From: Octopus bimaculoides | Lineage: Eukaryota | Length of the DNA: 64,000 nt | Reading direction: 5' to 3' | Assembly: GCF_001194135.2 (NCBI RefSeq) | Contig: NC_068991.1 | Span: forward strand, 67,179,729 to 67,243,728 | Shown: piece after piece, positions 1-64,000 of the stretch | Layout of the letters: the number at the start of each line of letters is the position of its first letter | How positions within the stretch are numbered: position 1 is the first letter of the stretch | Translations under genes and position numbers: made by a program | Notes under the pieces: generated by a model | Database searches by the model: none | The model's input: only the letters and a program-made list of their open reading frames with translations | What the model was told of the DNA's origin: nothing

Positions 1-256
1 ATTTTGAGATTAGAACAAGTTTTGGAATGCATACTTTAAGTTTCCGCCCACACTGATTCTTCTTTAATTACTTTAGTCTTTACTCAATATTTATTGACAG
101 ATAGAAACAGAATTGGTCAATCTCAGGCACCGACTTGACCACAGTGAGGGCAGTCGGAACACTCTGCAACAAGTGGTAAGCTAAAATATCTGCTATTTGT
201 TCATTGTTAAAAATAAATTGTGATTTAGCTAGATGGATCAATGTGTGTGCAGAAAA

Positions 257-319
257 TTCGTCGACAGACAATTTGGCAACAGACAATTCGCCGACAGACA
301 ATTCGGCAACAGACAATTC
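257..319 (+). repeat. 15-bp tandem repeat x4 (TTCGYCGACAGACAA / TTYGGCAACAGACAA alternating)
   Basis: Read directly; ABAB pattern. Confidence 0.85.
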
Positions 320-447
320 CCACATGGCCTCAAACTCAACATGGAGGCCTACACCAAGTGCCTAGAGGAGGTTGTGCTGCCCTGGGTCAAGAGGGTGGCT
401 GCTGGAACACCCTATGTCTGGCAACAGGACTCTGCATCATACCACAC
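316..447 (+). mobile_element. Tc1/mariner transposase fragment
   Basis: FPHGLKLNMEAYTKCLEEVVLPWVKRVAAGTPYVWQQDSASYHT; QQDSAxxH is the second catalytic-Asp motif. Confidence 0.8.
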
Positions 448-1223
448 AATTGTCCTGTCTGTAAGCTGTTTGTTGGCCAACATTATGTCAACAAGTTGTC
501 CATCTACTGGACCAATGTATGTTAGTGATAAGGAAAAAATGGAAAATTCCAGAGATGTAGCAAGATTTGAATTCTCTAGACAAGAATTATTCTTTCAATG
601 GATTATTGCTCTCTCCTTGTTTCGCTGCTATTGTGTATGTCATTTTACATTTCTAGGTGTGGCCTGTCTATCTTTCTTCTGGGTCTGTTGTTCTGGTTGA
701 TGTTAAACGCTAGATCAACACTTAAAGTACTGATCAAGTAGATTTACACTTAAAGGAATTCCAACTGTGACCATCTTTTAGGGGTGACTACATTCTCTAA
801 TGCACCCTTTTTGCTTTTTTTAAAACAGTAAGATGTGATTTGAGGGTGATTTGGTTGCTAGCTCTCACAGGTTGGGCTACATACAGGAGCCCCTTTTGTG
901 GCCTACTTGGGTTTTAGACTTAACCTGTTATTCAGTTTAACACCCTCACCTGGCACTTTGGGTCCCTTTAGCAAACTACACTCTGTTGCAAGCACTCAGG
1001 CCAACTCTACAGTTTGAGGATAACTTCTTCCTTCCTTTCCAACCTGTCTCAAAAGCCCTGAAAAGTATCATGAGCACTACAATTCCCGCCTGACTAAAAC
1101 ATAATAAAAACGAATTAAATACAGTTATCTTGTTAGGTAAAATTGGGCAAGTGAGGGCTGTTTCTCTAGAATGCACTGCTTCTGGTAGAATTTGAACCAA
1201 CTGCACAACTATTGTACTACTGT

Positions 1224-1500
1224 TCTATATTTAAGAGATGAGGAATTATTTACATTATCTACATTTGACGGATATTCGTCCCCATCTTGTTTGTTGTTAA
1301 CACAATGTTTTGGCTGATATACCCTCCAGCCTTCGTCAGGTGTCTTGGGGAAATTTCGAACCTGGGTTCTCATTCCTATCGATGTTACTATTATTATTAT
1401 TATTATATTATTATTAATCAGGTCGCTGCCGTGAATCGAACTCGGAACCTTGGGGTTAGTAGCCCGCGCTCTTAACCACTACGCCATATGCCCGTGGGCA
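1224..1500 (-). mobile_element. tRNA-derived SINE-like element with Penelope-type hammerhead motif near its 3' end
   Basis: A box TGGCGTAGTGG (1476-1486), B box GTTCGATTC (1433-1441), hammerhead-like motif 1299-1344, flanking 14-bp direct repeat TATTGTACTACTGT (1210-1223, 1501-1514). Confidence 0.75.
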
Positions 1501-1541
1501 TATTGTACTACTGTCTCTAATACCAGGATTTTTGTTGCTAG

Positions 1542-1659
1542 GTTGAAGAGCTTCAAAATCACATGAAAAGAAGTGAACAAGAAAAAGTGCAACTTCAAGG
1601 TCAACTTCATGACCAAAGATTAGAAGAGGACACAAAAGAGAGAGAAAGACTGAAGCTTT
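1542..1659 (+). CDS. CEP128: CEP128 exon (first in window)
   Basis: ctag|GTT..TTT|gtaagt; VEELQNHMKRSEQEKVQLQGQLHDQRLEEDTKERERLKL. Confidence 0.88.
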
Positions 1660-4600
1660 GTAAGTTTTATCATTGTTGTATTATTTTCCCCCAAGAGTCC
1701 AGACTGAAAGAAATATATGTAATATGTTTTATTACATATATGTAAGAAATATATGTAATATGTCTTACTAGAGACCATTATCAGCTTAGTATTGAGTAAT
1801 AAGTCAGACTTGAGGAGGATGATAATTGTTTCTTACATTAGCATTTGGCTTGTAAAAAGGAATATGGTTAATTTGTATGAAACAAATATAGTGTCCTGAA
1901 TTAAGATTCTGGTGTATTATTGGTGGTGTAAGTTAAATAGAGAGAGATATATAGTATGTATTTTTCCCTTCATTCTTGCATCTCTAGATTATAAGCATTT
2001 TAGGAATAATAATATTGAAACCCAATTTTATCTTGGGAGCTGTGTATAGTTGCTTTAAGAGTTGCATGCTGCCTGTGAGGCACACAGTTTGACTACCATT
2101 GATATATATAATATAACAGTATATTAAAACCATAGGTTGTCTTCTTTTTGTTCATCTAATTTTAGTGGAAAGTGAACGAGAGAAAGAGAAGCAGAGATTG
2201 GACAAAGAACTACAAGAACTGAGACAACATCTAACAAACACTGTATCAGTTGTTGCTGAGATGGATAATGTGCGACAAAATATACATAAGAGCGAACAAC
2301 AACGAAGCCAGCTCTCTGACCATATTGAGGTAAAGCATCTGTCTCTCTGCTGTCTGTCTATTTAACTGTTTGTTTGTATGTCTGTATCTACTTACCTATA
2401 TCTATTATCTATTTGTTTATTCATCATCCATGTTCACTATTCATTGCTTTCACCTCTGTCCTCATCTCTGCTGTCTGTCACTCTCCTTTCACACTCTCAT
2501 CAATCAACCTACCCACCCACTCAACCATCCTTGATTATCTGTCCCTATTTCTCTCTTTATCCATCTTCTTGTAACATTAGGGTGCGCCCTGATACTTCAT
2601 CTCCACCATCTTTTCTCCTTTTCCTGTTGGGTCAGCCATGTATTTCTTTTACAGCAAGACACTTGTTCTTGTCCCTCTTTCCTACTTTTGCCTCTCAACA
2701 ACCTAGCACTAAGTCACCTCCCTCAGTACAGCAGCCATATTCTGTCTGGTGGTCTTGTCTTGTGAGTGCTGCTTGGTGACTTCAGAAGTGCAGTGCTTTG
2801 CAGAAAGCACCCAGTATACTCAGTAAGGTGGTTATGTGTTTGGAAGGGCATCTAGCCACAGAAACCATATCAAAGCAAACACTGGAGACCAGTGCAACCC
2901 TCAGGTTAGTTGGATCTTGTTGAACCATCCAACCCATGTCAAAATGGAATACAGATATCAAATGATAACAATTATGATGTGTCTGTTAACCATCCATCCA
3001 TCCATCCTCATCTTCATCATCATCATTATTATTATTTTGTACCCACTTTCCCATGCTGGCACAGGTACAATGGGTTTCTTGAGGCCAGTTTTACAACCAA
3101 ATGTCCTTCTTATTGCCAACTATTTTATCTGCTTCTAATGTCATCCAGGAACATGATTGTCTCTCTGTCTGTTTGTCCATTTATTTCACTGGTTGTCTGT
3201 CTGTCTGTCTATCTATCTATCTGCTTGCCAGCCTGCCTATACATCATCATCAATGTTCTTCTTGAATTATTGTGACCATTCCATCTGTTGTTGCAGGTAC
3301 TAACAAAAGACATTGAGAACCGAGATCGACAAAATGCCAAAATCTTGAACCAACTCCGTGAAACGGTTGACAAATATGAAGTGGCTGAACATGGTCGCAG
3401 ACAACTGGAAAGTCGAGTGGATGACTTGAGTTCTCGACTGACTGAAACTACCAGACATTTAGACATAACAAAGAAAGAATTGAGTGAAACCAAGAGAGCA
3501 CTCGAAGAAAGTCTGAGAAAGCAGGATGTTCTGAGAGGCAAAACACAAGAAGCAATTAAACAGTGAGTTGTAGAATAATGGACTTCTTCTTTACTTGTGT
3601 GTTTAGCAGGTAGTCTTTCATTTGTTTCAGTCCTTGGACTGTGGCCATGCTGTAGCACTGTCTTGAAGGGGTTTAGTCAAACAGACTGACTCTGGTACAT
3701 TTTGTTTTTTGAAGTTTGGTACTTATTCTATCAGTCTCTTTTGTTGAACTGTCGAGTTATGGAGATGTAAAGAAACCAACACCGGTTGCCAAGTGGTGTG
3801 GGGAATAAACACAAATATATTCATACATAGCAAGATTCCAACTATAGTTTCCATTAACCAAATTCATGCAAAAGATATTGGTTGGTCCAGAGCTATAGTA
3901 AGAGACGCTTTCCCAAGGTACTGCGCAGTGGGACAGAACCTGAAACCATGTGAAACGAACTTCATAACCACTCAGCCAATTTATCATTTCAGTGAAGTTA
4001 AAAGTATCACCATCACCACCACCATCTATTTCGAGTTGGTCTTCTCCATAGATGATCCCCCCTATGGAGATGGGCTCACTAAAGCTTTATGAATGGATTT
4101 GGTAGACAGAAAGCAAATGAAACCCATTGTGTGTGTGTGTGTGTGTGTTACTATCTCCTTGCCTTTACATTGTGTGATAGTTGTAAAAACAAATGTCCCT
4201 ATAATGCAACCTTCCTTGAAAACATGTCTGGTCAAGGGGAGATATTACCTTGCTTGGAAACTGGCGAGGGTTGGCAACAGGAAGAGCATCCAGTTGTAGA
4301 AAATCTACCTCCACAAATTCCATCTGACCCAAACAAACATAGAAAAGTGAATGTCAAAACTATGATGATGATACACCAGATGATGATGATGATGATGATG
4401 AAGTGGGTAATTAATTAATTAGCATTTATCTCAGTTTGGTTTCTTTGCTTTAGATGGAAACAGAAAGTTCTAGAACTTGAGAAAGAACTTGACTGCAACA
4501 AACACACAAGTCAACAAATGATGCAGAGAAATGAAGAACTAATCAAAGATTTGGAGTCTTCAAGAGTTCAGCACAATGAAATGGTCTCACAATGGGACAG

Positions 4601-7600
4601 AGCGAAACGAGAACTGACAGATGCTTTAGTGAGTCTTTGATTAATCTTTACAATTAAATTAATAATCTAAAACTTGATTTATTCCATTGTAAGACAGCAG
4701 CTTTGGTTTTAGTGAAATTCTGTTTAAAGAATATGGTGATTTTATCTTTTGTCAGGCTGTAAAAGCAAATCAAGAAGAACAGTTACGACTGAAGAATATT
4801 GAAAATAATGAACTAAAGTCGCTACAGATGGATTTGGAAAAAGAACTGAAAGACAGAAATTCTCAGATTGAGAAGGTAATCGGTGATTTGTTGTTTTGTT
4901 CTGTAAGCTGGAGAACTGTACTAAGTTCCAGTTTGATTTGGCATGGTTTCTAAGGCTGGATGTCCTTCCTAATGCCAACCACTCCTAGAGTGTAATGGGT
5001 GCTTTTTACATGCTACCAGCAATGGTGTTTTTATGTGCCAGTCATGTGACACCAGCATCGGCCACAACAATGATTTCATTTGGCTTGACAAGTCTTCTCA
5101 AGCACAGCATATCACCAAAGGTCTTGATCACTTCTGCCAGACAAATGGGAAGCAGTAATTGAAGTAGATGGTGAATATGCTCCGGAATAATCATTTAACC
5201 CATAAACTGCTGGGATTTTGCTGTATGTAACACGAACTGCTGAGCCTATTTTGGGTAAAGGTCAACATCGATCTATCACTCGAAAAAAATACTCAGTGTT
5301 TCTTAACACCTTCAGTGATTGACTACACTGTTTCTGGGGTGAAAGGGTATCGTGTGCATACATTATACATCATCAAAATTAGGTCAGATCATGCCCTACT
5401 TCCATGGCCTATCGCACTGTTGCGTTGGCCACTGAGGTGACCTATCGCAGTTTATGGGTTAAAGATGTTTTTATTACATGTTATTGTTTTTGTTGAATAA
5501 AATTTGTTGAAAAGAAGCCGCAGTAATTATGCACCAACCCAATAATTATCGTATGTATATCATCTTTCCTAATACTATCCATTGTGGTAAAAATATACTT
5601 TCAAAGTTACTTCTTATGTGAAGGATAACATTCCAGTATTTTCATATTCCCCAAAATATTTGTTATGTATCTATGACAAAGAGTCTTTAAGAGTCTAAAC
5701 TGTTTCTAAAATTTCAGATTGAACAAGAGCTGCACCAATACCAGCTGAATGCTTCTGCACTGCAGTCTGAAAAAGCTGACATGGTTGAAAAACTAACAAC
5801 AGTTGAAAGTGCACATCGACTGTCACAGGACCATGCACAGCAACTAAAGGTGAGTTCACATCACTGTAAAAATGTTTCCAAGAGAAATAGTAAGAAGCAT
5901 CATATTTTCTGTTTATCAATGAGCCAACCACTGTGCAGTTGCTCTGCTGATGAGAAATAGCAGCCAAATCTCCCTCAAATTACATTCTATTCTCTTAAAA
6001 AAGGAAGGACATATTGGATGATGTAATAGCGCATGTAAAAAGGAGCAAAAAATATTTTTATATTAAGCATCCTTTCTCACAAAGATTAACACAACTTCTT
6101 TGTGGCAGTATATTTTACTGCTTTTAAATAAGGTGCATTATTCCATGTCTTTGTACATCAAATCACTCCTGAACATTTTGCTTGTGATGGACATAAACAT
6201 CATCACCATACTGCGGAACCAGGGTTGTGTAGACAAAGACAAGCAATACACATGCACATATTTTGCATATCATCATCATCATCATCATCTTCATCTAACG
6301 TCCACTTTTCCATGCTTTTATGGATCAGATGGAATTTGTTGAGGTAGATTTTCTACAGCTGGATGCCCTTCCTGTTGCCAACCCTCACTTGTTTCTAAGC
6401 AAGGTAACATTTTTCCATAGCTTGACATGTTTTTCAAAGAAGATTGGAAATGAACAGCCTCGTGTGTATGTCCAGACAAGAATAGACACACATGCACACA
6501 CATCTATAAATGATGGGCTTCTTCCAGTTTCCATTTACCAAATCCACTCACAAGACTTTGGCTAATTCAGGGCTATAGTAGAAGATACTTGCTCAAGGTG
6601 CCATGCTGTGGGACTGAACCCAGGTCCATATGATTGGTAAGCAAGCTTCATAATCACAGAGACACATTTGCTCCTCACCCCACACAGGGCTTCATGCCCA
6701 TTGTTGTAATCTTATATTATAAGAGTCAAGCTAATGTCCATCTGCCTGTCTTCCACAACGTATATGTAGGAAAGGGGAAGAAGGGGAAGAGAAAAAGTGG
6801 TTGTTATTGAGAGAGAGATAGTATGTGAAAAATAGATAGATAAGTAGTGTTGTCACCATAGTAGCTAACAAGTTTTGATTAGTGCATATACACAGACAAA
6901 ATGAAATTCAGCAGTACAGCCAAGAAAAGAGATGACAGAAAAAGAACTTTGACGAGGAATGTTGCTTATCATGAAGTTATCTTATGATATATTGTTTAAT
7001 AAACATACTTATTCTGTAAAATATGAAAATAAGTATTTTAGATAAATCTTATTGTTCAACAGTATTCAAATTGTTATTAATGTTCACTGAGAAAGTCAAT
7101 TTAAACATTATTTGAACAATTTACGAAGGTATGTGCATGATTAACAAATATTTTTACTGGCAGCACAGTGACGGGTAATGTCACAGTGATGGGTAACCTA
7201 GTCATTGTTAAAATGTTATATGTTATCAACATAATGGCAATGCCAGAACAGTGACCAATATCCTGCCAGTTTTAACAATAATAAATTCTTAGACAAGACA
7301 GTCTTTTATTGACTTTTTATTAAACATTTTACAGTATCAACTGCAAGAATTGAGTCAAGCTAAAGCTGATTTATCTAGTCAGGTAAATGAAATTATGGAC
7401 CAAAGACAGGTAAGTTAGTATTTATGTTGCAAATTCTAATTTATGTCTCTTGTGAAAGGAAGTGATATTGTTGAAACCTATGCCATTTGTAAATAACTAA
7501 TTTCTTTTGCTGGGAATGTCTTTTGTAAATAATTCCAGGATCTCCGACAAGAAAATGTGAACTTGGAACAAAGAGAGTTACATCTGAAACAACAAACAGA

Positions 7601-10600
7601 AGATCTAAAGATTCAAATGAAAGAGGTATGAAAAGGAAATTGAATTTGGTATTTATTTTGTGTGGGTCTAAGGATTATCCTCCTCATCATCATCATCGTC
7701 ATAACTGATCTATTGCTGTCATTATTGTTGTTGCTGTCACCATCATCATCCACATATAAGTTTGAAATGTTCATATGTCATATAATATTAATAGACTAAT
7801 ATTATAATATGGTGGAGGCGCTTGGCTTAGTGGTTAGGGTGTCAGCATCATGATCGTAAGATTGTGGTTTCGATTCCTGGATCAGGCGACGAGTTGTGTT
7901 CTTGAGCAAAACACTTCATTTCACGTTGCTCCAGTTCACTCAGCTGCCAAAAATGAGTAACACTGCGATGGACTGGCCTCCCATCCAGCTGGGGAACACA
8001 TATGCCATTGAAACCGGGAAACCGGGCCCATGAGCCTGGCTAGGCTTTAAAAGGGCGCATTTATTTATTATTAATATTATAATATAATATATCAAGGTGG
8101 CAAGCAGGCAGAATTGTTAGCTTGCTGGGCAGAATACCTAGCAGCATTTTGTGTGCCTTTACATTCGGAGTTCAAATGCCACTGAGTTTGACTTTGCCTT
8201 TCATCCTTTTGGGATCAATAAAATAAGTACCAGTTGAGGACTGGGGTCAGTGTAATCCACTTACCCCTCTCCTGAAAATCTAGGCCTTGTAGAATATGAA
8301 AAAAAATTTGAAACCGATATTGATAGGTTACTCTATGAATTTTTTTTTTTTGAGTTGTACAAAATCTTTATTACTTAAAATTGGTTACTATTGGTAATAA
8401 CTTGTTTATTTTTTTAATGTACATGTGGCACCAGCACTGGCAAGGTCTGTTTTGGCCATAAAACCCATGCCAAAACAGACCTAGCCAGTGCTGGTGTCAC
8501 ATAAACGCACCCAGGCCACTCTGTAAAGTGGTTGACATTAGTGTGGTGTTTGCGTGCGAGTAGATGTAATCGGCTNNNNNNNNNNNNNNNNNNNNNNNNN
8601 NNNNNNNNNNNNNNNNNNNNNNNNNNNNNNNNNNNNNNNNNNNNNNNNNNNNNNNNNNNNNNNNNNNNNNNNNNNNNNNNNNNNNNNNNNNNNNNNNNNN
8701 NNNNNNNNNNNNNNNNNNNNNNNNNNNNNNNNNNNNNNNNNNNNNNNNNNNNNNNNNNNNNNNNNNNNNNNNNNNNNNNNNNNNNNNNNNNNNNNNNNNN
8801 NNNNNNNNNNNNNNNNNNNNNNNNNNNNNNNNNNNNNNNNNNNNNNNNNNNNNNNNNNNNNNNNNNNNNNNNNNNNNNNNNNNNNNNNNNNNNNNNNNNN
8901 NNNNNNNNNNNNNNNNNNNNNNNNNNNNNNNNNNNNNNNNNNNNNNNNNNNNNNNNNNNNNNNNNNNNNNNNNNNNNNNNNNNNNNNNNNNNNNNNNNNN
9001 NNNNNNNNNNNNNNNNNNNNNNNNNNNNNNNNNNNNNNNNNNNNNNNNNNNNNNNNNNNNNNNNNNNNNNNNNNNNNNNNNNNNNNNNNNNNNNNNNNNN
9101 NNNNNNNNNNNNNNNNNNNNNNNNNNNNNNNNNNNNNNNNNNNNNNNNNNNNNNNNNNNNNNNNNNNNNNNNNNNNNNCCCCCGTTGTTGAAGCTTCCTC
9201 TTTAGGTCATGTATTTGTGGTGTGGTGTTGTTAACGGTATTGCATTGTGTGACGTGTAGCATAGTGTGATATGGTAGATACAGCACAGTACGGTGTGTTG
9301 TGGTGTAGTAATTGTTTGATGTGAAGTCGTGCAGCAAGTTAGTGCTGTGCAGTATTGTAGTGTGGAGTAATTGTGTGGTATAGTGTCATAAGAGTGGTGT
9401 GGTGTAATGTAGTTATCAGTGTAGTGTGGCATGATTACATATAACAGTGTTATTTGGTGCATTGTGGTGTTACAGTTTAATGTGTTGTAGTGCAGTGACT
9501 CTCATATTAACTTATTTAAAGTGTAAATGTTAGCTTCTTTTTTTTTTTTATTTACATATTCAATTAGTTTCCATGAATCTGTGCAATTGGTCAGATTGTT
9601 CTCTGGTGTATAAGGTTAATCATTCTCTGGCACCGAGTCTTGATTTGGCACATTGCCAGACTGATACCAATATGGGAATGGACTGATTGTGTATTTGCAT
9701 ATTATTTTTTATTTATTATCTATTTATTTATTTATCGTTTCAGAACCGGGAGAATTACTTTTCCACAATTGAAAGCCTGAAAACCGAACTCAAAGAAACT
9801 AGAGTGAGTACTTAAGATATACTATTATAGGTACTAATATAGCTGTGTGGTTAAGCCCATGGTTAAGCCCATAGCTGTTCGCACACAGGCATCAAACAAT
9901 CTGCCTTTCACTCTGAGGGAGAGGCCCTTTGTTGCCAGCAGAGGTAGGAGCTCTCTGAACTTTGTCCAGTCTAATCTTATTCTCACAGCTATGCTCTCAG
10001 AGCATACACCCCCACTACTAATTTGGTCACCTAGACAACAGGAACTATCTACTACCTCTAGCTTGCCCCACAGGGGCATCTTCCATATACAAAAGCTAGT
10101 TTCCTTGTTAACCTTTCGCGATAGCTCAGTTGGTAGAGCGGAGGACTGTAGTGTGAAATTACATATATATTTGTACGGGGTTGGCCAAAAGTCACACGAC
10201 AGTAAATCAAAATACCATAAATACTGTAATTCTGTATTGATTCAAATGGGAAAATGTCTCACTCAAGAAGGATTTCAATTTGAACAATTTTCATGATTTT
10301 TCATATTTAGATGCTTTTATTAAATTCATTCACTTGTTAAACATAAATAGATCTTGGAATTAAATGGTTTTGATTTACTGTCAGATGACTTTTGGCCAAC
10401 CCTATATATATATATATTTATATATATAAGGAGTGATTGTTGGTATTGAAACAAAGGTGTTTGAAAAAGGGGTACACACTGATATCACAAATGACATTTC
10501 CAGCAAATACTGTTCTATTTATTTATTTATTTTATATTTTCGAAGTATCTCATAAAGTTTTCTTTTTTTTTTTATTGAACTATATATAAAGAAAAATAGT

Positions 10601-13600
10601 AGATATTTATAAAATTTAGATGATAAATTTAAATTTAATAACAAAAATAAAATATANNNNNNNNNNNNNNNNNNNNNNNNNNNNNNNNNNNNNNNNNNNN
10701 NNNNNNNNNNNNNNNNNNNNNNNNNNNNNNNNNNNNNNNNNNNNNNNNNNNNNNNNNNNNNNNNNNNNNNNNNNNNNNNNNNNNNNNNNNNNNNNNNNNN
10801 NNNNNNNNNNNNNNNNNNNNNNNNNNNNNNNNNNNNNNNNNNNNNNNNNNNNNNNNNNNNNNNNNNNNNNNNNNNNNNNNNNNNNNNNNNNNNNNNNNNN
10901 NNNNNNNNNNNNNNNNNNNNNNNNNNNNNNNNNNNNNNNNNNNNNNNNNNNNNNNNNNNNNNNNNNNNNNNNNNNNNNNNNNNNNNNNNNNNNNNNNNNN
11001 NNNNNNNNNNNNNNNNNNNNNNNNNNNNNNNNNNNNNNNNNNNNNNNNNNNNNNNNNNNNNNNNNNNNNNNNNNNNNNNNNNNNNNNNNNNNNNNNNNNN
11101 NNNNNNNNNNNNNNNNNNNNNNNNNNNNNNNNNNNNNNNNNNNNNNNNNNNNNNNNNNNNNNNNNNNNNNNNNNNNNNNNNNNNNNNNNNNNNNNNNNNN
11201 NNNNNNNNNNNNNNNNNNNNNNNNNNNNNNNNNNNNNNNNNNNNNNNNNNNNNNNNNNNNNNNNNNNNNNNNNNNNNNNNNNNNNNNNNNNNNNNNNNNN
11301 NNNNNNNNNNNNNNNNNNNNNNNNNNNNNNNNNNNNNNNNNNNNNNNNNNNNNNNNNNNNNNNNNNNNNNNNNCGAGAGAGCAATGGTGAGAGAAATGTG
11401 TGGCGTGAGGCTGTTTGATAAGAGGAGGAATGAGGATTTGATGGGAATGCTGGGGTTGGAGGAATCGGTGGAATGGTTGGCAAGGGTGAATGGAGTGAGG
11501 TGGTATGAGTATGTGTTGAGGAGGGATGAAGAGCATGTTCTGAGGAGGGTGATTGTGTTTGAGGTAAATGGAGTGCGAAAGCAAGGTAGACCCAGGAAAA
11601 GGTGGAGGAGGAGATTGGGAAGGTTGGTTTGAAAAAGGAGGACACCCAAAACTGGGCGAGATGGTGTGAGGGTGGTTGCTATGGTATTGAGGTAGATATG
11701 GCCACCCTCATTAGCTGGGACAAAACCTGGATTTAAAACACTGGATGATGATGATGAATTGACTACAGGCAGGTACATGCATGACAAGATAAAAGAACAA
11801 ACCAGCAAAACAGCTGGTATCAAGTTAGATTAAGATATTTATATATTTAAAACACGAGGGTTGAGTTGTTGCAGGAGAATAGATCATAATAATGATAATC
11901 CTTTCTACTCTAGGCAGAAGGCCTGAAATTTTGGGGAGGGAGCTTGTTGATTACATCGGCCCCAGTACTCAACTGGTACTTACTTTATCGACCCTGAAAA
12001 AAATGAAAGGCAAAGTCGACCTCAGTGGAATTTGAACTCAGAATGTAAAGATGGGTGAAATGCTGCTAAACATTTTGCTCGGTGTGCTAACGGTTCTGCC
12101 AGCTTGCCAAGTAATGATGCGTGCAAAAAGTCTTTTACAGCTGTTTTGAGTACAGATGTGCAGATGGTGTATCTTCAGCAAAACAAGCAATAGCTATCCA
12201 TCAGTGATCTATTCCATCATCAGAGGAAGAATGGGATATAGTAGTTATCTATTCCGTCGTCAGAGAAGGAGAATGTGATTGAAAGTAGTTATATCAGTCT
12301 TTCTGGTATTGTTTACAGATATGTATCTACTTGCTAAACAGGTAATGTTTACTCTGCCCTTTGCTATTATTTTCAGGCTCGTGAAGTACGTAATAATCAG
12401 TTGTTTACAAAACACCTAAATGAAGTTAAAGCTGAACATAATGCCTCTTTACACTCATTGAAAGTAAGTTTGTAATATTAACATATTCATTGTGGGTGAT
12501 TGTTGTTGTTGTTATTTGGCCTCAAGTGACGATCCCTGGTGTTGTAAGTAAAAAAAAAAAAACAAAAAAAAAACAAAGAACAAATTGGCGCAAGCGTGGC
12601 TGTGTGGTAAGAAGCTTGCTTCCCAACCACATGGTTCCGGGTTCAGTCCCACGGCATGGCACCTTGGGCAAGTGTCTTCTACTATAGCCTCAGGCTGACC
12701 AAAGCCTTGTGAGTGGATTTGGTAGATGGAAACTGAAAGAAGCCCGTCATATATATATGTNNNNNNNNNNGTGTGTGTGTGTGTGTGTGTGTGTGTTTAT
12801 TTGTGTGTCTGTGTTTGTCCCCACCACCATCGCTTGACAACCGATGTTGGTATTTATGTCCCCATAGTTTAGCAGTTCAGCAAAAGAGACTGATAGAATA
12901 AATACTAGGCTTACAAAGAATAAGTCTTGGGGTTGATTTGTTCAACTGAAGGCAGTGCTCCAGCATGGCCACAGTCAAATGACTGAAACAAATAAAAGAA
13001 TAAAAGAAAAAAAAGGATAAATAAATAAGTGTAGGTGTGGCTGTGTGGTTGAAAAGGTTTCTTTACAATCATGTGGTCTTGGGTTCAGTCCCAGTATGTG
13101 GCACCTTAGGTACTTGTCTTCTACCATAACTTCAGGCCAGTCAAAGCTTTGTAAATGGATTTGGCAGATGGAAACTGAAAGAAGCCTGTTATATATATGT
13201 GTGTGTGTTTGTGCATGTGCAATCTCCACAGCGAAGGCTTTCATGCTTCAGGTATTCTATGTTATGTTCTATATAAATATAAATTGTGTGTGTGTGTGTG
13301 TGTTGAGCATAATGTTAATGATGGTATAAATATTTTATTGAAAATTTTGTATTATGCTGTATCTTTATGTCCAGTTTGAATTAGCTGAAGAACGGTCAGT
13401 CCATAAGAGAACTCAACAGCAATATGATCAACAAAGAGCTGAAAATGACCAACTTCACCAGAACGTTAGCAGGTTAGTATAATAATAATAATAATAATAA
13501 TGATAATAATAAATTATAATAATAATAATGAAATTATTGTATACAGTGCTCAGGTGCACTACAACTTGTCAGAAGTGCATATGCAGTATTGTACAAATGT

Positions 13601-15879
13601 CTGGAAAGTGAACAGTGTATGAGTCAGACACATGCTTGCGTGTGTTTGGAGGGGAGAAAAGCAGGTGTAGTGTTGGCGAATGTCAGGAAGCATTGGAAGT
13701 TTTGAAGGATGCAGTGCTCCGACAACTAACAACTGATGCCAGCAGTTTGTTCCATGCTTCAGCATCTCCTAGCGTGGAAAAATGTTTCCGAAAGTCATGG
13801 GAGCTGTGCTGTTTTCTGACTTTGTAAACATGTCTACAAATGGTCTTTCACTTCATAAACACTGAACAGTAACTGTTATCAAAAAGAATGCAGTTTCATA
13901 CATAAACTTGACCACTATACACACCATTTTAGAAAACTGTATTGTACACCCCTCAAAACAACTTACTGCTCTAAACTAAACACCAAATCATACATACACT
14001 CCACCATCAACAGAATCAAAGGTCCTTCCTGAGCCATAGACTCATATGACTAGTCTCATGGATTCTGTGGTGTATCTGTGACACTCACAAAACTGTACAC
14101 TTTAACAAACTAAACTTTCAAACTACTGTTTGATGTAGAGTTCATTATATTATTTTTGTTAACTTTCAGATTAGAAGAAGAAAATAACAAATTATTAACA
14201 AAACTGGAAAAATCCTTTGAAGATCTCAAGTCCAAGGTGAGCTATAGATACGTGTATTCTATATTATTGTTAACTACATAGTAGGGTTGTTTTATAGAAA
14301 ATCAGAAATCCAAACTGAGCTATACAGACACACTATAAATGAGGGTGCTGAAAAGTTCCTGGCTTTAAGGGAATTACAAAAGGCCTGGTTGGAAGCCCAA
14401 CCTTCTAAGTTCTTTTGCGAGGCTTGTACCAAGATGTGAAACCATTATTATTATGTGTAAATTTACAGAACATTTCAAACCATGCAAACAAGAAATCATA
14501 AACAAAACTAACAAAAATAAATAAATGATATAAATAACAAACATATTTGTCTTTTGTGTAAATGTCTAATTTACCATTTTTGTTTTATTTCTCAGGAACT
14601 GTTGGCAGCCGATGTCAAGAGGTAAGGTGATATTAACACATTTTCTTCGATTCTTTTACTGGTTTCAGTCATTGGACTGCAGCCCATTATGGGGCTTGAG
14701 TCTCAGGTGTTTTAATCAACCATCTCAACCCCAGTACTCATTTTTGCTAAATTTTGGTATTTATTTCACCAAACTGCTAAAATATGGGATATAAACATGG
14801 ACACACAAGAACACACATATATACATACATACATACATGTATGCGTGTGTGTATATATCATCATTATCATCAATTAACGTTCATTTTCTATGCTGGCATG
14901 GGTTGGACGGTTTTACCGGAGCTGGCTAGCCAGAAGACTGCACCAGGTTTCATTGACCGTTTTGGCATGGATTTTACACCTGGATGCCATGGCCGTTACC
15001 AGTACCGCCTGACTGGCCTTCATGTGGGTGACACGTAAAAGCACCCACTACACTCTCTGAGTGGTTGGTGTTAGGAAGGGCATCCAGCTGTAGAAACTCT
15101 GCCAAATCAGATTGGAGCCTGGTGTAGCCATCTGGTTTCGCCAGTCCTCAGTCATATCGTCCAACCCATGCTAGCATGGAAAGCGGATGTTAAACGATGA
15201 TGATGATGCCCTTCCTAACATCCAGTTCCATTGACTTGAGTTTCGATCTAATTCCAGGATTAGAGATTTAGAGGAGCAATTATATGAAGCTTTTAGCAAG
15301 ATGAAGAAAATGGAGAAAAATGAAATGGTGAGTGTTTTGTATTTTTTTAAAAATAAATATTTCAGCACCCAGTACACTCTCTGGAGTGGTTGGCATTAGG
15401 AAGGGCATCTAGCTTTAGAAACCAAACCAAAACAGACTATGGAGCCTGGCATAAGCCCTGGCCTTGCCAGTTGCCGTCAAGCCATCCAACCCATGCCAGC
15501 ATGGAAAATGGACATTAAATGTTATGACAATGACACCTTTCATCCTTATTTCACTCAGATGGACCTTCCCATGTTAAAAAAAAAATCTTTTATTTTTATA
15601 AATATTATAAAGAATTATTCAAAAATAAATCATTAAAATATTTTGTGTACTGTACAAGTATAAACCAATTTATTGCAGATAAATTTTAACAACAAAATCT
15701 TAGACGGACCATCAAGGGTCATATAGACCTTGGTTTAGAACCACTGCTTTAAACACAGGTGGAAAACTTAATTATAGGTAATGGCATTGCTGTTTGATTA
15801 AGGAGTTGGCTTCCTAATCATGAGATTTGGGGTTTAGCCCCACTGTGTGACACCTTAGGCAAGTATCTTCTACTATAAA

Positions 15880-15917
<38 letters not shown>

Positions 15918-18900
15918 AAGAGAGAGAGAGAGAGAGAGAGTATATTTGTGTCTCCTTGCTATGGTATCAAGTTAATAAATGTCATTCATTTCCAGTATTC
16001 TATGAGAACATGCCTGGCAAAGGAGAAATATTAACCTACTTGGGAATAAGAGTTGGCCACAAGAAGAGCATCCAGCTGTAAAAAAAAACTTACCTCAATA
16101 AACGTCATCTAACCCACACAAGCACGGAAAAAATGGATGCTAAAATGATGATGATGGTGATTCAGTATACAGATGTAAATTTTTAGAGTTGTACATAGGT
16201 GCTGGCATGGCTGTGTGGTAAGAAGTTTGCTTCCCAACCCTATGGTTCCGGGTTCAGTCCCACTGTATGGCATCTTGGGCTAGTGTCTTCTTCTATAGCC
16301 CCAGGCTAATCAAAACTTTGTGAGCAAATTTGGTGGACAGAAACTGAAAGAAGCCCAGTGTGTATGTGCATGCGCGCGCGTGTGTGTGTGTGTGTGTGCA
16401 AACACATGTTTCTGTATGTTTACGTTTGTGCTTCTCTGAAAATCCCTGGGTAAGGTACATTGTCACTTCCTCCTTCAACAAACAGTCCGCTCCTTTTGTG
16501 CTTTCAAAGAAGTGTGGAATAAAAGATCTCTTAACTAGCTGTATCTGGTCTAAATATTCTTCCTGTCTTATGTTCAAACTGGTCGAATCCAGCCTCTCAC
16601 ACCTATCCTGCAATGTCATCTAAAAATAAAGGGTCACATTATCGAAATTTCACGGCTACAAGATTACACATAATTAATTCTAAATAATGTGAATAAATAA
16701 GCATTACATTTGACTGAATTATCTGAATGCTGATGGGTTAAATTAAAAAAAAAAACAGGTAAAAGTTAGCAACAGAAAGAACATCTGGCTGTAAAACAAT
16801 GTTTTGATAAATTATTAATCTAATTGATGATACCATGGAAAAATGGATGTAAAAAAAAAAAAAAAAAAAAAAAGAGATAATCTTGTTTAAACAATCTTTT
16901 AATCTTTTGTACTTCAATATGAATTTTGACAGGATTACTTGGGAAGTATATCATCCAATGTTGATTCTGTTCTACACGCTCTGAAACTACAGAACGCTTC
17001 CTATCCAGACAATTTCAAGGTTTGTTAACTTATAGGACATTTTCTGTTGTTATGAGTGAGTGTTGGTGGTTTCTTTTGTTGTTGGTTGCCAGAGCAGCTG
17101 TCTGGCTTCCGTGCCAGTGGCACGTAAATAGTACCATTTGAGCATGATCATTGCCAGTGGCATGTGAAAAAACATTCAAGCGAGGTCATTGCCAAGTGCC
17201 GCTGGACTGGCTCCTGTGCAGGTGGCATGTAAAAAACACCATTTTGAGCGTGGCCATTGTCAGTACCGCCTGACTGGCCCTTGTGCCGGTGACATGTAAA
17301 AGCAGCCACTACATTCTCAGAGTGGTTGGTGTTAGGAAGGGCATCCAGCTGTAGAAACTTTTCCAGATCAGATTGGAGCCTGGTGCAGCCATCCTGTTCA
17401 CCAGTCCTCAGTCAAATCGTCCAACACCTGCTAGCATGGAAAGCGGACGTTAAACGATGATGATGATGATGATGATGATGATTGAGAAAATTAAGGTGAT
17501 GAGCTGGCAGAATTGTTAGCATGCTGGACAAAAATATTTCCGAGGCCCTAATGGCAGTGCTTGATTTGAATGAGTTGCTTTTTCTAATAGATCGAGTCAC
17601 CTTGTATACACTTCTTAGCCCATTGTAGGGTTGTAAAATATGGTATTAACTACAGTTTAGAATGGACATAATAAAATCCATCTGTTTTTTTCTGGTTCTC
17701 TTATCTGTGGTAAAGATGTAAAAGTGAAAAATGTTGTAGTTGGTGTCTTCTACAAACAACACTATTGTTTATTATCTTTGGTACCATAATCTTATAGTTA
17801 TGTTTACTCTCTGTACTCCACCTTTGCCAGGCTGAACCATCAGTGTCATTAGCACAACAGTTTGATGATCCAAATTTGTGGGTGGCTGAAATAAAAGTAA
17901 GTTTGTCTTTCTCATTGATAATTGTTTACTGTTAGCGCAAAATGCAATTGTTTCTCTCTTGTTTATTCAGTTGGTTGTGTGGAGGCGCAATGGCCCAGTG
18001 GTTAGGGCAGCGGACTTGCGGTCATAGGATCGCGGTTTCGATTCCCAGACCGGGCATTGTGAGTGTTTATTGAGCGAAAACACCTAAAGCTCCACGAGGC
18101 TCCGGCAGGGGATGGTGGCGAACCCTGCTGTACTCTTTCGCCNNNNNNNNNNTCAAAGGGTCAGCCTTGTCACACTGTGTCACGCTGAATATCCCCGAGA
18201 ACTACGCTAAGGGTACACGTGTCTGTGGAGTGCTAAGCCACTTGCACGTTAATTTCATGAGCAGGCTGTTCGGTTGATCGGATCAACTGGAACCCTCGGC
18301 GTCGTAAGCTACAGAGTGCCAGCAACAATTCAGTTGGTTTTAAATGTTTGCCATTAATCATAGATCACTAAAAAAAAAAAAGATTAATAATTCTGTTGTC
18401 TTATATACAAGTGAGATGTGGTTTTCAGATCTGTCTCCAAAGAAGAACTGACTTGGACAATGTGCAAGAATGACAGAATATGAAAAGAGCCCCAGAGTAA
18501 AAACAATATAGGAAACAGATCATGTTTGCAAGAGACAAGATTGAGCTGGTATAGTCATGTGCGGGTGTATGGCGAATGACAATGCATGGTGATCCAAGTG
18601 AAAGAGGAAAACTGATGAAGAGTTGGAGAGAATTTATGAAATCTGATTTCAAGGGGGCAAGGTCTATCAATAGAGCTGTCAAAAGATCACAATGGGGGAC
18701 ACAAGATGCTGGGCTTGAGAAGAGCCATCCAGTCTTTAAATGCATTGAAAAATAGATGTGAAATGAAGATGATTTATGGAAGATATGATATATAGATAGT
18801 TGATTTGATGTATAAACATTTGGCTGAGAGAACATAAGTTTGTAACTGTTGGAACTTGGTGAAACACAACAATATTGTAATAATTGTCTTTGGTTGTAAG

Positions 18901-20905
18901 AATTACAGCTTTCTCAAGGGCTTACAACCTGAAAATTGTATTAGAGCAATGCTAGGGATACTTTCTTAAGAAATGTGATTAATTTTTAAAATTATATAAA
19001 AGTTATCTATTTAAAATATTCACTTGAAACATTGCTGCAGAATAATATTGAAGCTGTAATCTCATTCAACACAAATCACATATGTGCCAGAATTCATCCA
19101 CACACACAATAGAAATTCATGATATGTATATACACAGAATCTATAACTGACCTATCTGTTTTTATCATTCATTTCTGTATGAAGAACAAGCTATGCTGGC
19201 TTCAGTGTGAAATACAACTTCACAATAGTCAACAGAAGAGAGAACCATTAAAACCAACTGCCCAAAACATGACAGATAAATCCGTTAAGGAGCCAGGCAC
19301 CAACAAATCTTCAGAAACATCAACAACTGGGGCAGGTTTGTATCAAATATTTACTTTACTTCTATAAAAGCTTGCTGCCTCTGTGAGTGTGTGAATGTTT
19401 GTTGTGTGTCACTAATTAATACTTAAAATGTTTGTTATTTCTGTTTATCTATTGACAGGAATGAATTTTGAAGGGAAGAAATCTGGAACACCTTTGAAGG
19501 TGAGATAATGAAGGAAGAGGTGTAAGTAGTGGACCAAAGAAATATGAATATGAGTATTTTATGATTCCACTTAGCCAATTTCAGGGAAAGGGGTAAGTCA
19601 ATCACATAGACCCTAGTGCCCAATTTGTACTTATTTTATCGGCCCTGAAAAGATGAAAGGTAAAGTCACCCTCGGCGGAATTTGAACTCAGAACGTAAAG
19701 ACACAAAATGCTGCTAAGCATTTAATCCGATGTGCTATGATTCTGCTAGTCCACCGCCTTGGATTACGGGTGTATTATTGTCCGGTGTTACTCATAGTGG
19801 CAAAAATACCTTTCCAATATTTCTTGCCATATAACACAGTAAAACTCTAGTTTAGTATATACTAATCAAGGGAGATAAATCTGATCAATATAACCTCCCT
19901 TCTTTGGAACCAACGATGATATGGAAAGGCGTCAGCGAATGTGTTAATGGACGTATGGATATTTATATCTTTTACGTTTTTCAATCATTGGACTACGGCA
20001 CCGATTTGAAAGATTTTAGTCAAACGAATAGATACCAGTAATATTTTTAAAGCCGAGTACTCATTCTATCCGCCTTATTTATTTCACTGCTAAGTTACAG
20101 GACCATAAACAAACCAACACCAGTTGTCAAGCAGTGGTGGTGGACGAATACAAAAACACACACATTTGCGACAGGCTTCTTTCAGTTTCTGTTTACCAAA
20201 TTCACTCACAAGGCTTTGGTTATCCCAGAGCTACAGTTGAAAACATTTGCCCAAAGTGCCTCACAGTGTGACTGAACCTGGTACCATGTGATTGAAAGTT
20301 TTGAAAGGATTTAGTAACTCTGGAGAACCTGGATATTGACACTAATACTTACTGAATTCTAAGCAAACCCTCTGCTACTTAAGCTAATTCCCAACTGGGT
20401 AGCTTAGAGAGCAGTGGTGGGCACAGCTAACCAAAAAGTTAGCTTTGCTAATCTGCTAACTAAAAACGTTAACTTCACAAACGCTATATATAAATTGGCG
20501 CAGAGTTTGATCAAGGTCTACTAAAAAAAAAACTAGTTTCTCATCTGCATCTCCATGCAAGCTGGAATGATTTCTGTGAGCATGTGGTTTGTACAGTTTT
20601 TCACTGGTAGGAAGGAGGCAGGACATTTGATCGCAGTATCTTATAACCATATTTTGTTTATAGAAACTACACAGATTGTAGTTTAATATTTGTTACTAGG
20701 CTGTTCTAAATTCATAGAAATATTACTTATAATTTATAGCCTTGTTATTAAACTTTTGAAAATAGTGACACGTTGGGGGTGAGAAATAACCAAGATGAGG
20801 GATGGAATGATGGTCGGAATTTGATAAGTTCAGAACTTAAGGTTTGTTTATTTATTATTTCATTAAAAGACTGCTGTTTTGGCTGGGCAGACTTAATCAT
20901 GAATG

Positions 20906-20948
<43 letters not shown>

Positions 20949-21362
20949 GAAGAAAAGCAACAAAAATTCAATAGGTTATAGTATGTATTTTTCGTACAAG
21001 CTCCATTTATTCATGTAGTGAGAACACTACATAAAATGTACAACTGTTGAACAGCAGCATAGTCAAGATGGTGTGTTTTCTTCTCTTACTCTTTTTTGCA
21101 CACATCTACAAAATGACTTTCTAAAATGAAATTCCATTATGCAGCTGAGGAGTACATTTTCATTGTACATTTTATGTAGTGTTCTCACTACATGAATAAA
21201 TGGAGCTTGTACGAAACGTACGTACTGCTATAACCTATTGAATTTTTGTTGCTTTTCTTCAAATTTTATTCACCAAATCTCTTGATTTTGTTTTTGGTTT
21301 TTACCCTACCAAATTCTGTTGCCTCAAACAGTTTAAGTACCACATTTAATCTTTTGATTAAA

Positions 21363-21398
<36 letters not shown>

Positions 21399-24300
21399 AT
21401 ATATTATGACATTTATTTCAATTAGCTATTATACATTTTATTACATTAATTAAGAAAATATGAAGTACGCCATAATAATTTAATCTTGTATAATTTTAAT
21501 TTATAAATACCTTGTAAGATACTCCTCCAGCTGTTTATAGCTGGCCAAGATCATCCTGCCCAGAGTGCAGTGGGACATCGACGTCTTGCTGGGGTTCAGC
21601 GTCTTGATCAGGCTGACCAAGGTGGAAGACTCCACTACATGCAGTGGTAGCATGTTGTTGACAAACAGGTCTACAATCCTTCTGTCCACTATAGACTGAC
21701 GGACGCCAGTGCCAGCAGGTTGGGTAAATGCCTTACCAATGCTAGGCTGGGGTGCTTTCTTTGCACATGGCTGCAATATCTGGCTACTGGCACTGCTCCT
21801 AGAAGATTGTGTTTCCCACGGGAAGAGCTGGCCTTGATCCTTTCCTCAAACTGGATGGCACGCATTGGGTGTTTCTTCTTGACATGCAACTTCAAGTTGT
21901 AGAGACTTGCTGCTTGTCCCTTAATGGTGGTCTCTTTGGGCTGGCACATGATGCACCGGAAGTACAGAATGTTGGTGTTCCTCTTATCCTTTGACATAAG
22001 GACAAACTAGTCCTCTATGCGGGAGCCATGGGTTCTGAGACTCTTGGCTCTCAACCTGAGTGACCTCTGCCTCACTCACAGCCATTGCAGACTCCTCAAC
22101 AGGCCCTTCATCCTCAGACTGAACAAAAACGTCTTCACCTTCCATAACAATAAGTGATGACTTGATAAGCCGATAACATACACTGCTGTCGCTGACATTG
22201 TAAGTCTGTCTATAATGTGACAATGTCGTAAGTGAATACAACTCAAAACTGCAGAATTACACAATGTTGCTCAGTTAGCTGCTGTTGCGTTGACCAATCA
22301 CGTTTTGTCACATATACGCGTAGTGAGCCAATAGCGTGCCTGATGGACTCTTCGAGAGACGCCAACAACAGACAAGAACAAATGTGTGAATTTTGTTAGT
22401 GGAACTAAATTTAGCAAAGGCTAATTTGTCTGTTAATGATTTCAAAAGTTAGCAAAAATGCTAATCCACTAAACAAAAAGTTAGCTTTGTTAATTAGCTG
22501 TTAGTGGATTAGTGGGACCATGCTCACCACTGCTACAGAGTATATATATATATATATATATATNNNNNNNNNNNNNNNNNNNNNNNNNNNNNNNNNNNNN
22601 NNNNNNNNNNNNNNNNNNNNNNNNNNNNNNNNNNNNNNNNNNNNNNNNNNNNNNNNNNNNNNNNNNNNNNNNNNNNNNNNNNNNNNNNNNNNNNNNNNNN
22701 NNNNNNNNNNNNNNNNNNNNNNNNNNNNNNNNNNNNNNNNNNNNNNNNNNNNNNNNNNNNNNNNNNNNNNNNNNNNNNNNNNNNNNNNNNNNNNNNNNNN
22801 NNNNNNNNNNNNNNNNNNNNNNNNNNNNNNNNNNNNNNNNNNNNNNNNNNNNNNNNNNNNNNNNNNNNNNNNNNNNNNNNNNNNNNNNNNNNNNNNACAG
22901 CCTCGGGCCGACCAAAGCCTTGTGAGTGGATTTGGTAGACGGAAACTGTAAAGAAGCCCGTTGTTTGTGTGTCTGTGTTTGTCCCCCCAACATCGCTTGA
23001 CAACCGATGATGGTGTGTTTACGTCCCTGTAACTTAGCGGTTTGGCAAAAGAGACTGATAGAATAAGTACTAGGCTTACAAAGAATAAATCCTGGGGTCA
23101 ATTTGCTCGACTAAAGGCGGTGCTCCAGCATGGCCGCAGTCAAATGACTGAAACGAGTAAAAGAGTAAAAGAGATACACATACACACACACACGACTGAG
23201 ATATATAAACTGAAAAGAAAATTTTAGTGATAATGTTATTCTATCATTGCACATGTATGTGTGTGCATATATACATATATATAGTTTATAGATGAGAGAC
23301 AGCTATTCTCCACATAGAATACATTTCATAGTGCTCAAGAGATTTAAGCTTGAGCAGGTAAAGGAGAAAATGTAAAGATAAACAAGTTAGGCAAGTCGAT
23401 ATACAAAAAATATTAAATACATTTTATATATATATATATATACTCAACAGTAGCCAACAGGATATACATATGTGTGTGTGTGTTCTTGTCTTGATATTGC
23501 ATAATAGTTGTAAACAAGCATCAACATACAAGAGATGTTGTCTGTTTCCATTTCTCCAATGAGTGTTGGCAACAAAGACATCTGGCCATTAAAAAAATCT
23601 GCCTTAAATTCTGTCTGACCCATACGGGCATGGAAAAATGGACGTTAAAGCAATGATAATTATTCCTATTTGCTGTAAATCCTCTTATTTCTGTCATAAA
23701 ACCAGAACTTTATGTGGTGGTAGTTTAAACAGGCAATACTTATTTAGTGTGGGGATGTGGTTCATGCTATGTATGTTCACACACACACATGAAATAAACA
23801 GGTTACATGTTTTTCTTACTCTTTACCATTAACATTGTCAGGAAAATATGACCCAAATATCTGACTGTGTAGTGAAAAGCCAGCAAACAAGCCCAGCAGC
23901 TGTTACATTTTCAGAAAAACCACTTTTAGAACAAAGACAACACGTCATTGATGAAATGGAAGACTTCAGGGTATCTAGAATTTTGTTTCTTATGCCTTAC
24001 ACAAATTTACAACTATAATCATTAGACTTGCTACAACTGATACTATATATCAGGTTTTTCTTTTGGAATGATGAGGGCCATCTAGTTGTCTTGGGTGAGG
24101 GCTGACTGATGCAGTGACTGTTTAAAGTTAACGAGGGCTGTGCACCATCAACTTTACTCTGTTGTCCATGATCATCTTCAATTCAGTGGAAAGACCAGGA
24201 CAAGGCAACTAGAGATGGAAATAGATGCAATGGATGACCACGATGTCTTATTGGCCTCATATTACTTACTCTCTGCTCTCCACAATGTGTTGTCACAGCC

Positions 24301-27300
24301 ACCTTCCTCTCTGTTCAACCATGAAATTTTCTTCTGTAGAGCCAATCAGATCCAGAGCATCTATATATTTATCTTGACAGATAAATATATGAGAGAGATC
24401 CTTGTGTGGTTCATAAAAGTCAGAAAATACCGTTTTAAACCAGGCATGAGGAGAAAAAAACTAATTTTAGTAAATTCTAATTTACTTACTTTCACACTTC
24501 AGTTGTATGATAAAATACAATCTGGCCTTCATTGATTTTCTTGGTCACATGGTAGGCCAGAGGCAACAGTGCTACATTAATTATTCAGTATATATTGTGT
24601 AATCATTGGTGTTACTACGGACTCAAATCAGGATCTAGAGCACTTACTGAACAATTTTCATGCTTGAACACCAGGAAAATGCTTGCGTCTTTAAAGGTGT
24701 TTTAGAAATAGACTGGGTAAGGAGTTACAGTTAAAATATTCATCTTGCTAAGATGATTGTTTAAAGATGTGTAAACATTCTAATATAATATAAAATAAAA
24801 TAAAATAAAGTCTCTGATGTGCTATGAGAAAAATATTTCAATGCTTATTTCTATTTCATTTCTTTATAGGAAATTGAGAGAGGTAAAATAGAAAAACGAT
24901 ATCTGAAGTAAGTACATTATAATTTTGGACTGATTATATATTTATAGAAAAAAAAATTCAAAGTTGAAAAATAGATTATTAAAATCAGGTTTGCAAAGAT
25001 TGTGGAGTTTCTAAATTAACATGTTGGAATGGGTTAAGGATCCTGGATAGTTAAAAGGGGAATAATTTCGCATTTTAACGAAAAGGACCTTTATTGGATT
25101 GTACTGTAAGATATTTCTCCAAGAAATATGTTATGATTATGTTAGGGACCTGAATTCATGTTAAATGTATGAGAATGTATACATGTCCATGTATCCGAGT
25201 GTGATCATTGCCAGAGCAGCTGTCTGGCTTCCGTGCCAGTGGCACGTAAATAGCACCATTTGAGTGTGATCATTACCAGTGTTGCCTTACTGGCATGTGA
25301 ACAAATATTCAAGCGAGGTCGTTGCCAGTGCCGCTGGACTGACTCCTGTGCAGGTGGCACATAAAATACACCATTTCGAGCGTGGCCGTTGCCGTTATCG
25401 CCTGACTGGCCTTTGTGCCGGTGGCACGTGAAAGCACCCACTACACTCTCGGAGGGGTTGGCATTAGGAAGGGCATCCAGCTGTAGAAACTCTGCCAGAT
25501 CAGACTGGAGCCTGGTGCAGCCATCTGGTTTCACCAGTCCTCAGTCCAACCCATGCTAGCATGGAAATCGGACATTAAATGATGATGATGTGTGCTGGAT
25601 ATAGGTTCAAATGTATGAGTGAGTGAGCATCAAAAGGTGAAATCAGCAAATCAGCATAAACTTGAAGAAACAGCTTTCTAAAAAATTCTTACTCTACTAG
25701 AGAAGGCCAGTGTACTCACAGCCTAATCTTGTCAGTGGAGCAGATGGAGGCATCAGTGGAAGAATCTACTGATATTGTTGGGTTTGTTTGTTCAGGTGGT
25801 GAGGGTTGATGCCAAGACTCAAAGTGAACCTCTTTTAGGCAGTCGATGCTGAACAAGTCTTCTTTGAAGATGAACAACAACAAGAAGAATAAGACGAATA
25901 GGAAGAACAAGAAAAGGTTGCTTACTGGTTGCTTTGATGTCACTTGTACAAGATGTTTGGTGGAAAACTGAAATCAGAGACCCCCAGCGAGACATCTGGT
26001 AGAAGATTGCCAGTCCAAAATAAAGTGTGGACGTTGTTTATGCAGAGACGAGAACTGTGCCTCTAGACCAGGGGTTTTCAAAGTTTTTGACTTGCGGACC
26101 CTTTTATATTTCAGGCTTTACCTTAGGGACCCCCCTTATAAACGCTTATGAAATTTATACATAAATATTTTCTTAAAATAACATATATTTTTACATTTAT
26201 TTATTTAACAGTATTTAACAAATAGGTTTATTGTCAATTAAAAAACACTTCCTAAGTCGATGCAAATGTTCCAAGAGTCCAAAAGGTTCCTGTGTGTGAA
26301 GGAAGCTTGCTTCCCAGCTACATGGTTTCAGGTTCAGTCCCACTGCGTGGCACCTTGGGCAAGTGTCTTTTGCTATAACCCCGGGCCGACTAAAGCTTTG
26401 TAATTGAATTTGGTAGGCAGAAGTTACTGCCATGTGTGTACATGTGTAAGTGCTTGTGCCACCTAACATATAAAGTGTGGCACAACACTGAACCTACTTT
26501 CCATTGTAACCAGTTACAATGGCAGTGGCACAATAGAGGTTTATATTGAGATGACCAAAAACAAACTGCACTTCAGGTTTTTATTATATAAACTTAACTT
26601 CTAGAAGTTCTAACAAGAACTAAGGGTCTTTCACTCCCTGTAGCTTACATGCTAGTTAACTCAAAGCTGGGGCCTTGACATGTGCTACTGTTCTGGGTGA
26701 GAGTAGACCTGAGAACAATAGTGGCTAAGAGGTGGTTCCATGCTCCTAAAAATCCTGGAGATAAGCACATATGTACATAATATAAACATACATGAGAAAA
26801 AACACCCAGAAATACAAGACAATATCTTGTAAGACTTTTCTTTCTATTTTGTGTTGTTAAGCTTTATATCTAATGATTTAAAAGTCAATATCAGCCAACT
26901 TTACTATAGCATACAGTGACATTTTTCTTGTGATGATGATGATGATATTGATGAATGTCAGCCTTTCTTTTCACAGAATCTTCACTAAAATCTTAGGCAT
27001 CACCATATATTACTCAACATTATTACAAAAGCAATGAGCAAAAGCCAAACTTTTAATATTGTCATTTTTTTTTGTGGTAGAAACTTAGTTCAAAAAGAAA
27101 ATAAGAGTTTGCAGTAATAAAGCAATAGTGTGTCTCTCTCATACATGCTGTTATATTTGGGAAGTTACACAACTCTCTGGTTCAATAAAAAGTATTTGTG
27201 TAACCATGAGAGATATTTTGTGGTACAACAGCACTAAGTTTAAATTTGTTTTCCTTCAAAGGTTACAAGAAACCATGAGATCCCTGCAACAGGAATTAGA

Positions 27301-28237
27301 TTTACCAGTCGCCACAGAAAAGGTTGGGGTTTTTTTTTGAACAACTTTAGCACTGATCTCTTTTAATGTATAATTTTATAGTAATCACTTTAACTCTTTT
27401 GTTACCTTTTGTTTTCTGTTGAGATGTTTTGTTTCTTTCAATTAATTTTAAATATAACCAAAAATTTAATAAAATAACTTAGTTATCATTAAGCTAGTGT
27501 TAGGAACATAAGTTGTGACTAAGGTTTGGTGGAAAATATTAATTCAGAACAAGACATTTGTACTACAGAGCCAGAGGCAGTTTCAGCCAGGGTCGTATCA
27601 AAAGGGTTAATTAGCAGAAATGTGAAGCTGGAATGTGATTTCAAGAACTTTATGTAAGTTACTACACAAACTTCCACACAATCTTAACCCTTTAGTATTC
27701 AGATTACTTTGTCAAATGTAATGCTTATTGTTCCTAACATTTTCCTTACCTTGGATCCCTTTTATTTAAATGAATATTCTCAAGGATCCTAGGCTTTTAA
27801 AAGGTCTGCCAACACAAATTTTGCACTCAGCTCATAGACCCCCAAAGGATTTGAAAACCCCAAGTTGGTATCTGTTGGTATCCATAAAGTAATACAATTT
27901 CCTCCTTAAATTGAAATTTTATTATAGACTCAGCATCTTCCTATAACTAACATTGAAAGATAAATTAGATGAGTAGAAGTATTACTAAAATTAAGATGAG
28001 CTTATCCTGAAATAATGTTTCAAGATTTTTTATTTCTAGCGTCAAGAAAACGACCTGGCAACTCTTGAGAAAGCTTCTATAAATACGAATCACAGCAACA
28101 AAAAACTCACAGAGTCTCAGACAGATTTAACTCCGTCAAAACAACATTCTGTAAATCACTTGGACTTTTTACTTCAAGCTCACAGTTTATCCAATGAAGA
28201 TTTTCTCAACTCTTTACCCGAACAGTCAACTCGTTAA
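1542..28237 (+). CDS. CEP128: Centrosomal protein CEP128-like coiled-coil protein, 5'-partial, 22 coding exons, 2316 nt / 771 aa in window
   Basis: 22 exons with AG/GT boundaries join in one frame to TAA at 28235-28237. KTQEAIKQWKQK resembles vertebrate CEP128 KAQEAIRQWKLK, and DPNLWVAEIKNKLCWLQCE resembles DPHRWLAESKTKLQWLCEE (recalled sequence). Confidence 0.85.
2166..2329 (+). CDS. CEP128: CEP128 exon
   Basis: ttag|TG..GAG|gtaaag; LESEREKEKQRLDKELQELRQHL..SDHIE. Confidence 0.9.
3297..3562 (+). CDS. CEP128: CEP128 exon
   Basis: gcag|GTA..CA|gtgagt; VLTKDIENRD..KTQEAIK. Confidence 0.92.
4454..4628 (+). CDS. CEP128: CEP128 exon
   Basis: ttag|A..TTA|gtgagt; WKQKVLELEKEL..RELTDAL. Confidence 0.92.
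4756..4875 (+). CDS. CEP128: CEP128 exon
   Basis: tcag|GCT..AAG|gtaatc; AVKANQEEQLRLK..NSQIEK. Confidence 0.9.
5134..5544 (+). mobile_element. mariner 3' end (transposase C-terminus plus TIR), interrupted by a MITE
   Basis: LPDKWEAVIEVDGEYAPE*; terminal GCCGCAGTAATTATGCACCAACCCAATA resembles Hsmar1-type TIRs. Confidence 0.75.
5199..5458. mobile_element. piggyBac-like MITE, 260 bp
   Basis: TTAA TSDs (5195-5198, 5459-5462); perfect 12-bp TIR CCCATAAACTGC/GCAGTTTATGGG. Confidence 0.85.
5718..5849 (+). CDS. CEP128: CEP128 exon
   Basis: tcag|ATT..AAG|gtgagt; IEQELHQYQLN..HAQQLK. Confidence 0.9.
7335..7409 (+). CDS. CEP128: CEP128 exon
   Basis: acag|TAT..CAG|gtaagt; YQLQELSQAKADLSSQVNEIMDQRQ. 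Confidence 0.87.
7539..7625 (+). CDS. CEP128: CEP128 exon
   Basis: ccag|GAT..GAG|gtatga; DLRQENVNLEQRELHLKQQTEDLKIQMKE. Confidence 0.88.
7811..8071 (+). mobile_element. tRNA-derived SINE
   Basis: A/B boxes (TGGCTTAGTGG, GGTTTCGATTCC); 14-bp TSD TAATATTATAATAT at 7797-7810 and 8072-8085. Confidence 0.85.
9180..9500. repeat. degenerate (TGTAG/TGTGG)n low-complexity tract
   Basis: Read directly; abuts N gap 8576-9178. Confidence 0.75.
9744..9803 (+). CDS. CEP128: CEP128 exon
   Basis: tcag|AAC..AGA|gtgagt; NRENYFSTIESLKTELKETR. Confidence 0.85.
9861..10116 (-). mobile_element. RTE-clade LINE reverse transcriptase fragment
   Basis: KLEVVDSSCCLGDQISSGGVCSESIAVRIRLDWTKFRELLPLLATKGLSLRVKGRLFDACVRTAM. 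Confidence 0.88.
10119..10151 (+). pseudogene. 5' exon fragment of tRNA-Tyr(GTA), no 3' half
   Basis: CGATAGCTCAGTTGGTAGAGCGGAGGACTGTAG matches canonical eukaryotic tRNA-Tyr positions 5-37; anticodon GTA at 10148-10150. Confidence 0.8.
10176..10404. mobile_element. Tc1/mariner-type MITE
   Basis: ~37-bp TIRs (CGGGGTTGGCCAAAAGTCA..AGTAAATCAAAA / TTTTGATTTACT..TGACTTTTGGCCAACCCTA), TA flanks. Confidence 0.85.
11374..11760 (+). mobile_element. RTE-clade LINE 3' end
   Basis: REMCGVRLFDKRRNEDL..NGVRWYEYVLRRDEEHVLRR..GRPRKRW followed by (GAT)n tail. Confidence 0.88.
12377..12463 (+). CDS. CEP128: CEP128 exon
   Basis: tcag|GCT..AAA|gtaagt; AREVRNNQLFTKHLNEVKAEHNASLHSLK. Confidence 0.87.
12588..13010 (+). 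mobile_element. tRNA-derived SINE family B copy (GGCTGTGTGGTAAG head, internal (GT)n)
   Basis: High similarity to copies at 39580-39912, 52138-52587, 58030-58425, 22898-23170, 51170-51415. Confidence 0.85.
13375..13472 (+). CDS. CEP128: CEP128 exon
   Basis: ccag|TTT..AG|gttagt; FELAEERSVHKRTQQQYDQQRAENDQLHQNVS. Confidence 0.87.
13475..14100 (-). mobile_element. CR1/L2-type LINE 3' fragment with (ATT)n tail
   Basis: Minus strand reads RKHFSTLGDAEAWNKLLASVVSCRSTASFK, typical of the CR1/L2 RT C-terminus. Confidence 0.7.
14170..14236 (+). CDS. CEP128: CEP128 exon
   Basis: tcag|A..AAG|gtgagc; LEEENNKLLTKLEKSFEDLKSK. Confidence 0.87.
14596..14621 (+). CDS. CEP128: CEP128 26-nt microexon
   Basis: tcag|GAA..AG|gtaagg; ELLAADVK(R); needed to bridge phase 0 to phase 2. 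Confidence 0.8.
15258..15327 (+). CDS. CEP128: CEP128 exon
   Basis: ccag|G..ATG|gtgagt; IRDLEEQLYEAFSKMKKMEKNEM. Confidence 0.83.
16933..17019 (+). CDS. CEP128: CEP128 exon
   Basis: acag|GAT..AAG|gtttgt; DYLGSISSNVDSVLHALKLQNASYPDNFK. Confidence 0.83.
17086..17481 (+). mobile_element. SINE-like family A copy (GGTTGGCGTTAGGAAGGGCATCC core, (GAT)n tail)
   Basis: Similar copies at 25203-25590, 47651-48100, 60785-61166, 63386-63554 (+) and 33679-34168, 36661-37030 (-). Confidence 0.85.
17831..17896 (+). CDS. CEP128: CEP128 exon
   Basis: ccag|GCT..AAA|gtaagt; AEPSVSLAQQFDDPNLWVAEIK (conserved motif). Confidence 0.88.
17977..18327 (+). mobile_element. tRNA-derived SINE family D copy, (CAA) tail
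   Basis: 12-bp TSD ATTCAGTTGGTT at 17965-17976 and 18328-18339; near-identical to 48541-48904. Confidence 0.88.
19185..19335 (+). CDS. CEP128: CEP128 exon
   Basis: gaag|AAC..G|gtttgt; NKLCWLQCEIQ..ETSTTGA. Confidence 0.82.
19459..19499 (+). CDS. CEP128: CEP128 41-nt exon
   Basis: acag|GA..AAG|gtgaga; MNFEGKKSGTPLK; restores phase 0. Confidence 0.75.
20412..22532 (-). mobile_element. internally deleted hAT transposon with frameshifted BED-finger transposase fragment
   Basis: 12-bp TIR CAGTGGTGGGCA/TGCTCACCACTG; 8-bp flanks TTAGAGAG/CTACAGAG (6/8); GCTAA-rich subtermini; FRCIMCQPK..NLKLHVKKKHP BED finger and Hermes-DBD-like IVDLFVNNMLPLHVVE..LIKTLNP at 21501-22140. Confidence 0.85.
20944..21265. 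mobile_element. foldback/MITE with ~100-bp inverted arms
   Basis: 20944-21043 is the near-exact reverse complement of 21163-21265. Confidence 0.85.
23842..23970 (+). CDS. CEP128: CEP128 exon
   Basis: tcag|GAA..AGG|gtatct; ENMTQISDCVVK..VIDEMEDFR. Confidence 0.78.
24870..24907 (+). CDS. CEP128: CEP128 38-nt exon
   Basis: atag|GAA..AA|gtaagt; EIERGKIEKRYL(K). Confidence 0.78.
25203..25590 (+). mobile_element. SINE-like family A copy
   Basis: Same core and (GAT)n tail as 17086-17481. Confidence 0.85.
27262..27322 (+). CDS. CEP128: CEP128 exon
   Basis: aaag|G..AAG|gttggg; LQETMRSLQQELDLPVATEK. Confidence 0.75.
27394..27606. mobile_element. piggyBac-like MITE
   Basis: TTAA|CTCTTTTGTTACC...GTATCAAAAGGG|TTAA; inverted relative of 28238-28448. 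Confidence 0.65.
28040..28237 (+). CDS. CEP128: CEP128 terminal coding exon
   Basis: ctag|CGT..TAA; RQENDLATLEK..LPEQSTR*. Confidence 0.75.
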   Translation, partial: RQENDLATLEKASINTNHSNKKLTESQTDLTPSKQHSVNHLDFLLQAHSLSNEDFLNSLPEQSTR

Positions 28238-28448
28238 CCCTTTGAATGACAACAACCTACCCAAGGCCACATCTGGTTTTATAAAACAAGCTTTCTGCTT
28301 TAAAAGTATCTATATTAAAAGCCATCATTAAATTTTTATGTTAATTTGTGATCCAAATACTAGTTTAATAGCAATTAAATACTTCATTCTTTTCAAAATT
28401 AATTGAAAAAAGACAGCTTATTTCTGTAGAAATATGGTAACGAAAGGG
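28238..28448. mobile_element. piggyBac-like MITE starting at the CEP128 stop codon
   Basis: TTAA|CCCTTT...GGTAACGAAAGGG|TCAA. Confidence 0.65.
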
Positions 28449-31400
28449 TCAACTGACATCAATTTAACATTTAACCATATACTTTCTTCAATATGAAGGT
28501 TTCTAATTTCTAGAATTAGTACTTTAGAGGTTTTTTTTAATACACACACACACATCCGCATGTGTGTGTTGTGTGTAAATAATATTCAAATTGCAATGAC
28601 AGTTAATTAACCAAAGAGTAGGAGCTCAAGAAAATGGTGATGGTCTGTGTTGGCAATTAATAAGCATAAATCTATTCAAAACTTTTTGAACCATTTATAT
28701 CACTATTTAGCCTATTCATAAGCCACAACTCTGAGATGGTGATTCGTTGCAGCTGTTATTCAAAATAATCTGAGTGAAGAGGAGTTAACTCAACAATATG
28801 AACATAAGCACCAAACATATATTTTCATATCCATTCATTTTATGATAAACAGTTGAGTATAATATAATCAATTTGATTGATTACAACTGGAAATTTGTAT
28901 TTTCTCCCTTCTATTAAAATAAAAATATTTAAACTGACCAAAATTTATATTTACTCCACCATCACAGAAACTCATTAAATCCTTTTAACACCAGTCCACC
29001 TGACACAAAACTCTTGTTCTTTGGATACTAACTTCTTGTTTTAACTCTCCGGCTTATTTATTCACATTCATTTCAATTAATCATGCATTACCTTGTAGCC
29101 TTGAGATTACAATGACGTGATTGTGTATTTCTAGAATAATATTGTAGGGTAAGTGTGAGAGGCTGGATCTGGCCAGTTTGAACATAAAACAAGTAGAATA
29201 TTTTGCCCTGATATGGCCGGTTTAAATGCTAAAAAGTTAAACAGAACTAAAACTCTCCCTTCCAAACACCAGCTTAATTACGACAAAATTATTTTACTAA
29301 ATTCTTGACTGTTTTCAGAATTATTTGGAACAAAGTATATTTCAACAGAAATTCAGTAGATCATAATCTAAATTGTTATTACCAATCATTTCTACAGAAT
29401 GTGATTTATTAATGAAGGTCCAAGGGTAACAACATTGTCATATATTCCTCAATTTAGTACCAGAATTCATCTTTCGTACATAGATCTGGTACAGACTAGA
29501 GTGGTTGTGTATTTGTAGAAGAATCCTCTTTCCTACACCTGACTTGGACCCCAAGACAATTGTCTACCTCACGACAGCATGGAAAATGGACACGAAATAA
29601 CAACGATCATAGAAAATTCCCTGTTGTAGATTTCTTTCTGTTATTTAAAGAAAATCTTGATAACTGTGCTCTACTAACACCATAGAGTGCAGAGGCTGAG
29701 AAAACTAGATGTCCTTCATATAACTGGAGTTGTTTCTCACATGAATGCCAGAGCAAAAAATGGTACACAATTCAAAGAGGCCAGTGACTTCAATTAAAAA
29801 ACAAATGTTTCCTTCTCGAGCCATGCCAGGCTCATAAGGGCCAGTTTCCCGATTTCAGTGGCATACATATTCCCCACCTGGACAGGATGCTAGTCCATCA
29901 TAGGATTACTCATTTTTGCCAGCCAAGTGGACTGGAGCAATGTGATATAAAATGTTTTGCTCAAGAACACAATGCATTGCCCGGTTCAGGAAGTGAAACC
30001 ACAATCTTATGATCATGAGTCCAACACCCTAACCACTAAGCCACATGCCTCCAAAATGACTTCAAATACCTGGGGTCTTACGTTGATGACAGTCAGAAAG
30101 ACTTTCCGACACGCAAGCCTGCCAGCCCAGCCAAACTGTCCAACTGATGCCAGCAGGGACAACAGACGTTAAATGATGATGATAATTCCACCCACCTTTA
30201 CTATTGTAGCACAAAGAAGGGTAGTATTCGCCAGCCACTGCTATTTTGCTGCAGCAACAGGCCATATCAGATATTATATTTTGGAGACTTCTACATCCTA
30301 ATGGGAGACCACTGAAGTACATGGATGTAACTGGTAGAGACACATGACATGAAACTGAGGACCGACCAGAGTTTCTTGGCACAGCATTGTGATATACATC
30401 TCCGATTGTGGCACAACAAAGAAAGTTTACAATATATGACTCCTTGTACCGCAATTACTTAGTCACAGTGGCCAAACTAACTCCACTATATTGAACAGTT
30501 TTAAAGAGCGGCAAAGTTATTAATAAATGATGGGGAATTAAACCCAAGTCACTGAAGCAACATCTTAAATTTCAGAAGTCCTCAAAATTTGAAAATTATA
30601 AAAAGGTTTTAAATTCCGCACTTAGCAATATTATTAACAGGTATCTTGTGTGCCTAGCAGTTAATTGGTTGTATTAGCTTAATTTAGAAAACAAACTGGA
30701 ATAAAACTGCTTTAGCAGTTAGTAGCAACAAGAGGTCCTTATACTAACTGAAAATTCAACAATTCTCTTTTTTACAGTGTTAACAAAATTTATTACAATT
30801 AAATTCAAAATGATACTTTTTCATAAATAAAAATTATAAATTAAAATATTATGTACATTAAATAGAAAAAGTTCAAATATGAAGTTCAGTCCGTCAATCT
30901 CTCCATTCAAAGTGAGAAATTATAAAACCAAGAACAAAGACACAAAAAGAGAAAGAGAAACAGAACAGCTGGAAGAGGGAAAGAGAGAGAGAGACAGAGA
31001 AAGAGACAGAGAGAGCAACAGGTGGAGGAAAATAGAGCGAAATGAAAAATCTAACTTGTAAACGAGAAGTTTTATAAGCAACTTCTCCAGCAAATTTGGT
31101 TTGAACATCATAGAGATTCCGAAACATGATTTTTTTTTTTAGTGGGGAAAGGGAATTAGCTATAATGGGTGAAAAAAAAAAAAAAAAAANNNNNNNNNNN
31201 NNNNNNNNNNNNNNNNNNNNNNNNNNNNNNNNNNNNNNNNNNNNNNNNNNNNNNNNNNNNNNNNNNNNNNNNNNNNNNNNNNNNNNNNNNNNNNNNNNNN
31301 NNNNNNNNNNNNNNNNNNNNNNNNNNNNNNNNNNNNNNNNNNNNNNNNNNNNNNNNNNNNNNNNNNNNNNNNNNNNNNNNNNNNNNNNNNNNNNNNNNNN

Positions 31401-31802
31401 NNNNNNNNNNNNNNNNNNNNNNNNNNNNNNNNNNNNNNNNNNNNNNNNNNNNNNNNNNNNNNNNNNNNNNNNNNNNNNNNNNNNNNNNNNNNNNNNNNNN
31501 NNNNNNNNNNNNNNNNNNNNNNNNNNNNNNNNNNNNNNTTTTTTGTACTATGTCACTAAATCATAAAGACTGTCAAAAGAAACACAAAAGAAAAAAAAAA
31601 AAAAGAAAGGAAAAGAAAAGAAAAACTGTAGGTTGATTTGTCCTGAGATAGCTGCTGGCTGACATCTGACAGGTGTGCAGAGTAGGAGTTACATCAAATG
31701 GACAAGGGCTGGCCGGTCGTCCCAGTACGTGTGGAGAAATTGCGAACCAGCTCTTATTACAGTAGCCATAAACCGGTTACAGCTGGCTTCAAGCAAAATC
31801 AA

Positions 31803-31944
31803 TTACAAATTCCACCATTCATAGCTGACCTGGCTGTTATTGGACTCAAGATTATGGACAATAGTTTCTGGAATTTCATGCTGGAACCAAAGGCGGTGCA
31901 GTTGCTTGTAGTGTTCTTCACTGAGACAGAGGGGATTGCCTCTC
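31803..31944 (-). CDS. UBR2: UBR terminal coding exon
   Basis: [46 protein letters not shown]; stop TAA at 31803-31805. Confidence 0.96.
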
Positions 31945-34900
31945 CTGAAAAACAAATTACAATGATTTTTTATTAGAGTTAAACTAAATGGGGAAACTAT
32001 TGTACAATGGAATGATTAATCGCATATTTATTCTTAACACTTAAAAGCACCCAGTCCACACTGTAAAGTGGTTGGTGCTCAGAAGGGCATCCAGCTGTAA
32101 AAAACCTTTGCCAAAATTGACCCCACATGTGCTTTGTCACATAAAAAGCACTAAGTCCACTCTGCTGAATGGTTGGTGTTAGGAAGGGCATCGAAGCTGC
32201 CAAAACAGTCACAGAAGTCTGGTGCAGGGTTTGGCCTGGCCAGCTTTTGTGGTACCATCCCACCCATGCTAGCATGGAACACAGACGTTAAATGATGATG
32301 GTGATGACATCTAGGCAGGTTCAGAAGCAAAATATGCTAATCACAATAATGTATGTCATAGGAGAATGACTTCTTCCTTTTATGACAGTGTGTTCAATAC
32401 ACTCAGCTTATTGGCACAGCATTCTGGGACACTGGTGTTTTGACACACAGCATTTCATCAGCCAGAATCAGCTGAAACCCTAGGCCTAGACAAAGCTGCT
32501 GGCTTTGTTTATACTTTCAGATCTACAGACTTATAAAAAAAATTGTTATTTGAACACTGTACAGTGAGATCTGCAAAGATTAATCCCATATTTATTCCTG
32601 GCATGTCTAAGCAGGTTCAGACACAAAATATGCTGGTCATTGTAGTGTACATCATAGGAGGAGAATAACTTCTCCCTTTTATGATAACAGTGCCTTCTGT
32701 TGTATAAGGGTACCTTCAATTGGGAGTTGAGATATTGTTTCCGTTCAGGACAGTTAGGTAAAAAAAAATGGTGTGGTTGAGAAGCTTGCTTTCCAACCGT
32801 GTGACCTTGGATTCAGTCCTACTGTGGTGCACCTTGGGCAAGTCTTCTACTATAGCCCAGACTGACCAAAGCCTTGAGAGTGGATTTGGTAGACAGAAAC
32901 TGAAAGAAGCCCATCATATATTGTGTATGTATGTGTGTGTGTAAGTGTGTATGTACCCTTATGCAGATAAAGTTATGGTTGTAAATGACCATCATCTTAC
33001 AAATGAGGCTGTTCGTCATCACACGTGTGTGTCTTTGTCCTTCACCACCACCACCACCACTTGACAACTAGTGTTGGTGTGTTTACATCCCTGTAACTTA
33101 GCCGTTCTGCAAAAGACCCTGGTAGAATAAGNNNNNNNNNNTAGTGTTGGTGTGTTTACATCCCTGTAACTTAGCCGTTCTGCAAAAGACCCTGGTAGAA
33201 TAAGTACCAGGCTTTAAAAAAAAAAAAGCCTAAGGTTGATTCATTTCATTAAAAAATCCTTAATGGGGATGCCCCAGCATGGCCACAGTCTAATGACTGA
33301 AACTAGTAACAGAGATAAAATATAAAAGATATTTTAAGAGGTGAAATGATGAAGGACTGGGTTCGAGATCGGTCAGTAACACTGCAGCTCCACTGTTTTA
33401 GGGGAAGAATTTGAGACAACATGAATGAAAGAGCAGAGGTTTGTGAAAATAAATATAAAAAGTTATAAGAGTATTGACGAACAAATAAGAGACTCACTTT
33501 AGCAGCTGATCAGTTTCCCCATAATCATCAAGGTAGGGAGCTGTTTGAAAACAGCCTTTGTTCTGGCCAGCTAGCAAAAATATCTGACAATCACGTATTC
33601 TGCAAAGAAAGACCAAACAAAAAAATTTTTTTTTTTAAATAATGATCAGCAAACAATTCACAAAGGCAATTATCTATCATCATCATCGTTTAACATCCGC
33701 TTTCCATGCTAGCATGGGTTGGACGATTTGACTGAGGACTGGTGGACCAGGAGGCGACACCAGGCTCCAATCTGATCTGGCAGAATTTCTACAGCTGGAT
33801 GCCCTTCCTAACGCCAACCACTCCGAGAGTGTAGTGGGTGCTTTTACGTGCCACATGCACGAAGGCCAGTCAGGCGGTACTGGTAATAGCCATGCTCAAA
33901 ATAGTGTATTTTATGTGCCACCCGCACAAGAGCCAGTCTGATGGCACTGGCAACGACCTCGCTCGAATGTCTTTTCACGTGCCAGGAAGGCGACGCTGGT
34001 AACGATTATGCCCAAATGGTGCTATTTACATGCCACTGGCACGGAAGCCAGACAGCTGCTCTGGCAACGATCACGCTTGGATGGTGCTCTTAACGCTCCA
34101 CTGGCACAGGTGCCATCATGATTTCGCTTTCACTAGCCCGAGATGCCATCACAATTTCGCGTTCACTTAACATTACCATTATCAGTTTAATGTCACTTTT
34201 CTACATTGTTATAACGGCCAGGACAACTTTGTTAAACAGCATATGGTTGTTCCCATGAGTTCTGCATTATTGTACCTGTGATGTTTTGACTTCATCACCA
34301 ACAACTCTACTGCTTACAATGGCCTGGTTCTACCAGGAGCATTGTCCAGTGTCATTAATGTTGTCCATAATAGTGTGGTCATCATCCTAACTGCATTAAA
34401 CATGAGCTGACAAAGGAGCTTCTGCACAGTCTATTTACTAAAACTTAACACCCAAATTACTCTTCAATTATATTTTGCAGTCTTAGAAAAAATAACAAAA
34501 AAATTTTTTTAAAAAGACACTTGAAAATTTTAGTCCTAGATACATTGTGAACAAAAGACAGAATGGCTAGAATGTCTTTGATTATAAGTTTGCAAGAGCA
34601 GGTCTGACCTGGGATTAAATAATAATACCCAAATGTTTTCAGATTTCCCATTACCATTCAATATCGTGTATTTAGCAGACCAAACTTAATTCAGTCCACT
34701 ACAGAGAAGTAAACATGTCCCATAATCATACAGTTATTAGTCTATAATCAGACTGACACAGGGTTAATATACTGGTTTCATATTTTGGCACAAAGCCAGC
34801 AAGCTCAGGGAAAGGAGCAAGTCAATTACATCGACCCCAGTATGCAACTGGTACTTATTTTATCATCTCTGGAAGGATGAAAAACATAGTCAATCTCGGT

Positions 34901-37900
34901 GGAATTTGAACTCAAACGTAAAGATGAATGAAATACTGTAAAGCCCAGTGTGCTAATGATTCTGTCAGCTCACAGCCTTAAAGGGCTCATCTATTAAATT
35001 CACCGGCTTATCAAGCATACAATCGGACAGATTAGCATAAAATATAAATTCAATAACAATTGTGTGTGCGTATACAAGCCATATTTACCTGAGGAATATC
35101 CCAATACCAGCACCACAAACATGTGAGTGTGCAGTTGCTGCACCAACTAATTTTTTGTCCACTTCTACTTGACAGCAGTAGCTATGGGAACAGAGGACTT
35201 GACCACAGACAAGGCACATTGTTGGTACACGGCTCTCATCTCCAGATGACCGGGGACAGCTGTGGAAGGCGGGGAAAAAAAAAGATTATAAATAAACTGC
35301 ATAATATTAGAACTACAGAACAGTAAACAACCAACAACATCAATCAGTAAACAACAGTGAACGATTATTTCCAGCCTCTGGGTGGGATACGTTAATATTT
35401 AGCTCCAATGTTTTACAGATTGTTGCTTTCCAGACTCCCTCCCTGTTGAAACTTGTCCCAACACCAATTAGTTAATACCAGTTTTATGTTAGTGTTTAAT
35501 TCTTCAGCATTTAAACTGACCATATCCGGCCAAAAATATCCTACATGTTTCATGTTCAAACTGACCAGATCCAGCCTCTCACACCCACTCTACAATGTCA
35601 TTTGAACAGTAAACAATCACGTCATCAAAATCTCAAAGCTATGAGATAATGCATGATTAATTCAAACCAATGTGAATAAATAAGCATCACATTTGGCAGG
35701 GGAATCTGAACGCTAAAGGGCTGGATAAGTTGAAACACAAATCTTCTGCTATACATCTTGACATCTAAACAACTGAAACCCCAAATCAGCCATTGTTGGA
35801 TAAATGTATCTGAGGGTGTTTGGATAAATGTATCAGAGTATTTGTAATTACAGAAAAAGGAGTTTGAGCGGTTACTCTTGTATGTGTATGTGTGTGCCCC
35901 CATGCATGCACATATTTAGGAGGATATTTCAAAATAGATGGCAGATGTTATTAATTTATCTACTTTGTAAGGTTAGAAATGTATCAATATTGGCAATTAG
36001 ACTTACGTGTAACTTGAAACTTGATTCATTAGTTCACTGTAATCGTTAGGTAACTTGACCAAATGATTCAGTGGTAAAGGATATCTAATAATCTTCTGGT
36101 TACTTGCTGTGAAGTGGTCTTTGATGGATGGATGGCTGCACCACCTGTGAAAAGATACAAATTATGAAGAAACAACACATACATACATACATATATATAT
36201 ATTGTAGGTAAAGAGAAGTAGGCATGGTTATATGATTAAGAACTTCACTTCACAGCCTTGTGGCTTCATGATTGGTCCAACTGTGTAACATCTTGGACGT
36301 TTACCATAACCTCCAGTTGATTAATGCCTTGTGAATGGAATTGGTACACGAAAACCATACAGAAGCTTGTGTGTGTATATGTATAAAGGCATAGATTGAT
36401 AGGTAAAAGGTTGAGAAATACTGGTTTAGATTGATAGAACAGTGCATGCTTTAAAGTAAATATACACCAAACCATTGTCATGCACTAACTGCTGAACTCG
36501 GCTGAGATGACTGCCGTCAGTGCAACCTAGTTGCCTGGTAACAAACCGTTGTCGTGGGGTTAAGTTAGGGTATAAAGAAAAGACAGCTTATGCAAGTCAA
36601 GTGAAGCAGAAAAATGTATCTCACTCCAAATTCAAAAGAATGTGTATGACATTTTAATATCATCATCATCATTTAACGTCCGCTTTCCATGCTAGCATGG
36701 GTTGGACGATTTGACTGAGGACTGGTGAAACCGGATGGCAACACCAGGCTCCAGTCTGATTTGGCAGAGTTTCTACAGCTGGATGCCCTTCCTAACGCCA
36801 ACCACTCAGAGAGTGTAGTGGGTGCTTTTACGTGCCAGTCCGGCGGTACTGGCAACGGCCACGCTCAAATGGTGTTTTTTACGTGCCACCTGCACAGGAG
36901 TCAGTCCAATGTTTTGTTCACATGCCACCAGCACAAGTGCCAGTAAGGTGAAGCTGGAAACGATTGCGCTCAAATGGTGCTTTTTACGTGCCACCGGCAC
37001 AGGAGCGAGACCGCTGCTCTGGTAGCGATCCCGCTATTTAACAATTTTCAATAATCTAATTCAGGTTATTAATTGGGGAAAGCATGATTAGTATTACATA
37101 TCTTCATTAATTAGACATTTTGATATGAGTTTATAGAGGACCTAGTGTTAGAACAATGACATTTCTAAAAGGATTTATGTGAAAAAAGAAAAGCATTATT
37201 AAAAGAAAGATTTAACAAACCTAGCCATGAGTTCAGAAATAATATCTCCTTGATTTTCAAATAATGTAGTCAATTTTGAAGGGAGAGCTAAAAATCGACA
37301 AACAAATTCAAACTGGTTGCTGGAGTTCTCTGAAGAGAGAGAGAGAGAGAGATAAAAAAGTTGGGGTTTATAACTTCTTGGCCAGAAATAGTACAACTAT
37401 TAGTCTAATACAAATAAAACAAAATACTAAACTGACTATTTCATTTTTGTATTTGGTTTGCCAGATTCTTGATGTGAACTTATGTTGAAACATATTCTGC
37501 TGTATCTTGGGAGGGTCATAATGCCAATAATAAACACACACACACACAAGTATTATTTCACTTCTTTTACTATTATCATTATTAGTATGGTAGTGAGCTG
37601 GCAGAGTCATTAGCATGCCAGGCAAAATGGTCAACAGCATTTCATCCATCTTTATGTGCTGAGTTTAAATTCCACTTAGCCTTTCAAGGTCAATAGAATA
37701 AGTACTGATGAGCAACGGTGTCCATGTAATCCGCTTACCTTTCCTCAGAAAGTGCTAGCCTTGTGTCAAAATTTGAAATTATTATTATTTTTAGTCAATT
37801 GGTTAATATTATTATTATCAGTCAATTGGTTAATCATCTAACCAATTGACTAATCGATTGTTTGGTCAAAGTCCTTTTCTCACTATTTGTACTCTCATCA

Positions 37901-40900
37901 CTGAAGCCCTCTCAACATCAGGTCAGCTGAAGCAGACAAACCTATCCAACTGATGGATTCACTGAATGATTAATCAAAACAACCTACTAGTTAACCAACT
38001 GACTAATAATAATAATAAAGGGAGTGAAATAGAAGCAGTGCATGTATTTATTATTCTTTTCTACTCTAGGTACAAGGCTTGAAATTGGTGAGGGTGGGAG
38101 TCGATTAGATCAACCCCAGTACGCAACTGGTACTTAATTTATTGACCCCCCCCTCCACCCAAAAGGGTGAAAGGCAAAGTTGATCTCGGTGGAATTTGAA
38201 CTCAGAACATAAAGACAGACAAAATACCGCTAAGCATTTCACCCGGCGTGCTAACTTTTCTTATTTCTTTATTGCCCACAGGGGGCTAAACATAGAGGGA
38301 ACAAACAAGGACAGACAAAGGGATTAAGTCGATTACATTGACCCCAGTTCGTAACTGGTACTAAATTTATCGACTCCGAAAGGATGAAAGGCAAAGTTTA
38401 CCTCGGCGGAATTTGAACTCAGAATGTAACGGCAGACGAAATACTGCTAAGCATTTCGCCCGTCATGCTAATGATTCTGCCAGCTCACCGCCTTCTGCTA
38501 ACGTTTCTGGCAGCTTGCTGCTTTAGCTCATATATTTATTATTGCATAAGGACTCTCCTGAGATACAACCAAATATTAATTGAATATTATCACAAATATT
38601 TTTTAAAAAATTGACTTTACATAATTCATAAATTTTGTAATTTTACAATTTCAATCACACAAATCAAGAAGATGGTTTTGTTCTCCAAAGTTTAATTTCC
38701 TGTTTGTACCAAATGTTTTATGTCATTTACCTTGAAGCTCAGGAGGTGTGGAAACTCCTGTTATGCAATGATACATAAGCGCGGCACATCGCAAGAAAGG
38801 CAGACAGGCTTGTTTGAGATGAGTAGAGAGTGTCCAAGGACATACTTCACACGCATCACAACTCAATCTGGAGTAAATAGACAAGAACAAACAAAAGAAG
38901 GAGTAAGAAGTCTGGAAGGAACAATACAGCTCAACACAAAAATAGTATGAGGAGCATAGACATGATGAACAGGGAAGAAAAACATGATAATTACCCAGCT
39001 TTCTCCCTTAGTTTCTTGTAGATCATCACCAAACCGTCATCATCAGTATCGCATTCCATTTCCATCATATCTAAAAATTTTTAAAACATATTTTATATTA
39101 GTCAGAGAAACAGGTTAGAAATACAAGAATTGAAAGTTTAAGTATTTAGAAATGAGTGTTACGTCTTTGTGACAGGTGATCACAATTTTCTGCAATACAG
39201 GTGTGGCTGTATGGTAAATAGCTTGTTTCACAACTACATGGCTCCAGGTTCACTCACCACTACGCAACACCTTGGGCAAGTGTCTTCTGCTATAGCTTTG
39301 GGCTGACAAAAGCTTTGTGAGTAGATTTCGGTAGATGGAAAGTGAAAGAAACCCATTGTCTGTGTGTGTGTCTGTGTTTGTTCCCAATCACCGCTTGATA
39401 ACTGCTGTGTTTATGTCCCCATAACTTAGCTGCTCAGCAAAAGAGACGATAGAATAAGTATGAAGCTTAAAAAATAAATAAATAAATAAATACTGGGGTC
39501 AAGTCACTTGACTAAAGGCGGTGCCCCAGCATGGCCGACTGAAATAAGTAAAAGAAAAATAAACACTTCTTAAAACTTTGTGGTAAGTAGCTTGCTTACC
39601 AACCACATGGTTCTGGGTTCAGTCCCACTGCGTGGCATCTTGGGCAAGTGTCTTCTACTATAGCCTCGGGCCGACCAAAGCCTTGTGAGTGGATTTGGTA
39701 GACGGAAATTGAAAGAAGCCCGTCGTATATATGTGTATGTTTGTCCCCCCAACATCGCTTGACAACCGATGCTGGTGTCTTTACGTCCCCGTGACTTAGC
39801 GGCTCGGCAAAAGAGACCGATAGAATAAGTACTAGGCTTACAAAGAATAAGTCCTGGGGTCGATCTGCTCGACTAAAGGCAGTGCTCCAGCATGGCCACA
39901 GTCAAATGACTGAAACAAGTAAAAGAGTAAAGAGTATTCTGTTCCTTTCCTTTCCCTCCTCCCACACTTCCCTTTTCTACATTCTTCTCAACTCTTCAAC
40001 CTTTCTGCTGGGCCTTCATTCTTTCTTCAAGCAATGGTCACCATGTAAAATGTCTTGCAATAGACTAACATTGTGGAGAGATCATGGACACTTTACAGGC
40101 ATCATATTAAACAACTAGACTTATTCCATCTTAGCTGCCTTCATCCAATTTGCAACAGAGTGACAGGACAAAGTCCCTAACAGAGATTCTTACAAGAGAT
40201 GACTTTATAGACATAGAGAAATTCCTTATCAAAGCACAACTGAAGTGGTCAGTTATGTGGTACACATGGATGACATTTGCTTACCTAATGCCCTCTTTTA
40301 TGGTTGGTTTAGCTCTAGTACAAGACAACAAGGTCACCCACTGCTCCATTATAAGGAGTCTTTAAAAACTTACTTGAAAATCTGTCAGATAAATCTGAAG
40401 ATATGGGAAGTGATAGCTCTGAATAAAACTCAGTAGAGAAGCTCTTGCTGCCAAGCCACCTCCTACTTTGGGGCAGTCATAATCANNNNNNNNNNNNNNN
40501 NNNNNNNNNNNNNNNNNNNNNNNNNNNNNNNNNNNNNNNNNNNNNNNNNNNNNNNNNNNNNNNNNNNNNNNNNNNNNNNNNNNNNNNNNNNNNNNNNNNN
40601 NNNNNNNNNNNNNNNNNNNNNNNNNNNNNNNNNNNNNNNNNNNNNNNNNNNNNNNNNNNNNNNNNNNNNNNNNNNNNNNNNNNNNNNNNNNNNNNNNNNN
40701 NNNNNNNNNNNNNNNNNNNNNNNNNNNNNNNNNNNNNNNNNNNNNNNNNNNNNNNNNNNNNNNNNNNNNNNNNNNNNNNNNNNNNNNNNNNNNNNNNNNN
40801 NNNNNNNNNNNNNNNNNNNNNNNNNNNNNNNNNNNNNNNNNNNNNNNNNNNNNNNNNNNNNNNNNNNNNNNNNNNNNNNNNNNNNNNNNNNNNNNNNNNN

Positions 40901-42273
40901 NNNNNNNNNNNNNNNNNNNNNNNNNNNNNNNNNNNNNNNNNNNNNNNNNNNNNNNNNNNNNNNNNNNNNNNNNNNNNNNNNNNNNNNNNNNNNNNNNNNN
41001 NNNNNNNNNNNNNNNNNNNNNNNNNNNNNNNNNNNNNNNNNNNNNNNNNNNNNNNNNNNNNNNNNNNNNNNNNNNNNNNNNNNNNNNNNNNNNNNNNNNN
41101 NNNNNNNNNGTGGCACTTTTTCACGCAGCTATCCTCCTCCATTCTCACCACATGTCCATACCAGCGCAATCGTCTCTCTTGCACGCCACAACTGATGCTT
41201 CTAGTCTGTATTTTTGCCAGGAGCAGTCAATCCTTTCATTTATTTATTTATTACCTCCACCTTAAACAAAGGCAGAGGAGTTGTTTTCAGTCGTGTTTGT
41301 TTGTTTGTCTGTGGACAAGATATCTCAAGAACCACTGGATGGATTTGGATGAAACTTTCAGGGATGTTTGGCCTCATGACTGGCACAAACTGATTAGATT
41401 TTGCAATCGATCCAATACAGGACAAGGATTCTGGATTATTTCTGGGTTTTTTTACTTAATTTTTGAGAGTGGTCGGGTTCACTTTTAGTATCCTTGTTTG
41501 TGAGAGCAGTTGAGTTTATTTCAGATATTCTCATTTTAAAAATCATCTCTGGCTGATCGTTGAGAGGACACTGGTGTTGCCTTGGCAGAGGTTTGCGCTC
41601 TGAGTGCTCTTCTTTATTTTTGTCTTTCTTTCTCTCTTTCCACTGAAGAAGGACAATGTCCAAAACATCATAATAACTCTTTCCATCTCCTGGAGCATCA
41701 AACTAATAATTTTGATCAGGAACTTATCCCATCCTGGTTTTTGTTTTTCACTATAACATGCATGCATATATATTCAGTTATTCATCTATTTAAGTTCAAT
41801 CAGATGTGTGAAGACCTTTTACCATGGAGACAGTCTTGGGAGAAAATGCTTCTCCTGGACAACGTCTGAAATCACACTGGGTTGTGAACATCATTTGATT
41901 GTAGAATGCATATGTTTCTGCATTGTTCTGCATCATCAGCTATGAATACCAAATCTGCCCTTCTCTTGAGATTATTTCCACAACAAAAAGGTCTTCTCAA
42001 CATCCAAGTGCTGGATGCTTTTAATGTGGCACTGGCAGGGCACTACTATACATGAATGCCTCATGCTATGAGGGACTCTTAGGTCAAACTACCATAATAA
42101 ACACATTTTTACCGAACACGAGGAAATGCAACTCTCAAAGCTGGCCTCTTAAAAAACAGACTGAACTATATATCGAACGATTTCGCAGTTATTACAACAT
42201 TTTTCCCTTATAAAGTTTTTTTCATGCTAGCTACTTGATAAATTCTTGTAAAAGATTTTATCCTATTATTGAA

Positions 42274-42304
<31 letters not shown>

Positions 42305-45300
42305 AAAAGAAAGAGATAAACATGCACACATACCTTGTGACTCTGGTTCATAGACAAGGAGAATCTGAACCAAGTGAGCAGTGAGAACCAATTGCAGGGC
42401 ATGTTGATCATTGAGGCTGCCTGTGGGGAACGTAGTAAGCAGTGAAGTTTGCCCCTCAGCATAGAGAGTTGGCAACGACATTACCAACACAGTTAAGTAG
42501 TGAAACATATCTAAGTCAAGAATGCAGGGTGGTTCATGTTTTTTCTCCAAACCATCAGGAATTAATGCTGAAAAACGAAAACAAGAAAATACCAATGTAA
42601 TGTTTCCCAAATGGTTGATCTAAAAAAATCAGAAAACGAGAATATAAAATGTAAAAGATTAAAAGATATATAATTCAAATATTAAAGGAACTTCCGAATC
42701 TCCCTGTCTTTGAATTTTTTGTTTTTATTCAATTAGTCTGATTAAATTAATTAATGTAGCTCTAAAGCTAGTTCATGGAGAACTCTAGTGGATTCCTGCT
42801 TTGCAATACATTCCTGATATATTTTGAGAAACAGAGTGCATAGTGTGTGTAACCGGTTACTTTCAGTTTCTGTCTACTAAATCCATTCACAAGGCTTTGG
42901 TTAACTTGGGAATGTAGAGGATATTTGTCCAAGGTGCCATGCAGTAGGACTGAACTTCAAACCACGATTGGTAAGCAAACTTCTCAATCATACAACCACG
43001 CCTGCATGCTAATATGTGTGTGTTTATTAAAATAAACAAGGGTTAAAGTTGCTTGACTACTGATCACATGGTTATAAATTTAGATTTTACTAGTCATTGT
43101 ATTGCTGTTGTTCTTCTGAGTAAAACACACAACTGTTTATTCCAGCTTTCTTGACAAAACCAGGCATTTCAGTCCCAACCCCTCCATCTTTTTTCAAAGA
43201 TGGTAAATGTAACATTATCCTGTATGTCTTTCCTTTTGAAGATAGTTGCATGTGATTTAAGAGAATTGGATCCTTTGAGTGATTAGCAGAGGCAAAACCA
43301 TTAGAAAGCCTCTACACAGTCGAGTTGGTTGAGCCGTTAGAAATAATACTTAAATTTCCATCAAATCACACCCTTCTTAGGAAAAAGGACACATAGAGTA
43401 AGGTAGTTTTGGATATCCTATGCCTTAAAAATGTTGTGATGGTCATGGCTTGAACGAGCTTCTCCAAATATAAACCACTGCCAAGAGACAGAAATCTTTC
43501 GTTGCCAACACAGGTAAACAGCTCTGAACTATATGTATTCAGGAGACAAAAACAGACAATTTCATTCAAGAAATGTACTCCCCACTACCACCACTACCAC
43601 TTAACCCTTTACCTACCAGTGATCTCATATGAGAACACTTAAAAATTACAAATTTCGTAATTATCTGTCCATATTTACACATATCTAACCTTTTTGCTAT
43701 ATCTACTAGGTATATTTCTCTGATATTCAAATGAGGTTTGCTAATTTTTCGCCCAATATCTCGCTTATTTCTATTTAAAATGTTATTTTGGAATGTTATT
43801 TTGAAATGTTATTTTGATCATTCCAGCGTGTTTCTAAGACTGTTTTATGCTAGAAATCAAAGTTTCATTAAAAAATTCCAGTAAATAGAATTATGGGAGG
43901 TAATGGGTNNNNNNNNNNNNNNNNNNNNNNNNNNNNNNNNNNNNNNNNNNNNNNNNNNNNNNNNNNNNNNNNNNNNNNNNNNNNNNNNNNNNNNNNNNNN
44001 NNNNNNNNNNNNNNNNNNNNNNNNNNNNNNNNNNNNNNNNNNNNNNNNNNNNNNNNNNNNNNNNNNNNNNNNNNNNNNNNNNNNNNNNNNNNNNNNNNNN
44101 NNNNNNNNNNNNNNNNNNNNNNNNNNNNNNNNNNNNNNNNNNNNNNNNNNNNNNNNNNNNNNNNNNNNNNNNNNNNNNNNNNNNNNNNNNNNNNNNNNNN
44201 NNNNNNNNNNNNNNNNNNNNNNNNNNNNNNNNNNNNNNNNNNNNNNNNNNNNNNNNNNNNNNNNNNNNNNNNNNNNNNNNNNNNNNNNNNNNNNNNNNNN
44301 NNNNNNNNNNNNNNNNNNNNNNNNNNNNNNNNNNTTGTGAATTGTTCTAGAAAAATATTTTGAGGGCTTTTTTGAAGTTTATTAACCCTTTGAGCCCTGA
44401 CCTCTTGAACCTTATTTTACCATATACCTGGCACTCCACTGGTGCTACAGTATAGAGGAAAACAAGCCATCCACCAGTAAACCGGCGTTACAAGCTCAAA
44501 GGGTTAACATTTAAAACAATTTTTTCTTTAAGCAATTTTTGAGATTTCTTTAAAAAAAAATTTTTTTTAATTCTAAAAAATTTTTCACCTTTGTTCTCAG
44601 TTTATCTTGTACTTAACAGTCTTTCAGTTTTAATCTATTCAGTTACAGTATTTCATCTGCTTCTTTTACCTTTCCAATCTCTCCTGCTAATGGCATTACC
44701 CTGTTGTCTTACTACACTATAGCTAACTGTACCAGCCTACCTTTCTTATACCATTGCATTGCAGGAGTTTCCACTCCAACTGAACTCGATAGCAAACAAC
44801 ATACACAATTGGGTACAAACAGGAAACTAAGTTGTGGAGAATAAAACATACTTTCAACCATCTATGTCATGATTTCTATGGTTGAAATTATAAAATTGAA
44901 ATGAATAAATTAAAATCTATTTTCCTAACATCACTTTATATTAAAACATAGCTGTAGTTAATTGTTCAAGTCTGGTGCCGTCACCGTTCAACATGAAGTC
45001 TATTGTATTCCAGCCGCCTCTACTTTCTCATTCATCTTTTAATTAGTCATATGATGTCTAGGCTCATTCCAATTTTTTTAATTTAACATAGTCTCTAGTC
45101 TAGATCTGATTCATTCATCTTTTAATTAATCCTTTTGTTACTATATTTGTAACTACAATATGTGTTGCAATTAAATTCTTAAATAATTGTAAATTTAGAT
45201 TGGTTTCATAAAGCATCATCATTTAATGGCAGTCTTCCATACTGGCATGGATCGGACAGTTTGACAGGAGCTGGCAAAAGCTAGAGGACTGAGTCAAGCT

Positions 45301-45455
45301 CGACTGTCTGTTTTGGTGAGACAAAGATTCTTTGAGAGTGGGATGTATTGGAGAAGGTGGCCCAGTGCCAAGTGATGAGAGGTTAGCGTTGGCAAAGGGA
45401 GAGAAACAGGTGTCTTGCTGCAAGGGAAAGAGAGAGAGAAGGTGGTCAAGAATGA

Positions 45456-45490
<35 letters not shown>

Positions 45491-48400
45491 CAAGAGAGAT
45501 GGTGGCAACATGCCAGGGTATACTCTCAAGGTATGGCATCATCATCATCATCATCATCGTTTAATGTCCACTTTCCATGCTAGCATGGGTTGCACGATTT
45601 GACTGAGGACTGGTGGACCAGATGGCTACATCAGGCTCCGATCTGATTTGGCAGAGTTTCTACAGCTGGATGCCCTTCCTAACGCCAACCACTCAGAGAA
45701 TATAAATATGCTGGTAAAGCATTACTAAAGGTGTATGAATAGCAAGTTCACATGAATGCATAGAGTGGGGAAGGAATGCAGTGAGTGGTGAAAACTGGGT
45801 GTGTGTGTGTGTGTATATATATATATAGAGAGAGAGAGAGGGGGTGGGGACAACAGGATAGCAATGATACAGCGAGCAGGGCAGTGATGACAGAATTGGG
45901 CTGCAGGAGTGAAGAAGAAGAGGTAAAGAGATGTAGTTTGGTTTATTGTGAAAAATTTATGTTACATGTGGGTGGAATAAGACAGCACTTCCAGTACTCA
46001 GTTTCACTGAGGTGGGTGGATCTCCTCATGAACCCCATACTGCCAGACATCTTGATCCATTGTCATCTTCTCTGTGAGGCCCACCTTTGTTGATTTATTA
46101 AAGTGGTGTGTTCAAAGAGAACTTAGATTCTTACATAAATCTACTTTGGAATTACTCTAACTACAGGTAAACACAGATAAAAACCTGTAAAATATAAAGT
46201 TATTTAAATATTACCATATTAAAATGAGTTATTAACCAATGTTATATTACATATATCTCTAAGGCTGTGAGCTGGTAGAATCGTTAGCACGCCGGGCGAA
46301 ATGCTTAGCAGTATTTCTCTTGTTGCTACATTCTGAGTTCAAGTTCTATCGAGGTCAACTTTGCTTTTCATCCTTTTGGGGCCAATAAATTAAGTACCAG
46401 TTGAGTACTGGGGTCAATGTAATCAACTTAACCCCTCACCACAAACTTCAGGCCTTGTGCTTATAGCAGAAAGGATTATATTACATATCTACCTAAATGC
46501 TCACCATTATATTTACTGCAAAAATGCTTAAATTTCATACTGTCTTCCTTTGTTTATAAATTGTGTAACAATTAACCTTTGCCGTTATCATATGGGACAC
46601 TTGGAATAAATGAAAATAAAAAGCCAATGGGTTGTGAGTCGTAGAAAAGACAGTTGGTTCCTTTGAAAAATTTTAGAAGAGAAATATTCTACAAAGTGTT
46701 TAGCTTCAACATTATTGAAGTAGTTGTATACTGTCAACTTAATGTGACAGTTCCCTGAAGGGAATAATATTACTGTTGGTTAGATCTAGGAAGCTGCACC
46801 GCTTCCTGTCGGCCTTGACACATTTTCTGTGTCCTTATGTTTACAAGGGGGAGACAAGCACCTCCACCCAGCTCCCCCTTGTAAACATAAGGACACAGAA
46901 AATGTGTCAAGGCCGACAGGAAGCAGTGCAGCTTCCTAGGTCTAACCAACAGTAGTATTATTCCCTTCAGAGGACTGTCACATTAAGTTGACAGCATACA
47001 ACAACTACATCGTATCACTACTGCATAAATCTCTCAGAGAGATTTAGAAAGGTATTATTTCTGAATTCAACATTATTGTTTTTACAACTGCTGCCCAACA
47101 AGAAAATTAAGACATCCAATTTGGTCCCCGTATTATGCTAGACGCATTTTTTTTTTTTTTATAATTCACTGCAAAATCAGTATTACTAAAATTTTGCTGC
47201 AAGATCACTATTACTAAATGTGAAGCTTACATAATTTAAGAAAACAAAAAGATAGAATGTTATAGAAATACAGAAAAATTTAGAAAAAACAGATTGCCAA
47301 AAAATTTAGAAATCATAAAATTCATGGTGTGAAAATGCTAGAAAAACCAGGTTATCTTTAATGCAGCAACAAGATTTACATCAACATCCAATATACTGCT
47401 GATAGAATACCCAATTATTAATACACAAGTGCCTTTTCATTGCATGGCAATTACATTACTGAGTGTAATAAATGGGAGAGGGTAAAAAGTTATTTTACCC
47501 TTAATTTATATAGCAATAAGATGGAGGGGATCAAGAGTTGGTATTCATCAACTTATAGACATTATATTGTGTCTATTTGTTTATTTTTTGGAGGACAATT
47601 GTAGCGGTGTACATACATGTATAACATATTATGCTTTACATATATAAAAATGACTGGCATCCGTGTTAGTGGAGTGCTAAGAGCACCATCCGAGGGTGAT
47701 CGTTGCTAGAGCAGCTGACTGGCTTCCGTGCTGGTGGCACATAAAAAGCACCATTTGCGCGTGATCATTACCAACGTCGCCTTACTGGCACTTGTACCGG
47801 TGGCACGTGAAAAAATATTCGAGCGAGGTCGTTGCCAGTGCCGCTGGACTAGCTCCTGTGCAGATGGCACGTAAAAAACACCATTTGGGCGTGGTCATTA
47901 CCAGTACCGCCTGACTGGCCCTCATGCCACATGTAAAAGCACCCACTACACTCTCAGAGTGGTTGGTGTTAGGAAGGGCATCCAGCTGTAGAAACTCTGC
48001 CAGATCAGATTGGAGCCTGGTGCAGCCATCTGGTTCGCGAGTCCTCAGTCAAATCGTCCAACCCATGCCAGCATGGATAGTGGACGTTAAACGGTGATGA
48101 TTTTAATTTAAATATGAAAAAGTAAATCCAAGCCTTTTTAGTATCTTATGACCATAAGCAGTTTAGTAATCAAAACGATAGATATATTGTTTATAATCTA
48201 GATATAATTTATTCATTATTTTAATTAAACATTTTTAGTCTCATTGTAATTTTTTCTTTCTTTTATGGTCTCTAGCATAGACTTTTTTTCTTTTACAAAT
48301 TAGATAAACTCACTACAATTCCTGTGTTAATAGTTCACATTTAAATAGATAGTTTTGGTAGCCGAGAGCTTAATATACTTACAGTATATACATCTGTAGC

Positions 48401-51400
48401 AAACTTTTTCATCATTTCCCTCATGCTCTCTGAAAAGTGGCCACTATAAAACAAAATAACTCACATTAGGCATTAGTATTACTGAATTCTCAAAGATGTG
48501 CTGAATTAATTTAGGTCTGTAGCAGATTATGATATAACTGTGGAGGCGCAATGGCCCAGTGGTTAGGGCAGCGGACTCGCGGTTTCGATTCCCAGACCGG
48601 GTGTTGTGAGTGTTTATTGAGCGAAAACACCTAAAGCTCCACGAGGCTCCGGCAGGGGATGGTGGCGAACCCTGCTGTACTCTTTCACCACAACTTTCTC
48701 TCTGTTTCTGTTGTACCTGTATTTCAAAGGGTCAGCCTTGTCACACTGTGTCACGCTGAATATCCCCGAGAACTACGTTAAGGGTACATGTGTCTGTGGA
48801 GTGCTCAGCCACTTGCACGTTAATTTCACAAGCAGGCTGTTCCGTTGATTGGATCAACTGGAACCCTCGACGTCATAAGCGACGGAGTGCCAACAACAAC
48901 AACAATGATATAACTGAATAAACCTCAGTATATTTCTGGTACTTATCTAATTGATTCTGGTTAATTTGAAATCTAAAGCATAAAAGGATGAGACTAAAAT
49001 ATCATGAGCACAGACTAGTTTTTACACATAACGACATTCTGAGAATAATTTATTATGTGAGAACATGGTGAAATGCAATGCAATTAAACGGATGAACTGC
49101 CAAGAAATGTCTTACCTATTGTCATCATAAACATAATTCCATAACAGAGTGAAGTTCTTGGCAACACTTTCAGCCATTAGTTTTGTTATCGTGGAAATAG
49201 GACAAGGTTGGAACAGTAAGCTCTCATCTACAATGGGAAATATATAAAAGGTCTTGATAAACAACAGAATTACAGATAAAATACAAGTTTTATTTACAAG
49301 CAACATCTAGAAGAAATAGTTCTAATTATAAACATTGGAAAGATGAAAACAACAAAGACCTAGGTAGGGTATGAATTCTGAATATAACCAAAACCAATAC
49401 AAGACATTTTGTTTGAGACTAACAATTCTTTTAGCCACCACCCTAAAATAAATTGAAATCATTAAGCGTTTTAAAGATTTTTGATATAATGCCTGGTTAT
49501 AGTTTATTTATAGAGAAAATCTGATGAATGAATTAACTGATAAGATTTTCAGTATAAAACAAAAACATAATTGCCTGGCAATCAATATATATGTGGTTCA
49601 AATCCTCAAATCCTGTCAAAGGGCTTGTTTGCATTTCACTGCCTGAAGTTGTTTATAATGTCTAATAAAATATTAGTTGTGGGAGAAAACTTAGTGTAGT
49701 CAAATGAAAAGACATACAAAAATATTTTAATATGGATTTTCAAGGCTGAAGACATTTAAAAATATAAATAAGATAAACACAGAGAACAAGAAAAAAATTT
49801 CTCAACCTTCAGACTCTTTATCAACAGCAGCTTTGACACTGGCTTGCACAGTCTTTTGGATGCCATCTAACCAATCATTGAAGCTGAGATCTACTGCCTT
49901 CTGTTGGTCACTGGAATACAAACCAAAGCAAAGATATGGGACTTATGTAAACAGTGTCAATTAAAAAGGAAATATTTTATAATCAAATATTAAAAAAAAA
50001 ACGTATCGTTAGTGAAAATAACTTTACTCTTACACCATTGGTGTATCTTGATTTTACATAATACCATTTTCCAAAATGGTTTCTTTTCATTCTTCTATCT
50101 TTATGTGCATCTTTAGCAAAGATCTGTGAAGGCGCATGGCTCAGTGGTTAGAGCGTTGAGCTTACGATTGTGAGGTTGTGAGTTTGAATCCCGGACTGGG
50201 CTGTGTGTTGTGTTCTTGAGCAAGACACTTTATTTCACATTGCCCCAGTTCACTCAGCTATAGAAATGAGTTGCGACGTCAGAGGTGCCAAGGTGTATCG
50301 GCTTTTGCCTTTCCCTTGGATAACACTGGTGGCGTGGAGAGGGGGAGGCCGGTATGCATGGGCGACTGCTGGTCTTCTATAAACAAACTTGCCCAGACTT
50401 GTGCCTGGGATTTAACAAGAGAAAGAAGTACATTATGTAATGTCCTTTTATTTTTTTGTCAGGCAGAAAGATGTGATTCAAGGGATATTTGGCTGCTATG
50501 ACTAGCAGATCATAGACTCTTTGTTTATTCAAAATCTGTAGTGATTCATTCTCTTGTATGAAATCAGAAGTTTAAATTACATCACACAATCTCTCTCTCT
50601 ATCTCTCGAGGTGGTAGAGAGAGAGAGAGAAAAAAAAAGGCCAAGTTTATAAACTAAACTACAAACAGCAACTAATAATCATTGTTAACTTACATGTCAC
50701 ATCCTGTAGCAACTGTCCTTAATGTGCTCAACGGTGGTAACATAGGAATCACAGTATTGCTAATTGCTCCACATAGGGGACACAAAAATTCTAACTTTTC
50801 AATGTTGTAACTACAGGTATTTCGGTATCTGAAAGGTCTGCGACGTTCTTTTGCTGCAATGGCATCAAAATATCTACAAGAGAAAGGAACAAACAACAGT
50901 AATATATCTCTCTTTATAAGGGATTTAGAAAATAATTTACTAAATGGCTTTAAATTGTATCTGAAGCAATAAATTTGGGTTACAGGAACAAGCAGAGTTA
51001 TGTTCCTTGCTAAGGGGTACAACACAATAATGTTCTATGATACCTTAATTCACATTAATTGGTACTCTTACCAGAGTTGCATTTGGCACGACTTTGTTTA
51101 CATTCGAATAAATCGTTTCTGCTACTTTGAGTTCAATCCTCAACTCACACTGGCAGAAAAGGTCCCTAATTTTACTGCTGGTAAGTAGCTTGCCAACCAC
51201 ATGTGTTTGTGTGTCTGTGATTGTCCCCCCAACATCGCTTGACAACCGATGCTGGTGTGTTTATGTCCCTGTAACTTAGCGGTTCGGCAAAAGAGACCGA
51301 TAGAATAAGTACTAGGCTTACAAAGAATAAGTCCTGGGGTCGATTTGCTCGACTAAAGGCGGTGCTCCAGCATGGCCACAGTCAAAAGACTGAAACAAGT

Positions 51401-52306
51401 AAATGAGTAAAGAGTATGATTAAATGGTTTCAATAAAAGTTATTTACAAGTCCCTCGGTGCATGTACAATAGAGACAGTGATGGCATGGTTGAATTTGAA
51501 CTCGTGATCAAATTGTGTAGATTTGAACCTTAACCACGTTCATGTAAAAATATATAAAAATATATTATAGAAACTATTGAATATTTCAAAAGCGAATCAC
51601 CTTTGCCAACAGTCAGCATGCATCACATGACCACAAGAGCTGGTGTGAGTTCCACAAAAAAGGTCTGAAGACATAAATAAAGGATCTTCATCTTCGTTGT
51701 TTATGTGTTTGCCTCTTGATTGAGATAAGACAGAAGACCTGAAATTGAGAAAATTATAACAATATAAACACACATAAAACCAAAATTACAAAAAAAAAAA
51801 AAATCTAAGTATGGTTAAGTATTTTAATATTCCACAATTATTTCAAAAATGATTTTCAATTATTTGATATATAAAAAAAAGAAACAAATTAATTAAATTA
51901 ATGACAATCTTGTCAACCTCAGCGATATAGAATGCATTAACCTATCTGAAAGCCCCAATCTGTTCAAATTCAGTGCCCTTAGGATGTTACAAGATCGAAT
52001 GTACAGTGCAGTCTAACATTTAAACCTGGGGGTCAGCAACCATATTTTTTGTAATAGTTCACTTTTGTTTTCTTTAATATCTGCCCATTGCACACATGTA
52101 TATCAATCATATCATATATCTTTTCTTAACATCCTTAGGCGCAGGAGTGGCTGTGTGGTAAGTAGCTTGCTTACCAATCACATGGTTCCGGGTTCATTCC
52201 CACTGAGTGGCACCTTGAGTAAGTGTCTTCTACTATAGCCTCAGGCCCACCAAAGCCTTGTGAATGGATTTGGTAGATGGAAACTGAAAGAAGCCTGTTG
52301 TATATA

Positions 52307-52379
<73 letters not shown>

Positions 52380-55300
52380 TTGTGTGTCTGTGTTTGTCCC
52401 CCCAACATCGCTTGACAACCGATGCTGGTGTGTTTACATTCCCGTAACTTAGCGGTTCGGCAAGAGACTGATAGAATAAGTACTAGGCTTTCAAAGAATA
52501 AGTCCTGGGGTCGATTTGCTCGACTAAAGGCGGTGCTCCAGCATGGCCACAGTCAAATGACTGAAACAAGTAAAAGAGTAAAAGAGTAATGAAGTTATTA
52601 ACCGAGAGATATTTATATTACAAAAATCAGTACAGACGTACGCTTACCTTTGTACAAGGGCTGAAAGAACCATTACACGTGCATTGTAAGAAATCTCTTG
52701 GTCTTCTTGACACAGAATACACACAGCTTTAATGGGGACTACGTTGTTGGTGCTAGTTTGTCCACAACCCAATGCAACAGGGAAAGGAGTAGATGTAAGT
52801 TCACTGGAAAAACAAAAAACACTACACCCAATAAATTTAACAAATTAAAATAACAACTGAATGTACAAAACTACTTAGAGAGACTCTTTTACCAATTTCT
52901 ACCAAATGGACTAAATCTATTTTTAATATCTGCTTGACTGGTAGTCTAGTAATTCATCAATTAAGTACAACATTTTCAAATGGTCTATTCGCTGAATTAA
53001 TAATCTTGAAGGATAAACTCTCTTCCAATGCTTAATTTTAACATTCATGTAGAATATCACAAGTTTTACATACTTCCTGTATCTTGTGACTTAACTGCAC
53101 AAGGAGTTTGATGCAGGGAGCCTGGTTATGCATCTGAATATGGCTTCTAGTAGAACCATGTATGACTTCGGCATTATTTGGATGCACAAATTCTTACAGG
53201 ACTTATTCTAAAACTTAGCTAAGGCATACAAGCAGTAGACTTTCAAAATACTCAAAGACAAGCCAAAATATTATAGCAGGGAAAAGAAGTTACAAAGAGA
53301 GGAACAGCATGATAGATGCAATTTTTTTCAAATTGCTTCAACAAAGAACATGAAATATTTTCCACACGAAAACCAAAAGCATGTTATAGACATTTTGCAA
53401 CATTAACACAAATCCTAGAGACATAGTTTCAGCTCTTCCTCTTCTCTAATAGTTCCTGCTCTTCTAAACTGGCAAACTGCATGCCATCTAAAGCACCGGC
53501 TTGTGCCTTTCTGTCTTACCCTCCAAACCTCACAATCAACACTTGTCAAACCTTTCTTTTCTACAACTGTAGTCTTTGCTGTTTCTACTGGCATCAACCA
53601 ACAATAATTCAAGTTGTGACCCCCAACCAATCTGGGAAGGGTTTATAAAAAGTAATAGACAAGCACTGCTTCTCCCTTATGATTAAACCGTAATAGGAAG
53701 ACATAGGTGCTTTTGAACGATTTACTCAATCATCATCATTTAACATCCGTTGTCTATGCTGGCAAGTTGGAGGCTGCACCAGATGCCAGTCTGGTTTAGC
53801 AGGGTTTCTATGGCTGGTTGCTCTTCCTAACACCAAACACTTTACAGAGTGTGCTGGATGCTGGCACCACACAGGCACTTTTACGTGTCGCCACACAGGT
53901 GCATTTATGATTCACTGCACAGGTGCTTTTACATGTTGCTGCATGGGTGCGTTTATATGTCGCTGCATGGCCGCTTTACACAACTACAAGGATTAGTCTT
54001 GTCTTAATCCTTCTGCTACGGGGTACAGGTCTTCTTGAGTACAGCCAGGTGCCAGCTATCTTGATCCTTTGTTATCTCGCTTGAAAGGTTCAGCTTCCTG
54101 AGGTCATGCTTCAGTACTTCATCCCAGGTCTTTCTGGGTCTCCCACTTCAACTTGTTCTATCCCCTTCATGGAGCTGTCAGCATCCCTAAGTGAATAATT
54201 ACTACCCCAAAGGCAATAACTAGTAAAGTTGCCCTCCAAAGAGCAGAACACAAAGCACCAAGCTAGCCAATATAACTATCACCAACTACACCACCTCTAC
54301 CATTGTACAAGTATAAAAATAGCAAAACTCAACCTCAAATCCATGTCTGACCAAGCTGAGGTCAGGCCGGATGTTGCCATCTCACAGAGAGAAGGATTGT
54401 CTTGAATAAAGCTTCGTTGCATTGCAGACAGCTGTGACATAATCCGTTGCCGTCGTTTAGCCGCCAACTCGGCCTTCTTCTTCTTCTCCTGCTCCCGTTT
54501 AACATCATAAGTACTGCTCAGATTGTTTATACTGGAAATACTTTCAAATTCATTCTCCATTTTCCTCACAGCAGCAAATTTCTGCAAAACAATGAATAAA
54601 TAAAGGATTCAGCCACCTGTCAGTTTACAACTCATAAGTAGTTAGAATAGAAGCATATATTGCATGTAATGGTTATAGTTCTGTACTCAAGTGTCTTTTA
54701 CAGGTTTTAGTCAACTGATAAAATCCCAATCGCCAACCACTCCGAGAGTGTAGTGGGTGCTTTTACATGCCACCGGCATGAAGGCCAGTCAGGAGGTACT
54801 GGCAACGGCCACGCTCAAAATGGTGTATTTTACGTGCCACCTGCACAGGAGCCAGTCCAGCGGCACTGGCAATCTTGCTCGAATGTCTTTACACGTGCCA
54901 GATCACAGAACCTAAACAAAATACTACAAGGTATTTTTATCCAGCATTTTACCAAGTTTATCATTTGCCTACTGTATAATAGATATTTTGTTCCTCCAGG
55001 TTCAAAGCCTTATACAATTTAATCATTCAATTTTAAGGATTAAAGTAAACTTGCAAATATTTAGCAGAAGAATACATATTAATATGTATACAAACATATT
55101 AGTCTTTAATACTTATGCCACTATATACTTCAAGTAAGTTTGAAAAAAAAATTTGGAAGGATTTAAGTAAAATACCTAAATTTTTCATTTATTGGTATAT
55201 TAATCTGATATTAGTAACGTAACTAAAAAAAAACAATTACATATATTCATCATCATCACCATCATCGTTTAACGTCTGTTTTCCATGCTGGCATGGGTTG

Positions 55301-58300
55301 GACGGTTTGACTGAGGTCTGGAGAGCCAGCAGCTTCACCAGGCTCCAATCTGATCTGGTAATGTTTCTACAGCTAGATGCCTTTCCTAATGCCAACCACT
55401 CCAAGTGTGTAGTGGGTGCTTTTTTAGGAGCCAATCAGCTGGACCTGGCATCAATCATGTTTGGATGGTGCTTTTTACGTGCCACCAGCACAAGATTTTG
55501 AATTGGTTTTATAAAATACAAAAAGAGGTGGTCTTATATGGGTTGGTATCAAAAAGGTTCAAAAGGTGTAAACTATTAATCCATAACAGAAAAAGTTGGC
55601 TCATTTCAGGGAAAAATGTTTTAATAGCATGTCAATTTGTTCTAGACGGTAAAAATTAGAATGGTTATTCTACTCACATTAAGAACCCATTTGAGGAGCT
55701 TGCTCTGATATTCCTGAGTAAGATTCTCACTGCCAACAACACTATGTAATAACTTGAGAATATTCTGACCATCTGGAATAAAAATAAAAGACTTCATTAA
55801 AAATACTGCAAACTAGAAGAATCAGAGGTAAAAAACATGTAATTACTATATTAACAGAGGCATAAAAGCTAAGTCTGGTTTAACCAGCTTACACACACAC
55901 ACAAATTTCTCATTACGTCACAAAAAAATAAAAACAAATTTGGAATACCTTTTGTAGCTTTTGCAAGAAATTCAAAAGGCTCGTTGTTTTCATAGGCTGC
56001 CTTCTGTTCGTGGAGAGCCAGTCCAATTAGATGCACTACCTGAGTAAAAATGGATAGCGAAAAATGTATAACCACAGTAACAATAGAAAAAAGCAGTAAG
56101 GAGTAAAGACAAAGCTACACAAAGCAAACTGATATATTGCTAATAGGGGCCAACAGAAAAACCCTACATAATTTTTCTGACTTGCTAAATACATTAGCCA
56201 AAGTTTTCTCAAATCATACCTTAACATCTTAAAAACAGTATACATTGAGTAATTTAGTCCTAGATGCACTATCTGAATAAAAGGTGAGATAGTTACAACC
56301 AGAATATTTATGCCTGGTAACTGTGCCGCCACTGCCATCATCATCATAATTTAAACTTTGCTTGCCATGCTAGTGTGGGTTGGATGGTTGGACAGGAGCT
56401 GGTAAAACTGGGGTACCATTGTCTGTTTTGACATGGTTTCTATGGCTGGATGTCCTCCCTAATGCCAACCACTTTACAGAGTGTATGGGGTACTTTTTAC
56501 ATGAAACCATCACCAGATGCTTTTCACGTGGCACCATCGCCAGTGCTTTTCACGTGGTACCATCACCAGGTGCTTTTTACATGGCGCCAGCACCAGTGCT
56601 TTTTACGTGGCACCATCACCAGGTGCTTTTTATGTGGCACCATCACCAGGTGCTTTTCACGTGGCACCATCACCAGGTGTTTTTCACGTGGCACCATCAC
56701 CAGGTGTTTTTTACATGGCGCCAGCACCAGTGCTTTTTACGTGGCACCATCACCAGGTGCTTTTTACGTGACACCATCATCAGGTGCTTTTTATGTGCCT
56801 CATATACAAACAATTGTGTTCTTAATCGACAACCTCATATCCATTGCTGACATTTACATAAAAGGCAATGTTAAATAGTAATACATACCCTTTCAAATTG
56901 AGTCTCGGACCATGATCTGGAGCGTTCAGCAGCTGTTCGAGACAGTACAATTGTCATTATATGGATCATTACATCACAACTCAAAACATTCCGTACTCCA
57001 GCAAATAATTTACAGAACCGAGGAGGGGCTGGTGGTGGTAAAGCTGTTGAGAGAAGGTAAAACAAGGTAAGTTGGCAGATTCCTTTACATGAAAGTTCAC
57101 ACAAACACAGTTAATTCTAAAACTATGCTATCACTATTAATTTCTTTCACTGACTTGAAGCAACATGTTTTGTAGAAGAGTACAGATAGTTATATCAACC
57201 CAAGTACTTGACTGGTACTTTATTTTATCAACCCTGAAAGGATAAAAGGCAAGGTTGAACCAAATAGGATTTAAATTTAGTTTACCTCGATCTTCTCCAG
57301 CTTGCTTCTTTTTCTTCATTTGACTTTCTTCAGACTGCAAGAAATATATAAAGATCATTATTAAGATGGCCATCAATATTGTTGAAAAGGTTGAGTAAGA
57401 CTTTAGAAAGTGTGTTTGTTCTACAGCAAGCATTATATTGATGCCAGTGATAATAAAATAAATGATAATGCTTAGTAATATAATAACTGATTGTCAAAGT
57501 AGTTAAATAATTAATAAATAAGTGTTCAATGACTAACGCTGAGGCCTGGTTTTTGTTATTTGTAGATAAAAGACAAATCAATTTCCTGAGAGGATCTCAG
57601 TATATTTCACATAAGAATTATAAATAACCTGTTTTAGTATTTCTAACAGGTGAAATGAAGCAATAGAATTGAATGAACAGACAAAATACACAACTATACA
57701 TCGTTAATAGATTTGAACTTCAGTTAATGCTCTAACCACCTGTAATATAGAATTCAGTGTGTGTTTCCAGAGACATAAAGTCTGATGGAGACTAGCAACA
57801 TATCCACCTGGTAACAATCTCACTATGCAGTAATTATACATCTATGATCGTTTTAACCCTTTCATGGTCATGCTTCAAATGAAATGAACTCCTTATGATT
57901 CTGAAGTGATTTTTGTAGAATAATTAAGAATTTGAAGGTATTTAGAAAAATAACATTGTCCATCATTAATCAGATGATGGAACGTAACAAAAGATTCTAA
58001 CATAAAATTATAACGGGTTTAAATTTACATACTCTTATTCTTTTTACTTATTTCAGTCATTTGACTGCGGCCATGCTGGAGCACTGCCTTAATAGTCGAG
58101 CAAATCGACCCCAGAGCCTATTCTTTGTAAGCCTAGTACTTATTCTATCGGTCTCTTTTGCCGAACTGCTAAGTTACAGGGACGTTAACACACCAGCATC
58201 GGTTGTCAAGCGATGCTGGGGGGACAAACAGACATACACACATATATATATATATACATATACAACGGGCTTCTTCCAGTTTCCGTCTACCAAATCCACT

Positions 58301-61300
58301 CACAAGGCTTTGGTCAGCCTGAGGCTATAGTAGAAGACACTTGCCCATGGTGCCACATAATGGGACTGAACCCAGAACCATGTGGCTGGTAAGCAAGCTA
58401 CTTACCACACAGCCACTCCTGCACCATAAATACATTTTAAAAGAAATTTGTATCATAGAATCAGAGTTTTCATTTGAGTTGGTGTCAAAAGGGTTAAAGA
58501 CGCCTACATTTCAATACAGAGGCAGATAAACCCTTCATTCTTGTAACATTAGAGATTTGTAAACAGAAACAATCTGGCATTTGGGTTATGAGATCGTGCT
58601 GTGGACAGTTGAACTGCAACTTTACACACAATGAGTTGGAACACTGAACAAAATAGAAATAATAAGCAGTACTTCTACAATACAATGAATGAGTATACAT
58701 AACACTTACTTTAGATTGCTCTGACCTGCTATAGTGATAGAAATAGGGATTGTATTGCTCACAATACTCTGGTTTTAGCTCATAGTGTCCTTTGCCTCCA
58801 ACTTGACTTTTCCTGAAATGATGGAAACATTTGAATTAAAAAAACATGCTTACAAATTCATCAATATCAAGGTCTATATATTTCCTTATGCTAGCTCAAG
58901 TTAGATAGATGTATTGTACAAGCTCTCATTGTTCAGCTTAGACTACCATTACTATGTGAAGCCCAACATCCTGAGATCTCATATCAGCAGTGTTCGCTTT
59001 CGTGACTTTGTCTTCTTTTGCTGTAAGGCACTCTGCACTGACAACTCAAATCAATATCAGAACAGTTATTTCTCCAACACTTTGGTAAATGTTTGAAGTC
59101 CAGCTGCTCCCCCCGGCTTAGAGGGATTTGAACACAGAGCACAGTGATTTAGAACAACTACCATGAACTAATCTGTCCAGTGCCAATTCACCATCTTTAA
59201 GAATTCATAGTAATACTCAATATTTCTCTCTGGTTCACATACAGACACACACACTATTCAGTAATAATTCCTGGATTAATTTCAAAGTTATTGAGGCACA
59301 AGAATGGCACTGTGGTTAAAAAGTTCACTTCACAACCACATGGTGCCAGATTCACACACACTCCGTGATATTTTAGAAAAGTATCTTCTTTTAGTCTCTG
59401 CTTGACCAATAACCAGTGACTGGAAGTTGGTGGACAGAAACAGTGGGAAAGCCTGAAAGCGGCAAGTTGGCAGAAACGTTAGCACGCTGGGCGAAATGCT
59501 TAGCGATATTTCGTCTGCCGTTACGTTCTGAGTTCAAATTCCGCTGAGATCGACCTTGCCTTTCATCCTTTCAGGGTCGATAAATTAAGTACCAGTTACG
59601 CACTGGGGTCGATGTAATCGACTTAATCTCTCTGTCTGTCCTTGTTTGTCCCCTCTATGTTTAGCTCCTTGTGGGCAATAAAGAAATAAGAAACAGTGGG
59701 AAAGCCTGATGTGTTTATGACAACACCACCATTAGCCAAAAACCAAATCTTGTGTCAGAGAAATCTATAAAGTAAGTCCCCAACTGAAAGAAAAACTATG
59801 GGTGACACAATCAACTAAAACCCTTGAAAGTGGTACCCCAACATAACTGAAAATAGTAAAATAGTATTTAGTGAATAATGTCAAAAGGATCCCTAAAGTG
59901 TAGCCCGAGATGGAGACAAAAATTAAACATTCACATTTCAGTATGGGATCAGACAACACAAAATAAGAGATGAAAAAAAATATCTTACTTAAAATTTGCG
60001 ACTTCATTCACCACAAGTTCAATTCCAGTCTCATGATTCCACTGAAATAATTATTATCATCGTCAATAATCTGCATAAGTTAGTAAAATTAAACAAATAA
60101 ATTAGAAATCTGTAGTAGAAATGATGTTTGGCAGTTTGAACCAGACCTACCTCGTTAAACTTAAGTGCCAAAGCCCCAACAACCCATATTAGACCTTCCT
60201 TTGCCATTGTTCCAGTCATACATGTTAGGTACACAAATTAAAGTTATTTCTGCCGAAACAGGTTTAGCAGGTCTTTAAAAAATTCAATTTCTTCACAGTT
60301 TAACTTTCAAATGAAAATACCATTATCAACTATGACGTTACAAATGACAAACATTTAGAGTTGAAAATTTATTTCTTCCACAAGTTTTTGAACTAGAAAT
60401 TAAAAAAAAAATAAAAATTGACCTGGATTATTAGAGTCAGACTAGGAAACGTTAAACAGTTTCTGTTATTATACTGATATTACACTGCTTTTGTAGTATA
60501 GGTTAATAATTAAAAGTTGCACTTACATCTTCGGGTAGGGCTTTTACAAGTTCACTGTGTGCCATTGGAGTAATGCACAACTGGTGGATAATTTCCCTCT
60601 TGACAACGTCTTTGTGGGTTACTTGCCCCACACCAACAGTGTAACGTTCACCTAAAGAAAAAAAAAAAAAGAAAAAAAAGGAGGGGAGGAGTCAAACAAT
60701 AGTTTATATTAAGTCCAATATATTTTTTTTAACATTTGTTTCCACATGCTAACCTGTACCCCAAGAGTTCTGGAGGTTTCTAATAATCACTGCCAGAGCA
60801 GCGGTTTTACTCCCATGCCGGAGGCACGTAAAAAGCACCATTTGAGCGCGACTGTTTCCAGTTTCGCCTTACTGGCACTTGTGCTGGTGGCATGCGAACA
60901 AAACATTGGACTGACTCCTGTGTAGGTGGCACATAAAAAACACCATTGGAGCGTGGCCGTTGCCAGTACCGCCGGACTGGCCCCCGTGCTAGTGGCATGT
61001 AAAAAGCACCCACTACACTCTCGGAGTGGTTGGCGTTAGGAAGGGCATCCAGCTGTAGAAACTCTGCCAGATCAGATTGGAGTCTGGTGTAGCCATCCGC
61101 TTTGCCAGTCCCCAGTCAAATCATCCAACCCATGCTAGCATGGAAAGCGGACGTTAAATGATGATGAAATTATAAAGTTCTTAAACTGTCAAACACAGGA
61201 AACTGATATAACTACATCTCAGATTAAAACAACGGTTATAGACAAAATTTGAACAATTAGTTTGGAATCTTAAGCCCATCTCAAAACTCCAATTAAATAA

Positions 61301-63689
61301 ATTGTAGTTGAGCAGGTTAAAAATTAACTTGCTTAAGGTGAGAAGAGAAAGCAGCTGGGCATGAAATGGCATCAGTTAATGTCTACAAAGTGATACACAA
61401 GAATGACACCTGTTGGAAGAAAACCAGTTGAATACTGAGAACTGAAAGTAATTATGGTAGAGCAAAATCTAAGGTGTCGTAAGGTTATATCTGGGTCTCA
61501 GAGATGAGATGACCAATGTGAAATGGTGTGGATGTATGTTGCTACATAGACTAGTGCAATCTATGTCAGTATAAAAAAAAAAACTTATTATGATGGTGCT
61601 CTTGCCAAAATGATCACAAATATGAAGAGGTCATGTAATTACCCAAAATTATAATTAAAAGGTTAAGAAACTCCTCAGCAAGCACACTGGTTTGTCTGAC
61701 AGAATCTTCTTGACCACCTGGATCGTCATAATTAGACCTAGGATAAAATAGAAGCTAATTACAGAAAAGACAATTGTAATAATTATAATATGGATACATC
61801 AAATATCAGATGTTGTTAAGTTAAGAATAAACTCCATCAACAAGAAAAAAATAACAGAATGAGATTAATTGAGAGTCACTTACTTGACCCAAGCAAGTAA
61901 ACCATACTTGTTCAACAAGTGAATGAGAAACTCATCAGGATTTAAAAGAGAAGCACCAATCTGGCAAAGTAAACAAAGAAAATTCTGTTACAAAGCATTC
62001 AAAGAAAATCACAATATTGGGTTGTAGAATAAAAGTGATTTATCATCAATGTATATACAGACTGTCCTCATTTAACGACCGAGTTACGTTCCAACAGCCC
62101 CGTTGTTAAACGAATATTCATAGGGTACGTATTTTTTTTTTTATAGGTATAGTGTACTGTATGTACATATAAAAACAGAATACCGTACTGTATAAAGTAT
62201 ATGCGGTACAGGGCCAAGAATCACTAACATAAACTGTTGAAAAATGAATAAGTAACAGTAAGATTATAACAAGGAAAACCTTAAAAGTTAAGAAATGAAT
62301 ACTGTATTATTGTAGCTCAGACATGGTAAGTATGTTTGTGATTCCAGGTCCAGTACGTAAGATGCCTAATAAACTTTTCTCAGGGTTATATAGAAAAGGT
62401 GAAAAGGTTTAAAGGAAACTCAAACATAATAACTTTGTTTTACTTTGGATAAAGATTACAAAAGCAACTCATTCTTGACATCAAAATGCATGAAAAATCC
62501 CATCAGTATTGTTTGCTCTGTTATCTTCTTTTTTTCGTCATAAATTTCTCGATAACATCAAAAAAAGTTCAGTTGTCTGCTTTTCCACTTTGGAAAATCG
62601 CTCAAAATTTGGATCCATCGCCTCAAGTTCTGTTTTGTAAAATATGTAATGACGGCTCATAAAGTTCGTAGTAACTCCGAGTGGTCGTTAAATGAGGACA
62701 GTCTGTATAGTATTCTACAGTAGAATGTGAATGTGTAATGCAAATAAATAAAGTATATAAGGTAAAAAGTGTTCCAGGGGTGATCATAAAAGGAATTTAA
62801 CACTTGGAGTAAAGTGGTTTGATTAAATTTTAACATGAAGTAGGTTATGTCTAGGTGTCAGAGATAAAATGACTAGGACTGAGTATGGCTGTATGTTGTA
62901 CAGCAGACCAATTCAATGTATGCCAATATAAAAAAAAAAAAAACAAGTGTTAAATCTGGTAGTGGTGATGATATTTTCTATCTTATAAGAAGCATGACTG
63001 AGCTTTATAGATGAGACAACACAGAACTGAGATAGATAGAAAGATACCACAAGCAGTGGATGTTACAAATGGATGTTATACCTATATTATAGATGATGAT
63101 GAAGGTAGAATATCTCAGCATGTAAAACTCAATCTAAGCAGCAACTTCATTGAATACACAGGACAGAACAAAACTTCCCACTAACATCCAGTGGGAACCT
63201 AGAATTTCAAACGTCACAAAACAGTGGAAACTAAAACAATCATAACAGGTACCTGTGCATGTTGTCTACTAATATGTGAAATATTTAGTGAGCTAACACA
63301 ATCAAAATATCGTAAAACTTCCAAACAATAGCCAACAACGTCTACTTGCATGTGTCAATGAGTTCTGACTTTTTAAAGTAGATGAATAAACTCTCTGAGT
63401 GGTTGGCGTTAGGAAGGGCATCCAGCTGTAGAAACTCTGCCAAATCAGACTGGAGCCTGGTGTTGCCATCCGGTTTCACCAGTCCTCAGTCAAATCGTCC
63501 AACCCATGCCAGCATGGAAAGCGGACGTTAAACAATGATGATGATGATGATGATCACTAATGGAACTGATAGCCATATCTACGGAAAACAAGTTTAAAGG
63601 AACACAAAGAAGATAAACTATACCTGTAACATAACAATATCTTTATCATACATTTCTACACGGCATCTTACATTGTTATAAAAGAAGAT
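31803..63689 (-). CDS. UBR2: E3 ubiquitin-protein ligase UBR1/UBR2 (N-recognin), 5'-partial, 25 exons found, at least one internal exon missing
   Basis: Spliced translation contains [62 protein letters not shown]2 [37 protein letters not shown]-terminal [15 protein letters not shown] and [18 protein letters not shown], all hallmarks of UBR1/UBR2. Confidence 0.95.
33498..33599 (-). CDS. UBR2: UBR exon
   Basis: [33 protein letters not shown](K); cag/gtgagt. Confidence 0.96.
33679..34168 (-). mobile_element. SINE-like family A copy (long)
   Basis: Reverse complement of the 17086-17481 type. Confidence 0.85.
35089..35259 (-). CDS. UBR2: UBR exon (C-terminal Cys-rich domain)
   Basis: [41 protein letters not shown](R); cag/gtaaat. 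Confidence 0.96.
36007..36144 (-). CDS. UBR2: UBR exon
   Basis: [36 protein letters not shown](T); cag/gtaagt. Confidence 0.95.
36661..37030 (-). mobile_element. SINE-like family A copy
   Basis: Reverse complement of the 17086-17481 type. Confidence 0.85.
37221..37329 (-). CDS. UBR2: UBR exon
   Basis: [36 protein letters not shown](R); cag/gtttgt. Confidence 0.92.
38050..38520 (-). mobile_element. two nested copies of SINE family C (GGCGGCGAGCTGGCAGAA head)
   Basis: Inner copy ~38262-38495 splits the outer copy; near-duplicated TGCTAAC(T/G)TTTCT at both junctions. Confidence 0.75.
38731..38867 (-). CDS. UBR2: UBR exon
   Basis: [45 protein letters not shown]; cag/gtaaat. Confidence 0.94.
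38995..39070 (-). CDS. UBR2: UBR exon
   Basis: [25 protein letters not shown](G); tag/gtaatt. Confidence 0.9.
39580..39912 (+). mobile_element. tRNA-derived SINE family B copy
   Basis: High similarity to 52138-52587. Confidence 0.85.
40030..40485 (+). mobile_element. degenerate RTE-clade LINE RT C-terminal fragment
   Basis: [13 protein letters not shown] / [35 protein letters not shown] across frameshifts. Confidence 0.75.
41110..41190 (-). mobile_element. RTE-clade LINE fragment
   Basis: [25 protein letters not shown] abutting N gap. Confidence 0.8.
42334..42567 (-). CDS. UBR2: UBR exon
   Basis: [50 protein letters not shown]; cag/gtatgt. Confidence 0.95.
43605..43907. mobile_element. 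piggyBac-like MITE
   Basis: TTAA|CCCTTTACCTACC ... GGGAGGTAATGGG|T(N gap); internal 13-bp x3 AATGTTATTTTG(G/A). Confidence 0.6.
44386..44503. mobile_element. 118-bp piggyBac-like MITE
   Basis: TTAA TSDs (44382-44385, 44504-44507); perfect 10-bp TIR CCCTTTGAGC/GCTCAAAGGG. Confidence 0.8.
44737..44787 (+). other. inverted partial copy of UBR exon 38731-38867
   Basis: + strand reads [17 protein letters not shown] vs exon [23 protein letters not shown]; 31/39 nt identity in the main block, 13-nt exact core CAGGAGTTTCCAC. Confidence 0.75.
46723..47002. repeat. 131-bp inverted repeat with 18-nt loop (foldback element)
   Basis: 46723-46853 vs 46872-47002: 125/131 identical, all 6 mismatches transitions. 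Confidence 0.95.
47651..48100 (+). mobile_element. SINE-like family A copy
   Basis: Same core as 17086-17481. Confidence 0.85.
48383..48443 (-). CDS. UBR2: UBR exon
   Basis: [20 protein letters not shown]; tag/gtaagt. Confidence 0.9.
48541..48904 (+). mobile_element. tRNA-derived SINE family D copy, (CAA)n tail
   Basis: 12-bp TSD ATGATATAACTG at 48529-48540 and 48905-48916. Confidence 0.9.
49116..49227 (-). CDS. UBR2: UBR exon
   Basis: [37 protein letters not shown]; tag/gtaaga; phases fit both neighbours. Confidence 0.85.
49807..49910 (-). CDS. UBR2: UBR exon
   Basis: [34 protein letters not shown]; cag/gttgag. Confidence 0.88.
50694..50873 (-). CDS. UBR2: UBR exon (RING-H2 end)
   Basis: [36 protein letters not shown]; tag/gtaagt. 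Confidence 0.96.
51601..51738 (-). CDS. UBR2: UBR exon (RING-H2)
   Basis: [37 protein letters not shown](R); cag/gtgatt. Confidence 0.96.
52138..52587 (+). mobile_element. full-length tRNA-derived SINE family B with long internal (GT)n
   Basis: Head GGCGCAGGAGTGGCTGTGTGGTAAG, tail (AAAAGAGT)n. Confidence 0.88.
52648..52803 (-). CDS. UBR2: UBR exon (RING-H2 start)
   Basis: [40 protein letters not shown](R); cag/gtaagc. Confidence 0.95.
54334..54581 (-). CDS. UBR2: UBR exon
   Basis: [43 protein letters not shown]; cag/gttgag. Confidence 0.94.
55678..55772 (-). CDS. UBR2: UBR exon
   Basis: [32 protein letters not shown]; cag/gtgagt. Confidence 0.92.
55949..56039 (-). CDS. UBR2: UBR exon
   Basis: [30 protein letters not shown]; cag/gtattc. 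Confidence 0.94.
56494..56799. repeat. 26/27-bp minisatellite, 11 units plus a partial one, inside a family A SINE
   Basis: Consensus TTTTTACGTGGCACCATCACCAGGTGC. Confidence 0.92.
56889..57043 (-). CDS. UBR2: UBR exon
   Basis: [34 protein letters not shown]; cag/gtatgt. Confidence 0.95.
57286..57334 (-). CDS. UBR2: UBR exon
   Basis: [16 protein letters not shown]; cag/gtaaac. Confidence 0.9.
58030..58425 (-). mobile_element. full-length SINE family B copy
   Basis: Reverse complement of the 52138-52587 type. Confidence 0.88.
58710..58812 (-). CDS. UBR2: UBR exon
   Basis: [34 protein letters not shown]; cag/gtaagt. Confidence 0.95.
59457..59688 (+). mobile_element. SINE family C copy inserted in an older family B relic
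   Basis: 21-bp TSD AGAAACAGTGGGAAAGCCTGA at 59436-59456 and 59689-59709. Confidence 0.9.
59989..60041 (-). CDS. UBR2: UBR exon
   Basis: [17 protein letters not shown](K); cag/gtaaga. Confidence 0.92.
60527..60651 (-). CDS. UBR2: UBR exon
   Basis: [34 protein letters not shown]; tag/gtaagt. Confidence 0.95.
60785..61166 (+). mobile_element. SINE-like family A copy
   Basis: Same core and (GAT)n tail. Confidence 0.85.
61643..61737 (-). CDS. UBR2: UBR exon
   Basis: [31 protein letters not shown](G); tag/gtaatt. Confidence 0.92.
61884..61960 (-). CDS. UBR2: UBR exon
   Basis: [25 protein letters not shown](K); cag/gtaagt. Confidence 0.93.
62058..62705 (-). mobile_element. non-autonomous Tigger/pogo element, 648 bp
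   Basis: Perfect 23-bp TIR CAGACTGTCCTCATTTAACGACC; TA TSDs; minus-strand [34 protein letters not shown] resembles the Tigger transposase C-terminus. Confidence 0.9.
63624..63689 (-). CDS. UBR2: UBR exon (first in window)
   Basis: [22 protein letters not shown]; cag/gtatag. Confidence 0.92.
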
Positions 63690-63735
63690 CTGAAAGAGAA
63701 ACAAGAGAGAAAATTAATAACATACAAAATATTTA

Positions 63736-63955
63736 TTTCTTTATTGCCCACAGGGGGCTAAACAAGGACAGACAAGGAGAATAAGTCGATTACATCGACC
63801 AATCGACCCCAGAGCGTAACTGGTACTTATTTAATTGACCCCAAAAGGATGAAAGGCAAAGTTGACCTTGGCAGAATTTGAACTCAGAACATAACAGCAG
63901 ATGAAATACTAAGCATTTTGCCCGGCGTGCTAACGATTCTGCCAGCTCGCTACCT
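63736..63955 (-). mobile_element. SINE family C copy
   Basis: Reverse complement of the 59457-59688 type. Confidence 0.82.
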
Positions 63956-64000
63956 TTAACACAAAATATTAAACAGGTAATAAATATCATTAATTCTTTT

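Follow-up and report, generated by a model that had tools for sequence, protein, structure and literature searches.

The window (the whole 64,000-nucleotide stretch of Octopus bimaculoides DNA analyzed here) carries a UBR1/2 gene, whose exons were located by tblastn with full-length orthologues on the - strand from 63707 down to a stop codon at 31806. Human UBR2 (PDB 9wbv) matches this gene at an E-value of 2.5e-89 and UBR1 at 1.1e-73, and the region around the exon considered below corresponds to Pfam family PRT6_C (E 3.9e-73). A coiled-coil protein gene, convergent with the UBR gene, has exons on the + strand at 2117-5957 and 13342-14278; a search of these exons against Pfam gave no family above the cut-off. 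Between the two genes, long ORFs on the - strand at 21504-22256, with a zinc-finger-like N-terminus (PF18658, below the cut-off) and a transposase-like continuation, are possibly the remnant of a hAT/BED-type element. The ORF at 233-697 (+) is by its appearance a transposase fragment. An inverted duplicate of part of one UBR exon and its adjoining intron lies farther upstream in the UBR gene. The features that bear on it are as follows.

44737-44791, + strand: inverted copy of the 3' part of a UBR exon; 55 nt aligned with 13 differences, encoding 18 residues
44792-44923, + strand: inverted copy of the first ~125 nt of the downstream intron, with GC in place of the donor GT
38871-38731, - strand: parent exon, UBR1/2 orthologue, 46 residues within Pfam PRT6_C, of which only 38803-38731 is represented in the copy
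38791-38774, - strand: codons for RCAALM, 18 nt without counterpart in the copy, where the gap sits between 44748 and 44749
38761, - strand: A38761, first A of an ACA (Thr) codon, predicted to lie opposite C (the complement of G44761)
38730-38607, - strand: co-duplicated segment of the parent intron, beginning at the 5' splice site
42329-42583, - strand: UBR exon between the copy and the parent exon (tblastn)
48374-48445, - strand: nearest recognizable UBR exon upstream of the copy in the transcript (tblastn)
43909-44334, no strand: assembly N gap, 400 nt from the copy, with ~70 conserved UBR residues probably inside

The + strand at 44737-44787 repeats, inverted and in frame, the sense exon sequence found on the - strand at 38803-38792 and 38773-38735. 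These 51 aligned nucleotides contain 10 differences, of which 8 are at third codon positions, 5 are G:U-compatible and one places a C opposite A38761. The letters and coordinates of both sequences, the 18 nt missing from the copy and the counts of differences are all as given in the first-pass annotation of this DNA. That annotation ended the match at 44787, but the homology goes on through the end of the exon at 38731 and the donor GT at 38730-38729, so that + 44737-44923 corresponds to - 38803-38607 and takes in the 5' splice site together with ~125 nt of the intron that follows. The duplicated unit is an inverted segment of 187 nt (~190) that spans an exon-intron junction of the UBR1/2 gene. 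A blastn search of the whole 64-kb window with the copy region gave an E-value of 6e-18 and the pairwise comparison of copy with parent 2e-23, which rules out chance similarity; even the exon peptide alone found the copy by tblastn (E 5e-5). Across all 55 aligned bases of the exon part, 42 are identical (76%), and the 13 differences are distributed 4/0/9 over codon positions 1/2/3. At its very end the exon reads CAAG where the copy has GATA, a difference at three of four positions. The intron part has 95 identities in 118 aligned bases (80.5%), with an additional 20 gap columns; the alignment columns taken up by indels number 38. Shuffle tests detected no similarity past either end of the 187-nt segment (p 0.38 and 0.19). 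Copy and parent are the only two copies of the segment in the window, no other UBR exon was found twice there by tblastn, and the sequences flanking the copy did not match any repeat in the window.

Because the homology crosses the splice site into the intron, the copy is the product of an inverted duplication at the DNA level and is neither a retrocopy nor an exon-only element. Birth by inverted duplication was the best-supported part of the earlier reading and is reinforced by the co-duplicated intron. A better match to a retrocopy had been named as an outcome that would count against that reading; a processed retrocopy or pseudogene fragment is ruled out, since the copy contains ~125 nt of intron. 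A tandem, mutually exclusive exon was also considered and rejected: the copy is on the opposite strand, has a GC donor, and has lost six invariant codons together with the 5' 68 nt of the exon.

The antisense orientation of the copy in the UBR pre-mRNA, likewise claimed earlier, is real, because the gap-free contig 44335-64000 that holds the copy also holds 15 UBR exon blocks, all on the opposite strand. The assembly has nine gaps within 64 kb. About 70 conserved residues (1321-1391 of orthologue P0053, the '...PILAWHSCAFTIHSTEQLL...' region) are absent from the assembled sequence between the exons at 48374-48445 and 42329-42583, and the gap at 43909-44334 probably hides one more UBR exon. The copy therefore lies two introns upstream of the parent exon, or probably three because the missing residues probably sit in this gap, and is ~6 kb away. 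The closest match to a neighboring UBR exon was a genomic ORF with 93% identity. In a homologous-protein search for other cephalopods, the exon peptide had no matches and the C-terminal 162 amino acids matched only short fragments, among which the nearest named organisms were fish.

All results on structure presented here are thermodynamic predictions. RNAduplex gave -174 kcal/mol for the two arms, and the ddG of cofolding was -99 kcal/mol, as against -9 +/- 3 for shuffled arms. When the 6.45-kb stretch of pre-mRNA from 45000 to 38550 was folded globally, with gaps left unpaired, the minimum free energy (MFE) structure retained 151 bp between the copy and the exon-intron junction, in 19 helices of which the longest has 19 bp. 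Pairing of the copy with the exon, and the folding of exon and intron segment suggested as a check on it, are thus borne out in silico. The 18 nt encoding RCAALM form a small hairpin of their own that is looped out of the predicted duplex. A38761, predicted opposite C as had been proposed, has an A as 5' neighbor and, together with A38762 (A:A), would make up a 2x2 internal loop with a 13-bp helix on either side. Half of the exonic adenosines in the segment (7/14) fall in predicted A-U pairs, including A38772, which has a U on either side. The 5' splice site (38731/38730) is located inside a predicted 13-bp helix, 38731-38719, that includes four G:U pairs, and the exon at 42329-42583 is inside the loop of the predicted fold. 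Copy and parent have the makeup of an inverted-repeat ADAR substrate, namely two inverted copies of more than 100 nt in one transcript that form an imperfect predicted duplex. Intronic complementarity around the target adenosine is present as well, covering 42/55 exon bases and 95/118 intron bases. The geometry of the predicted duplex is compatible with ADAR action.

The divergence between copy and parent was then examined for signs of constraint. The exon part is kept no better than the intron part (76% against 80.5% identity; Fisher p 0.55). At codon positions 1 and 2 there are 4 differences in 37 (10.8%), which is about the share expected of one unconstrained lineage given a total neutral divergence of ~20-30%. 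The shortage of changes at these positions had been read as a hint of constraint, a suggestion that neither comparison sustains. An accompanying bias toward wobble-compatible changes does not reach significance (13 of 19 transitions, p 0.08). RCAALM falls within a motif, FLRCxALxxH, that is present in human UBR1, UBR2 and every orthologue representative examined; because its residues are invariant, the 18-nt gap is a deletion in the copy, one that leaves the reading frame intact. The copy also lacks the 5' 68 nt of the exon, and the donor sequence, GTAAAT in the gene, is GCAAAC in the copy. The residue encoded by the ACA codon is Thr in 26/34 orthologue representatives and Ala in 0/34, so that the Ala of the copy (GCA) is derived. 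Derived residues thus occupy conserved positions of the copy in two cases, Thr->Ala and Gln->Asp, and the A:C mismatch at 38761 is one of 36 mismatches and stems from an A-to-G change in the copy. The idea of restorative editing, in which a G-to-A change in the exon would be corrected to an ancestral base kept in the copy, was rejected, since Thr/ACA is the ancestral state. Of the 18 third codon positions, 9 differ, compared with 19.5% of sites in the co-duplicated intron (p 0.013), and in simulations of a neutral copy and an exon accepting only synonymous changes, the probability of at least 9 third-position differences was 0.001-0.07, so a simple neutral model does not account for the excess. 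It may reflect small numbers, or an intron divergence that is under-counted by local alignment. A search of Rfam found no family on either arm. Judged from its sequence, the copy shows no sign of constraint and looks like an exon-intron junction duplicate in decay.

Long duplexes are commonplace in the UBR transcript, where 80 inverted pairs have a length of 40 nt or more. Of these, the 25 longest (88-239 nt) derive from SINE-like families and other repeats; 24 of them are 80-97% complementary, and each of the 25 exceeds the exon-copy pair in strength. What sets the exon-copy pair apart is only its contact with a coding exon. The UBR intron that houses the copy also contains a near-perfect hairpin repeat, 46716-46853 with 46872-47009, with 138-nt arms, 94% complementary, and an 18-nt spacer. 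By its sequence this hairpin resembles a foldback or MITE-type element, and as local dsRNA it far surpasses the duplex of exon and copy. A SINE-like family of ~155-170 nt has at least 10 copies in the window with 84-97% identity, many of them within UBR introns. The copies sit in both orientations and make numerous strong inverted pairs. A second repeat family, of ~240 nt, includes a tandem pair at 38494-38319 and 38261-38045, which begins 113 nt past the downstream end of the duplicated intron segment. The partner of this repeat at 46261-46436 would make a helix nested outside the exon-copy helix. A larger duplication that included the pair 38494-38319 / 46261-46436 was considered and rejected, because the repeat is a multi-copy family with an identical element boundary in nine copies; shared boundaries of this kind mark the copies as independent insertions. 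Copies of the two families are located at the following coordinates.

SINE-like family: 45538-45704, 47947-48101, 61002-61167, 63387-63554, 36644-36817
SINE-like family, continued: 33676-33857, 15054-15208, 17310-17477, 25447-25590, 55247-55401
~240-nt family, further copies: 46261-46478, 59455-59693, 63733-63956, 34811-34979, 19587-19760, 11896-12104, 8094-8291

Several explanations of the copy can be weighed against these observations. It is unlikely, in our estimation, that the copy is a long-range editing-complementary sequence (ECS) under selection that guides ADAR to A38761 (Thr->Ala) and to neighboring adenosines. The imperfect duplex of 151 bp predicted even in the 6.45-kb global fold is in keeping with such a role, as are the good ADAR geometry at A38761, which faces C in a small loop with a 13-bp helix on either side and is preceded by an A, and the majority of wobble-compatible transitions (13/19). 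In mammals, site-selective editing can be driven by intronic or distant elements (PMC1920255, PMC3479170, PMC5654063), and distant intronic elements in particular promote editing (PMC3479170, PMC5654063). However, no mark of constraint is seen on the copy; the A:C mismatch is merely one among 36 and was produced by a change in the copy, and in no orthologue representative is the Thr replaced by Ala. Position argues against it as well, since the copy is not in the intron flanking the parent exon: with the exon at 42329-42583, and probably another in the gap, at least one and probably two exons separate the arms, and because of these intervening exons the intron that holds the copy may be removed before the parent exon is transcribed. 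In coleoids, the level of editing correlates with local mRNA structure over ~100 nt (PMC7703385), and squid ADAR2 is partly cytoplasmic and edits mature mRNAs, which can be edited in the absence of introns (PMC7192619); thus intronic partners are not required. No UBR entry was found among the editing sites in the published supplementary tables examined. A role for the copy in splicing, in which the helix buries the 5' splice site or loops out one or more exons and so leads to retention, skipping or back-splicing, we regard as quite improbable. The 5' splice site does lie within a predicted 13-bp helix and the exon 42329-42583 within the loop, and conserved long-range pairings have been tied to pre-mRNA processing in human genes (PMC8052449), but the absence of constraint on the copy weighs against this role too, and the helix over the splice site is weak, with G:U at 4 of its 13 pairs.

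Other explanations concern the source of the copy rather than its effect. An origin from a UBR paralogue whose intron is homologous, or from a multi-copy element carrying a captured junction, could account for third-position differences (50%) that exceed those of the intron, as in old coding paralogues, and for the fact that the 18-nt deletion is in frame; mobile repeats are also dense in the window. Such a source is nevertheless doubtful. The intron homology starts exactly at the splice junction and is ~80% identical, which points to this locus or a very close relative; no other UBR exon is doubled in the window and the flanks of the copy match no repeat there, and the missing invariant residues imply that the copy has not been a working exon recently. 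It should be noted that the copy is only 400 nt from an N gap, in an assembly with nine gaps in 64 kb, and might be a misplaced or misoriented fragment beside the gap at 43909-44334. We consider such an assembly artefact very improbable, as 15 UBR exon blocks, all opposite in strand to the copy, occupy the same gap-free contig (44335-64000), and an identity of 76-80% with indels is not that of a mis-assembled read of the parent exon.

The explanation that we favor, and believe to be probable, is that the copy arose as an inverted micro-duplication, is neutral and decaying, and may incidentally serve as an ADAR substrate. By this account, ~190 nt of genomic DNA, comprising the 3' part of this C-terminal exon, the 5' splice site and ~125 nt of intron, were duplicated in reverse orientation into an upstream intron of the same gene, and the copy has drifted as non-coding DNA ever since. 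Its transcript would be complementary to the parent exon-intron junction simply by origin. If the intron survives long enough, an imperfect duplex of ~150 bp could form. ADAR would meet this duplex as an incidental substrate of an ordinary kind, and the 5' splice site of the exon would be buried in it. We take the copy to be neutral and regard any editing that it might bring about as a side effect; nothing in the sequence points to a selected function. Some observations fit this account less well: the excess of third-position differences, though its numbers are small, the in-frame length of the 18-nt deletion, and the persistence of the helix in the global MFE structure with a good ADAR geometry at the A:C mismatch, which leave some probability for a function. 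There is only a slim chance that the copy is a newborn, unrefined editing or splicing element that already pairs in vivo and draws ADAR to the Thr codon and the 5' splice site. If this were so, the locus would offer a snapshot, in a gene for a UBR1/2 N-recognin, of how exon-complementary sequences originate by duplication. If the exon is edited, it would illustrate one route to a new ADAR substrate, with a duplicative origin still visible through the co-duplicated intron. A plausible candidate substrate that bears the marks of neutral decay, the locus is chiefly of value as a cheap test case for whether old inverted duplicates fold over 6 kb. To our knowledge, the origin of editing-complementary sequences is poorly documented, and few of the structures that underlie the tens of thousands of cephalopod recoding sites are known, the general view being that they are local.

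In the kainate receptors GluR5/6, the ECS is distant from the edited site. The copy resembles the ECSs of the GRIA2 (GluA2) Q/R and R/G sites in being an intronic, imperfect inverted repeat of an exon with predicted pairing in the pre-mRNA and a helix that would include or abut the 5' splice site; as at the R/G site, the target A is predicted opposite C (PMC1920255). Classical ECSs occupy an intron that directly borders the exon being edited (PMC1920255). ECSs of the GRIA2 type are also conserved across species and proven by mutagenesis, whereas the UBR copy is two or three introns and ~6 kb away and shows no constraint. A second likeness is with the conserved long-range complementary regions of pre-mRNAs that affect splicing or back-splicing, which likewise pair over kilobases, with exons enclosed between the two segments and a splice site covered (PMC8052449); that class is defined by conservation, while the UBR copy points to decay. 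Nearby long stems can recruit ADAR (PMC5654063, PMC3479170, PMC9989829), and with editing inducer elements and inverted pairs of the Alu/SINE type, which are promiscuous ADAR substrates, the exon-copy pair shares a predicted imperfect duplex of more than 100 bp between two inverted copies in a single transcript. It differs from them in that its arms, within the window, do not look like copies of a mobile element but like a unique duplicate of an exon-intron junction, so that one arm is coding.
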